Below, piece by piece: positions 1 through 64,000 of a stretch of 64,000 nt of DNA. Both the position numbers and the translations under genes were made by a program. Under the pieces are notes generated by a model that did not search any database, was not told where the DNA came from, and worked only from the letters and a program-made list of their open reading frames with translations. The stretch lies in the NCBI GenBank assembly GCA_047967505.1, contig CM106538.1; one strand, given 5' to 3'. Position 1 is the first letter of the stretch; the number at the start of each line of letters is the position of its first letter. Source of the stretch: Dipteris shenzhenensis. Its lineage: Eukaryota.

Positions 1-1250
1 ATTACAGAACACTGCAAAATATTCTGTCACTGCAAAAAACACAGCTTTTGCCTCACACGGGCAGATCTGCAAAACCGACGAGAGTGGTATTTCACCACAC
101 AGTCACTTCCTAGTGACGATTTTGCATCAACAGGCAATAGGCATGAATCTACAACTCCTAATATCTCTACACACAGGCATACGATGCAATTTCTGCGGCA
201 CCTTTTCACCGACTAGCCGCGCAGTGGTCGCACAGCAAAAATTAGGGCCTTTTTCTGAGTGCCTGCGAAGAACTTCCGCCTTCAAAACGGGCCCCGAAAC
301 GGCCTCAAATCAGAAAAATAAAGTCACTCTCGCCACACCGCGAAGGGCGTCTCAATCTGAAACACCGCGAAGGGCGTCTCAATCTGAAACAGTGCACTCC
401 TGCACTTCTGGCTGTGCTACCTGCAGAGATTTGCTCCCAAACTCGAAATAGGAAAGCAACACTGGTCCTCTTACCAGGACACCACGAACTTGGCTTGCTT
501 TCTTGAGCTCCTTACCACGAACAAGGCTCTGATACCATGTGAAGATTGTGGGAGAGAGGGAAGGAGTCTCACTTGCGGCTTTCTCACATGCACAATGGGG
601 GAATACACACAAAGGTGGAGGCTGAAAACAGTTTTCCTCTTCTTAGTTGTGTAAGCCAAAAGAACTCTAGTACAAAGAAATAGAAGAACCCTATATGTGG
701 GTCTCAAACCAAACTCAACTAACTAAGGTGGCATACTAACTGAGCCACAACTATAGTAGATAAGGATAGCTGTCATCCAGCTATTATTTGTGGGCGGTGT
801 ACCAACCGCATCTCCAGCTAACAAGTCGGTGATATAAGTACACAACGGTCACCCTGGCATATCTCGAGTGGAGCTCGATATCTCAACACTGATACCATGT
901 GAAGATAGTGGGAGAGAGGGAAGGAGTCTCACTTGCGGCTTTCTCACATGCACAATGGGGGAATACACACAAAGGTGGAGGCTGAAAACAGTTTTCCTCT
1001 TCTTAGTTGTGAAAGCCAAAAGAACTCAAGTACAAAGAAAATAGAAGAACCCTATATGTGGGTCTCAAACCAAACTCAACTAACTAAGGTGGCATACTAA
1101 CTGAGCCACAAACTAGAGTAGATAAGGATAGCTGTCATCCAGCTATTATTTGTGGGTGGTGTACCAACCGCATCTCCAGCTAACAAGTCGGTGACATAAA
1201 TACACAACGGTCATCCTGGCATATCGCGAGTGGAGCTCGATATCTCAACA
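1..1250 (-). mobile_element. 5' end of a Ty1/Copia element (family A): two tandem LTRs, PBS and 5' leader running off the window
   Basis: TG..CA LTR copies at 538-888 and 898-1250. tRNA-iMet PBS (rc of TGGTATCAGAGC) at 526-537. Leader 1-525 is nearly identical to the leader of the intact Copia at about 24455-24930. Confidence 0.9.
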
Positions 1251-1949
1251 AAAGGCCTTAGTTTCACTCAGGTCACTGTTTTGAGTCCTAGTTGCGGAAA
1301 CCAAAATTAATTAATAACTCATGATGCGTGTGTGAGTTTGAGTTGAAATAAAGAGAAAGTTGCATTTATTTTCTATTACAATGAATTCTGTGTAATCAGA
1401 CAGTGGTTTCTGACAAAAGAGAAAGGACTTGCCTTGTAAACTGGTCATTTTTAGTCCTAATTATTAAAAATAATGTATTGAGTCATATCTCTGGGTTGGT
1501 GTGTCAAAATGCAATGAAATAACAAGGAGGTGCTGTTTATTTTTTGAGAGAAATAATAATTTCAAATCAAAAGGGTGCATTGAAGAAAAGGTCAATAAGT
1601 AAAATACCTAATTAAATGCTCATCCAAGATATGATGTCTAGTGATGATTACATGTGAAGGTGTTTCGAAACATGGTGAAATAAAAAGAGAGTGCCATTCA
1701 TTTTCTGTTTTAAATCTGAATATTAAGTTATATTTCAAAGATGTTTAATATTGATAGTGGCTCCTTTGTAAAAGTCATGGAAGGCAATGTGTGATAAGAG
1801 TAATGAGATTGGACTACATTAGTGCTATTTAGGATTTCTCTAGCCTAGTATTACCCTTTTTAATGTGCAATAGCCTAATACTTGGCTAGTCAGATACCCA
1901 TATTTGAGGATACCTTTAGGGTTCTCCAAAGGTTCACCTCTCTACACAA

Positions 1950-4900
1950 CAATCTTGGAGGTGGTGTATTCAATACTCTACAATAAGAAATCCACCAAAA
2001 AGAGTATAGTTTCGAGATTGCAACAAAATCTTTTTCTTATCACGTTTATCTACCGTGGGTGGATATTGTGTAGTACTCAGAAAATTAGCAATATCAATGT
2101 ACCACAGATATTCCACTTGAACTAAGAACAATTGAGCATTAGGTAGATCATCATCCACACCAAATTCAGTATCGACGATTAATAACCGGGATAAATGATT
2201 GGCTAACACATGAGTTTTGTCTGGTTTTGTCACCACTTGAAAATCAAACTCTTAAAATATCAACATCCATCGGATTACTTGGCCTGATAATTCTGGTTTG
2301 TTGAGAAGATATTTTAAAGCCTCACGATCCACATAGAAGATGAATTTATTTCCTAGTAAATAATGCCAAAACTTTTCCATAGAATACACCATAGAAAGGC
2401 ATTCCTTTTCCATTGTGGTATAATTTCTTTTTGCATCGTTGAAATTTCGACTAGCATAATAGATAGGATGGTCCAATTTATCATTTCCACTTTGGCAAAG
2501 AATGGTACCGACTGCTACTAGTGATGCATCTGATGAATATGGAATTATATGGTCCAATCTAGGGGTATCAAAATAGGTGTTTCAACCAATTTGGACTTTT
2601 AAAGCTCAAACGCTTGTTAGCAAAGCCTTGTCCACACGTAAGAAATATCTTTTTGCAAAAGTGTGGTTAAAGGCAAAGCAACTTGTGCAAAATTGGCAAT
2701 GAAACGGCAATAATAGTTCATATGGCCCAGAAATCCATGCAATTGCTTCAAATTTTGAGGAGATGGTAACTCACTGACCTTCTTAATCTTTCCCTTATCC
2801 ATAGAGATGCCATCCTTGGAAACCACATGCCCTAAAAGAATGCCTATCTCCACACCAAAGACACTTTTCAGGATTTAAAGATACACCGACTTCTGCACTG
2901 CGCTCAAGCACCTGTTCTAATTTACCAGGCATATCTGCTTGATTACCAATGACACAACAATCATCCTTCTATCCATTGCCTCAATAAGTCTTGACAAGCA
3001 GCTATCATCACGCTTTGGAATGTTGCAGGGGCATTACATAGCCCAAAGGGCATAACTTTATAGGCAAATGTCCCCCATTCTGTGGTGGTGAAAGTGGTCT
3101 TAGGCTAATCGTCTGGATGGGATTAACACTTCATTTATCCATTAAAACCATCCATAAATGAATAAAGCTCATGTCCAGCAACCTTATCTAGAACTTGATC
3201 AGTGATGAAGGGTAACGAAAAAATGATATTTCTTAGTTTTATTATTAAGTTGTCGATAATTCACACAAATTCAAATCTTTTTATTCTTTTTTGGAACGAA
3301 CACAATGGGTGAATGAAACCCACTCACTATAGGACACTTGGTAAATAAAACCCACATCTAACTTAGTAAGCTCTGCTTTCACCAGTTTTTCATAGATCGG
3401 ATTCATCCGTCATTGGGATGCGTCAATTTTACGAGCAAAAACCTATGAGCAGGTTTATCCGAGCGTGTTTTTCAAGAGATTTTTAAAAATGTTTTTCTTT
3501 AGGAAACATGGCTTTTACACTTTTATTTTTACTAGAACTAGATCCCTTTATCATAAAAATATACAGACTAGTCACTCATTCATTTTTACACAACATAATT
3601 TTCTTATTTAGAGACATCCCTTTGTACCCCTGTTATTACCTTAAAAAAGTGTTGATTGCTTTAAGAAACATTCCTCATAATCACTCTCAATGTAATAATA
3701 CTATGCATATATAATTACTTATTAACACATTTATATCATATGGCAATATCTTTTTAGTGTTTTTATAGCATATTTATGGACATGTTTCTAAAGAAGTTTA
3801 AATTACTATAAATAAGTATTAACTTAGGCTTATATATCACTCTCATAAAATACATGTAATATTTAATACTATATATGAAAGATTTTCCAAAATATAACTC
3901 CATAGATGTGCTCAAATGGGGTGTTCCAATCAATTTGAGTGGTTGAATGACTATATTTGGACATTGGATATGAAAGTTATGTCACTTTTAAAAGTGCTGT
4001 CCAAGGTAGTTTCGCCAGCGAAACTACCTTGGGAGACTTGCTTGAAAGGTTTCGCTGGCGAAACTACCTGGATGGCTTGCTTCAATGAGTTTTCTTTGAA
4101 AAAACTCTTTCATGAAGATAGGTTGAGAGAGGGTTTTCAATGTCACCCCCTATTAAGTAAAAGTTGTAAGAAGGATCATAAGGGAATTTTCATAGAGAAG
4201 TCTACTCTACATGTGGGTTTCTTCAAAAGCCATCCCATTATGCTCTCACCATTCCTACAGATTCACCTAAAGATTTTTGTATAAAATAGGCATTGCTATA
4301 ATGCTTTGCATATTTCTAAGTGAAACTATGTTTTCTTCTGATCGATTTTTGCCATATTTATGCATAGTTGGAAGCTTTTTTTTTCCTTCGCTTGGACGCT
4401 CGGAAGATTTCGCTCAGAAAATGCTCGTCCCCCGTCATTGTTGTTGACACATTGGTCGTGCTTGTGGCTCTAAATCAATATAGTGTTGAAAAAGTTCAGG
4501 TTTGATCCCCTTTAAGTCCTTGTATGTCCATGAAAATACATCCATGTGCTTCTCCAAGACACGACAAAAATTTGTCAGATGATCTCCTACTAATTGTGAA
4601 CCAATCACTAAAGATTTGAGCTCCAATTTTGTCACCTCTATGCCAACACTACCCACATAGCGTGAATGGAGTACACATGCTCAGAATCCCTTGAGAAATC
4701 TTCATAGGAATGGACTCTAATAACCCATGTGAATTTGAATGCAATTGCTCCTGAACATCTGAAATTAATTCCCTCCCAATTGGTACATAAGGTATGATGG
4801 CTTGACATTCACTACTTTCCTTTGCTTTGTTTCCACTAGCTCTACCATGAATCGATTAAGGTCTAGGGATTTGTCTCTCTTTCTATGTCGTACACTACCT

Positions 4901-5160
4901 CACTACGTAGTTGGATGCTTAATTCCAATATCTAGAGGAGATATTCTTGATAGTAAGAAGTTATCATTCTTTATTTTAGTGGTTAGCTCATGATAGTTTA
5001 CAAGAACCTACACATAGCCATCCTTTCTAGGAATGATTGCCACAGGCACAATCCCTTCATCATAAGCCCCTGGGTAAATAAACCCTAAATCCCTTGTGCC
5101 TCCATGCCATGTGGCAGCTTGCCCTTTACTCATACCTTTGCTCTACAAGTGCTCATGGCA
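1950..5160 (-). pseudogene. Degenerate Ty3/Gypsy pol (RT-RNaseH), interrupted by an insertion at 3416-4431
   Basis: Motifs DVFSWTYKDLKGI, LGHVVSKDGI, FLGHMNYYCRFIANFA, DASLVAVGTILCQ..HPIYYASR, NYTTMEKECL; many stops and frameshifts; outer limits approximate. Confidence 0.85.
3416..4431. mobile_element. Non-autonomous DNA transposon, probably Mutator-like
   Basis: 9-bp TSD CCGTCATTG at 3407-3415 and 4432-4440. G-starting imperfect inverted ends. Removing it rejoins the Gypsy frame (QQQ*RMNPIYEKLV). Second copy starts at 63442. Confidence 0.8.
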
Positions 5161-5339
5161 CCACAACTCTCAACAAACACTCATATATTGATAGTGAGCT
5201 TAATTAACATACAAATTAATGTACAAAATGTCATTATAAAAATGTGAGGGCCAAATTATACATAAGAAGACTTGTTGATGTCAAAACTATGAATTAGTAG
5301 CATTTACATCAACGGATTCATCTTGAGCCAAGTCTTGCA

Positions 5340-7540
5340 TGCCAAATATGTCTATCTCAAGGTTTACATAAAATCGCTCACCTACAACATCATCATCCCC
5401 TATTGTATGTCTACCTAAGACTTGATCCTCTAGTTTACCAGGCTCTAGTTCTCCCTGTTCTTCCCCAAAATTGTGATCTCCACCTTCATTACAATGTCAT
5501 TATTGTCACCTTCTTTGTGGCCCATATCATCATCTTCATCCTCTTCCCTAGATCCATCGGCATCATTATTTGGATCTTCTACAAGCATCTCCGTATCCAC
5601 ATTCCTATCTTTAAAAATATGTTTGCTTCGAGGAGAAACTTGGACCACGTACCACCATATTGGATCCAAATGATATGGATGAAAGACCACCTATGTTGAA
5701 GATCCAAATTAGGTGCTAGTAATTATATTCATTTATGCTCAAGTATTAAAAACAAAATATATGAAAATCTACCAACATTTGTTTGAAAACGAAGATATTA
5801 GCTTTTAATTAATTCGTTAGTGTGTACCTATTCACAATGTGTTCACAATGTTCTAGAAGAACAAAGGTATCACTTTCATCGGTCCAGGCTTGGTGGAGTC
5901 AATGGCAAAGAAACCACATATGTCTCTCCTGACTGTAGAATTGGGACCATTGTAGATAGTTCTAAACCATTTGATATAAAGAATGAAAATACTAAATCGT
6001 GTAAAATTAACTTCATAGATGTCATGCATGGTCCCACAATAATCTAACTGCAAGGAGAGAAGATTGGTATCAGAAGCACTTGCTCGGCTATCTTGTACAA
6101 AGTTAGCCATGACTCCACAATTATATGTGATTCTACTTGAATCGATGAATTCCACATGAAAATGCCATCCATGTGACCACAATGCACTATACTTTTTGTA
6201 CTACAAAGAACATGATTAAAACAATGAGGATGCATTTTGTAGTGATTGTGATCATAAATACCCAAATTAAGTAGAAAGGTTAAAAACTTACATGTGGCAT
6301 AAATACAACTACAAGCTCCCGCTCTCAATCATGGTTACATCCTCTCTATCATGTTCGGCTTCACAAAGAGCTTCTTGTAGACAATCACGGGACATGTGTC
6401 TGGGGAGAAGAGCAAGGTTTGGTGGATATAGCACCCTCCGCCTATGCATGACTCTAAATCTTGCCCTCTCATTTATTCTTTCTTCTTTGGCCTCTTCATA
6501 TCTCTCCACCCATATTTGCATCTCAGGACTATTGAGGACACAAAACTTATTGAATTTCTCTCTTTGCTCTTTGTTCATCTTTCTTTTGACCCCTTTACCT
6601 TGGGGAACCTCTGCAATGACACGATCATTGTCCTTGATGTTCCAAGCATGTGTCATATCGGGATCCATGGATGCAAGAAACTCTATGATGTATACTAATG
6701 AATGTTGCACAAGCCATCCCTCTACCATGCTTGCTTTGGGTCTAGCTTTACAAATCCCTTCAAGGTTTTCATAAACTATTCAAGGAAAAACATCCAACAA
6801 CTATGAACGGTTCCTGCAATGGCAACCTCATCACCTACATGTACAAGCAAGCACACTTGAGTCATCATAATGCTTGAGGGAAAGTGCTTCTCAAGAAGGC
6901 ACACAGCTTCAATGGAGTCCACCTTAGTCCTCTCAATGCTTGATACAGAGATCTCTTTTTGTGAGATCCACCTATTCCACATGCACTTGTAAGATTCGAT
7001 CTTTAATACCCATCATTTAAAATTGTATGAAATATAATGAAGGTGATACGATAGCATACCTGACAATGCCACTAATCTTGTAGATAGCAGTTCTAACATC
7101 TTCTAATAAGCATCCTTTCACTATAATTGGGAGGATAAACTACCCAAGCAACAAAGGAGTTACAACAATGTGTCACAATCATATAAGTTAATTACACGAA
7201 AGCATCAACATTTTAGTTCTATATACTCTTCTTTCAAGCTAGCATGTAGAATACCTATAAGACCTTGCGCCAATCATGGGACTTGAGGCCAATAAGCTTA
7301 TTGTCCCTTGTAAATGATCCCCTCAAGCAACACATGTGTCCCATAGGTGTTCAAAAAGATGCAATATCCACCTTGACCCTTGCCTCCTCTACCTTGAAAA
7401 GGATCCATGGTGTCTTCGGGAGAACAATTCATGTAGGATGCTCTTGGGTTTTTGAACGACCTCCTGAGTTGTAGAACCACGCTCTTGAGTTCTATGCACA
7501 TGCTTTTGAGGCCATAAGTGAGCCATTCTACTCATCTCAT
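5340..7540 (-). pseudogene. Degenerate CACTA (En/Spm) transposase, DUF4218/DUF4216-type region
   Basis: GLKSHDW, EKHFPSSIMMTQVCLLVH..GTVHSCWMFFLE, MVEGWLV, TYNCGV..YCGTMHDIYEV..KWF, VFHPYHLDPIWWYVVQ. Confidence 0.8.
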
Positions 7541-9310
7541 TGTTAAGATATCGAGCTCCACTCGTGATATGCCACGGTGACCGTTGTGCATTTATGTCAT
7601 CGACTTGTTAGCATCGACTTGTTAGCTGCAGATGCAGTTGGTACACCACCCATGAATAATAGCTGGATGACAGCTATCTTTATGTACTCTAGTTAGTGGC
7701 TCAGTTAGTATGCCACCTCAGTTAGCTGAGTTTGGTTGGAGACCCACATATAGGGTTCATCTATCCTTTTGTACTTAGAGTTCTTTTGGCTTTCACAACT
7801 AAGAAGAGGAAAACTATTTTCAGCCTCCACCTTTGTGTGTATTCCCCCATTGTGTATGTGAGAAAGCCACAAGTGAGACTCCTTCCTTCTCTCCCACTCT
7901 CTTCACATGGTATCAGAGCCCGGTTCATGGTAAGGAGCTCAAGAAAGCAAACCAAGTTCACGGTGTCTTGGTAAGAGGACCAATGTTGCTTTCCTTTTTC
8001 GAGTTTGGGAGCAAATCTCTACAGGTAGCACAGCCGAAAAGTGCAAGAGTGCACTGTCTCACATTGGGACGCCCTTGGTGACATTATTTTTTTGATTCGA
8101 GGCCATTTAGGGGCTGTTTTGGTGGTAGAAGTTTTCCACAGGCACTCAAAAAAGTGCCTTATTTTTACTGTGCGACCATTGTTCTATAGGTCGATGAAAA
8201 GTTGCCGCAAAAATTGCATCGCATGCTTGTGCATAGAGATATTGGGAGTGACAGAATCATTCTTATTGCTTGTTGATGCAAAATCGTCAGTAGGACATGA
8301 TTGTGTGGTCAAATACCACTTTTGTTAGTTTTGCAAATTTGCCCTTGTGAGGCAGAAGTTGTGTTTTTTGCAGTGACAGAATATTTTGCAGTGTTCTATA
8401 ATGGCGTTCGATGCTTTTTCATAGATTGTCACTGAAAAGCTTAACAAGAACAACTTCCAAGCATGGACGTTTAGAATGATGAATTTCCTTAAGGGAAAAG
8501 GCTATTGGGAGTTCATTACTGTGGAGCTAAACAAGAACCAGTTATTCCTAATGTTCCAAACCAATGGAGTTGCAGGCATTTAAAGGATGGCATGAGAGAG
8601 CCAAAAATGTTATGTATTAGCTGTCTATCAGTATTTCACATTCTATGATTGTGCATATTCAAGATGCAAGCACACCAAAGGAGGCATGGGATACTTTGAC
8701 AAAAATGTATAGCACAAATATGCAAGCCAGGAAAATGCAGCTCAAGCAGGAATTGCATAATGTGCAGAGAAAATATGAGCATCAATGACTACCACATGAA
8801 GGTGAAGAAGATTGCAGATGCACTTGCTTCCATTGGGTCACCAGTGGAAGATGATGACTTAGTTTCTGTGACCTTGAATGGTCTAGGAAAGGATTATGCA
8901 TAGTTCTGAACATCCATTGCCATCCATGAGAATTTTCCTAATTTTGGGGAGTTGATTGCTCTTCTAATTTCTGAAGAGCAGAGAAATGGTGGTGCATCTT
9001 CTTCAGGAGGAACTTCAAAAGAATCTATCTTCTACTCAAATGCTGGAAGAGGTAGAGGTAGAGCAGGCCGATCTGGAGGCCGTGGCAGAAATCAGAATAT
9101 GCAGCAAATTCAAGAAAACCAGTCCCATGGAGGAGAACGTGGTAACTTTAGAGGCAGGGGGAGCCAAAGAGGTCGTGATGGATGGCAGAGAGGCCAAAAT
9201 GCAAACAGCAATGTTGAATGCTACTAATGTGGTAAAATGGGTCATATGGCTAAAGACTGCTCTAAAAAGCAGAATGACATCATGACTCAAAAATTGCAAT
9301 AAGGCCATTA
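7541..9310 (+). mobile_element. Truncated Copia (family A): 5' LTR, PBS, decayed gag
   Basis: LTR 7541-7907 homologous to rc of 538-888; PBS 7908-7919; gag remnant from about 8400 homologous to the 25019 ORF; cut by the family D LTR at 9311. Confidence 0.85.
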
Positions 9311-10466
9311 TGTAAGAAAACAATACAACGTCTGTGCTCAACAAATAACAGGATCTCGTATGCAAGAGAGAAAAGCAGATAGTATGGAGAATCAAAAATT
9401 TGATTACCGTAGAACTGATACAATAGATGGTGCTGCCCCCCAACAATGTGCTTCTGTGTGAGAAGCTTTGATGGCATGCTAGAAATAGTAGAGGATGGAG
9501 GCTGGATGCTAAGGAATTAGGGTTGCTGTAGCCAGTGATGATTATGGGTTTCATGGGCTTGCTCTTATATAGCCACCAGTCGTAGTCGGTTAGACCCAAT
9601 TGGGTGACCGACCCAGTCTGCTCAAAATGGCCGACTGGGGGTCGGATAGGCCACCGACCACATGATAGAACAGTGGTGCAGAATAGAGCAAGTAATCTAC
9701 GTTCAACACTATATTAGAGAATTTGGGAAAATCCCAATTCCCACAAAATAAAATATAGTCACTTCAAAAGTAAAATTTGATGTTTTTTATTGAAACATTA
9801 GCTCCATTGAGGACCATGCACAATACTTTCCCAATTCCTAGAAACCCAAGCAAAAATCCTCCGTATGTTGCTATGGCAAAAGGCCTTAATAGATGTGAAC
9901 ATGGCTCCATGGCCAAAACATTTGTTGATTTGCTAGTGAAAGAAAGATGTTTATTGTTTCGTATGCATCAAAACCACAAACAAAAGCCAATTTATAGATG
10001 TTGCATTAGGAAGATTCATTGGAGTAAATTAAATTACAGTATTGATATATGCAATAGGATTGTTATAGATCTTTGACATCCATCATATAACTGTGGTCTT
10101 CAAAAACAAAATTAAACTTGCAACAGCTGTTAATTTTTATTTGGTATATTAGATGTATCAAATCAATGTCAAATGCATATGTTTCTATGTTGATAAATTG
10201 CAGTATTGACATATGCAATTGACATATGCAATAGGATTATGGTAGAGCTTTAACATCCATCATATAAATGTGGTGTTCAAAAACACCGTTTTATCACAAT
10301 AGAGCTCATGAAACTCTCCATCACAATAGAGCTCATGAAACTCAGAGACATGGTCTTGATAAAAACCTTTTTTTAAATTGCTTTCTTGTACTAAATATAA
10401 TCAAAACCATTGACACATAGCCAATTTTGCACCACATCATTTAACATAATCATTAACAATTCCATA

Positions 10467-11028
10467 CTAGTATTCATACTCACAAAGTAGCTCATCTCCG
10501 AAGGAGATATCCTTTATGGTTTGCATAGTAATGTAGCCATGGGCACTCAAATTTCCTTGTGACTTTTGAGCCCAAGGTGGTAGTTTAGGGGTGTATACAA
10601 ATATAACATTTGTTCTTTCTTTATAATACATTGAGCTATTTATATATCGAGCAATGTTTCCATACAATACATCTCCCACAATACATTTCACATCTGTCAA
10701 TGGCTCAATGAATGGATCTTCAAACATTCCATAAGTCTTCATCCTTGGGAAAAACTTGAGGAGAGATCTCCAAGTATCATAATCATACTTTGGACCATTA
10801 TATACCATCAAATCTTGTTTTTTCTTGATGCTCGTATATGTACAAAAAGACCATATCCTGCCCCAGGTATCAACTTGATTTCTTTACTTCATAATGGATG
10901 CCATTCATTTTGAACACGTGCTCAATGGGTATGGGCAATTTATGTTTCCATAAGCCATTGGATGCAGGATCAAAATTTGTAATAAGATAGCTCTTCAACT
11001 TTTGAGGACAATCTGCAACACCTATCAT
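10467..11028 (-). pseudogene. SET-domain (lysine methyltransferase-like) gene, frameshifted
   Basis: EVKKSS/IPGAGYGLFV, MVYNG, GNIARYINSS, TIKDISFGDELLCEYEY. Confidence 0.8.
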
Positions 11029-11275
11029 ATGTTTAAAATCAAAGAATCATTCTTTTAGTGGAGGAATACAAACTCACATCACAAAGCACATAGCATTTTT
11101 TGGACAAGGTACTAACTCAATGTCTATTAATTCTTTCACAAAACAAATTGAAACATAATGTTTCGCTAATCGAATCTAACCAAATAGTGTCCAAATATAA
11201 ATCAGAATGTAGGTACAAATGTTTTAGTTGAGCATTTGTGTCTACAACTCTAATTAACAAGATCACTCACATTCC

Positions 11276-12565
11276 CTAAGGGTTGTCTATGCAGTAAAAT
11301 CGAATCAAGTTGGCTAAGAATGCCCTTGCAGCATCGGCAGTGATTCCCCTTTCCTTGCATCCAAGAACCATAGCAAAGCGTTTTGCCTCACTATCTTTCA
11401 ATGGCCCCATTTTGGCAATTTTTCCTAGCATGCATTCTTCCTCTTTATTCAATGTAGCATGTTGAGCATGCACCATACTTCTTGTAGTAGGACAAGTCCC
11501 TCTCACTCTAGTTTTGGTTATAGGTGAAGTAATACCTTTCTCTGTGTCTTTTTTTGAACTACAAGTAGACATATGAGATTTGACATTCATCCTTTCGAGA
11601 AATTCTTTGTTTTTTTCTTTGAATTTAAGGATCACTGGTTGAAAATAATAGAACATATCATGCCCTTCAACAATCGGAGCTTGACCAAATCTGTTAGAAG
11701 AGATGGCACTGCGCACATCTACTGCATCATCTAGCATCTGTAGGTACAGTAATAACTCATGAAGCAAAATAGAATCACCACAATCTATATCAAATTTTGT
11801 AAGGAAAATGCAATTTTCTGCTGGATTAACACAACCCGTGTAAGGCAAAATATCAATGAACACTGTTCTTGCTGGTTTGCATTCCTCTTTAAAACAACAC
11901 CACACTCTCATTAATGGTTTAAACTCCACTTCCACATTCATCCTATCTAGTTGAATGATTCTACTCTTTGTATGCTTGTGGCATGCCATCGCACCCCAAA
12001 CCATGAAGAAATGTAACTTTCTGTTAACATGACGCTCCAAAGTGTCCAGCATGTGTTGCACCATGCCCTTTTCTCTTGCAGTGGACCAAATGCCAACATG
12101 GTAGTGATCGAGCAACCATTGTAGAAACTCTAAACACCCAAGACAAAGAACAAGCCAATGCTTCCCATTGTGCAAGCTTATATGTTTATTTGACTTCGAA
12201 AAACAACACTCGAGCAATAACCCTTTCAAATCTATTATCACTGCTAGTCTTATTTTTGTTATCACCTCTTTTAACATTATTTCTGAGGGTGACATTATGT
12301 CTTCTCCTTTACCTTCTAAGATTTCTTCCTGCACCTTGGCTTCATACAATGACATTGCATCATCTCCTTTACCTTCTAAGCTTGCATTCACATTTGTCAA
12401 TGGAACATTAACTGCAGACATTGCATCCTCAACATTTTCAATCAACCATGTTGAGCTTGGAACTTGCATGCTAATGTTCAAATTAGGCACATAATGAATC
12501 ATTGGATCAGGTCTCACATGTACAGGCAATGCTTCTAGCGATGTGAAATTGAGATGGCCAATATC
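11276..12565 (-). CDS. FCP1/NIF (HAD, CTD phosphatase-like) domain exon
   Basis: AVIIDLKGLLL (DxDxT position, degenerate), GCLEFLQWLLDHYHVGIWSTA, FKPLMRVW, RTVFIDILP..NPAENCI; candidate acceptor near 12565. Confidence 0.7.
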   Translation of the reverse strand, partial: DIGHLNFTSLEALPVHVRPDPMIHYVPNLNISMQVPSSTWLIENVEDAMSAVNVPLTNVNASLEGKGDDAMSLYEAKVQEEILEGKGEDIMSPSEIMLKEVITKIRLAVIIDLKGLLLECCFSKSNKHISLHNGKHWLVLCLGCLEFLQWLLDHYHVGIWSTAREKGMVQHMLDTLERHVNRKLHFFMVWGAMACHKHTKSRIIQLDRMNVEVEFKPLMRVWCCFKEECKPARTVFIDILPYTGCVNPAENCIFLTKFDIDCGDSILLHELLLYLQMLDDAVDVRSAISSNRFGQAPIVEGHDMFYYFQPVILKFKEKNKEFLERMNVKSHMSTCSSKKDTEKGITSPITKTRVRGTCPTTRSMVHAQHATLNKEEECMLGKIAKMGPLKDSEAKRFAMVLGCKERGITADAARAFLANLIRFYCIDNP

Positions 12566-13277
12566 TGTTGATAAACAAGGAAATGAAATTCATAAGTAGA
12601 AACAAACTAAATATTGAGATGGAAAACCAAATTGTCAAACTTTAGGTTGTGTGCTCTCAATGCAATTTGTTTGTGTGAAAGCATTCATGTTTTTATTTTT
12701 CAAAACAAAATTGGAATACTAAAAAAAAGAAAGCATTCATGTTCATATGCTTAGTATACCCCCTAAAGTTGTTGAATCTATACCCTTTCAAGTTATTGTA
12801 ATCCCCAAAACTACATATCCTTACAATGCCAAATACCTTTGCATAATAGATAGAGTGGAGTCCAACATTATCTAGCATTGCCCGAGTGTTCCCACTAAGA
12901 AAAGATTTGGCCAAGCGGCCAAAACATATTTGAGCATTCATATGAAGTGAATAAGGATAGAAACAACAATTTACACTAATTCATTCATCACGATCAAGAC
13001 TCAACACACTTTTTAACATTTATGAACTCATAAATAAATTTGGATGTGTATCACACTCCGAAGGTATTACAACATGCAAACACATCTTTTCATGAAATAT
13101 AGAAAATTAAACATATTCAAGAATACATATGAATGTTTGAATTATGGCAATGAGATAGAAGAAATTTCCAAGTAATATTAAAAGATCTTTGGAACAAAAT
13201 TAATACATCATATGGAGAATATAGCAAGATAACATATGGAAAACACGAACACCATATAAAAGGACAATTTCAAGGAC

Positions 13278-15532
13278 CTGTTGCTTCCTCTTCTATTTCC
13301 CAAAACTTTGAAGCGTGTTTTTGTAAATGCTCACGCTGCTCTTCATTGAAGGGTTGAAGCACTTTTTCTCCTGGTATGGTATCAATTTCTTTATCCCCTC
13401 CACCTTCAGGCAATATCGTTGAAATGCTTTTCCTTGCTTACCAGTACACAGGCAATTAAGCCATCCATAGATCTAGTGATAAATATATCTACAGTTTCAA
13501 AATTAAGGCAACCGAAGTGTATTTTATATTGTCCGCATGTCCTATTTAATGCATTCTTCAAACATGATACATGATCCATGGTCAAGAACACCACAAGAAG
13601 GAATTGCACTAGGGGAGAAGCGATTGTCATCAAGCTTTTCAACAAACACTCAAAGCGATCCTCATTCCAATTTCTACTTCTGCTTGGTCCATACATTACA
13701 TCCAAAAAGGAAACCCCTATTGCCATTGGCTCTTGGTACACATTATGTATAAATTCCATTCCCTCCATGTTTGAACTGACTGTGTAGAACCTCCAAGACC
13801 GGGTGGAATTCGGTCCATGACTTGCACCTTCACTTTGTCCCATAATCCACCTCAGATACCCCTTTGCAGCATCAGGCAATGGTGGAGTTTCCTTGCCTTG
13901 TTGAAGCTTCACTTTTAACCATGAGTCAGAGCAACCACAAATCCGATGATACAATTCTGGAGTAATTTTAAAATGTAATCTGCACTCATCCCAATTTTTT
14001 AACATGAAAGAAGGCCGTTCTACCGATATAAACATATAAAGTTCTTCTTGTAGTGCAGCATCTCTCTTGATCTGCATAGCTCATCCTTCAATATCAAGAA
14101 TCATGGCATCAGTCTTTGTTTTAGCTATGACTACTCTACCTTCCTTAATGTCATTTTGAATTTGACCAATTTGATCATCACTCAATCCATGCAAGCATCT
14201 AAACATTGAGACTGTGGGTTGCCTACAGCATTTTCCATCTTGTGAATATTTGCCTGCAATGTAATCCTCAAGGATGGAGATCCAACCATCATAAATGGCA
14301 TTGCTTGTGATTATCATATGTACACCCTTTGTGGCAAAGCTATTGCCCAATGTTACCTTGCCAGTGTCAATGAAAGCCTGCAAAATATATGAATCCATTA
14401 GAATGCAATAATTAAGAAAACTGACTTGTAAAAAATGATTCATAATTAAAATCTGTACTTACATCCCAATTCTCACGATCTGGATGTCCTTTTGCAAGCC
14501 CTTGTTGTGCTTTCTTGGGTCTGTTAAAGAGAATCCATTGTCCCCTCACCTGCTTAAGTATATCAATGTACGGAGATTGTCTCAAGATATTTTGAGACTC
14601 CATGCCATCTTTGATATCTCCACACAAAAGCGTGCAAGACAATTCATGACAATCCTTGCCTGGCAGGTGCGGTAGTAGTGCTTTCTTTGGGCCGTGCTAT
14701 TATCATCATTAGATGTGAATATTTTAGCAGCATATATCGAATGTTGTCCAGATAGTATCCAGTAGTGGCACTTGGTTAAATCCTTTTTATCTACCCTTTC
14801 CAGGGGCTACTTTGTTTCAGAATTAAAAGGCATTAAATCCACTACAGTAGTAGGAGGCCTAGAGTTGTAACCGAAGTCTGCAGCAAGCTTCTCCACATGC
14901 TCTTTGTTCAACCCTCTATATACATAGCTTGGAGGAGCTTTTTGACATCTTGCAACTGGAATTGAAAATGTTGCATGCAACCCGAATGGGTAGTATTTTT
15001 CATATTCCACCAAGCCTGATGGTTTCTTTTGCCCTTTTTTTCCTATGACCTTTCCACTTGGCTCCAATTCACTACCACTGCTTTTTTCCACAACTGCTAG
15101 CATACCCTCTGGAGGTGTTCCTTCTTGTGGTACATCAACTATAGTTAGCTTTCCTTTCTTTGCCCCTTCTCCGCTACCACCTGGTGCTTGAACCATAGTC
15201 GATTTACCTTTCTTTGTTCCTTCCCCACTATCTTCCCCACTCTTATGCTTCTCTAATGTTGCTAAAACTTTGCAATATGATTCAATGATTGTTGTCACTG
15301 TGTTAATTTCATTTCCATCAATTGATTCAACACTTATCCAGCCTCTTGAGTGCATGTTGTCATCTACATCAGACTTCATATGAGATGCTTCATAATTGCT
15401 GGGATCCAAGAGAAACTTCTTATTTTGATTTATAATGATCAACAATCCAATATCTCCCTCTTTTCCAACCACATCTTCAGTGATTTGATGTACCGATCCA
15501 ACACAAGTGTATGCACTTTTATTAGGTAACAA
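13278..15532 (-). pseudogene. Large spliced gene with ParB-like domain and possible DNA MTase-like segment
   Basis: YRGLNKEHVEKLAADF ... HYWILSGQHSIYAAK (about 14725-14770, after an in-frame stop) matches the ParB/DGQHR-type motif; FLDVMYG..W..FLLVVFL in the 13406-14077 ORF; several stops. Confidence 0.55.
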
Positions 15533-15779
15533 AACAAATAAGTGAACTCATGTCAACTGTGTCCCTCAATACTATATATGTCAAAGTACCAAGGTATGCT
15601 TTTTTCTACAAATCCACTTACAACTTTCTCAACCTTCTTCACATTTGTGTCTTTCCTGTAAAAAACCCAAGCAATATACAAAATATCATCTTTATAATCT
15701 TTACTGTACATTATCAATAAACATATCTGAAATAGAATCTAGAATTGACATAGTAGATTTGAGAAAGCACTAGATTCTA

Positions 15780-17085
15780 GGGAGATTTGGCTGCACTAGG
15801 GAGATTTGGCCGTGCGGCCAAATCTTATGGGCTTCTTTTAAAGCACTGGAAGGGGAGGTCTGGATGTGTGGCCAAATCATATGGGCTTCTTTCAAAGCAC
15901 CAAAGTTTGGGGAGATTTGGCCTTGTGGGCTTCTTTCAAAGCACTAGGGTCTGGAGAGATTTGGCTGTGCAACCAAATCTTGCTAGCTTCTTTGAAATCA
16001 ATCAAATCTTTCTAGCTTCTTTTAAATCACTTATGTTTAGGCCAAATCTTGCTAACTTCTTTCTAATCATGAAGGTCTATGGAGATTTGGCCATGCGGCT
16101 AAATCTTTTCAAAGCACGAGGGTTTGGGGAGATTTGTGTGCAGTCAAATCTTGGTAGCTTCTTTCTAATCACAAGGGTCTATGAGATTTGGCCGTGCAAC
16201 CAAATCTTTTCAAAGCACCAGGTTTAGGGAGATTTGGCCGTGCAGCCAAATCTTTTCAAAGCACCAGGTTTAGGAAGATTTGGCCGTGCGGCCAAATCTT
16301 GCTAGCTTCTTTCTAATCACGAGGGTCTATGGAGATTTGGCCGTGCAGCCAAATCTTTTCAAAGCACCAGGGTTTGGGGAGATTTGTGTGCGGTCAAATC
16401 ATGCTAGCTTCTTTGTAATCATAAGGGTCTATGGAGATTTGGCCGTGCAGCCAAATCTTTTCAAAGCACCAGGTTTGGGGAGATTTAGCCATGCAACCAA
16501 ATGTTTTCAAAGCACCAGGTTTGGGGAGATTTGGCCGTGCAGCGAAATCTTTTCAAAGCACCAGGTTTGGGGAGATTTGGCTGTGCAGCCAAATCTTTTC
16601 AAAGCACTAAGGTTTGGGGAGATTTGGCTACGATGCGAAATCTTCCTAGCTTTTTATAAGTCACGAGGGTTTAGGGAGATTTGACTGTGCGGCCAAATCT
16701 TGCTAGCTTCTTTCTAATCACAAGGGTCTAGGGAGATTTGGTTGTGATGCTAAATCTTTCTAGCTTCTTTTAAATCACCTGGGTGTAAGGAGATTTGGCC
16801 ATGTGGCCAAATCTTTCTAGCTTCTTTCTAATCACGAGGGTCGAGGGAGATTTGGCCATGCGGCCAAATCTTTCTATCTTCTTTCTAATCACGAGTGTCG
16901 AGGAAGATTTGGTTGTGTGGCCAAATCTTTTCAAAGCAGCAAGGTTTAGGAAGATTTAGTTGTGATGCCAAATCTCTATAGCTTCTTTGAAATCACCAAG
17001 GTCTAGGGAGATTTGGCTATACGGCCAAATGTTGTATGTTTTGAAAGAAGCCAGAAGATTTGGCTGCATGGCCAAATCTCCCCAT
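15780..17085. repeat. Tandem array (about 25 units of 46-57 bp) with palindromic core AGATTTGGCCGTGCGGCCAAATCT
   Basis: Directly visible, e.g. 16276-16299 and 16848-16871; count approximate. Confidence 0.95.
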
Positions 17086-18759
17086 TTAAAATTTAAAATT
17101 CAAATCTTAAGATTCAAATTTCAAATCTGAAAAATTCAAAATCTTAGATTCAAAATTCAAAATCTTAGATACAGAATTCAAATTTCAAATTTGAAGATAT
17201 GAAAGTTAAATCATATACTAAAGACCCTACTTTCAAATCACACTTCGAGATTCCTACTTTACAAGACTCTTTCTTTCAAATCGTGGTGTTCCGAAATGGA
17301 GAAAATGGAGAACATGCATGAATTAGGTACACTTTCGATTTCTTTCGTTTTCTTACTTGGATGATTGAGTAGCCATTGTTGTTTGTGAGCTTGTGCTCTT
17401 TGGATTTCAAGCAATCATAGGAGCTGAGGGGATTTTGTCCAAAGGGGATTTTGTGAAGAGGGGATTTTGTGAGATTAACTCGGAAAAGGAGAAGCTCCAA
17501 ACTATTGTTGACGACACAGAAGCCTCACTAACAGTCACGCTGGCAAAGAAGAATGGGCCTGCTGAGGGCTGCAAACCTACCACTAAATAACTGTGAAGAA
17601 AACCTGTGCGGAGGAAAAGAGTAGTGCAGGTCTTAACAGAGCGGCGTCGAAACTGTGCTGCGGAGGAAAAGAGTGATGCAGGCAGTGCAGGTCTTAACAG
17701 AGTGGCGCCGAAACTATGCTAGTGTAGGTCCTAATGGAGCAGCACAGAAGAAAAGAGCATGGGGAGGAAGGACGTGGAGGAGGATGAGAACGGCGGAGGA
17801 AAAGAGCACAGTGGAGGAAAAGAGCAAGGGGGAGGGCGTCGAAACTGTGGTACATCGAAATTGTGGTGAAAAGAGCACGACGGAGGAAAAGAGCGTGGGG
17901 GAGGGCGCCGAAACTGTGGTAGCATAGGAGAATGGAGGGACGAGGATGGAAGGATGTGAAGGAGGACGAGGACGATGGTGGAGGAGGAAGGAAGAGAAGG
18001 CAAGAAATCCTCCAAAAATAAGCTTTCGGGGGGAAGAAGCATTCCCCCCAAAAAAAGCATGCTTTGGGGGGAAGGAGTAATCCCCCCAAAAAAATGAAGA
18101 GCAAACCACCAAAAAAAAAAAGAGCTCTTTCTAATCCAACTATTGTGTGTGAAATCTATGGAGAGTTGAATTGGTAATGGAAGTTTAAAACCTACATAGT
18201 TAAGTACACATTGTTAGGACAAAACTGGGATGGGGAGCCTCCCAGGAGCTCTTATTTTGACATAGTTTTGAACTTTTTTGCTTGCAATTAGCTAAGCAAG
18301 GGTGGAGGAGTGTTTTCCAAGAACTACCCCATCTAAGACATTGTCCTAAAGCTCTCAAACCACCCTAGGTACACATTGGAGATCTAGGAAGGGAGAGAAC
18401 AAGGTGAGCCTAGCACTTGATCCCCCATGAAGACGAATTCAATTCCTTCTAATAGGTTTACTTTATATGCTTGGGTTAAAAGGTTTGTTTAGCTTTGCCT
18501 TTTAAAGTTTTGGTTTTTTAATAGTTTTAGATTTTCTAGTTTGCTTTTAAAGTAATAGTATGATTTTAAAGTGTAATAGCGTGAATCATGAAAAGCATGT
18601 ACGATTTTTTTGAAAGTAGGATCTCTACATTTGAATTTCAAAATTTGAAACTTGAAACTTGAAATTTGAATTTTTTATTTTAAATTTTGAATTTTGAATT
18701 TTGAACTTTAAATTTTAAATTTTAAAATCTGGATCTTCAATTTTTAAATTTAACGTTTG

Positions 18760-19525
18760 AAGATTTGTCCATGTGGCCAAATCTTCCTAGTGATTTGAAA
18801 GAAGATTTGGCCATGTGGCCAAATCTTCCTAGTGATTTGAAAGAAGCTAGCAACATTTGGCAGCATGGAAAAATCTTCCCAAACCCTAGTGCTTTGAAAG
18901 ATTTGGCCACACGGCCAAATCTCCCAGAACCTGGTGATTTGAAAGAAGCATGCAAGAGAAGGTTGCATGGCCAAAACTCTCCATACCCTAGTGCTTTAAA
19001 AGAAGCCTACAAGATTTGGCCACACGACCAAATCTCCCCAAGTTTGAAAGAACGCCACAACCAAATCTTCTCAGTGCTTTGAAAGAAGTCATCAAGGTCT
19101 CAAAGAATTTGGCCGTGCATCCAAATCTTGCTAGCTTCTTTGAAAGCACCAAGGTTTGAGTAGATTTGGCCGTGTGGCCAAATCTTATTGCTTCTTTCAA
19201 AGCACTAGTGTCTTAGGAGATTTGGCCATGTGGCCAAATCTTGTTGGCTCGTTTCAAAGCACCAGGGTCTAGGGAGATTTGACCATGTGGCCAAATCTTG
19301 TGGGCTTCTTTCAAAGCACCAAGGTCTAAGTAGATTTGGATGTGTGGATAAATCTTGATGGCTTCTTGAAAGCACCAGCATCTCGGGAGATTTGGTTGTG
19401 TGGACAAATCTTGCTATCTCCCTTTCAAAGCACCATGGTCTGTGAAGATTTGGCCATGTATCCAAATTTTGCTGCCTAAAATTCAAAGCACCAAGGTTTA
19501 GGAAGATTCGTCTTGCAATGAAATC
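18760..19525. repeat. Second array of the same palindromic unit (about 14 units), orientation switching near 19100
   Basis: AGATTTGGCCATGTGGCCAAATCT cores; spacers reversed in 18760-19085 and forward in 19105-19510. Confidence 0.95.
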
Positions 19526-19600
19526 TTGTAAAGCATTTTCATCCTAAGTCATACCATCAGATATCAATATTGAACTATAACAAATGCTATGTACTATGCA

Positions 19601-22600
19601 GGTGCCACATTGAAAGTGGGGGTTAAAGTCAACTTGCTTGTCAGTGGAAAGATTGTTGCCATTGGGACAATATTCTCTACATCACATGATGACATGTGCC
19701 AAGGTGTGCCCTTGAGAGAAAACAATGTATCGGTGGCGATCGATATTTGTATGGATGAAAGTGCACTTCTTCCATTTCCTACAATGGATGCATTCTTCAT
19801 CTATGAGGCTTTGGGTAGTGTTGTTCGTTGGAAAGCACAATCAATGAGTTGTGTGGACAATGTCAATGGAGCTATTGTACCAGTGAATGATATAACATCA
19901 GATACCATTGACGTTGAACCTCTATGTGAATATGATGAGTTTTCCATTCGAGAATCATGGAAGGACAAGAAAGTCTTAATATGGGATGAGCAAAAAACCA
20001 AGAGCATTGCAGAGGGTGTTGTTTTGTATGTCTACCCATTTGAACCTATAAATTTTGAGATGCTTGGTGAAGGTAATCTAGGTGTGGGAATTGAAAAGTA
20101 TCATAGTGATGTATCAAGCATCGATACCATCCACTTAATAAAATGGCCCATTGTACAAATAACCTTTTTAGATGGAACTTCATTAAGAATCAATGACACC
20201 ATGAATTCTTCAAGTGGTTCTGGGAAAAAACACATGGAAGATGAGGACCCAATGGAAAAATCCACAAAAAAGAGGCATTATTGCATGATAAAGAGAAAAG
20301 CTAAAAAACATGGCATGCCATTAGCATCATCTAGACTCACAAGGGATGCAGTCATAAAAGTATCTATGATTGATTGTTGTAAACAAAATTGTTGTCAATT
20401 TGCTGATCGTCAAATGATATCCAAATTACGCATAGAGTATTGGGGTCAAAGTTTGGAGGCTTGCACCAATTATGTATATGACACTCTTGGGATTGCTTGT
20501 CAAAAAGATGACAATGGGCAGTTCAAATATGTCTTTTCATTGAATGGTATTCAAGTTTGTTGTAGAGCATGGTATGAAATGCATGGTATTCCAAAAACAA
20601 CATTTTATCGATATAGGGAGCAATTTGAAATTGGTATACGAAGGTGCATACATGGTAATAAAGGAATCGTGCGGAGAGGTTGGGATCACACAGAACTGGG
20701 TAGAGCCATAATCCAAGATTTTGTTTATAACAATTCTGAGTGTATGCCACACAAAAGTAGAACACTTCAGGATGGATCAAGGGAAACACAGTTGGTGATA
20801 CCGGATGTATACAAGCAGGTTGATATTCTCTATGAAGTTAACATGCAATTAAAGCATAGTTTGGGTTGTAAGGAGATGTCACCTTCCACATTCAACTGCA
20901 TATGGAACTCTAAATTCAAGCATGTAACTTTGTCAAAAACAAGTGAATTCTCTAAGTGTGGTTTATGTAGTGCAATCAAGGCTCAGCTTGCAGTGACAAA
21001 ATGCCAAAATGAACGTAATAAGTTGATGGAAGATAGAAGAAAGCACATGTTACAACAAAAAAGTTGTAGAAATGTGTACTACACTTGGCGCAGATCTTCT
21101 AAATGTATCCTCAGACATACTTGTGCATTATCCATGATAAGATGGACCAAAAGAAGACAGCCATCCCTAGAATACGCAATCGTTCAAAGGACACAGACAA
21201 ATCCTTTCAGCTCCCAGTGGCTTTGACTAGCATGATAACACATGGACATGGTCAAGGATGTTATGGTCACTTTTCTTTATCCTTGTGGCCATCAGATCCT
21301 AACTTCACAATTGGTTCATTGGCTTTGTGTTTGAGAAATCTTGAAAGATTTGATAACCATGCACTTGGAGATTTGGTACATGATGGGATGCCAAGGTCTG
21401 ACAACGCTCTGCTAATCGCACTAACCTCAAGAGAAGCATTGGATTCTCACTATGTTTCTAATGGCAAGCAACAACTTCATCTTAGAGCAGTGGGTGGAAC
21501 ATTCAAAGACCTTGGACTTGGAAGTTCCCATCAAGAAAATCCTTATAAGAAACTACCCGAACACCCATTGTTGCAATTGGATAATTGTGGTTCTGAAAAC
21601 AAGAATAGGTACTTGTTTGCATACCTATCATTACTTGCTGCTCGAGGGATTTTCAAGTCAATTCAATTGGGATTCTTGATGGTTGGGCATACACATGAGG
21701 ATATTGATGTAATGTTTAGCAGGTTTTTAGAGAGGTTAAGAACTAGCCAAACATTGACATTTGCACATCTCATGGATACTTTTAGACAATGTGAGGAGTC
21801 TTCTCCAACGCCATTTTTGGTAATGGAAGTCCCTAATTTCAAGAGCTATGTTGATGGATGCCTATACGATGGGAAAGATTCTTTAGTGGGACACTCAAAG
21901 CCTCTCCAATTTCGGTTCTTTATGCGAAATGAAGTTCCTATCATGCAATATAAAGTGCATCCATGATCATTAGATTGGCAACCAAGTGAAGGTGGCATTG
22001 AGTTGTGGAAGAGACATCCGGATAGTCATCCAATGCTACCAAGTGGAGAGCCACCTTATGTAACCATGTTCAAGTATGTGAAGGATCACTTAGATGTGAT
22101 AGTTGGTATCAAGGAGTATGTACGCTTTTGGGAAAAATGGGCACACTTGCAAGGTCCAGAAGCATCTTTCACAAATTTTTACAAGCCAATAGTGAAGTAC
22201 TGGAAGAGCATGATTGATGAGCTTGATAAACCAAACAATAGCGTAGAGGGCATGTACGAGAGATTTTGGCCAAAGACGCAACATATTGATTGTGTGCAAG
22301 TAGTTGATAATGAAAACGATGAGTTTCAAGGAATTGAAGAGTTGAATGATCATTACTGTGGACCTCAAAGGAAAAAGCCAAAACAATCATTTGATCCAAT
22401 GGTTGATGTACAAAAAGGACACTTTCTTTTGGTCCGACCAGCAGAAAAAATTTACCCAATTTGGCTAGGCATTGCTCAAACTGATGTACAGAAAGATAAT
22501 AAATCTAAAATTTTCAAGAAGGTTTTCATACAATATTGGGCACCTATATGCAAAAGACACAATGCACAAATTGAGGAGGTGTATGCAGATTGTTGGAACG

Positions 22601-22750
22601 TGCAATAAAGGTGATCCTCCACATTGGGAATCTGTTGATGCTATTGTATGGTTATGGGTTCCAAAATGTAACCTCTCAAAGAAGGTCTCCTCGAAGAGCA
22701 ACAACCTCAATCTCCACAATGGAGTGAAGGTACTTGAAAAGCATGACTTT
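19601..22750 (+). pseudogene. DDE transposase (Sola-like/DUF7869-type) with two N-terminal En/Spm-accessory-like domains
   Basis: IHDKMDQKK, LQLDNCGSENKNRYLFAYL, FLMVGHTHEDID..FS; Cys motifs CCKQNCC, VCCRAW, FSKCGLC; N-terminal VAIGTI..GVPL..V.V..LPFP..ALG..VRW; frameshift near 21100, in-frame TGA 21964-21966; acceptor TATGCAG near 19600. Confidence 0.75.
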
Positions 22751-24143
22751 TTTTTCCTTGCACAACAATAATTTAATTGAATACTGACAAATATTTGGAA
22801 GGTATGACATTGATCTTTTTTCTTTATCTTTTTTTTTGCAGACCATTGCTTTGTGGTTGCAAGTTCTGCACACTCGACAAAATATCAAGGACTAGTGTTG
22901 CATTCTTACTTTTTCTCCAACTAAACTAAAATGGTGATTTTAACCACCACCTTTTTTCGAGAAGAGGCAAAAAATGTTTCGTTAAACTCAAACATATGAT
23001 GTTTTTTTCTCAGCTAATGCAGAACAGGCACACTCCAAATTGTGAGTTTCATATACATGGCCAAATCCAGGGAGAAAGTCAATGGAGTGCACTCAATGCA
23101 TTGCAATTGTAACCCCTCAAAAAATACCATGCATTGGTCGAAACCTCAACATTTGACATTTTATTTATGTTGATGCAAACCATGCACATTTGCGAGATTT
23201 GGATAAACTACCAAATCTATGGGAAAACTCAATGAAAAACATTGAATGTTACATAATTACAACCCCTCAAAAGTTGCCAAATTATCAGGATTTTCCCAAA
23301 TTCTCTAATGTGGTGTTGTTCTCTGTTCGGCCCACAGCCATTCGGCATCATTTGGGGTCCAAACGGGCCCCGCAACCTGAGAGTGGGCTACCCTAGGAAA
23401 TGCTCCATCTACCCTTAGTGCAGTCAGTCATGGGATGCCTTCCCACACTTGCATGTAGCCTAGTTGGCAGTATGCCAACTCTATCTGAAGCCGTTCAGCC
23501 ATCAGGCCACACATGACCCCCATCTGGTGTCCAAACCATGACCTACTGGATAAGTTAGCTACTTAAATGCCTTCTCCTCATATGGGGGGCTTACAAGTAG
23601 AGTTAGCTGGTTCCCACGTAGTTACATGAGAGTGGAGCATTGATATCTAACACCCCCCCTCAATGTCCACCCGCAAGTGAACTTACTTTTTCGGTCCAAT
23701 GCCAAGTCGATGAAGATGCCACTCTAGCAAGTCTCTTCCAAGAGCCTTCGTGAAGATGTCCGTAGCATTCTCTGTGGTCAGACAGTATACCAAATTGACC
23801 TCTCCATCCATGATGAGCTCGCGTACAAAGTGATGAGAGTGCTCTCAACGGAAGCAAGAATGGAAGAAGGAGAGAGAGAGACAGAGAGACAGAGAGCCAC
23901 ACAAGTTTTGGTGGGTGCAGAACCACCCTAATCTTCTTTTTCATTCATTTATATATGTGTTTGAGTATTGTACATAACCGGGGTTAAGGCACAGTGACCT
24001 TTAACCCCCACAACCTCCCACTTAAAGGACAATGTGCCTTTAAGGGAGAATAACTCGTGAGCATACTATCCAATGCCCATCAATATACGACAATACTCAA
24101 ACCGCTGACTAGGTAGACTCTTCGTCAGCATATCTGCAGGGTT

Positions 24144-27100
24144 TGTTGAGATATCAAGCTCTACCCCTGACATATCTCCTGGATGACTATCATTTATGTC
24201 ACCGCCTATGTTAGTTATACTCGTGGTGTAGTTAGACTACCACGTATGTTTTTGGTTTGGGTTCACATATGAACCACGTATTCTAGGTTTTGACATATAG
24301 GGTATTTCCCTCTTCTATTGTATTGTTGTTGTGTGCTAAAGTGAAGAAAGGCTTCACCCTCCAACCGTGTGTCCTCTCTCTTTTGTGTGTTGTGAAGAAA
24401 GCTGAACTTGAGTCTCCTATCTCTCTCCCTTATTTCTTTACATGGTATCAGAGCCTTGTTCGTGGTAAGGAGCTCAAGAAAGCTAGCCAAGTTTGTGGTG
24501 TCCTGGTAAGAGGACCAGTGTAGCTTTCCTATTTCGAGTTTGGGAGCAAATCTCTGCAGGTAGCACAGCCAGAAGTGCAGGAGTGCACTGCTTCAGATTG
24601 AGAGGCCCCTCGCGGTGCGGCGAGAGCGCAGTATATGCTGCAGGATAGGGCGAAGCCCTTGGTGACTTTATTTTTCTGATTTGAGGCCGTTTCGGGGCCC
24701 GTTTTGAAGGCGGAAGTTCTTCGCAGGCACTCAGAAAAAGGCCCTGTTTTTGCTGTGCGACCACCGCGCGGCTAGTCGGTGGAAAGGTGCCACAGAAATT
24801 GCATCGTATGCCTATGTGCAGAGATATTGGGAGTTGCAGATTCATGCCTGTTGCCTGTTGATGCAAAATCGTCACGAGGAAGTGACTGTGTGGTGAAATA
24901 CCACTTTCGTCAGTGTTGCAGATCTGCCCTGTGAGGCTCTTTGCAGAAGTTTTGCTATTTGCCCTTCTGAGGCATTTGCTGTGTTTACAGGTTGCTGTTG
25001 CATTTCGTGATTTGTAAAATGTCTGAGAATCTGTCTACCATTGTCAGTGAGAAGCTTGACAAGAACAACTTCCAAGCATGGAAGTTCAGGATGACAAACT
25101 TCTTTATGGGAAAGGGAGTTTGGGATTACATCAGTGGTGAAACTACAGAACCAGTTTTGGGTGCTGCTCCCACTCCTGCTGAATTGAAGGCCTTTAAAGA
25201 ATGGCATGAAAAAGCCAAAAAATGCCTGTATTGGCTGTCCGTTAGCATTTCAGATTCTATGATTGTGCATATACAGGATCTAGAGACGCCTAAGGAGGCA
25301 TGGGATACATTGGTGAAGCTGTATAGCACAAATACCAAAGCACGAAAGATGCAGCTAAAGCAGGAGTTGCACAATGTCCAAAGGAAAAATATGAATATAA
25401 ATGAGTATTCCTTGAAGGTGAAAGGCCTTGCAGATTCTCTTGCCTCCATTGGAGCACCTGTTGATGATGAGGACTTAGTGTCCGTGACCTTGAATGGTCT
25501 TGGGAAAGATTATGCACAATTTCGGACATCCATTGGAGTCCGTGAAACATTTCCTGATTTTCAGGAACTTATTGCTCTCTTGCTGAGTGAAGAGCAAAGG
25601 AATGGTGGTTCAGCCACCTCAACTTCTCAAGAGACTGCTTTCTACTCGAATACAGGTAGAGGCAGGGGTAGAGGAAGAGGCCGTTCTGGTGGCCGTGCAG
25701 GAAATCAGAACCAACAGCAACAACAGGAAAACCAGTCCTATGGAGGAGGACGTGGTAGTTCTAGAGGCAGGGGGAGCCAAAGAGGCCGTGGTTCATGGCA
25801 AAGGAACCAGCAAGTAAATAGCAGCACAAAATGCTATTATTGTGGAAAGCCTGGACACAAGGAGAATACATGCTATAAAAAGCAGAATGACATCAAAAGT
25901 GGGAAGTTGCAGCAAAGCAACTATGCATCATCAAGTGGGCATGGTGACGACAGAAATGAGCACCTTTTTGTGATGCAGCATATGGTTAACTCCATGTCAG
26001 GAGATGCTGCAGCTTGCAATGATGTTTGGTATGTTGATTCAGGTGCCTCTAACCACATGACCAGTCATGGTGAGTGGTTTCATGATGTCAGAAATTTGGA
26101 TAAGCCAGGTTATGTTGAAACAGGTGATGATACTGCGCACCCAATTACGCAGGTTGGTAAAGTGCCATTGGCTATGCAGGATGGCAAAACAAAGTACTTG
26201 GCAGATGTACTTCATGTTCCAAAAATCACTAAGAACCTGGTTTCAGTTGGCCAGATGGTTGAGCAAGGTCTGCAGGTTAGATTTAACCCTGATGGATGCT
26301 TCGTTGAGGACTTGAAAAATAAGTGCCGCTTGGTTGCGAAAGGCAACAAAAATGGCAGAATGTTCACCTTGGATGTTGATATGCCTGAGGTGAAAGCTGC
26401 TATGTTTGCGCATGGGAGAGGTGTCATTGCAGATATTGAGATATGGCACAAGCGCATTGGGCACGTGAATATACAAAGGCTGAAATCTATGCAAACGAAA
26501 AACATTGTTGCAGGTTTGCCTAAATTCAGAGTTGAGGGAATGCAAAAGGTATGTGAAGCATGCCAAATGGGTAAGCAGGCCAGACATGCATTTCCCAAAA
26601 ATGCTAAGGTGAGCAGAAGACCTTTGGAAGTGATCCATTCAGATGTTTGGACAACCAAAGCTGCTTCTATTGGTGGATGCCATTATTATGTGACGTTTAT
26701 TGATGACTACACTAGGAAGGTGTGGATTTATTTTATGAAGCACAAAAGTGAAGTGTTCAGCCATTTCAAGGCTTTTAAGGCCATGGTTGAAAAAGAGAAA
26801 GGTGTGCATATTAAAGTGCTAAGATCTGATGGAGGGGGAGAGTACTTTTCAGAAGAATTTTGTGAATATCTGAAAGAACAGGGAATTCAAAGGAAGTACT
26901 CATGCAGGTCTACCCCTCAGCAGAATGGGGTTGCAGAAAGGAAGAACAGGCATATTGCAGAAGTAGGACGGGCGATCCTAAATGAGAAAAACATGCCTGA
27001 TTATTTTTGGGCTGAAGCAGTAGCAACTGCTGTTTATATTATGAACAGAACCCCCACTGCAGCTGTCCATGGCATGACGCCTGAAGAAATGTATACAGGC

Positions 27101-29630
27101 CAAAAACCAGATATTTCTCACTTGAAGGTATTTGGTTGCATAGCTTATGTTCATGTTCCTGATGAGAAGAGAACAAAGCTGGATCCAAAGGCAGAAAAAT
27201 GCATCTTTATTGGATATGCTCAGCACCAGAAAGGGTATCGCTGTTATAACCCTTCCACCCGCAAAATGCAAGTGAGCAGAGATGTTGTTTTTGATGAAAT
27301 GAGCAGCTGGTATGCACCAACTGTTATGGTAGGAGATGCAGATGCAGGAAATGGGAATGCTGCAATAAATGCAGAGCAGCAATCTCAAGCCTTGAGTGGA
27401 CCCAGAGAGTCCTCTACTAGTGGATCTAATGCATGGACAGGGAGATTGAGATCTAGTGAATCGTCACATGGCAGTCCTGATAGTGTTGTGCAGGTATCAC
27501 ATAAGGGAAAAGAAAAAGTGGACCATGCTCCAGTGTTTGATGTGTCTGCAGGTAGCTCTCATGTTGATGGAGAGTCAAGTGGCTCTGAAATGAGCCTTGA
27601 TGAGGAACTTGGGATTCCTTCTGTTGTTACACCTGGTGCAAGGAAAAGCAGGTATGATTTAAAGACTCCTACAACTGATCCAGTTGTACAGAGGTCCACT
27701 CGTATTAAGTATCCAGTTGACAGGCTGAGATATGATGGGTATACAGCACATCACTATGCTTATATGGTCAAGGTTCTAGAGGAGCCAGAGCCCACATGTT
27801 TTGAGGATGCAGCAGGGCATAAAAATTGGGAAGCAGCTATGGATGAAGAGATGGCTGCCTTGGATGCAAACCACACTTGGGATTTGATGCCTTTGCCTCA
27901 TGATAAGAAGGCTATTGGCTGCAAGTGGGTTTACAAAGTAAAGCACAATGCTGATGGGTCTGTTAGCAGGTACAAGGCAAGATTGGTTGCCAAAGGTTTT
28001 GCACAGACATATGGAATTGACTATGAGGAAACTTTCAGCCCAGTTGCAAGGATGGCAACCGTGAGAGCAGTAATTGCTATGGCTGCTGCAAAGGGATGGT
28101 CTTTGCATCAGATGGATGTGAAAAATGCCTTCTTGCATGGTGATTTACAGGAAGAGGTTTATATGATGCAGCCAGAAGGTTATGAGGATAAAGCACACCC
28201 CGATTTTGTATGCAGGTTGCGCAAAGCCTTGTATGGCTTAAAACAGGCGCCGAGGGCATGGTCAGACAAGATAGGGCAATATCTTGTCACTATTGGATTT
28301 CAGATTTCCAATTCAGATTTTTCACTTTATGTGAAAAGGACAAACAGAGGGATTGTGCTTATAGTCATCTATGTTGATGACTTGATTATTACAGGTGATA
28401 GTGATGCAGACATTAATGAAGTGAAGCTGCTGTTGAAGCAGAAATTTGAGATGAAGGATTTGGGAGAGCTGCATTACTTCTTGGGCATTGAGATTATTAG
28501 ATCCCCGAGTGGGATATGGCTGTTGCAAAGGCAATACGGTTTGGACATGCTGTCCAAATATGGGATGATAGGCTGTAAGCCTATCTCTGTTCCATTGGAG
28601 CAGAATGTGAAGCTCAATGCAGAGTCAGGTGAGCTTCTTGAAGATATTACTATGTACACGCGCATAGTAGGTAGCTTGATTTACATGACTATAACCAGAC
28701 CAGATTTGAGCTATGCTGTGGGGTTGGTGAGTCAGTTTATGCAGGCACCGAGGAAGCCAAATTTGGATGCGGCTAGGCGCATACTGCAGTATGTGAAGTC
28801 CACATTGCATTATGGACTGTTTTATGAAGCTGGGTGTGCATTACAGGTACATGGATACACAGATGCTGACTGGGCTGATAGTGTCTCAGACAGGAGATCT
28901 ACTAGTGGTTTTATGTTTTCCCTTGGGAGTGGTGCCATCAGTTGGAGCAGCAAGAAGCAGCCAACAGTTGCCTTGTCGAGCACAGAGGCAGAGTACAGGG
29001 GTGCAGCAATGGCTGCATGTGAGGTAGCTTGGTTACGGAAGCTACTTGCAGATATGGGACAGTCAGTTCATGCAGCAGTTGTCATTCATTGTGACAACAT
29101 TAGCAGCATCATGCTTGCTAATAACCCAGTTTATCATGCTAGAACGAAGCACATTGAGGTGCATTATCACTTTGTGAGAGAGAAGGTTCTAGCTGGTGAG
29201 ATTGATCTTGTCTATGTCAGCACTGAGGAGCAGGTGGCTGATATCTTTACGAAGGCATTGGGTACCGAGAAGCTTCGCAGATTTAGGAGCTTGCTTGGTG
29301 TACGTGAGATGGATTTGAGCTTGAGGGGGAGTGTTGAGATATCAAGCTCTACCCCTGACATATCTCCTGGATGACTATCATTTATGTCACCACCTATGTT
29401 AGTTGTACTCGTGGTGTAGTTAGACTACCACGTATGTTTTTGGTTTGGGTTCACATATGAACCACGTATTCTAGGTTTTGACATATAGGGTATTTCCCTC
29501 TTCTATTGTATTGTTGTTGTGTGCTAAAGTGAAGAAAGGCTTCACCCTCCAACCGTGTGTCCTCTCTCTTTTGTGTGTTGTGAAGAAAGCTGAACTTGAG
29601 TCTCCTATCTCTCTCCCTTATTTCTTTACA
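24144..29630 (+). mobile_element. Intact young Ty1/Copia (element B)
   Basis: 299-bp LTRs at 24144-24442 and 29332-29630 with 2 visible differences; TSD GGGTT; PBS 24443-24454; PPT immediately before 29332. Confidence 0.97.
25019..29374 (+). CDS. Copia Gag-Pol polyprotein, uninterrupted
   Basis: CYYCGKPGHKENTC, WYVDSGAS, HKRIGH/CEAC, LRSDGGGEY, YVDDL, ADIFTK in Copia order; the stop lies inside the 3' LTR. Confidence 0.97.
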   Translation: MSENLSTIVSEKLDKNNFQAWKFRMTNFFMGKGVWDYISGETTEPVLGAAPTPAELKAFKEWHEKAKKCLYWLSVSISDSMIVHIQDLETPKEAWDTLVKLYSTNTKARKMQLKQELHNVQRKNMNINEYSLKVKGLADSLASIGAPVDDEDLVSVTLNGLGKDYAQFRTSIGVRETFPDFQELIALLLSEEQRNGGSATSTSQETAFYSNTGRGRGRGRGRSGGRAGNQNQQQQQENQSYGGGRGSSRGRGSQRGRGSWQRNQQVNSSTKCYYCGKPGHKENTCYKKQNDIKSGKLQQSNYASSSGHGDDRNEHLFVMQHMVNSMSGDAAACNDVWYVDSGASNHMTSHGEWFHDVRNLDKPGYVETGDDTAHPITQVGKVPLAMQDGKTKYLADVLHVPKITKNLVSVGQMVEQGLQVRFNPDGCFVEDLKNKCRLVAKGNKNGRMFTLDVDMPEVKAAMFAHGRGVIADIEIWHKRIGHVNIQRLKSMQTKNIVAGLPKFRVEGMQKVCEACQMGKQARHAFPKNAKVSRRPLEVIHSDVWTTKAASIGGCHYYVTFIDDYTRKVWIYFMKHKSEVFSHFKAFKAMVEKEKGVHIKVLRSDGGGEYFSEEFCEYLKEQGIQRKYSCRSTPQQNGVAERKNRHIAEVGRAILNEKNMPDYFWAEAVATAVYIMNRTPTAAVHGMTPEEMYTGQKPDISHLKVFGCIAYVHVPDEKRTKLDPKAEKCIFIGYAQHQKGYRCYNPSTRKMQVSRDVVFDEMSSWYAPTVMVGDADAGNGNAAINAEQQSQALSGPRESSTSGSNAWTGRLRSSESSHGSPDSVVQVSHKGKEKVDHAPVFDVSAGSSHVDGESSGSEMSLDEELGIPSVVTPGARKSRYDLKTPTTDPVVQRSTRIKYPVDRLRYDGYTAHHYAYMVKVLEEPEPTCFEDAAGHKNWEAAMDEEMAALDANHTWDLMPLPHDKKAIGCKWVYKVKHNADGSVSRYKARLVAKGFAQTYGIDYEETFSPVARMATVRAVIAMAAAKGWSLHQMDVKNAFLHGDLQEEVYMMQPEGYEDKAHPDFVCRLRKALYGLKQAPRAWSDKIGQYLVTIGFQISNSDFSLYVKRTNRGIVLIVIYVDDLIITGDSDADINEVKLLLKQKFEMKDLGELHYFLGIEIIRSPSGIWLLQRQYGLDMLSKYGMIGCKPISVPLEQNVKLNAESGELLEDITMYTRIVGSLIYMTITRPDLSYAVGLVSQFMQAPRKPNLDAARRILQYVKSTLHYGLFYEAGCALQVHGYTDADWADSVSDRRSTSGFMFSLGSGAISWSSKKQPTVALSSTEAEYRGAAMAACEVAWLRKLLADMGQSVHAAVVIHCDNISSIMLANNPVYHARTKHIEVHYHFVREKVLAGEIDLVYVSTEEQVADIFTKALGTEKLRRFRSLLGVREMDLSLRGSVEISSSTPDISPG

Positions 29631-32600
29631 GGGTTATCATCTGTATGAACCTTGACAAGCTCTATGCGCTTGTCCTCAAGTACCTCCCTGATGAAATGGT
29701 ACCTGACCTCAATGTGTTTGGTCTTTGCATGAAAGACCGGATTCCGTGCTAGCTGAATAGCACTCATGGAATCACTATGCAATGTTGGTACACCTGTATG
29801 AATCCCCAAATCTCCCACTAGCTGATCAAGCCATATAGCCTCCTTGCAACCCTCTGTGGCTGCAACATACTCAGCCTCTGTGGTAGACAAAGCAACGCAC
29901 TTCTGTGCGCGAGACATCCACGACACTGCACCACCTGCAAAGGTGAACACATAACCAGAAGTGGATCTCCTACTATCCACATGCCCTGCATAATCTGAAT
30001 CTGTGTACCCAAGTACACGCATGTCTCCTTTACCAAAGCAAATGCACATCTCCTTGGTACCCTTCATGTACCTCATGATGCACTTAACTGCCTCCCAATG
30101 CCTCTTTCCTGGATTAGCCATATACCGGCTAACAACTCCCACTGCAAATGCAATGTCTGGTCTAGTAGCTATCATAGCATACATAAGACTCCCAACTGCT
30201 GATGCATAAGGAACCTTGGCCATCATGGCCCTCTCCTCATCTGATTTGGGACTATCTGTATGACTCAGTTTCACATATGGAGGCAATGGAGTACTCACTG
30301 CCTTCCCCCCCTCCATATTGAAACGCTGCAATACTTTTGTGACATACTCTTTTTGTGAAAGCCAAAGGAGTTTCCTACTCCGATCACGCGTGATGCGCAT
30401 ACCAAGAATATGACGTGCAAATCCCAAATCCTTCATATCAAAGGCCTCATGCAACTTGGCCTTTAATGCATCTAGCTCATAAGTATTCTTGCTAGCCAAT
30501 AGCATATCATCCACATATAGTGCTAAGATTATCAGGCTATTATCCTTAGCCCTTTTAGTGTAGAGGCAGTGATCAATTTCACTCCTTCTAAAACCCTGGG
30601 ACCGAATGAAAGCATCAAACTTCTGATACCATTCTCTAGGTGCTTGCTTAAGACCATAGAGACTCTTTTTCAGCTTGCAAACTAAATGCTCTTTGCCCTT
30701 TTCTTCAAAGCCTTCCGGCTGCACCATGTAAATGTCCTCATGCAAATCCCCATGCAAGAAAGCTGTCTTGACATCCATTTGCATAAGCTCCATATCCTCT
30801 ACTGCCACTAGTCCAAGCATGCATCTAAGTGTGGTCATCTTCACAACCGGAGAGAATATCTCATCAAAGTCCACACCCTTCTCTTGCTTGAACCCTTTAG
30901 CAACCAAACGGGCCTTGTACCTAGGCACATCATCACCTGTGACCTTCATTTTGTAGACCCATTTACATGGCAATGCTTTCTTTCCATGTGGCAAAGAAAC
31001 CAAGTCCCAAGTCTTATTCTTCATAAGTGAACTCATCTCTGATTGCGTAGCATACTCCCACTTGCGTTGATCCTCACGCATCATAGCCTCTCTGTAGCAA
31101 GAAGGCTCCCCGCAATCAGTAAGCATCACATAGTCTACCCCTGGAACAAACCTATCAGGCGGTCTGGACACTCTAGATGATCTTCTCAATGGCATTTCAG
31201 CTTGCTGTCCCACTTGCATATCAGCCACATTTGGCTCATCATTTCCACCAATAGATGATCCATCATCTACCCTTGATTGTATACCTGTGGGAGTACTTGG
31301 TTGTACCATTTCTTGCACATTTGGTGCATGGACAGCTTGCTGCCTATCAACATATGCAGGTGGATTCACATCCTGGAAAGTGATTCTCCTCATTTCCACA
31401 TCCCTCATGGGTGCCTTATGCATCTTCTTCTCATTGAAGACCACATCATGGCTGCGTATGATCTTCTTTGCTTCTGGATCCCAGAGACGATCGCCCATCT
31501 CTCCACTTTCACCATAACCTAGAAAGATGCATTTCCTAGACTTAGGATCTAGCTTCTTTCGAAGCTCTTTTGGCACATGTGCATATGCCTCACACCCAAA
31601 TATACACAAATGAGAGTAAGAGGGCTTCTTGCCACTCCATGCCTCTTCAGGAATACCACCATCCAAACTCTTACTAGGTGATCTATTGATCACATGCACT
31701 GCAGTCTTCATTGCCTCAGCCCAAAAACCACCAGAAAGACTTGCATTGGAAAGCATGCATTGCAACCTTTCTTGAATGGTACGATTCATCTTTTCTGCAA
31801 CTGGATTTTGCTCTGGAGTACGAGGGGATGTGAGCTCCCTCTTAATCCCACGTGTATCACAGAAATGCTGAAAGTCATGAGAGAGATACTCTCCACCATT
31901 GTCAGTCCGTAGGCATTTAAGCATTCTACCTGACTGATTCTCAACCAAGGCCAGCCATTTCTGAAATACCTGGAATACATCACTCTTCCGAGCTATAGCA
32001 TAAGCCCACACTTTCCTAGTTGCATCATCAATGAATGTCACATAGTATTCGGCCCCGCCTAATGACCGTGTAGGCATGGGACCACATACGTCTGAATGCA
32101 CCAAATCAAGCATTTCAAACTCTTTCTTTCCCCTTCTTTTATGGGCTGATTTAGTCTGCTTCCCATAGAGACAGTGCTCACAAAATTCAAAATCAGAGAA
32201 ACTCAAATGCGGTACATAACCCAAACGGCATAAGAGTTTCATTCCATTCTGGCTCATGTGCCCCAACCTGCAATGCCACAAAGAAGTGCTTGGCTGCTCG
32301 GTTATTGCAACAACATGATCAAATACCCCTAATACATGTAAGGGATACAAAGTCCCACACTTGGCACCCCTGGCCAAAAGCATAGAGCCCTTTTGAATTT
32401 TCCAACTCTGAAAGCCAAAAGTGGTGTGAAAACCAGCATCATCTAGCTGACCCACTGAAATAAGACTCTTGGTCAACTTAGGCACATGTCTCACATGTTT
32501 CAAAACAAATGCAGACCCGTTTGCAAAAGAAAACTTTATGTCACCTGCTCCCACTATGTCACATGCATAGTCATTTCCAAGATGCACACAACCTGTCTTT

Positions 32601-35508
32601 CCACTATCATAAGTGGTGAACCATTCCCTATGGGGAGTAACATGGAATGAAGCACCAGAATCCAAAATCCAATCCTGGGAATATGCATCATCTGAAGTGG
32701 TAAGCAACTCTGCAGATAAACTAGACATGAAGAGAACATCATTGTCACTATCACGTGTGACTGCATTGATCTCCTCGATCTTCACTTTTCCTTTGTCCTC
32801 CCTTGGACTCTCTTCCTTTTGATTTGCACCCCAATTTGCATTCTTTTTCTTATCCTTTTGCTCTCTTTTTAGCTTGTAGCAATCCTTTTTCATATGGCCC
32901 TTCTTGCCACAGTGGTAACACTCAATGTTTCATGCCCTGGATTTGCTACGAGACTTCCCTCTTTCTTGGGACTTCCCCCTGAACTGTGATCTGCCCCTTT
33001 GCACATTTAAGGCTGCATCCTGCTTGTTGCCATCCATAGACTTCCGTCTAATCTCCTCGGCCAACAAGCTACCCACAACATCATCAAATTTCAGTACTCC
33101 ACCAGGTGCAGAGTTACTGACAGCTGTACGGAAGGTATCCCATGAGGATGGCAATGAACATAAGAGAAATATTGCCTTAGTCTCCGCATCAAAATTCATT
33201 TTCTGAGCCTGAAGCTGGCTGAAAATAATATTGAATTCATTCAAGTGAGAAGCAATGGAGACCCCTTCCTTCATCTGCAGCTCAAACAACCTCTTCATGA
33301 GGTAAACTTTATTAGAGGCAGTTTCCTTTTCATAAGTGGCACACAATTTCTTCCACAAATCTTCCGTAGTCTGCTCATTTACTACTGTGAAATAAACTGA
33401 CTCTGCAAGATGAAGTCTAATAGTAGACTTTGCTAATGCATCCAACTCATTCCAATCATCCTCAGACATATCCGCAGGCTTAGCTTCAATACCTGCCAAG
33501 GGTTTAATCTGCTTCTTTTGAATAAGCACATCCCTTATTTGTTCTTTCCACAAAGAAAAGTTTGTCCCATCAAACTTTTTAATGCTGAAAAACTCCTTTT
33601 CAGACATGGAAGAGGATGCCATGATGCAAATAAAGCAAAATCCCAAATGCTAGTGCCTGCAAGAGAGAATCACACCAAATACTAGGTGCACCCAAATGTG
33701 TATGCCACAATAGAGTGAAATATCACCAAAACTCAAAACTCAAAGCATCTGACTCATGTGCATATAATATGCATCCATATGAGCAAATCTGGCCCAAAAG
33801 AAAATGCCAATAAGTGCCAAATGACTCAAGCATAAACACTGTCCACTGGCATATGCATCAATAATGTCTCATCCAAGAGAGCATAGCACTATCAATGCGT
33901 CCTGCAATGTGTCAAAGCTGTCCCTCAGCATAAAATAGCATCCATGTGCAAAGCGTCCATAAAAATAGCATCCCACAAGGCAATTTGGGCCTATCAGCGC
34001 ATCCAACAAGGACCGCAATGCATCCAAATGGCCTATAAATCATCCACTGCAACCCAATGCATACCACGAATGAGCGCACATTGCTCAAAATGCAACCAGA
34101 GTGATCTGCATAAGGTATGCTCAAGAAATCATAGTCCCACGGTAATGAGCGCTACTGAAAATAGAACCTGAGATGCTTCAAAACATGGGCGCCATTGCAT
34201 AATCGGACTCAGCAAGAAAATCTGCAAATATCTCTCTTCTGCCAGAACTCCAAAATCCCAACCAATGAATGAGAAATGGGAGTCAACACTTATCCACTGC
34301 CATGTGGCATAAATCTAAGGTTTCAAAACCTTAGTATGAAAAATGCATAACAGAGAGACGAAATCGAATACACAGAGATTTATAACTCTGAAAATCCTCC
34401 ACCGAATCACGCAAGAACTGATAGGTAGGGGTTTTTGGGCGTCCGGAACGCAATGGGACAGACGGTTTTGGAAACCGTGGTCTCAATCACTGGGTCCAAC
34501 ACACGGACTGAAAAACGTTTTTGGAAACAGAGCTATCTGTAAACTCCACCGGAGTGCGAATGATGAGCAACATAGAAGTTTTAGGACCTCTTGAGTCCAC
34601 CGGAACTGACAGATCTGCAAATGGTTGCTCCAAACTTGAGTTCCAACACCCGGGCAAAAAACGCAGGAATTGACACAGTGACTCAGAAATCCAATGAAAT
34701 GATCCTAGATTCAGGAATGAAGGTGTTTCCAGGCTCCTGAAGTAATGTGGACACCAAAAGCAAGCAATAGTTGCCTCTACAAGTCAATACGGAGTCTCTG
34801 TCATCGAACGGAACAGGGAAAAGCTCAAAAAACGACTTTTTCTTTGAAAGCTCTTAACAGGCTCTCAAAACCACTTCGCAAAGCCAAAACTTTTCCAAAG
34901 GTTCCTCCAAGGTCTCTGCTCACTCGGATGCAAGTAAAGTCACTCACAAAGCTTCCCACAAAGCTTCTCCTTCCTCCCACAGAGCTGCTGAGCTTCAAGC
35001 ATTCACGAACGCTCAGTTAGATCACTTGGGCTCTGATACCAGTTGAGAGTGCTCTCAACGGAAGCAAGAATGGAAGAAGGAGAGAGAGAGACAGAGAGAC
35101 AGAGAGCCACACAAGTTTTGGTGGGTGCAGAACCACCCTAATCTTCTTTTTCATTCATTTATATATGTGTTTGAGTATTGTACATAACCGGGGTTAAGGC
35201 ACAGTGACCTTTAACCCCCACAAGTGATATTGAATCTCAATATGTTTTGTGCGAGCGTGGAACACAGGGTTCTTTGCAATCGCCATGCAACTCTGATTGT
35301 CACATGATAACTGCGTAGGCTTGCTCTGTAATGCACCCATTTTCCCTAAGATCCTCCTCAACCACACTGCCTCGCAAGAAGCAAAGCATGCTGATTTGTA
35401 CTCAACCTCGGTAGAAGAAATAGCAATTGTGGGTTGCTTCTTGTTGACCCATGACACAACTCCAGATCCAAGTGAGAAACAGTAACCTATCACTAATGTC
35501 CTGCTGTC

Positions 35509-38128
35509 TGTTGGAATACTGAAAAGAAAGAGTAGAGTGGACACAAACTCAGAATACTTGCTTATAGAATGAAGAAGAAAGAGGTCCTTAAGTAGGCACC
35601 TCATACAAGGTCACTAACATCACTGATGACCTCAAAGCTCCACAATCATCTCCTCAATCTGCTCCTAGATTCACTCAATCATCCTATGTGGCTTTTCCAC
35701 CACCTAACTGTGCCTCTAGCACTCACACATAGAAACATAAGGTGTGCCTGAGGCATACACCTTGAGATATCCCAACAAACCCCCCCTCAAGGAAATGCCT
35801 CAGGCTATGTCAAGGATACATCTAGTCTCATAGTTTCTCATGCCATCTCATGGTGGTCAAGGATTAATCTATGGCTAGGTTCTCATGCTAGCAAGGGTTC
35901 CCTTGGGTGTAAGGTAAACAAAAAGGGATACAAAAAGACCTTCCAATGGTTATCTCCCCTGCATGTACATGCACACAATGTCTGCAGGAGGTACCATGGA
36001 GCAAAACTACACATGGCCTACATCATAAGGTGACCAGAGGTGTTTACAAAACACACAAAACACAATAATTTATTTCATTCATTTTGGAGGACTATCCAAG
36101 CTGAGTACCTTGACATAAAAAGAGAGATCTAGAGCATACATAGAGATGTGTTTAAAATGCATAATCTTCAAAGGATGCCTCATCTTGTGGAGGCTCATTA
36201 ACTGTAAGTAGATTTGCATTTTCTGTCTTTGCTTTGGCTCTGCAAAACTTCTCATGATGGTTGTTCTTGCCACAGTGCTTGCATGGATTAACTTTGAAGC
36301 AGTCCTTTGAAAGGTGATTTGTCTTTCCACAGTGATTGCAAGGAGTATACTTGCCCTTCTTGACTTTTACAGCATAAGCAGTGTCATTGCCTTTCCTTAG
36401 ATCCATATGCCTTTCTTCTTCTTGGAGAGCAGAGATAATGCCTTCAAGGTTAGGATTGGGAAGATTCTTCAAAGTGCTAACAATGTGATCAAAACTTTCA
36501 GGCATACTCTTAAGTAACACTGCCATAGCATCATCAGGGGTGATAGGAGAGTTGATAGAAGCTAATTGAGTCATAAGACTCCGCATATAGTTGACATGAG
36601 CAGCTAAAGTAGTATCACTAGCCATATTTAATTCAAAGAAAGAGATTTTAAGTGATAGTTTAGAGATGTGAGAGCTTGCACCAAAAATCATGTCTAGCTT
36701 CTGCCAAGCTTCCGAAGGAGACTCCAAGTCAGAGATATGGTGTATATAATCATCACCCAAAGCAAGAGCAATGATACCATATGCCTTTTCTTCTCTTGCT
36801 AGATCCCTTGCCGGTCGTGTCGGTGTTGAGGATTCTCCAGCATTGGAGGCTGTAGAAGAAGCGGTAGGAGTGGGTTTGACAAGTCCCCATAAGTTCTCCC
36901 GCATCAATGCAAATTTCACCTTCATTTGCCATGTATGGAAGCCCTTTCCATTGAACTTCTCAAGATTAAATATGGTAGCCATGAGAGGGTCTAACCCAGA
37001 TATTGGGCAGTGTCTATCTCTCTTACAAGGCAAAAATAACTGAAAGACTTCCAAAATATGAGCACTTAATGTAGCAAATAGTAGTGACTAGATTTCAAAC
37101 AATGATGCTTCTTCTTACATGCTTCATAGAAGTGGATGAAATAAACACTTTCCAATCAAAACCAGGTCTAGCAAGTCAAAACAAAACTGAATCCACACTT
37201 GTACTGAAGTTATTAAAAGCTTCAAAAAACCAGAAATGCTAGAGTAGCATTTTATGTAGCATCATCTTCAAAAACTTGTCCAAAACTGTCAAAACTGAAA
37301 AGCTGAACTTGGAGGGCTTGTAGCTCACTCTTCAAAGTAAGGAAAAGAGGGCTTTCTAAAGCAAAAGAAAGCTCATATACCAAAGAAGGTCCAGCACAGA
37401 GGTTGGACAAAATGGTGCGCACTTTTGCCCGGGAGAGTTGCTACAGGCTGAAATTGAGTTTTGATAATTTCTCCCTTGTTACTAAACCAAATGACCTGAA
37501 AAATGGCTCAAAATCTTTGTCTTGAGGTCGCCCATCTACTCCTAAGAGGGTTCAGGCAATGGTGGAGCAGGCAGGGAGTATTGAGCAACACAAGAAATTC
37601 GCTGTTTGGAGAATGGCAGCCACCACAGACGTTTTTTCTTCAATTACTTGCAGGTGGAAGTTTGCCCATACTAGAGGAGTTTCCAGCTCAGAGGGTTTGG
37701 GAAATGGTCATTTGTAGATGGAGAACCAAGCTCTCAAAGATTTTGGGAAGAAAGAGGAAAATGGAGAAGAAGAAGATGAAGAAGAAGATGATGATGTGGC
37801 AGAAATGGGCTCAAGGGGGATCAAAGGGCTCTGATACCATGTTGGAATACTGAAAAGAAAGAGTAGAGTGGACACAAACTCTGAATACTTGCTTATAGAA
37901 TGAAGAAGAAAGAGGTCCTTAAGTAGGCACCTCATACAAGGTCACAGACATCACTGATGACCTCAAAGCTCCACAATCATCTCCTCAATCTGCTCCTAGA
38001 TTCACTCAATCATCCTATGTGGCTTTCCACCCACCTAACTGTGCTTGTGGGCACCTAACTGTGCCTCTAGCACTCACACATAGAAACATAAGGTGTGCCT
38101 GAGGCATACACCTTGAGATATCCCAACA
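35509..38128 (-). mobile_element. Gag-only non-autonomous LTR element (TR-GAG-like), element E
   Basis: LTRs 35509-35777 and 37840-38128; TSD CTGTC; PBS 37828-37839; PPT about 35780-35790; no pol. Confidence 0.9.
36152..36982 (-). CDS. Copia-type Gag with two CCHC zinc knuckles
   Basis: EKFNGKGFHTWQMKVKFAL..LW, LLKSMPESF, CNHCGKTNHLSKDC, CKHCGKNNHHEKFC. Confidence 0.9.
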   Translation of the reverse strand: MATIFNLEKFNGKGFHTWQMKVKFALMRENLWGLVKPTPTASSTASNAGESSTPTRPARDLAREEKAYGIIALALGDDYIHHISDLESPSEAWQKLDMIFGASSHISKLSLKISFFELNMASDTTLAAHVNYMRSLMTQLASINSPITPDDAMAVLLKSMPESFDHIVSTLKNLPNPNLEGIISALQEEERHMDLRKGNDTAYAVKVKKGKYTPCNHCGKTNHLSKDCFKVNPCKHCGKNNHHEKFCRAKAKTENANLLTVNEPPQDEASFEDYAF

Positions 38129-38868
38129 CTGTCCACATCTCCTACCCAATCTGAGTCACAGAATCCAGTCAAGATGCCATAATCAAGTGTGCCTTTGATG
38201 TATTTCAACACCCATATCCCTGCCTTCCAATGGTTCTCTCGAGGCTTATTGGAAAACCTACTTAGTACACCAATCACAAAGCTGATGTTTGGCCGCATGT
38301 TGAACAAGTAAATCAAACTGCCGACAAGCATTCTGTACTTTGCTTCGTCCACCAGTGGTGATGAATCCTCGTTTGAGAGCTTCACGTCAACCTCCATAGG
38401 GGTGCCAACTATCTTGCACTCAGCCATGCCAAATGCCTTCAATATCTCTCCAGCATACTTCAGCTATGATATGATCTGTTTTGGCTCTTGCCGAACTTCA
38501 ATCCCCAAACAGAAATGCATCAGTCCGAGGTTTGTCATTTCAAACTCTCTTCCTAGCAAATGCTTTGCCTGCAATATCTTCTCTTAATGGTTCCCTGTTA
38601 TGACAAGGTTATCCACAGAAAGGACCACGATCATACACCTGCCTCCTTCTCTGAAGATATACAAATTTGCATCAGATGGGCTCCTCCTGGACTCGTTTTG
38701 CAGAAAGTAGGCATCAATCCGCTTATACCACCCTTGTGGGCCCTGTTTCAACTCGTAAAGTGCCTTCTTCAATTTACAGACTTTACCTTCTGAACCGGGG
38801 ATCACAAAACCTGGTGATTGTTCCATGTATATCTCCTCCTTGAGATCTCCATTCAGAAAGGTAGATTT

Positions 38869-41690
38869 TGTTGAGAGATATGGTGCCATGAGCACATGTA
38901 GAGCAAAGGTATGGGCAAAGGATAAGCTGCCACATGGCATGGAGGAGATATCCCACATGTGAGCAAGCAAAATGGATGTAAGTACCCTCACCTATAAAAG
39001 GGAGGTTCATTTGAAGTAATATCAATCAAGCACTTTGCACTATCTCAAGATTCTCTTTATGAGTCCAAGCTAATCTATCTTGGAACCTAATTGACTTGAG
39101 ATACATGTCATGAGCACTCTCTTCATCATGTTTCCACATAGGTTCCATCCACCTTAGAGTGCTCCATAGATCCTCAGGCACACATGTTTTGTCATGGTAT
39201 CAGAGCATAGGTTTAGCTCTCCTAGTTTAGCTCATTAGTAGTTCACTAGGATTGCTTCCATTCCTAGATTAGTTGTAGGCATGTTTTAGGAGCTCATGTT
39301 TTCTTCTAGGTTAGTTTCAGTTTTAGAGAGTTTTTTTCTTGAGTGATATTTGTGAGAGAAAATTCTGTCCATAGGCTTCGGCTCTTTTCGATTCTTCTTG
39401 TAAGAAATTCATGAGTGAGGTTCTTTGAAGGAGAGGATATGTATCTGTGAGATTGAAAGGAAGCTAACATCTTGAAATAGATCATGAGCTCAAGGAGACG
39501 AGATTGAGAGAAGGAAATGTCTTAGGATCAAGATAGAGAGAGAGATAGAATTCACGGAGAGTTTGACCGAAATGATTCAGTGTTGTTGATGAAGGAATCC
39601 ATGCAGTTTTCTACCGCAACGACGATTAATGGAGCTTGTCCATTGTAGCTAAGCATTTGGATTGCAGCACTTCAATGACCAGCTACGGCCTCCATAGCTC
39701 CCAGCGACCCTGAGTCACGAAGTACCACCTCTGCAGCCTAGCAGAGTGCCAAGGGTAGATGCGACTCTACTGCGCCCTCCAGCGAATGACAAGTCCTACG
39801 TGAAGGCCAGCCTTCAACAGCCTCTGATGCACCGAGGGCTCCAGCGCCAACACCGACAACAAGCCTCACAGGCCAGCAGCCAAAGCAGCGCATGTAGCTT
39901 CGAAATCTGCAACAAACATTGCCCGTGACCCGTCGAACCAGCTCATTCAGCAACCATCCTCTGCATCAACGTCCATCTTTGGATCGGCCAGCCTCTCGAG
40001 AGCCGACCTCTACCAGCAACGACTAGCTTCAACAAGAAGAGAGTGCCAAAACTTTTGGGTTGCCTTCTATGCTCTTTGTAGCTCTACTTAGTTCCTCAGC
40101 ATGAGCGCCAACGAACGGGACAACATCAACTGGCGCTGCTCCAACGACATCCAGCTCTAGACTAGTGCAACGCCCATGCTCCAAGGTGCCCACGCTAGAG
40201 CCTCCGGAAAGCCTTTCAACCGGCACACGAGGCGACTTGACACAAAAGGCAGCAACCTCCATCTCCAAACGTGGCGACTTCAGTGACAGAAGCAAACAAC
40301 AACAACGAACGGCTCCCTCCATCGACAACGCAGAAACTCCCTACAGCCAACCAAGCTCACGATAGTAACTCGGACGCTACGACTTTTTTAAAAGTCCTTT
40401 CCTTGGAGGTACGACAGCTTCAATCGTGCCCGACCACGACGGCCTCAACGGCAGCTTCAATCTCTATCCTTATCGACATCTTTGCACAGAGTCTATCTCT
40501 CTCTACACTCCCTCATCAACACGTGTTAAGATAGGACTTAACTGTGGTTAGATTACAAGATAACCATGGTTAGGTGTGGTTCAGTTAGTGGGCTTAGGTT
40601 CAGTTACTGGAACTACAGTAAAACCTTGGGTTAACTCATTTGGCTTAAAAGTTTGACACATGGCAGATAAGACCTGACTGTGGTAAGGTTAAGGTCACCC
40701 ACCAAGGCAGGGTTAAGGTTAGCTAAATGCCACCTAAGCATGCACAGTCAGTAGTGCCATCCAAGCACAGTCCCTTTGTAAGCACAGTATGGAATTCAGC
40801 ATGTGAATCCCTGTGCCACATCATCAAGACCCCCTCTTCTTCACAAAAGCTTCAACAAGCCATAACTTCCAATCCAGGAAGAATTTGGACATGCTCCAAA
40901 AAGGAAAAGTGATCGTCTTTTCAAGCTCTACGCGTCTGTCATGTTAGAATCATTGTATGCAATTAGACACTGCCAATATTGAAAGAATTCAATTGGTAAG
41001 ACCTTTGCAACCATTGGAAAAAGCAAAGCATAAATGCAAACATCGATGTAAAAAGCAAGCCAAAACCACAAGTGCATGAGATGACCATAGCAGGAAGCAT
41101 GGCATCCACACATAAAGCACCAAGGCACATGGAAGAACAAAGCATCATGCATCCAGCTACGTCAAGCGAAGAAGCAAACGCCATCGACATGAAGCATTGA
41201 AATGCAAAAACCTTGCCAACCTTGCCTATGTTTTGTAATCAAACCTGACCACCTGAGAGTAGCTATGAAAGCACCCAGGGGAGGTATTGACATGTAAAAG
41301 CCACACTTGACCACCTTAAGTAGCATGCATGCAGTAGCCAAAGGATTATGGCACCAAGGGGAGGTGTTGAGAGATATGGTGCCATGAGCACATGTAGAGC
41401 AAAGGTATGGGCAAAGGATAAGCTGCCACATGGCATGGAGGAGATATCCCACATGTGAGCAAGCAAAATGGATGTAAGTACCCTCACCTATAAAAGGGAG
41501 GTTCATTTGAAGTAATATCAATCAAGCACTTTGCACTATCTCAAGATTCTCTTTATGAGTCCAAGCTAATCTATCTTGGAACCTAATTGACTTGAGATAC
41601 ATGTCATGAGCACTCTCTTCATCATGTTTCCACATAGGTTCCATCCACCTTAGAGTGCTCCGTAGATCCTCAGGCACACATGTTTTGTCA
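38869..41690 (+). mobile_element. Non-coding LTR element (TRIM/LARD-like), element F
   Basis: 326-bp LTRs at 38869-39194 and 41365-41690 with 1 visible difference; TSD GATTT; PBS 39195-39206; PPT 41356-41364; no gag/pol motifs seen. Confidence 0.9.
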
Positions 41691-42059
41691 GATTTTACAT
41701 CCATCTAAAACACGGGCCATCTTCCCTGGGCTGCTAAAGCCAAAACACTGTGAATTGTGGTTAGTGGAGCTGTGGGAGCAAAAGTATCCTAATAATCAAA
41801 ACCATGTACCTGTGTGAATCCTTTCGCCATGAGCCGAGCCTTGTACTTATCCAACAAGCCGTCGGACTTGGTCTTGTACACCCACTTGGTGCCAATTACC
41901 TTGCATTTTGGTGGTCGATCCACAAGGTCCCAAGTGTTGTTCTTCATTATGGAGCCATTCTCTAACTGCATAGCCTCCATCCACCTATCAGTTCTGTCTT
42001 TTTCTTTTACTTAAGTGTGATCCTCTTTTTTTAATTACTTACTGTGCATTCTTATGTCT

Positions 42060-42431
42060 TACAGCATATCATCTACAACCACCTTCCCTATTTTGTCAAA
42101 AAGTATGGATGCCCAGCAATTTGGTCTACCCAAGGCATGGAGAAGTCTCACTACATGGCACGTAATGCATTTTTCAGACACACACAACACTATGGAGGGA
42201 GTCAGAAGGCAAATAGTCTGAAGGAAGTCTTCCAATGGTTTTACCGAGGCATACTATAGAGGCTGCATGCTAAAAGAAAAGTTGCTAGCTCCAAAATCAA
42301 GCTTGCTTTTCTTCTATCCCAAAAGCAAAGACGAAGACAAGCTCTAGACAATTCAATGGCAGCAGAGAGACATAGACAATGGAGCGAATCGAAGATATTT
42401 AGAAACCATAAATGGACAAGTAAACATGAAT
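42060..42431 (+). pseudogene. Last exon of a RAG1/Transib/Chapaev-like transposase
   Basis: HIIYNHLPYFVKKYGCPAIWSTQGMEKSH resembles RAG1 [29 protein letters not shown] (catalytic Glu region); preceded by acceptor TTACAG. Confidence 0.6.
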
Positions 42432-42757
42432 AGGACTCATTTGCAACTTATTGGTGTTATGTCCACATGTTTTCAAACTCAATCAATAGAAATTTTTTTT
42501 GTGGAACAAGTGACTCTTGGTGTTATGCATCAAAAGTATTTCTTTTGTGAAACATATGATCTAAACGTAATACAATTTGTTCACAATTTCAATATATTGT
42601 TTGTTTAATATTTAACGACACCACTCTATCTAAATGTACAAATCATTTGATCTTCAACTTATTGTTCATTTATACAAGATCATACCAGATATCAAAGACT
42701 TTGTACAAATCAGTTCAACTTTAATATAATGTTTGTGCTATATTTGATGACTAAATC

Positions 42758-44440
42758 CTATTTCTCCCAGGGCCTGCCGATCGAAACTCTCTTTTTTATC
42801 TTGATTGGAGTCTTTTTCTTCTTTATTGGCTTGATGTCGACTGTCTTTTTATCAATGCTTGCCTCTGTTGCTTGTCTACGAGGGGTATCCTTTTCTTCAG
42901 CTGTCTTCACCTGTTCCTCTTCTTGGATTGTATGGCCTGATGCAATCATGGGTGGCTCTCGAAACCTTATGAGCTTGTGTTTTCCATAGCCCTCCAGACA
43001 TTTGGGCTCCTTAACACCACATGCTAATGCATAAGAAGTGTAAGACAAAAAGTAAGAGGCCCTAGAGGCCTGCTTATTCACATAATCTCCAAATATATCT
43101 ATGGCAGACAACCTCTCTATCAAAATGATCTTTTCCTTTTGCCATGAAAGATCATGTCCACCTAAAGACCTGGACAAACATTTTAAGAAGTAAACAATGG
43201 CTTCTCCATTGTTGCTCAACTGCCTATGGTAAATCAAGATCTTAGCATTGCCTAGATCATGAATATAATGAGCTAGGCCTGACATTTTGTGAAACCCAAC
43301 CGGCCTGCTTCCACTTGATCTGAGGAATGTGTCATCCTCAATTTGTAGCTGCCACATATCAAAAGATTGGAGTGAGACAATACACAACCTACAAAAACAA
43401 AGTTAAGTAGAAGACAAAGTATTTGATTTGAAGTACCTTCTCATTTTCATTAGCAACAAGTAGTTCATCTTTCCAAAGATTTATTCCTCTCCCCTCTTGT
43501 CCAACCTCTTCTTTAGGCTTTTCTGTGTATAGTGCTGAGAGATTCATAGCTTCCTGTGTGAGCTAGAAGGCAGCTTCATCTGGCTCTTGGAACTTTTCAG
43601 CCTCTTTGAAACAAAATGTAAGGGCCTCTACAGGATCAAAAATTGTTTCCAAAGCCAATAGTGAATGGTCATCCTCTATGCCAACCTCCCTTGAAGCCTG
43701 GGAAATAAGGGAAATGGCATAGTCCTCCCTCAAATTGAACATACACTCTATATCATGGAGGAAAACATAATCTTTTCCACCAATCAAGACACCTGGAAGC
43801 ATGGGCACTGCATAGTTGCTGCTCTGGACATCAAAATCTTCAACTAGCTCTGCTCCCCTCAGAGTTTTTGTCCTCAGTTGTACAAGGTCAAGAGCAGCCA
43901 CTTGCAACCCCTCATCCTGAAGGTTGATATCTTCTTCTTGCTCTGCCATTTCTATGACCAAAGAAACATCCTCCTTTTCCTCTGCTTCAGATGTGTCTTC
44001 TTCTTCAATCTCCTGCCCTTGTTCATCCAAAGACTCCTGACTGAAGACAATGTACATAAGGAATGCCATGGTTTCCTCAAGCACTCTGCACTTTCTGGTG
44101 TGCAAGTTACAGTTGAATTTATATTGATCAGGCCAGTTGTCAAATCTTTTGTTCACATGGTACCTCAGCCTGTCAATGGAGACAATATGATTTATATGCA
44201 CAAAAACCTTTTCTCCTTTCATAATTCTTCCTGCCTCTGTCAGTTCTTTGAAGGTATCCCAATAGTCTGAAAGAAAATCTTTGTGATGCTCCAGTACAGA
44301 GCTCATTGTGAACTCCATGTTAAAAATACTATGGTATATATGGAAGTTACTCTGAGCCTTGCATTTGTGAAGAAACTCAAATAGGAGCAAATCTGGAGAC
44401 TTGCCCTCTTCTGGTTCCTTTTGTTTTGTGATGGAAGAAT
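42758..44440 (-). pseudogene. Two-exon gene of unknown function, putative transposon accessory gene
   Basis: 275-aa and 209-aa ORFs in tandem with a short candidate intron at about 43390-43435; acidic middle, basic C-terminus; no family recognised. Confidence 0.45.
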
Positions 44441-44750
44441 CAGCACTCTGCTCCAGTCTCTTCTTTTTGCTTGTTCAAAAACTTATATACTTTGAATTCT
44501 ATATGCTGACATATGCAATCAGTGAATGCATAGGATATCACCAGATAATTCCTTCATGAGCTCTCATGACTCACCTGGTGATTGCTGTGGTCTAATAATA
44601 GCAGCAAAAAAGTCCAGCTTCCTCTTGAAAGGTGGGGCCTGGGAGTCAACTGTTCCAAAGCAAAAACATCTCTCATCATCAAGGAAGAATTCCACAGGGC
44701 TAAAGATAGCAAAACAATGAGGTAGAAGTGAGAACCAAATCAGACACAGG

Positions 44751-46372
44751 AATTTGCAGCAAAACACGATGGGGGACCATTTGGAAAATCATTTGGACTC
44801 TCCTCGCATTTTGTTGCAAATTCTCCAGTTCTGTTCATGTGCATGTCAAATCAAACACTAGGTTCATCTCATTCATTCCTGGACAGTATGATCTCATATG
44901 CAAGAGAAATGCTGGAGTTGAGTGAAGCTTTTCATGAGGAATGTGTCAACAACAGGAATTTGCAGCAAAATGCGATATGGGCTATTTAGAGATGTATAAA
45001 CCACTCTCCTTGCATTTTGTTGCAAATTTCTAGGTTCTATTCATATCCATCTCCAATCAAATTCCTGGGTGATTTACCACATTCTTGGACAGTATCAATT
45101 GAAAATGTAACAAGAAGGGTGGAGTTGAGTGAAGACATTTGGACATCAAAAATCCAATGGATGGAAGAAATATATGTCAAAAAACATTGAAAACAATCTA
45201 GAATTCTGACCTTTTTTTTCCTTTTCCATGCTGTTGGAGTTGCACTGGTGAATCTCCTACTCTTTCACTAGCTTGAACTCTACACTCTAGGTAACCGGGA
45301 GATCTGGCAGTGGTAGTAGTCTTCAAACAGGTTGCAATCTAGATGGAGTGTGCTGGGTAGGAAAGGATCAAAGAGAAGGAAATGGAAGATGCGAGGGTTG
45401 TGGCAGGGATGAAAGATTGGGAGGCAGGGGAGGGAAGAGTGGTTGTGGAATTGATTATGAAATCATGAATGGCACAAGTTCCAAGGCATAAAGTGTACCT
45501 TTCACATGTGCCAAATTTCAAACTCCAAGAGATCTGGGTCCCATCCACACATGTGAAAAACAACTACATTCCACACGTGTGGGATTTAGAAGATGCCTTA
45601 TTTGTATTTGCACTTATTTGTGGTATCCTGTTTCAGACCTCTTGCCCTCCAGTCTCTACTCTCTTACCTCCCTACCTCCATACTCTGCAACATCAACATC
45701 CTGACTAGCAGCATAGGTTCATCTCCAGCACAAGGTACTCATCAGCAGCACAGCACATCCACAGATAGATTTCAGGTCAGTAACAATGGGTTCTTCCCTT
45801 AGTCTCTGCAATCTTCTTGCCTACCATAGAAACAATCCATCCTGCATGGAAATGCATAGACTTAGTCCATATTTTATTTAGTTGTCAAGACAGAGAAATC
45901 ACTGTAGGAATGTAGATCTTCAAGTGTGATATTTGCATGTGAGGGTAAAACTGTACTTATGGGTTCTTCCTTTAGTCTGTGCACACTTCTTGCCTTCCAT
46001 AGACTCAATCCATCCTGCATGGTTATGCAAACACCTTCAAATGACTGAAGGCATATTCCAGCATGCTGCCTCATGAATTTGCAGGAAAACGCGAGGAGAA
46101 GGCCTTAGGAGTTCCAAATAGTTGAAATCACGTTTTGTTGCAAATATTGAAATGTTGCTTCATCCACCCCTGTCATTCTGGTTTTGTGACTTCCATAGCT
46201 ATCCATGGCTGTACTCTTCTTGCATAAACTCCATTCATACTGTATTTAGTTGTAAAGACAGAGAAATCACTGTAGGAATGCACCAGCATGTCATTTCAGG
46301 AATTTGCAGGAAAACGCGATTTGGACCTGTTAGGAATTTCAAACTCCTCGTATCGCGTTTTATTGCAAATTT
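44751..46372. repeat. Four related hairpin elements AATTTGCAG(C/G)AAAA..CGA-N~30-TCGC..TTT(G/A)TTGCAAAT
   Basis: At 44751-44822, 44957-45028, 46076-46146 and 46301-46372. Confidence 0.8.
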
Positions 46373-46477
46373 TTCTATGTTGCTTCATCCACCCCTATGA
46401 TTGCCTTTTTTTTGTCAAAACATGTTCTCCATGTTTGTAATCTATTTCCAATCCTTTGTATGCAATTTTTCAGAGTG

Positions 46478-48556
46478 ATGGCCAAAACCAAGTCAACTGC
46501 AAGGAAATCTGGCAAAGGGCCAGGGCTTGCAGCAACAGCAGCTGGGGCAGGTACCAAGAAATTTAGTGTGCCTCCAAAGGGAAGAGCTGCACATGGCAGG
46601 AAGGGTAAGCCAATGAGCCTGCTCAAGCAAAAGGCCAAGAGATTGAATCATGGTGCAGGTGTGCTAAGGGAGATCAGGAAGCAATAGAAAGCTATAGGCT
46701 TTGCAAACCCCAAGGCACCTTTTCAAAGACTGGTGAGAGAAATATGTGATAGTTGGCACCTTGGGTTTAGGTGGAACAGAACTGCCATTCTTTCCTTACA
46801 GGAAATGGCAGAGGATTACTTGGAAAAATATTTTGAAGATGCAATGCTGGTAGCAGCCCATGCTCACAGGGTGACTTTGATGGCCAAAGACTTCAACACT
46901 TTGTCCAGAGTGAGATGGAGGTATGACAAGCTTGTTCATCCTGTGGAATGGCAGGACATAAAGATGAGAGACATATTGTTAATTCCACCTACAAGGAAGT
47001 TGAAGGTAGATGAGGTTAAGGTTGTTGAAGTAACCCACTCAAAGAACACCAGAGGGAAGGCTGCTTATGAGGAGTCACTGAAGCAGCAAATAAAAGAAAC
47101 AAAATCTGTTATAGATGTGGAGACTGGAAAGAGGGAGCTACAGATACATAGAAGGTTGCAGGAGCTGGGCCCTAATATAGTTGTCCATATTGAGGATGAA
47201 TTTTCAGTGAATGATTTTGACTTGACAAAACCATGCTTGGCAGCATTGGCTCATAAGAATGAGTATTGCTCAGATACTATCATTCTTGAAATGCTCTAGT
47301 AAGTGTCTATTATTTTACATTTTTTGCGAAACAATCCTCCTTGTACCTCCTTTATACCCTACCTTAATTATTTTTTGGTCCTATGCAGCATGATGAGAAG
47401 CTGGCTTCACACCTCTGTACAGCATATAGTCCATATTATTGATCCTGCCATTTCTTCTAAATTAAGAGATGCAAAGGAAACTCCCATTAGTATTTCCAGC
47501 TGGTTCAGAAACTACAATTTTGAAGTAATTGATGTTTTGCTACTTCCATACAATAACAGGTATGTGGGTGACTGCTTCTTTTAAGATTCTTCTTTAAGAT
47601 TGAGAACTCTTGTAGCCTTTAATTTCCTAATGCTTTTTTCCTTATGCAGTGACCACTGGAGTTTTGTTTCTATTGACATCCAGCAGAAGCAATGCTTTCT
47701 ATTCAACTCTCTTAAAAACACACACAGAGAGCTGAAATTGTAAGTTCTGTGTGTGCTTTTTGAACTTAAAACTTCATTATTTTGATATCATACTAACTAA
47801 ATTATACATATTGCAGTTGTATTCGAAGGCTTCTAGATGCATTGGATCACTGTCCTCCCAATGTCTCTCTTTTGGATTTAATAGAGCCAATAAATCTAGA
47901 GGTAAAAAGTCGTTCCCTCTACTGATGTCTATTTCATGCTATGTCTTTGAACTTATTCAATAATTTTGTTTTGTTCAGATGCTAACAGTTTCTAACATAT
48001 CTTTCCAACTGTACAGACACCACAACAAGATGATTCAAGTAGCTGCAGATGGAGAGTGCTGATCGGTGCAAAATATCTACTTTCAAGCTATTTTGAGAAA
48101 GAACAGCCAGACCTTGTAAGAAAAAATAATTTTCATTTAGCTTGAAGATAATTCATAATGATACAAAGTGTTCTAAATTATCATCTGCCATTGCAGATGA
48201 AAGAAGATAGCTTCAGCTCAAACTATGTATATAATTTTAGAGCTCATACAATTTGGAGGTTTTTGAGCTATGCCTCCCCCAAACTTATTGTACCAGCTAC
48301 TGTGGAGTTGGGTGAGAGCTCTAAAGTACAAGAAGGTGTCATACACCTTGATGCCACAGATGAAGCACCTAATTCTAAGGAGGAGAAGCCACAAGAGCAA
48401 TCACCTAGTGCTGAGGAGGAGAAGCCACAGGAGCAAGGACCTACTGCTGATGTTGTTGAGGAGAAGATGGAGCAGCAGCAAACAGATGCTCCTGGGGTAG
48501 TGGAGGAGACAATGGAGCAACACCAACATACTGTACAGGACAGGATGGAGCAGTAG
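46478..48556 (+). pseudogene. Histone H3-like / Ulp1 (C48 SUMO-protease) fusion, six exons, one premature TAG
   Basis: MAKTKSTARKS, VLREIRKQ*K, PFQRLVREI, LQEMAEDYL..FED..HAHRVTLMAKDF; then NEYCSDTII, LLLPYNNSDHWSFVSID..LFNSL, TPQQDDSSSC. Exons 46478-47298, 47389-47559, 47650-47739, 47817-47901, 48017-48114 and 48198-48556 splice in frame with GT-AG. Confidence 0.85.
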
Positions 48557-48779
48557 AAAAAAGATTCTCCAAAAAATGATGATAGGGAGATCTTGGACCA
48601 TGTAGAGTAGCCTCTGGATCAAGCTATACATAAATAGAAAATGGATGTCAGAAATATGTTCTACATGTTTAACTAAACAGTTTTGTACAAAATCTTACTT
48701 GATTGAATACAAAACCTTTGTTTATGGAGTCTGTGTTATCTCAATTTTTAAATTTTCAATGTCTTTGCATTTTATTGAG

Positions 48780-50161
48780 CTCTCTCTTCTTTTGAGCAAC
48801 TGCAAAAAAGAAATATGAATTAGAGCGGTAAAGTAAACTAATAGCAATGCTTAATGAGACTAGGATAAATCAGATGGTGTACCTTTTTGTTGTTGTAGAT
48901 AAATAAAAAGTCGTTTGAAATAGAACCTTCTATCTCAAACAGAATGTCATTGCGCAATTGAGCTACGGAGCAACATTCTCTTAATGAGATATTGACTAGC
49001 ACATCACCATTCTCAACAACATCAATATCAAGAAGTTTATTTTCTACACCAAAAGAATCTTCATCTTAATCCATTGGGACTAGTTTTGTCCCTAGCATTC
49101 GACTGCGCTTGTAATAAAAAGAGAAAATAAAATTTTGTGATGCAACCATGTACTTCAGTTGCATAGAAGGTTGGACAACCTCACAAAACACTGAACTACA
49201 TGTCTTCTTATCCCAACCTTTATCCAAAATTTGTGGCATGCATGCTGAACTTGTTGCTTTAACTGTGAACATTGTTTTTGAAACCTTCACTGGAAAGGTA
49301 TTAAACAAGTCCACAAAAACTATGAGAGGCATGCATAAAGAAATTTTTACTATCCTTGTGGCAATATTGGGCCTCAGAGCTTTCTGTACTTCTTTGAAAA
49401 GCTTGGCCCTATATGCCTCTGTATTACTAGAATGTGGGTGAGGCCAATCCACTGAATTCCATGCCAGAAGGTCTTGTTTTATTAACACACCATGTGTGTT
49501 AGCATTGTCCAGCAACTGATAAAAATGATCAGTAAAAAATATACCCGATTGAGCTAGCTCTATTGCACATCGACCTTGGTATTGTTGTTCTCCTATCGAT
49601 CCATGCAGAACATCTATAAATCCTAGAATATAATCGATGTTTTGCCATGTCTCATACGATGAAGGATATAAATCTGAAATAAAACAACACAAGAATGTCA
49701 ATAAGCAAAGAGAGAAAGCTTCATCTTAAAAATCCATACACCTCGTAAAGAAAAAAACCACAATAGAAAAATATACAATTAAGCCTGTGTTGCAGAAGAT
49801 CTTTTGGATAGTCTTGGAAGACAAGTTCTTTATGCATGTACATGTGCTAAATCAAAACTTCTTTCACGGATATCTTCCCTCTGGTGATTTTAAAATCTCG
49901 TACTCTTCCCTTCCATGATGCCAAGAAAATGTTTTTTGTCTGGGGTCTTTTTCTTTTGCTAGGATGCATGAGCACCCATGCTCCTTTCGAAACACTAAAC
50001 CTTTCCCAAGTTCCTTCCATTTTGACTGTACTTGAATTCTCTACCGATGAAATAGAAGAAGCAAGTCGATGGGGTAAGGATGTGTGGTATAATTCTGCCT
50101 TCATAGCATTATCATCCACAGAGCGTCTTCCACAAGAACGGCCATGGTTTTTATTCACCAT
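48780..50161 (-). pseudogene. Probable BAH-domain protein, spliced, with nonsense codons
   Basis: GAWVLMHP..WKGRVRDF..EVLI*HMYMHKEL..NYLYPSSYETWQNIDYILGFIDVL..FFTDHFY; intron at about 49674-49776. Confidence 0.5.
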
Positions 50162-50299
50162 GGAGATTTTCTGAATCTATAACAATAGCAAAGTAATGTA
50201 AATAAGATAACAAATTGAAGTTTCAAGAAAGAGAAAGTGGTTGGTTGAGAGCTTATTTTTCCAAACCATAAAAGGCCCCAAAATGAGCTCCCTTTTTTC

Positions 50300-51083
50300 C
50301 TAATGACCCCTACCTCTGCCTCTGCCTCTGTTTCTATCTAAAGTTGTGAATGCCTGATCATTGGAATGACCTTTGCATGCGTGAATGGCCTGAGTTTTGA
50401 GATCTTCACCAAAAGTAAAACTGACTAAAGTCCTTCCAGTGTCAAAATTTGCCGTTGAATGGCAATAATCTGGACTAGATTCTTGTATCCAACTCCTAGT
50501 TCATTCAAAATGACTTGAACCATTTTTGTGGGGTTCATAGTCTCTCCAACTACTGTGAGTTGATTATTGTAATCTTTGATCCTGAGTATGTAATCATGGC
50601 TGGTTTCACTGCTATTGCAAAAACTCTAGTTGATTTGGTTTCTCATTGTGAGAATCTTGGAAGTGTTCTTGGACTCGTAGAGAGCTACGAACATATCCCA
50701 TGCTTCTCTCGATGTCTTGACGGTGTTGAGATATCCTAGCATGACATCTTGCACATTCTGTTTGATTAGATGATATGCATACTTGTCTTTCTTGTCCCAT
50801 TCTTCATGTGCTTGGGCAATGGCAAGATCTGCTACAGATTCAAAAATTGTTTGTGTAGCTGGAGATCACACTGTAGATCCCACTGCTGGTGTTGTGACAA
50901 TAGGTGGAGTAGAGCTACTACTGGTTGGATCATCCACAATGGTCTAGGTGTAGATCCATCGACATACTCCCATTTGTCCTGAAGTACAAGAATGGTCTCC
51001 ATTTGGTATTTCCATGTGCTATAATTGGAATTGTCTAACTTAGCAGATGCCTCCAGATTGATGTTGCTAGTCATCGCAGACAT
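50300..51083 (-). pseudogene. Copia gag fragment
   Basis: KLDNSNYSTWKYQMETILVLQDKWEYVDGS; RGRGRG tail near 50305-50330. Confidence 0.75.
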
Positions 51084-52577
51084 GATACCAAGAAATGTAC
51101 TCAAAGTGTCTATGAAATCACTGTATGAATCAGCTGCAAAACACTGACTGTAGCAAGTGAAATCTGAGCTATCGGTGAAGGTAGAACTGTAATATATAAT
51201 CCAATCTAAATTGCAAGGCTTGTGGAAAATGATGCTGGAAATAGCCAAGAGGCTTACAAGGCTGAAATAAAGTGCACAATGTCATGAAATAGCAATAGGA
51301 TTTACAATGATGGCATGTGTGTGTGAAATCAAATAATTTGCTATCTACCCACTGATCAATCGGTCAATGCCTTTGAACACTATGAAGTCTGCTCACTAAA
51401 CTGATGAACATCAGGTTTTAGGTAATGTGATGATGTGAAACCATATGTGAGCATAGGGACTGACTCCAAGTAAGAACTAGTCAGGAATTTTGGGCATGGC
51501 TTAGATTGGCAACTTGGAGAAATTCAAATCATCTCCACTATGGCAATCTATTATACTTTGATCTAGATCTAGACCAATCATAGACCAAAGAAAAGAACAA
51601 ATAATTTCTTTTTCTTTGGTTCTTTTTATGTGCTGGGTCAGATGCATCGATGTAGAGACTATGTGTGTGTAGGAAGTGGATTTGTCGATAAGGCTCAAAA
51701 GTGAGCGATAATTGCACCACAATGTGCATGTGATATGATGAGCATGTAGAGCACAAAAAATCAAGCGATTTTCCTTTTTGGAATGCCCTCAAATTCTTCT
51801 TAGATCAAGAGATATGGCTTGATTTAGGTGGAGGGGCAAAAAAGGGTGCAAAGTGCTCAATGATGATGTGGCACTCAGGGGGTCACATGCAGTGACTTTT
51901 CTTGTGAAGGGGTGTGCCTCTGGGGCATTGTGTGATGAGGTGGCAAGAGGATTCACATGCAATGCACAATGTGCCTACAAGGGTTATGACATGTGGTAGC
52001 TGAGGTGGATGCTGATTGGGCACTGATGACATGTCACATGTGGATAAGGTTGCTGATGTGGCAACTGAGCTGTCTTGGATGACTTGTATGCCACATGTCA
52101 TTTGAGGTGGTAGATAGACCAACCTTAGGGTCAGAGGAACCTTACCATGGTTAAGTCCTATCCTCCACATGGCATCTTTGCTGAAACCTAGGAAGAATTC
52201 TTGCAGAGATGGTGACGTCCTTGCCTACGGCTGAAGATGGAGTTCACTATCTAAGAGCCCAAGTGAAATTGTTCAGCCCATCGTTGGTTGGAGCACAAGA
52301 GGCCCTGAAGTTGGGAGAGCTATGCAAGGGCCGTGTTTGTCATGGGTCGAGGTAGATGTAGAGTTCATTGAGCCTACTTGTATGGTTGCTATGTTGAGGC
52401 ATCGTTGGATCTGGGTAGACATTGGCAGCATAGTAGCAACTTACTGAGGCCTCGTTGGAGCACTGAGTGTGGTTGTGGGTGTGGCGTTATCATATGTTGA
52501 GGAGAAGCCCTCTGTGGGGCATGGCTTGCTAGGGTCGGTGGGGCAAAAAAGCTTGGATGTGTAGGTTGTTGAATAGG

Positions 52578-52582
<5 letters not shown>

Positions 52583-52618
<36 letters not shown>
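52583..52618. repeat. (TC)n microsatellite
   Basis: Pure TC run. Confidence 0.95.
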
Positions 52619-52622
<4 letters not shown>

Positions 52623-53112
52623 GGTATATGATAGGACTAGAGATTTCTCCCTCTCATGAGCTGCAAACTAAAATCTCTCTTCAAAACAAAGAAAGAATAA
52701 TCTCTTGCAAAAATGAATATATTTAGTTCTTTCAATGAAAATGAAGAACTCTCACTCTCTGTGAATCTTTCAAAGTGAATAGAGTAAAGTAGGAATGAAT
52801 AAAACTCTCTATCTCCCTTTTTGTCTAAAAAGAAGGATTCCTCTCACATGAATCCTCACAAGATGAACATAAATTTCTTCAAGATATCTCAAGAAGATGA
52901 ATGGAAATATCTCACAAACGCTCAAGAAAGTGATGACAGCTAAGGAGATCAAATTAAACATTGAAAGACATAGTGCAATATATTCATGAAAGGTAAGAGT
53001 TATTGAAATATATAGTACAATACATTCATGAAATATAAGAGTTATTCTCTAACACAAAAGGTGAAGTGGTTAGTACACTTCAAATTCCAAATCAAAGTAT
53101 ATAGCCTTAAAG

Positions 53113-53693
53113 TTAAATAAATTCATAAAATGTGAAAATTTTTACTCCAGGCGTAATGTCTTCATGAGAAACTATCTCAATAAAACCTACATGTCCATCG
53201 TCTCTCCAAGATGGACATGTAGGATTATAAACCCAGACTACATTCATTAGGCTATCATCATAGAGGAAGCTATTAATATACCCTGCTACATTTCCATTAA
53301 GAACATCACCCACAATGCCTCCACAATGTAAGTGTTTTGTTCCTCCTCTATTGCATAAGTATGCATTCGAGGATAATATAAACATAATTGTTTCCATACG
53401 TCATGGTCATATCTTGCTCCTATGTAAGGAAACAAAGAAGTTCCCTTGGAGATCTTACAGAGGCTGAAAAGAACCAAGCTGGCATCACTTAAAGGTGATT
53501 GTGAGACATTATACATTCTTCCATAATATTGAATAGGCTCGTTTATTGGAATTGTTAGTTTACCCTTCCAACCACCATTCTTTGAAGGATCAAAATATAT
53601 AATCCTTTGAGCCTCTAAACTTGGTGGACAGTTCAAATTACATGAAATTCTTTCCATTGTGTTCATTTCACACTCTACATTTTTATAGAGCAT
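53113..53693 (-). pseudogene. Second SET-domain gene, frameshifted, homologous to 10467-11028
   Basis: FDPSKNGGWKGKLTIPI, FPYIG, YPRMHTY, IVGDVLNGNVAGYINS, EDITPGVKIFTFY. Confidence 0.75.
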
Positions 53694-56074
53694 GTAATAA
53701 TTTCCCCAAGCCCACTATAACAACAAGAAATAAAGTAGTTTAGATATTTTTAATACTCCTATATCTTTAGTATGCATAAATCAGCTAACATAATATGAAA
53801 AGGCTTACTTTTTGGGTCTTACATTCTTCTTTCCAATCTTCGGTAGGACCATGTTTAATAAGATGTCTATTGATTCAATTTTGTGACTTTATAATATATC
53901 CATTGCACTTATTTCAAGGACATGCATGCCAATAAAACTTAGTGCACTCCATTTCTTTGTTGCACTTTTGTTGATAAAATTCAACCAAATTTCTTGGTCA
54001 GTCATCTCCTAAGATGTAAAATTATTTTGTGAACGATATCTCATGGCTATTTAAAAATAAATCATGATTGTAATTTGAAATGATAAATAATGAATACATA
54101 AGAAGTATAAAGAGATTAAGATTTCACTCACAAGATCCAACTCGAATAGATGATGACAGACCCATTGCCATTGTATTATGAGATGAACCTAGAACAAAAT
54201 ATAGATATCAGAGGAAATGAAAGAAATGAAAAACACTAAATATAGTACAAGTACATTCATTTTAAACAAAAAATATGAAATGCAATAACCTAGATTAGCA
54301 ACTAATTGGTTCTCCAGTAGAGCTTTAGTGAAAGTAGCCCCATGAGATGATCCTACAAAAATTAAAAATGCATCAAAGGCCAAATAGACAATAAAGATCA
54401 TAGTCCATGATTGGACTTGGACTACATGATCCTATAATAGATGAATCAATTATAGAAATTATATTTAAGACCTTACATACTTTTTCAGATTGAAAGAATT
54501 TATAAAATGATACAATTTCACTTATAATATGGACAAATGGCTACTCTTCTTACCTTTGAAAGAAGTTCGATGAGTTTGTGCTAGCATAGGGGGAGAATTG
54601 GCAGTAGCTAATGCTCCTACACCAACAGGAGCCACATGACATGCCTTCTCTTGAGAGCGCACGCCATAATTTCTTTTTGTTCATTTTGAACTATCCATTT
54701 TCTAAATCCATAAAGCCATTAGACACAACATATGCATAAATTAGCGCATATGAAGAATTTACATTAATAAACCTTCAAATTTACATCAACAAATGCATAC
54801 TATTAATCCTAATCCATAGCATGTTGAAACCATGTGCCAAGAATGCACCCTTATGTCCATAAATCTTAGCATTTCCAATGGTTTCATGATTACCCTTTTG
54901 ACGCCCAATGCTGTGGCCAAATAAAAGCATTTTAAAAAATGGTTTCTTTTTCCAAAATAAATCATTTCCTTTAATCCAAGGTGACCAAAAGTGAGTACCA
55001 CCATGAAAACAATCCAAACCATTTCAAAGTACAAAAACATTTCTCCATTTGTTACTAAATTATGCACAATATGCTCATCTTTTTCTTCTACAATTCTTTT
55101 CGAATCTAGGACGTCCCAAATAAGGTAGCATATTCATCAAAGTTGTGTATGCTATTTGGTGGAGCCATTAAATCCCACAATCATTCAATCAAGTGCATGC
55201 TCAAATCATTTCAAATGAGAAAAATTATAAATGGTATTATCATCTTTTCATCCAAATTTATCAATGCAATTTAAAGGCTACTCACTAGGGCCAAATATGA
55301 GTGGATGGAGTGGCATAAGTGCAAAGAATGCAAGTGCATAGAAAGATAATTTCAAAAGCATATAATAAGGGGTCATCACAAGATAATAGCATAACACGAG
55401 TGTAGAAATAAGAATCAAAACATAGCATAGCGTAGCAAGCATAGCATAACATAAGTGCAAAACATAAGTACATAGCATAAGCATACAAAGGATTCATACT
55501 GATATTGAGATCCTTTCTTAACTCATATTGATATGAGTCCATGCACATGTCAAACACATAGCACACATGGATGCTCTCCCATAGACCGTGCAATCAACCA
55601 ACAACATTCCTCATATATATTGAGTTAGATACAATTTTGATCTACATGATCATGAAGTTCATTATGGCAACATCAAGCTCGACACCATTTCCTAGCCATG
55701 CATTAATTAAACAATATAGATGAGCAAACTCCATATGTAGATATAGATCAATACTGTACTCAATTATAGGTCTAGGATAAACACACATCAACAATGAAAT
55801 CATAATTGTCCACGATTGTAAGTACATTAATCATGATGATGTGCATGTGGGAGGCACTATCATCAAAACTCTAGCATCCAGCTTTTGTGTATGGGTGGCA
55901 TGCAAGAGGAAACATTGGCATTAATAGAGAGAGTTCAAGAAAGCCATATGGTCTAAGTTTAAATCTCATATGGGTTGAGATAGACCAGAATCCTACTTTC
56001 TCAATGCCCATGGATGATGCATGGTGAAAAACAAGGAAATATTCATTCCAAGGCATGAAAATGACATTAGATGG

Positions 56075-56557
56075 CGGGTGATGATGATGGGCTTTGCTCT
56101 TATATAGCCACCAGTCGTAGTCAGTTAGACTCAATTGGGAGGCCAACCCAGTCCGCCCAAAATGATGGACTGGAGGTCAGTCCCAAAGTAGGCCATCGAC
56201 CACACAATAGAACCGTGGCACAGAATAGAGCAACTAACCTATGGTCACCATTTGGCCCAAAGTGTCTGGTATCATCTGGGGCTCCAAACAGGCCCCACAA
56301 GGCTGCCGCAAGAAATTCTCCATCTACCCTCAGTGCGGTCAGTCATGGGATGCCTTCCTGCACTTGCAGTAGCCTAGTTAGTAGTGTGCCAACTCTATCT
56401 GAAGCTGTCTAGCCATGAGGCCACACATGGCCCCATCTGGTGTCCAACTACCAGATAACCAAGCTACTCAAATGCCTTCTCCTCATATGGGGGGCTTACA
56501 AGTAGAGTTAGTTGGTTCCTGCGCAGTTACATGAGAGTGGAGGATTGATATCTAATA
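56075..56557 (-). repeat. Partial family D LTR (uninterrupted reference for the 9704/23318 junction)
   Basis: Matches 9535-9704 followed directly by 23322-23652. Confidence 0.85.
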
Positions 56558-57184
56558 GAACAAAGGCTATGGCTTTATTCATAATGTAGATGCTGACTCT
56601 CTGTAACTTGTGTTCTTTCACCAATTGAGCTTCATCCATTTTGATGACAAATATGAGTTTTCCATTGCAATCTGTATAACAAAAGAGAAAAATCGTTAGG
56701 ATAAACATGATATAGGAAATGAACTAGGTAAAGTGCAATGCTATAATGGATTTCCTCTTACCATCTTCTCTCATGCCATAGAATTTGACCATTGCTTGTT
56801 GCAATTTCTCAACATCTGAGTAGACATTGTTGAAAGCATTCATCTCAAAGATTTGCAAGCCAGATTTCTTTTTACTCTTCCAAGTCATTGTGCCCCTTAT
56901 GCAATGGTACCCTCCAAGCATTTCGTTCTTCCCATCACATCTTCCATGAAGTTATTGAAGAAGAACACAATAAAAACTTAGTCACAAACAATGTAGCACA
57001 AAAGAGTGTACTCTCATTGGAACATTTGATAACCAACCTTGTAGCTTGGACTCTCCTCTTTCTAGCACCACCAGTGGGTGCCAATGCATCCATGTTATGT
57101 AACTACCTTCTTTTCCTCTCCTTCAATCCCAAAGGTGTTTCTTTCATCTTTTGCACTCATTCTTCTGCCTTCTCTCATTCCTTC

Positions 57185-60100
57185 TCATTCAATAAGAATG
57201 GCGCACAGATTTTGGATCTTCAAGGGAAGGTCATTGGTAAAGGTACACAATGCAACAACATCTACGAACTCTCAGCTTTCAGGGCTCAAGCAGATGTGAG
57301 CAACACTAAGCTATGGCATGAGAGGTTTGGTCATCTAAACCTTAGTTCTTTAAAGGAGAAGCATAAAAGTGGAATGATTGCAGACCTACCAGAAATTATA
57401 GATCTGCCTGATGTATGTGAAGGTTGCATGATGGGGGCAAGTAGCATCGGCAGCCCTTTCCTAAAGGGGCCAATAGGGCAACGGCTCCTCAAGAGCTTGT
57501 TCACACGGACCTCTGTGAAAAGATGGAGACAAAATCCTTGGGTGGTTCCTACTACTTCATGATGCTGATCGATGACTATAGCAGAAGGATATGGATATAC
57601 TTCCTGAAGACTAAAGATGAGGCTTTTAGTAAGTTCAAAGAATGGCATGTAATGGTCAAGAAAGAAACAGGGAGGAAGGTGAAGAAGTTGAGATCAGACA
57701 GAGGTGGAGAGTTCACATCAAGTAAATTCGAAAGTTAGTACAAAAGTCACGGGATCAAGAGGCAGAAACCCCCACCACATACATCACAACAAAATGGAGT
57801 AGCAGAGTGCAAGATGCATGTCATCTATGAAATGGGCAAGAGTATGATAAAAGGGAAAGATTTGCTAAAGACTTTCTGGGCTAAAGCATGTAACACGGTA
57901 GTTTACATTTTGAATCGTAGCTACATGAAGGCTATGAACGAGATGACTCCACTGCAGGCCTTTTCTGGTAAGAAACCTTCAGCTGCACATTTCAGAGTTT
58001 TTGGATGTGAATGTTTTGTGCATGTCCCTGATGCTAACAGGACCAAATGGGAACCGAAGAGCCGAAAGTGTATTTTCTTGGGCTATAGTGAAGAGGCGAA
58101 GGGTTACCGTCTCTATAATCCTATTACCAAGAAGGTAATAGTAAGTTGCAATGTGGTCTTCTCAGAACAGCAGCATCAATTGGAGGAGGATGCTTCCTTC
58201 CCAAACAACCAAGACCATGATATCCATCCAGTAAAACCACCAACAGCAGACCAATCTCCCCCAATGGTGCTTGGGAGGATTCAAGATAAAGAAGAGGAAG
58301 AAGAGCCTACAGAACCACAATAGAAACGACCATTCCTGAAGTGGGTGGGTAAAGGAGGTGTTTGAAGGTAGAGAACCTCCAACCATTGAGTAGGAACTAT
58401 CCAAACACTACTGGTCCAAGAGTTTAGAGGAGCAAAGAAGTGCGCAGGAACACTTAGTCAACTACGCTTTGATGACAGAGGTGAACCGTGTTGAAGAACT
58501 CAAGTGTCTTGAAGAGGCATAGAGTGATGATAGGTGGATGGAGGCTATGCAGTCGGAGTATGGCTCCATAATGAAGAACAACACTTGGGACCTTGAGAAT
58601 CGACCACCAAAACATAAGGTAATCGGCACCAAGTGGGTGTACAAGACCAAGTACAAGTTTGACAGCATGTTGGATAAGTACAAGGCTCAGCTCATGGCAA
58701 AAGGATTCGTATAGGTACATGGTTTTGATTATCAGGATACTTTTGCTCCCACATCTCGACTAACCACAATTCGCAGTGTTTTGGCTTTAACAGCATAGGA
58801 AAGTTGGCTCGCATTTTAGATGGATGTAAAATCTGCCTTTCTGAATGGAGATCTCAAGGAGGAGGTATACATGGAACAACCACTAGGTTTTGAGATTTCC
58901 AATTCAAAAGGTAAAGTCTATAAACTAAAGAAGGCACTTTACAGGCTGAAACAGGCCCCATGAGCGTGGTACCAGCAGATTGATGCCTACTTTCTACAAA
59001 ATGGGTTCAGGAGGATGCAAATTTATATATGTATAGAGAAGGAGGCAGGTGTATGATCATGGTCCTTTATGTGGATGACCTTTTCTTAACAGGGAACCAT
59101 ATAGAAAACATCTTGCAGACAAAGCAGTTGCTAGGAAGAGAGTTTGAAATGACAGACCTCGGGCTGATGCATTTCTGTTTGGGAATTGAAGTTTGACAAG
59201 AGCCAAAACAGATCTTCATCTCACAACTAAAGTATGCTAGAGAGATATTGAAGGCATTTGGCATGGTTGAATGCAAGACAGTTGGTAGCCCTATGGAGGT
59301 TGACGTGAAGCTCTCAAACGAGGCTTCTTCACCGCTGGTGGATGAAGCGAAGTACAGAAGGCTTGTGGGTAGTTTGATTTACTTGTGCAACATACAGCTA
59401 GACATCAATTTTGTGACTAGTGTATAAAGCAGGTTTTCCAATAAGCCCTGGGAGAATCATTGGAGGGTAGGGATGCGAGCGCTGAAATACATCAAAGGCA
59501 CACTTGATTAGGGCAACACCTTCACCAGATTTTGTGACTCAGATTGGGCAAGAGATGTGGACAGCAGGAGATCAGTGATAGGTTAGTGTTTCTCACTTGG
59601 ATCTAGAGCTGTGTCATGGGTCAACAAGAAGCAACCTACAATTGCTCTTTCTTCTATCAAGGCTGAGTACAAATTAGCATGTTTTGCTTCTTGTGAGGCA
59701 GTGTGGTTGAGGAGGATTATAGGGGACATGTGCAGTGCAGAATAAGCCTACATAGCTATCATGTGATAATCAGAGTTGCATGGCAATTGCAAAGAACCCT
59801 GTGTTCCACGCTCGCACAAAACACATTGAGATTCAATATCACTTTGTACCCGAGCTCATCATGGATGGAGAGGTCGACTTGGTGTACTGTTCGACTACAG
59901 AGAATGCTACAGAAATCTTCACGAAGGCTCTTGGAAGAGACTTGCTGGAGAGGCATCTTCATCGACTTGGCATTGGGCTGAAAAAGTAAGTTCACTTGCA
60001 GGTGGGACATTGAGGGGGGTGTTAGATATCAATGCTCCACTCTCATGTAACTACGTGGGAACCAGCTTACTCTACTTGTAACCCCCCCATATGAGGAGAA

Positions 60101-60240
60101 GGCATTTGAGGAGCTCGGTTATCTAGTAGGTCCTGGTTTGGACACCAGATGGGGGCCATGTTTGGCTTGATGGCTGGACGGCTTCAGATAGAGTTGGCAC
60201 ACTGCCAACTAGGCTACATGCAAGTGCGGGAAGGCATCCT
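57185..60240 (+). mobile_element. Decayed Copia family D copy: integrase-RT-RNaseH, PPT, partial 3' LTR
   Basis: LWHERFGH, LRSDRGGEF, YVDD, NPVFHARTKHIEIQYHF; PPT 60011-60019; LTR from 60020; many stops. Confidence 0.9.
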
Positions 60241-60459
60241 AGTTGCACAAAAGGCAAATATGAGATTTTTCTACAGCCCAAGGGAGATGCTGCCAAAATT
60301 TTCCAATTACTTGCTTGCTTGATATGATTGCATCCTATTGCTTGCTTGCTTGCTTGCTTGAGTTCGTTGCTTTCTCGATATCTTGTCTTGTTTGTGTGCT
60401 TTTATTTCTCTTGTTTGTTTGACATTGTTGCTTTTTACTCATTGCTTGATTTGTAGCAT

Positions 60460-60950
60460 AATTTTTAACACTCATGCACAATGCATGGTAAGAAATTTGA
60501 AAATACACATGCCCAACCATGAAATTGATGGCTGATCCCCATCAAACTTTGAAGGCACAAGGGTTTTTATCTCATTGAAGCTATGTAAATAATTATTCTT
60601 ATTAGACACACATTGATATGCTAGAAGCACTCATGCATGATGCATGTTTAAGAATGTTGAAAATATGCCTACCCAACCATGCAAATGATATCCTATCAAC
60701 TCAAAAATTTACAAGGATAAGGGTATTACTGGTATTAAGACTTGTATAAAGTATCATATCCATTAAACCCATACACATATAATGCTACAAGCACACCGAT
60801 GCATATTTTTAACACTCATCCACGTTGCATGGTAAGAATTGTGGAAATACACATGCCCGGCCATGAAAAATATACCTGATCCACATCAAACTTTTGCAAG
60901 AACAATTCTATTAATTTCATTTAAGGCCTATGCAAAGTATTATACCCATC
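60460..60950. repeat. Degenerate tandem repeat, about 3 units of 160-180 bp
   Basis: CACTCATGCA..TGCATG.TAAGAA...AAATA...CCAACCATG recurs near 60468, 60628 and 60811. Confidence 0.7.
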
Positions 60951-61369
60951 AGGAGTTGGTTATGTAGTAGTACGAGTTGGATGATGCAATCATTAAGGAT
61001 TCTTGTATATTTAAATCAAATGATGAGATTCATACATTGGGTCAAGCCGTAGGCTTGAATGTTGCTTCATGTAATGTCTTTATATAATTTTATATTTTAT
61101 TTTGCTATGTAAAAGTTGTATTATTAATTTCTCAATCAACTATTGAATAAGATTTGTTATCAAGTAAAATGCATGTGTTATAAAAGGTAAAGATTATTCC
61201 TTAGAATTTTAGATGACTTCTTCACACCATGTACTATGAGTACTAATGCACTTAAGATTTTTTATTAATCTTTCACACTTAAATAATATAAAAATAGTGA
61301 CATTAATATCAATGTTATGAATGGTAGTACTGAATCTTTGGCAAAAATAAGATACTTAGCAGTAACTGA

Positions 61370-61600
61370 CACTACAAGGCATAAGTCCTTTTCTGATGAA
61401 AATACCAACCTTTTTTACACTAAAAAGTTTTTTTTTGACGGGTGCAAAGGTCATTATTTACATCGCGATAAGCATCGAAAAAGAACAGTTGCTATATAGT
61501 GACACTGGTAAATATCACTATATAGCAATACTGGTAAATGCCGCTATATAGTGACACTGGTAAATGTCACTATATAGCGACGATTAACAGAAGCTTAAAA
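61370..61600. mobile_element. Probable CACTA terminus with subterminal repeats
   Basis: CACTACAAG at 61370; direct and inverted (G)CTATATAGTGAC repeats at 61490-61580; partner end not found. Confidence 0.6.
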
Positions 61601-62861
61601 AAAACATTAGTGGGGTTAAACAGGGCCACAGCAAGCCCTGTTTTGTGCCCCACTAATGTTTTTTATTTAGTAATTACAAAAGAATGTTTTTTATTACAAA
61701 ATTTCCCTTGTGGAAAGGCTGATACAAAATCACTCAAATAAACCCAGTGACAGAAGCATATACATGTTGAAGATATACAACATTGTTTGTTACAAAATTA
61801 CCCTTTTGAAAAGGGTGATACAAAATCGCTCAAACGAGCCGATATACAAAAGCATATACATGGCAAAGTATATGCGAACTATTACTAATACTACTACTAC
61901 TAGTGCTCATCTGAATCATCATCCTCATCCTCGTTCTCATCTTACTGGCCTGATCCTTGGCCCTTGTGAGTTGCGCCTCATCCCTCGCCCTCGTGAGCTA
62001 TGCTTGAGACCCTTGGCCCTCGTTGAAGCCGTGTAAGGCTAATCCACCATCATCATCACTAGGGGTTTCCATTTTCTGAGCAGAAACTCCCGAGCAACAA
62101 GTGGACAAAAGGTAGGAGGGGTCAAAATATATAGGCTCAAGTCATTTTTGGGGAGCAAAAAAATCCAAATTATTTCAAGGAATATGTAAGTAAATATGAA
62201 ATACTAATAAATAGATATATATATATATATATATACCTTTATATAATATACATATATAATGTCCAAGTGGTGACTTATTTTATCACTTTCAAAAATGCTT
62301 TCTTTTCCTTTCACCATTGGTTGGATCGTGAAATTTTGAGCAAATATCCTCTTTATAGTTCCTCAGGATGACCTAAGAAAATAATATAATACTTTTTGAA
62401 TAGACCCTCTAAGTGTATTTTTCCAAAGGAATATGGTTTGAAGAGCTTGCCCCCCAACCCTATTCCGGCACTGGTGGAATACCCTTGGAGAGCCTATGCA
62501 GAAGGGGTCCTAACTTTTGCTCCTTATCTCAGATTGAGGAGCTGTAAAAATCATAAGAAAATAGAGTTTTTGAATCTAACTAAATGTAACATTTTCAAGG
62601 AAATGCATTTTTGTTAGTAAATCCCAATCAATAAATCCCAAACAAGCGAAAGTGATCTTGCCTTTCTTTAGTTGACTATAATAACAATGACTTTGCATGA
62701 GGGGCCATCTAGTTCACAGGCTTAGATTAGCATTGAGTCAGAATCAGACTACAATAACAATGACTTTGCATGAGGGACCATCTAATTCGCACACTCAAAT
62801 TAGCATTAAGCTAGAGTTAGACTGTAAGAACATATCATACTGTTAGAATTTTTTGATGATC

Positions 62862-63415
62862 GAGAAATTCTCCCATGGCAACCATCTAATCGCACGTCAT
62901 GGCTAGATAATGATGTATATGACTGCCTACACTAGGCTGGGCTACCGGCAAATATGGGTGAATATGCCACCGCTCCTCCCCCCTCATCCCATTGAATTAT
63001 TATGATCTTGGCTCCGATGACCAAGAAATTCTCCCATGGCAACCATCTAATTGCATGTCATGGCTAGACGATGATGTATATGACCGCCTATGCTAGCTTG
63101 GGCTACTAGCAAGTTGGGTGCATGTGCTACTGCTCCTCCCCCCTCACCCCATTGAATTATTATGATTTTGGCACTGCTGACCAATAAATTCTCCCATGGC
63201 AACCATCTAAATGGCTAGACGATGATGTATATGACTGCCTACGCTAGGCTAGCTGACCAGCAAGCTGAGTGCATGTGCCATCGCTCCTTCCCCCTCATCC
63301 CATTGAATTATTATGATCTTGTCTCCAATGACTGAGAAATTCTCCCATGGCAACCATATAATCGCATGTCATGGATAGACGATGATGTATATGACGCCAA
63401 GGCTGGGTTACCAGC
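62862..63415. repeat. Tandem repeat, about 3.5 units of 150-162 bp
   Basis: AAATTCTCCCATGGCAACCAT recurs near 62865, 63026, 63186 and 63337. Confidence 0.9.
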
Positions 63416-63441
63416 AAAATCTAGCAAGTGGATTGTGTTGT

Positions 63442-64000
63442 GGATGTGTCAATTTTATGAGCAAAAACCTATGAGCAGGTTTCTCTGAGCGTGTTTTTCA
63501 AGAGATTTAAAAATTTGTATTTCTTTAGGAAACATGGTTTTTATGCTTTTATTTTCACTAGAACTAGATCCCTTTATCATAAAAATATATAGACTAGTCA
63601 CTCATTCATTTTTACACAACATAAATTTTTTAATCTATAGACATCCCTTTGTACCCCTGTTATTACCTAAAAAAAGTGTTTAAAAATAATTCCTTTAAGA
63701 AACATCCCTCATAATCACTCTCAATGTAATAATACTATACACATATAATTACTTATTAATACATTTATATCATATGGCAATATCTTTCTAGTGTTTTTAT
63801 AGCATAAATAACAAGATATTTATGGACATGTTTCTAAAGAAGTTTAAATTACTATAAATAAGTATTAACTTGGGCTCATATATCACTCTCCTAAAATACA
63901 TATAATATTAATACTATATATGCAAGATTTTCCAAAATATAAGCCCTTAGATGTGCTCAAATGGGGTGTTCTGATCAATTTGAGTGGCTGAATGACTATA
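63442..64000. mobile_element. Second copy of the 3416-4431 non-autonomous element, running off the window
   Basis: Collinear with 3416-3955 starting from the same first base (GGATG(C/T)GTCAATTTTA). Confidence 0.9.

Follow-up and report, generated by a model that had tools for sequence, protein, structure and literature searches.

Remnant of a Probable RAG1/Transib-Kind DNA Transposon with Conserved Accessory Genes in Dipteris shenzhenensis

The region 41991-~50200 of the window (the whole 64,000-nt stretch of Dipteris shenzhenensis DNA that was analysed) is probably the ~8.2-kb 3' part of a large multi-gene cut-and-paste DNA transposon with a transposase of the RAG1/Transib kind and conserved accessory genes. 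The transposase, of which the last exon alone survives, would be assigned to this kind by its fold and by its catalytic and putative zinc-binding residues. Downstream of the transposase, the element would carry a convergent gene 2, an H3-like gene (gene 3) and gene 4, the H3-like gene having presumably been lengthened by a Ulp1-like segment in the lineage of the window. The ends of the element and most of the transposase gene were lost at non-LTR junctions with Copia fragments.

Layout of the Locus and Its Broken Ends

An earlier note on this DNA had described four genes on alternating strands between truncated Copia pieces, with no LTR sequence between the genes and no visible TIR or TSD. This description was borne out at 41991-~50200 (Table 1). 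Within 42000-50250, self-BLAST detected no pair of long direct repeats such as LTRs would form, and no TIR or TSD was found in the window; a TIR and a TSD are not seen at 41991-~50200 because both ends of the window copy are broken off. The two repeats detected by self-BLAST in the spacer between genes 2 and 3, at 44740-45134 and 46071-46396, are short and tandem-like (44740-44927 again at 44946-45134, and 45994-46177 again at 46219-46402).

The left break lies at 41990/41991. The Copia homology of the left flank stops at 41990, and the segment 41689-41990 matches 58835-58528 with 88.6% identity. Record 1 of X1 (1590 nt) fits 41991-42846, and its 735 further letters to the left are unlike the window. 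On the right side, loose contig ends of X2 are found at 50164 and 50166, record 6 of X1 fits the window up to 50240 and continues with 140 nt unlike it, and the fit of a Copia-family contig to the window begins at 50315. Contigs of related organisms diverge from the window left of 41991 and right of ~50165-50240.

Table 1. Features of the analysed locus and its surroundings (positions in the window).
Feature	Position	Strand	Evidence
Left flank: 5'-truncated Copia, start of reverse transcriptase	41789-42010	-	Pfam RVT_2, E 1.3e-13
Remains of the transposase's last intron	41991-42064	+	Acceptor ...cttacag ends at 42064
Last exon of the RAG1/Transib-fold transposase	42065-42433	+	Natural stop 42431-42433; family relatives by phmmer
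Gene 2, accessory, convergent with the transposase	42758-44474	-	Homologues in metagenome loci
Spacer between divergent genes 2 and 3	44500-46470	.	Internal repeats of ~206-225 nt
Gene 3, exon 1: H3-like tail, histone fold, linker	46478-47298	+	Pfam Histone, E 3e-20
Gene 3, putative exons 2-6	47389-47559, 47650-47739, 47817-47901, 48017-48115, 48197-48556	+	GT-AG sites read by eye
Gene 4, accessory	48838-50160	-	Homologues in L013, L018 and L020 downstream of the transposase exon
Right break zone of the window copy	50165-50315	.	Contig ends/divergence
Right flank: Copia gag fragment	50626-50865	-	Pfam Retrotran_gag_2, E 7e-9
Right flank: second Copia gag fragment	50832-51281	-	Pfam Retrotran_gag_3, E 2.6e-8
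Separate small transposase fragment of the same family, first catalytic Asp motif	56520-57153	-	tblastn

Transposase Exon and Its Family

Besides the C-terminal tail, the surviving exon encodes the catalytic Glu and the putative zinc ligands H-x4-H. The motif pointed out in the earlier note is present at 42065-42142 as H-x4-H-x-P-x6-G-x4-W-x2-QG-x-E; the catalytic Glu stands in ...QGMEKSH and is the only triad residue kept in the window. The phmmer search with the exon among 1.84 billion representatives yielded 100 relatives at E<=1e-3, 44 of them at <=1e-10 and two at <=1e-30. The exon shares 57% identity with residues 555-685 of the full-length protein P0109. Across 96-97% of the queried region 150-696, P0109 in turn shares 36% identity with both P0121 and P0122. 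Those relatives that bear a name are ferns (named members were present in 3 of the 30 protein clusters looked up).

A different origin of the exon was also considered: it might have belonged to the DUF7869 transposase at 19574-22605, as an end cut off from it by nested Copia insertions. This candidate was rejected, since the DUF7869 protein has a complete D..D..D/E core of its own within 21103-21963 and does not resemble the exon in sequence.

Elsewhere in the window, the separate fragment of the same family at 56520-57153 is wedged between Copia pieces. In tblastn, it was matched by P0109, P0113, P0121, P0122, P0125, P0126, P0127 and P0129 with E values from 1e-3 to 4.5e-12; this does not imply that it belongs to the same copy as 41991-~50200.

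As for sequence profiles, the window exon has no Pfam match. Two of 28 family members match the Pfam RAG1 family PF12940 (E 0.0032 and 0.0038; profile positions 553-593) with 16 bits, below the cut-off of 25. PF12940 is the most-matched Pfam family across the 28 members, and no CACTA/KDZ transposase family occurs in the best 25 of the 34 families matched at E<=1. Comparison of the family profiles A1 and A3 with PDB sequences (E<=10) revealed no RAG1 or Transib chain; the rows obtained were at chance level (E 0.046-9.3), none of them RAG1. Judged by sequence alone, the profile comparison with RAG1 suggested in the earlier note would come close to failing. The RAG1 link is not established by sequence profiles alone; it rests on the predicted fold and on conserved residues.

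Fold and Catalytic Residues of the Transposase

The subject of the fold test was the full-length family member P0122, not the window exon alone. Its AF2 model has a mean pLDDT of 80.4 and a pTM of 0.69. According to the Foldseek analysis, this model has 49 PDB matches at E<=1e-3 (the best at 1.4e-12); RAG1, BbRAGL and HzTransib alone are represented among the matches listed at this threshold, followed by the P element at 7e-3. VIA-align gave a Z of 20.4 with RAG1 (453 aligned residues, rmsd 4.0, model 217-838 to RAG1 459-1008), 19.2 with HzTransib and 18.9 with BbRAGL; the next folds were the P element (10.4), ISCth4 (9.3) and Hermes (7.7). The model of P0122 corresponds in fold to the RAG1-type catalytic core (an RNase H domain with a helical zinc-binding insertion, plus a C-terminal domain). 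By the distance between the three RAG1/Transib Z values and that of the next fold, the earlier assignment of the first gene to RAG1/Transib is upheld at the level of the fold.

In alignment A3, the DDE triad is conserved (D404 in 34/34 rows, D501 in 48/49, E779 in 44/48), and so are the Cys pair after the second Asp (C521 in 50/51, C524 in 51/52) and the His-x4-His before the Glu (H755 in 42/42, H760 in 46/48). In RAG1, the Cys pair and the His-x4-His are zinc ligands; by analogy, C521, C524, H755 and H760 of the family may bind zinc. Both pairs, one following the second Asp and the other preceding the Glu, are presumably spaced as in RAG1.

The same fold could reflect a deep kinship of CMC and Transib, the transposase being a divergent member of CMC (CACTA/Mirage/Chapaev), a group common in plants, and not Transib proper. 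The border between these groups is unsettled: the scheme of Yuan and Wessler, as restated in one preprint, places Chapaev under CMC (bioRxiv 10.1101/2021.09.26.461848), while Kapitonov and Koonin place it within the Transib superfamily (PMC4411706). At the sequence level, the tie to RAG1 is very faint. Among the structural matches there is no CACTA, Chapaev or other CMC structure, and the resemblance in fold may therefore fail to tell Transib from its CMC relatives. We nevertheless regard this explanation as very unlikely, because RAG1 is the Pfam family matched most often (2 of 28 members) and no CACTA/KDZ family occurs in the best 25 of 34, the structural match spans the whole RAG1 core (~450-470 aligned residues), and the Cys-pair and His-pair spacing presumably coincides with that of RAG1.

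Accessory Genes

Gene 2 is split in the window into the minus-strand ORFs 43563-44474 and 42758-43402. Homologues occupy the corresponding position, likewise on the opposite strand to the transposase, in L001, L002, L003, L004 and L011, and that of L002 is a single 627-aa ORF. Neither the window ORFs nor the homologues have a Pfam match, Kelch families included. The AF2 model of gene 2 from an 11-row alignment is poor (pLDDT 44.1) and mostly helical, and its comparison with 48,161 chains in VIA-align gave no Z >=5.

Gene 3 runs from the ATG at 46478 to the stop at 48556 on the plus strand. Its identification as an H3 gene in the earlier note is confirmed by a match with Pfam Histone PF00125 (E 3e-20, profile positions 50-117 of 122), and its N-terminal tail presumably opens with an H3-like stretch that keeps the ARKS motif. 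The predicted exons 2-6 comprise the Ulp1-like segment and an acidic repeat tail. The Ulp1 assignment of the earlier note is weakly supported: one exon of 29 residues (47651-47737) matches Peptidase_C48 PF02902 with E 0.0011 and 19.3 bits against a cut-off of 20.7, and the three other putative exons compared gave no match. Of the Ulp1 catalytic residues His, Asp, Gln and Cys, inspection by eye suggests that His, Gln and Cys are present, and the Asp reads Asn in this copy. Comparison of the RNA run X23 with the window gave 43 reads, most of them less than 90% alike, and no splice joints.

Gene 4 is represented by the minus-strand ORFs 49847-50176, 49066-49725 and 48838-49065, with an ATG near 50160 and a putative intron at 49726-49846. 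The BAH domain ascribed to it in the earlier note was not recovered: neither the window ORFs nor the homologues in L013, L018 and L020 have any Pfam match, with E limits of 1, 0.1 and 10. Atlas gave a best score of 0.75, to an unrelated viral family. The BAH-like pattern seen by eye would be only a lead.

Linkage, Copy Number and Selection

Linkage was assessed in 23 independent metagenome loci that hold the transposase exon; where accessory genes follow, the exons are 34-60% identical to that of the window. Accessory genes follow the exon in 11 of the 23 loci, gene 2 in five, the H3-like gene in three (Pfam Histone 4e-31, 6e-26 and 7e-34) and gene 4 in three. In addition, the Ceratopteris protein P0067 fuses the transposase end with an H3 domain. 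The 12 loci in which no accessory gene was found each have at most ~820 nt downstream of the exon. All four genes together are present on no single contig outside the window. A TIR pair was not found in L002, L004 and L011, where only microsatellite or local palindromic repeats occur near the right ends; these contigs may stop short of one or both ends of the element.

In X2, the summed word depth is 11,400-362,000 in every bin of 42034-50577 and 292, 47 and near 0 beyond it; these sums are not copy numbers. In two other, related organisms, the block 41991-~50200 forms a single, sharply bounded unit of very high copy number. Shares of the sequencing runs are all <=0.18. Numerous joints of the "skips" type in X2, with sides of 20-30 nt and shared end points, were taken as repeat artefacts.

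The joint occurrence of the genes bears on whether they form a unit at all. The lack of a TIR or TSD and the rearrangement junctions at both edges would also fit a chance neighbourhood of unrelated pseudogenes and repeat fragments between two Copia pieces. Such a coincidence is extremely improbable in view of the linkage in 11 of 23 independent loci and in the fern protein, and of the high depth and sharp edges of the whole block in two other organisms. The treatment of the four genes as one element, which the earlier note had proposed together with a search for their co-occurrence elsewhere, is upheld.

The companion genes are whole, uninterrupted ORFs in L002, L018 and L019. Gene 2 has dN/dS values of 0.11 and 0.20, the H3-like gene one of 0.20 and the transposase 0.22-0.26. 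Judged from these comparisons of sequences, purifying selection has kept the companion genes in distantly related lineages of the family, and they therefore look like accessory genes rather than casual captures; the word "cargo" used for them in the earlier note is misleading.

A related question is whether the three genes could be captured host fragments, i.e., transduplicated cargo useless to the element and similar to that of Pack-type elements. The companion genes of the window copy do contain stops, and Ulp1-like pieces are frequent in plant MULE and CACTA elements. A precedent for a transduplicated H3-like gene is given by a hAT element of Pyrenophora tritici-repentis (PMC3538342). Capture of this kind is unlikely here, since these genes recur downstream of transposases whose exons are only 34-60% identical to that of the window, their dN/dS values (0.11-0.20) are equal to or below that of the transposase, and the three loci named above retain them whole.

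Decay of the Window Copy

Three of the four genes contain in-frame stops, which the earlier note did not mention. In the transposase exon, TAG is located at 42257-42259; position 42257 is C (CAG) in all covering contigs of X1 (1), X2 (20) and X5 (5). Exon 1 of gene 3 is interrupted by TAG at 46685-46687, and gene 4 has a minus-strand stop at 49066-49068. Lacking its two termini and the greater part of the transposase gene, and with stops in three genes, the window copy is, as read from its letters, dead and unable to move.

Discussion

RAG1/Transib is the textbook case of a transposase turned immune recombinase. By analogy with Transib and RAG1, an active element of the present family would leave its site through DDE-catalysed nicking and hairpin formation, and its insertion would create short target duplications. 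Its accessory proteins may act on chromatin on behalf of the element, assisting its targeting or its evasion of silencing. A wider interpretation is possible, although we hold it tentatively and consider it less than probable: the family could be an old RAG1-fold transposon lineage of plants, at least of ferns, whose members are small sets of cooperating genes and not lone transposase genes, with a long-term H3 variant that retains an H3-like tail and two conserved partners, one of them RAG2-like in its convergence. A chromatin component of its own might mark, target or shield the copies, with a SUMO-protease module added in the lineage of the window, and this might account for the very large numbers of copies that some plant genomes contain.

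The analysis points to a transposase family of plant genomes that is structurally a clear case of the RAG1 fold and that some of these genomes contain in abundance. Since the present Pfam RAG1 model does not see the family, it would go unclassified when the repeats of large plant genomes are annotated. It would widen the known range and architecture of RAG1/Transib-type elements, and its stable linkage to an H3 variant under purifying selection would be a concrete example of a transposon possibly equipped with a nucleosome component of its own. In one survey, the Transib superfamily is small, with 35 transposases recovered (bioRxiv 10.1101/2021.09.26.461848). No description of a plant Transib or RAG1-like element of this kind was found among the papers listed in searches of the open literature.

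Among known systems, Transib (HzTransib), RAG1 and BbRAGL/ProtoRAG have the same catalytic-core fold as the family described here (Z 19-20, 414-478 aligned residues), and Transib, RAG1 and RAGL share with it the DDE triad as well as the Cys and His pairs that follow the second Asp and precede the Glu, respectively. However, the sequence similarity of the family to Transib and RAG1 is at or below the detection limit, its named hosts are ferns, its transposase gene has introns, and the element of the window exceeds 8 kb even though most of its transposase gene is missing, and carries three accessory genes. In RAGL transposons, RAG1L and RAG2L are convergent (PMC7204232), and the transposase and gene 2 are arranged in the same way. 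Gene 2 shares this convergent position with RAG2, but it shows no sign of the six-bladed beta-propeller of the RAG2 Kelch type, having no Pfam match and a poor, mostly helical model.

CACTA elements are large, multi-gene and abundant in plants. Like the family, Chapaev/CMC elements presumably have a transposase of the DDE type in which a His pair precedes the catalytic Glu, whereas the family has no Pfam CACTA/KDZ match in the best 25 of 34 families. Ulp1-like (C48) segments are carried by plant MULEs (KI-MULEs) and by CACTA elements; in contrast, the tentatively identified C48 segment of the window is fused downstream of an H3-like gene, and its catalytic Asp reads Asn. A parallel for the histone gene is the hAT element of Pyrenophora tritici-repentis, which holds an H3-like gene and an ORF of unknown function between its ends (PMC3538342). 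That case concerns another transposase superfamily, a fungal host and a recent transduplication with near-identical copies, whereas the H3 linkage described here spans lineages with transposase exons that are ~35% identical.

Layout of the block

The window has the appearance of a segment from a large plant genome rich in Copia elements, with several Copia polyproteins and fragments (Pfam analysis of all 144 ORFs of at least 80 aa) and nested LTR elements (self-BLAST). From 41991 to ~50200, it contains four coding units on alternating strands, and self-BLAST found no LTR-like direct repeat between them. The earlier note had described four such genes bordered by Copia pieces, the first with an H..H.P....G...W..QG.E motif. 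Since the genes, the borders, and the motif (H-x4-H-x-P-x6-G-x4-W-x2-QG-x-E in the exon) are all present where it had placed them, this description is confirmed. In addition, several collinear inverted-repeat segments, 73–86% complementary and ~11 kb apart, enclose the whole region; these may be pieces of LTRs that lie in opposite orientations.

Features of the block and of the surrounding window
Feature	Position	Strand	Remarks
ORFs with the large transposase	10470-10883; 11279-12589	-; -	
Self-similar blocks	15796-17237; 18609-19508	both	satellite-like short tandem units
Large transposase	19574-22605	+	
DUF7869 ORF	21103-21963		Pfam E 3.3e-42
Nested Copia elements	23834-35223		very young
Copia polyprotein ORF	24971-29371	+	intact, 1467 aa
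Copia polyprotein ORF	29621-32929	-	1103 aa
Direct repeat, 326 nt	38869-39194; 41365-41690		99.7% identical, 2496 nt apart
Inverted-repeat segments	40530-40931; 51746-52174		
Left flank, Copia reverse transcriptase start	41789-42010	-	RVT_2 E 1.3e-13
Transposase last exon	42065-42433	+	
Gene 2	42758-44474	-	three conserved segments
Gene 3, H3-like	from 46478	+	TAG at 46685-46687
Gene 4	48838-50160	-	in-frame stop 49066-49068
Right flank, Copia gag pieces	50626-51281	-	Pfam
Second transposase piece	56520-57153	-	between Copia pieces

The transposase

The first gene of the block is a last exon only. Its frame opens after the acceptor ...cttacag (ending at 42064), closes at TAG 42431-42433, and contains a single in-frame TAG (42257-42259). 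An intron lies at exactly the exon start, after ...THYM, where the gene models of many relatives end or read through, and tblastn with full-length relatives detected no rest of the gene beside the exon. Because base 42257 is C (giving CAG) in every covering contig from runs of three other, related organisms (X1, one contig; X2, 20; X5, five), the internal TAG is private to the window's copy. The second piece of a same-family transposase found by tblastn looks unrelated to the 42-kb copy.

A phmmer search with the exon against 1.84 billion representatives yielded 100 relatives at E ≤ 1e-3, 44 at ≤ 1e-10, and two at ≤ 1e-30, mostly 80–150-residue products of the same last exon. Word-index searches gave a protein of 696 aa (P0109) with 57% identity to the window across the exon, together with 22 longer relatives; among these, P0121 and P0122 (~900 aa, intronless) show 36% identity to P0109 across 96–97% of the queried region 150–696. 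The family set was grown to 60 by profile search. The window's exon has no Pfam match. Pfam RAG1 was touched by two of the 28 family members tested (E 0.0032 and 0.0038, both below the cut-off), with matches covering the profile positions of the His pair and the Glu. Searched against PDB sequences, family profiles matched neither a RAG1 nor a Transib chain, and neither CACTA nor KDZ transposase families were among the 25 Pfam families most matched by the 28 members. As judged by sequence profiles, the family is hardly recognised.

The AlphaFold2 model of P0122 (102-row alignment) has a mean pLDDT of 80.4 and pTM of 0.69. Foldseek gave 49 PDB matches at E ≤ 1e-3 (best 1.4e-12), and all those listed were mouse or zebrafish RAG1, amphioxus BbRAGL, or HzTransib; the next match was P element transposase at 7e-3. 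According to VIA-align, RAG1 fits the model with Z 20.4 (453 residues, rmsd 4.0, model 217–838 on RAG1 459–1008), HzTransib with Z 19.2 (414/480), and BbRAGL with Z 18.9, followed by P element (10.4), ISCth4 (9.3), and Hermes (7.7). In the family alignment, the acidic triad is nearly invariant (Asp 34/34, second Asp 48/49, Glu 44/48), as are a Cys pair ~20 residues past the second Asp (50/51, 51/52) and a His-x4-His ahead of the Glu (42/42, 46/48); we take their spacing to be that of the RAG1 zinc ligands and Glu. The predicted structure settles the transposase kind as RAG1/Transib fold, which alone may not separate Transib from relatives in the CACTA/Mirage/Chapaev (CMC) group, because the matches included no structure of a CACTA or Chapaev transposase.

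Linkage of the four genes

Three lines of evidence make the four genes parts of one element. First, metagenome contigs scanned for the exon contained 23 loci, and in 11 of them one of the accessory genes lies downstream of the exon: an opposite-strand gene 2, matching the arrangement in the window, in five (L001, L002, L003, L004, L011), a same-strand H3-like gene in three (L010, L015, L019; Pfam Histone E 4e-31, 6e-26, and 7e-34), and an opposite-strand gene 4 in three (L013, L018, L020). The remaining 12 have none of the accessory genes, each with at most ~820 nt downstream of the exon. All four genes were not found together on any contig outside the window. Second, the Ceratopteris richardii protein P0067 joins a transposase end to an H3 domain. 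Third, when region 41500-57500 was compared with contigs of the three other organisms, X2 summed depth, which is not a copy number, stayed at 11,400–362,000 throughout the bins between 42034 and 50577; outside, it was 21,263 at the Copia RT piece and, to the right, 292, 47, and then almost nothing. X5 has the same edges. This pattern shows a strongly repeated block with the borders drawn earlier.

L011 (4937-5151) and L004 (5009-5257) carry several copies of a 16–37-nt palindromic motif in both orientations, past the gene 2 start and near the right contig ends, which may serve the element as subterminal binding sites. Separately, ~12% of the sampled words of block 42000-50250 occurred in each of four air metagenome runs, at most a hint of wind-borne pollen or spores from the host.

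Accessory genes

The companion genes are not casual cargo; selection maintains them. In comparisons of related loci, two parts of gene 2 have dN/dS values of 0.11 and 0.20; the H3-like gene has 0.20 (dS near saturation) and the transposase 0.22–0.26. Accessory genes are whole ORFs in L002, L018, and L019.

Gene 2 has no Pfam family, and its model is too poor for use (pLDDT 44, no Z ≥ 5). Gene 3 bears out the predicted H3, opening with an H3-like tail in which an ARKS motif is preserved and continuing into a histone fold (Pfam E 3e-20). Beyond it lie five more exons, putative, from GT-AG sites. As for the proposed Ulp1 part, one exon (47651-47737) touches Peptidase_C48 just under the cut-off (E 0.0011), and the remaining downstream exons have no match. 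Since in L010, L015, and L019 the H3-like gene stops after the fold, the Ulp1-like extension is a feature of the window's lineage. The BAH assignment of gene 4 is not supported, with no Pfam family across four homologues and nothing in the Atlas search. The most distant homologue (L020 1373-2650, minus strand, E 5e-10 to L018) opens with a stretch resembling, by eye, a barrel of BAH or Tudor type, with no Pfam match.

Decay of the window's copy

On the left, Copia homology stops at 41990, and a related contig fits the window from 41991, its leftward 735 nt being unlike the window. On the right, related contigs part from the window at 50164-50240, and from 50315 onwards the fit is with Copia-family contigs. 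Because neither junction is an LTR end, they represent rearrangement or deletion and not simple insertion. The window has A/T against G/C in X2 contigs at 195 sites, versus 132 in reverse, an excess compatible with deamination decay.

Other features of the window

A different large transposase, unrelated to the 42-kb exon, is presumably the "first cargo-rich element" of the earlier note. Its DUF7869 ORF has a D..DN..(about 40 residues)..D/E pattern and is preceded by a 550-aa ORF without Pfam match; upstream are ORFs resembling SET (E 2e-4) and NIF phosphatase (E 2.4e-8). In the Atlas, the nearest clusters hold DUF7869 proteins from arthropods, molluscs, and rotifers, and a literature search found no paper mentioning DUF7869. 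The nested Copia elements contain two highly similar pairs of segments: 23834-24013 with 35044-35223 (100% over 180 nt), and 24144-24450 with 29332-29639 (98.7%). The 326-nt repeats, within a broken Copia reverse transcriptase, look like LTRs of a small non-autonomous LTR element. In self-BLAST, the self-similar blocks showed strong similarity to themselves in either orientation.

Comparison with known elements

The finding is real: the block is a decayed, partial copy from a multi-gene transposon family of RAG1 fold. By analogy with Transib/RAG1, an intact element would excise through DDE-catalysed nicking and hairpin formation and reinsert with short target duplications. The accessory genes may have a chromatin role, either targeting or escape from silencing via an element-supplied H3 variant. 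No description of such a plant element was found in the open-access literature. A fungal hAT element with an H3-like gene is described in PMC3538342. Among known elements, Transib and RAG-like transposons come closest.

Follow-up and report, generated by a model that had tools for sequence, protein, structure and literature searches.

The H3-protease gene and its decayed copy

The window analysed here is a stretch of 64,000 nt from Dipteris shenzhenensis (contig CM106538.1, assembly GCA_047967505.1). Its plus strand carries, from an ATG at 46478, a gene in which a histone H3-like protein is fused to a C48 (Ulp1-type) cysteine protease. Spliced in silico, the six-exon model gives a frame of 541 codons with a single internal stop; all five introns are of the GT-AG type, measure 77-115 nt, have the phases 2, 2, 2, 0 and 0, and are lower in G+C than the exons. 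Exon 1 (46478-47298) encodes an H3-like N-terminal tail (to ~46645), the histone fold (~46646-46918), an extension conserved in the family (~46919-47068), a helical linker, and no more of the protease domain than its first ~28 residues. The C48 domain continues through exon 2 (47389-47559), exon 3 (47650-47739, with the catalytic His at 47654 followed by Trp and the triad Asn at 47705), exon 4 (47817-47901) and exon 5 (48017-48115, with the oxyanion Gln at 48026, the catalytic Cys at 48044 and an Arg codon at 48047). Exon 6 (48197-48556) supplies the final helix of the protease, then a low-complexity, acidic tail; the tails of the relatives are unrelated low-complexity sequence.

The stretch past the internal stop (46688-47296) matches Pfam Histone with E 3e-20, exon 3 alone matches Pfam Peptidase_C48 with E 0.0011 (19.3 bits, just under the cut-off of 20.7), and the spliced C48 part aligns with its homologs at E 8e-27 to 2e-23. 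In two metagenome relatives, L001 and L002, exons 2 (171 nt) and 3 (90 nt) have the same lengths as in the window, introns 1-3 occupy identical alignment columns in identical phase, and the last intron falls within two columns. The homolog alignment and the shared introns 1-3 rule out chance or mis-splicing as the source of the H3-C48 fusion, which is genuine. The initial annotation, made from the sequence alone, had described a full histone fold running through a linker into the protease within exon 1, and five in-frame GT-AG introns; the gene model and its Pfam matches bear this out. It had also named an end of the gene at the TAG at 47297-47299, which overlaps the first splice donor (GT at 47299), as an outcome that would speak against the fusion; since the relatives splice at the same site, this TAG is not the gene's end. 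L001 and L002 lack the fourth intron of the window (47902-48016) and have a single exon of 184 nt in place of exons 4 and 5 (85 + 99 nt). Found in the window lineage only, this may be an intron newly gained by a transposon gene.

A premature TAG at 46685-46687 on the plus strand lies in the alpha-N helix, where 31 of the 44 family rows covering the position have Gln, and the catalytic Cys is followed by Arg in the window copy, while Gly stands there in 4/4 homologs. Both had been called lesions, correctly, and they make the window copy a pseudogene. The third lesion proposed, Asn at the triad Asp position, turned out to be common to all five homologs that cover it (L001, L002, L003, P0066 and P0181), and is therefore a family feature. 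The coding sequence holds 2 CpG in 1626 bases (observed/expected 0.03, compared with 0.30 for the window), as expected for long-methylated DNA, and the TAG and Cys-Arg changes would both fit deamination of methylated C. The window copy is a methylation-decayed pseudogene, and the neighbouring genes in the window all carry stops or frameshifts too.

A family of relatives and its two domains

With exon 1 as the query, 180 proteins were fetched, 59 of which passed the coverage filter; after the query and two ordinary histone entries had been dropped, 56 family members remained. Their signature is an H3 whose final helix is followed by an extension of ~50 aa. Every named member comes from Adiantum nelumboides, at 13 locus tags, and these dispersed loci, most of them truncated or garbled, are spread over several branches of the tree. 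In one annotated protein of this species, P0066 (MCO5585592.1), Pfam Histone and Peptidase_C48 both score above cut-off (25.6 bits for C48 against 20.7), so that the domain pair predicted by the initial annotation occurs in a single protein. Among 79 metagenome loci, three (L001, L002 and L003) belong to the family, and the other 76 (L004-L079) have neither the extension nor the protease. Once spliced, L001 and L002 read through without a stop for 663 and 678 residues; they are the intact copies that had been thought worth searching for, and with P0066 they answer the objection that homologs might never show H3 and C48 in one ORF. Identity falls in the order of second, first and third codon position, both in the histone fold (71-75% at the second versus 31-41% at the third) and in the protease (53-63% versus 29-34%), and thus both domains are under coding constraint. 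Across the family the histone folds are only about 50-55% identical.

In a tree of 75 rows and 93 columns, which took in 34 family proteins and whose bootstrap had not fully settled, 34/34 family rows lie on one side of a branch (100/100), divided into deep subfamilies. The ARTK tail start has disappeared from some subfamilies (P0022, P0060, P0099); one subfamily without it (P0022, P0023, P0060, P0099, P0204) has also acquired a long spacer, rich in Pro and Thr, that separates its histone from its protease. Among 2250 candidate proteins longer than 478 aa there was one match, with no annotated C48, and most database entries stop at intron 1 because they are intron-blind gene calls. No relative came from prokaryotic genomes (0/130). 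Atlas matches for P0066 were C48 clusters at 0.75-0.76, which serve as leads only. A different multi-copy, divergent H3-like gene, with no extension or protease, occupies 71 loci among L007-L079; its neighbours at L017 (9944-11401, 13569-14138), which is apparently fungal, are hAT-like and gypsy-like ORFs on either side and, close by, a Tet_JBP-type oxygenase (E 1.5e-7). This suggests that H3 has been captured independently by mobile elements.

The window copy, L001, L002 and P0066 all retain His-Trp, Asn, Gln and Cys in their protease part and thus carry the Ulp1/SENP triad and oxyanion Gln. Asn is an accepted residue of the CE-clan triad, given as His(+Trp), Asp/Glu/Asn and Cys with the oxyanion Gln in the accessible part of PMC1847702. 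A structure model of P0066 (pLDDT 70, pTM 0.37) gave SENP5, SENP2, SENP1, NEDP1 and Ulp1 as top Foldseek matches (E about 1e-5), with Z 9.4 and rmsd 4.3 over 139 aligned residues for SENP5. The SENP rows (Z 8.2-9.4) and the NEDD8 protease (Z 8.1) lie within about 1 Z of each other, too close for the substrate (SUMO, NEDD8 or ubiquitin) to be named. By profile and predicted fold, the domain belongs to the C48 proteases.

The histone part was compared residue by residue over up to 50 family rows. Among residues that we take, from nucleosome structures, to be DNA contacts, R69 is kept in 50/50 rows, R72, R116 and T118 each in 47/50, R40 in 34/37 and R83 in 37/50. Among those we take to form the H3-H3 tetramer interface, D123 is kept in 46/50 and H113 in 44/50, and A114 and R131 are strongly kept. 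Most DNA- and tetramer-contact residues thus appear to be retained. R63 (1/50) and K36 (6/37) are largely lost, K115 is mostly His, C110 is substituted, and L126/A127 are changed. The family tail keeps ARTKQTAR and an R26-K27-x-x-P30-like motif. The initial annotation had seen equivalents of K4, K9 and S10 in the tail: K4 is well kept (31/34), K9 poorly (14/31, with Arg in 13), and S10 hardly at all (2/32).

H3 and H4 are a textbook pair, and pairing with H4 had been proposed for modelling. For P0003, an 84%-identical relative, the predicted complex with H4 scored 0.80, compared with 0.01 for the best of three controls; the runs agreed in at least 81% of contacts, and the partner pLDDT was at least 76. 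The mark used for such scores was reached by 51/78 solved and 2/108 mismatched microbial pairs, and by 39/65 solved and 2/126 mismatched eukaryotic pairs. The prediction supports pairing of this relative, and since H3-H4 complexes have already been solved, its score shows likeness rather than binding.

CENH3 proteins are marked by Trp at H3 position 84, loss of T107, a longer loop 1 and loss of Q68. The family has the first two (Trp84 in 49/50 rows, T107 left in 6/50) and lacks the other two, as loop 1 is of canonical length in 25/34 family rows (it is longer in 10/12 CENH3-like rows) and Q68 is kept in 21/34. At columns where canonical H3 and the CENH3 of Amaranthus (P0121) have different residues, the family sides with CENH3 at F84W (34/34), A98D (33/34), R63P (26/34) and V89L (29/34); overall 17 such columns favour canonical H3 and 11 favour CENH3. 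Mean fold identity is 43.2% to this CENH3 and 44.1% to canonical H3, and a sister grouping of the family with CENH3 has p-AU 0.50 on 93 columns. The CENH3-like group of the tree was picked by eye, with P0121 as the sole named plant CENH3 and with no fern CENH3. Judged from sequence, the fold appears equally near to canonical H3 and CENH3, and a CENH3 grouping is neither shown nor rejected. The CENH3-like residues and the family-defining extension both go beyond the initial annotation.

These data bear on a rival reading, in which the histone part derives from CENH3 or mimics it and the fusion is loaded at centromeres, where the protease would tune SUMO-dependent kinetochore or CENH3-loading factors and thereby steer insertion into centromeric chromatin or drive through it. 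The shared residues, the p-AU value and the two best PDB sequence matches of P0066, which are H3/CENP-A chimeras (all 60 listed matches are H3 or such chimeras), speak for it. So does Arabidopsis, in which, according to the accessible part of PMC12903445, SUMO and ULP1d regulate alphaKNL2-CENH3. The column count, the canonical loop 1, the retention of Q68 and the canonical-like tail argue against it, as do the narrow CENH3 sampling of the tree and the general point that divergent H3s are hard to separate from cenH3 (PMC3380720, as far as accessible). We regard this reading as rather unlikely.

A second rival, which we consider about as doubtful, keeps the H3 fold out of nucleosomes: it would act as a soluble decoy or tether for H4 or histone chaperones, or help the transpososome to capture target nucleosomes, and the protease would act on transposase or repair factors. 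The extension begins directly after helix 3, near the dyad, and is followed by a long linker helix in the P0066 model; this position, together with the R63 loss and the K115 and L126/A127 changes, could hinder octamer formation, and the C110 substitution also speaks for this reading. For the Ulp1 and OTU domains of Ginger, Mutator and Helitron elements a role in transposition has been proposed (PMC2836005, in the part available). Against it stands the strong retention of tetramer and DNA-contact residues in folds so divergent.

Neighbouring genes and transcription

On the plus strand, 42065-42430 is the last exon of a transposase, probably RAG1/Transib-like, with an internal stop; a truncated copia fragment, which ends near 41990, adjoins it in place of the lost upstream exons. 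The exon has 16 homologs, one of them a protein of Adiantum capillus-veneris, which matches Pfam RAG1 with E 0.0019 (16.8 bits, under the cut-off of 25) and for which RAG1 makes up 15 of 20 PDB matches (best E 0.013). The RAG1 alignment is gapless over a C-terminal motif of two His and the catalytic Glu (His-x4-His ... Glu). In the homolog P0188 the candidate acidic residues run from D290 to E587, a span that includes about 30 read-through intron residues, compared with 253 in RAG1 (PMC1131882). Queried with the 64-aa exon, P0188, A3 or A7, the PDB returned no RAG1 match, the RAG1 matches vanish with longer transposase homologs or profiles, and fold searches with a transposase model of low confidence (pLDDT 51.8) were uninformative and returned no match. 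The fern RAG1/Transib-like transposase family (P0188, P0189, P0233) is of interest for RAG evolution. The initial annotation had compared the locus with Mutator and CACTA elements; the weak matches found for a homolog of the adjoining exon point to RAG1/Transib instead, and no Mutator transposase was found among the ORFs scanned, which are a part of the window. At 5853-6779 (minus strand), 3416-3955 and 63442-64000 there are fragments whose motifs resemble those of a CACTA transposase, though with no Pfam support, and a 560-nt repeat of 90% identity near both window ends.

Broken ORF(s) on the minus strand at 42758-44474 lie divergent from the fusion gene and have high-depth coverage in related species. 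Downstream, a convergent gene (48838-49725, minus strand) belongs to no Pfam family and has a premature stop at 49066-49068. An intact homolog of 292 aa lies at the same position in L002 (L002:3655-4533; 45% and 41% identity in two parts). Its C-terminus had looked ubiquitin-like by eye, and searches gave no support for this. Beyond an inserted retroelement fragment there is a frameshifted SET-like gene (53113-53714, minus strand), 38-43% identical to a SET gene at 10470-11013, and we infer that it belongs to the same element as the fusion gene. Behind the fusion, L001 and L002 have NIF phosphatase genes that the window lacks at this place.

Four runs of related species (two DNA, two RNA) were mapped to 41995-50250 at 80% likeness. 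Both DNA runs cover 30/30 bins, and in X4 many contigs, between the transposase exon at one end and the downstream gene at the other, have similar depths of about 2,650-3,400, compared with 44-49 for two longer contigs. The shared depth, which is no copy number and comes with no spanning piece, suggests one co-amplified unit. No contig linking transposase and fusion gene was found in the related-species runs, nor were terminal inverted repeats or a target-site duplication found enclosing the fusion, the left part being deleted near 41990. The dispersed copies, conserved neighbours, high-depth coverage and transposase exon support the transposon context given in the initial annotation, and the context points to a multi-gene DNA transposon.

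A second multi-gene unit at 10470-22608 combines SET (Pfam E 2e-4), NIF phosphatase (E 2e-8) and a DUF7869 transposase (E 3e-42), which we take to be Sola-like, with ORFs at 13406-15547 (minus strand) and palindromic 46/57-bp tandem arrays at 15700-17100 and 18750-19500. Its transposase (19574-22608) was considered as part of the fusion unit and set aside, as a retroelement nest with a deletion separates the two. As its SET gene is a paralog of the one at 53113-53714, two transposase types may share chromatin-enzyme cargo. The LTR retroelement nest (23315-41990) contains near-identical repeat pairs (24144-24450/29332-29639, 99%; 38869-39194/41365-41690, 99.7%), which indicate recent insertions. 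Tandem repeats of 151-160 nt lie at 62855-63410.

The two RNA runs, from a related species, were read to 19% and 24%. None of the joints listed for them corresponds to any of the five introns of the fusion gene, so the check by junction reads that had been proposed gave no confirmation; coding depth is about 0-4 per direction, intron bins are covered too, and the run index lists no RNA run with the fusion sequence. In each of the two runs, 4 reads leave at 42064 into sequence that by eye encodes an upstream transposase exon, which means that the transposase is spliced and expressed in that species. The highest genuine RNA depth of 41995-50250, up to about 20 per direction, lies on the gene at 48838-49725. 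A 140x peak at 46421-46459 was rejected as an artefact, about 1,830 reads running on into unrelated sequence, presumably a chlorophyll a/b-binding mRNA.

The strong purifying selection and conserved introns of the fusion gene would also be expected of a domesticated host family of fern histone variants with many pseudogenes, next to which the transposase exon would be an unrelated insertion; no element ends were found, and in L001-L003 there is too little sequence for a transposase to show. The deep diversification within one genome, where 13 A. nelumboides loci fall on several branches, the uniform high depth across a four-gene unit, the variable neighbours (the NIF phosphatase among them) and the matching decay of all neighbouring genes make this improbable. 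Histones, SET proteins and Ulp1-like proteases are known from giant DNA viruses, and a relic of such an endogenous virus would account for the mix of histone, C48, SET and NIF phosphatase genes; the conserved spliceosomal introns, the adjoining DDE-type transposase exons, the lack of relatives among IMG/VR viral contigs (0/127 candidates for the fusion, 0/41 for the transposase) and of a viral hallmark gene among the ORFs read make it very improbable.

Proposed function and known systems

We propose, with a probability of roughly 45%, that the fusion protein belongs to the cargo of a transposon, forms a pair with host H4 and takes SUMO or a related ubiquitin-like tag off locally as an anti-silencing device, all functional steps being inferred. 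The gene would travel as a passenger in a large fern DNA transposon with several genes, for whose mobility the adjoining RAG1/Transib-like transposase is the probable agent, and intact copies of the gene would encode a divergent H3, the conserved extension, a helical linker and an active His-Asn-Cys C48 protease. Pairing of the H3 part with host H4 is probable; its entry into nucleosomes or H3-H4 tetramers has about an even chance. Entry would tether the protease to chromatin, where it could free silencing factors of SUMO or another ubiquitin-like tag and so keep the element expressed and mobile, by analogy with the service of VANC/KIU proteins to VANDAL elements. A bolder form, which we put forward as tentative, is a giant RAG1/Transib-like plant transposon with its own chromatin toolkit (H3-protease, SET, NIF phosphatase), whose H3 variant would sit in nucleosomes on element copies or at centromeres as a catalytic deSUMOylase.

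Ulp1 domains of transposons have long been known without a function, and the H3 fusion would point to chromatin as their site of action, a question that intact natural copies make testable. If nucleosome incorporation and activity hold, the fusion would be a new category: an enzyme-carrying core histone encoded by a transposon, offering a route of anti-silencing or centromere targeting and acting as a selfish protein that rewrites silencing from inside the nucleosome. The setting is that of large, TE-rich fern genomes, in which silencing is poorly understood. An enzyme-delivering histone would also be a natural design for chromatin engineering. In the open-access literature, a scope that leaves aside subscription papers, Repbase and supplements, we found no H3-C48 fusion and no such fern element, and the accessible parts of PMC8355894, PMC12973397, PMC10398659 and bioRxiv 2021.09.26.461848 make no mention of the fusion.

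Several known systems share single features with the fusion. CENH3/CENP-A resembles the family in W84, D98, P63, L89 and overall identity, and differs from it in that the family has the canonical loop 1 length, a mostly kept Q68, a canonical-like tail start and a long C-terminal fusion. In macroH2A, a linker connects a core histone fold with a macro domain, which is large and globular; it is a single-locus host variant, whereas the fusion combines H3 with C48, is multi-copy and element-borne, and has neither the H2A fold nor the macro domain. Transib and RAG1-like elements, to which the superfamily match is weak, differ from the unit, whose cargo genes take up about 8 kb or more, and no RAG2 was seen; 39 Transib-like proteins have been reported in plants (PMC9435367, accessible part), and these may include the neighbouring transposase. 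Ginger1 and Mutator transposases carry C-terminal Ulp1 (and PHD) domains (PMC2836005), and like the fusion they place a C48 protease on a DNA transposon, although there it is part of the transposase and here it is on a separate gene, fused to a histone. A further likeness is to KIU (Kaonashi)/VANC-Ulp1 of the non-TIR Mutator-like VANDAL elements, which, like the fusion, is an accessory gene of a transposon and has a conserved Ulp1/C48 domain; KIU elements escape silencing, and the role of Ulp1 is given as unknown in the accessible part of PMC13317346. Its partner domain is the sequence-specific VANC, which the fusion lacks, having a whole histone H3 in its place; the transposase is of the Mutator type there, compared with an adjoining RAG1/Transib-like exon here, and the fusion has a fern host and a His-Asn-Cys triad. 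Transposon-borne Ulp1 domains and histone fusions were thus each known separately, and what is new is that the Ulp1 accessory protein of a transposon has a histone for its putative targeting module.
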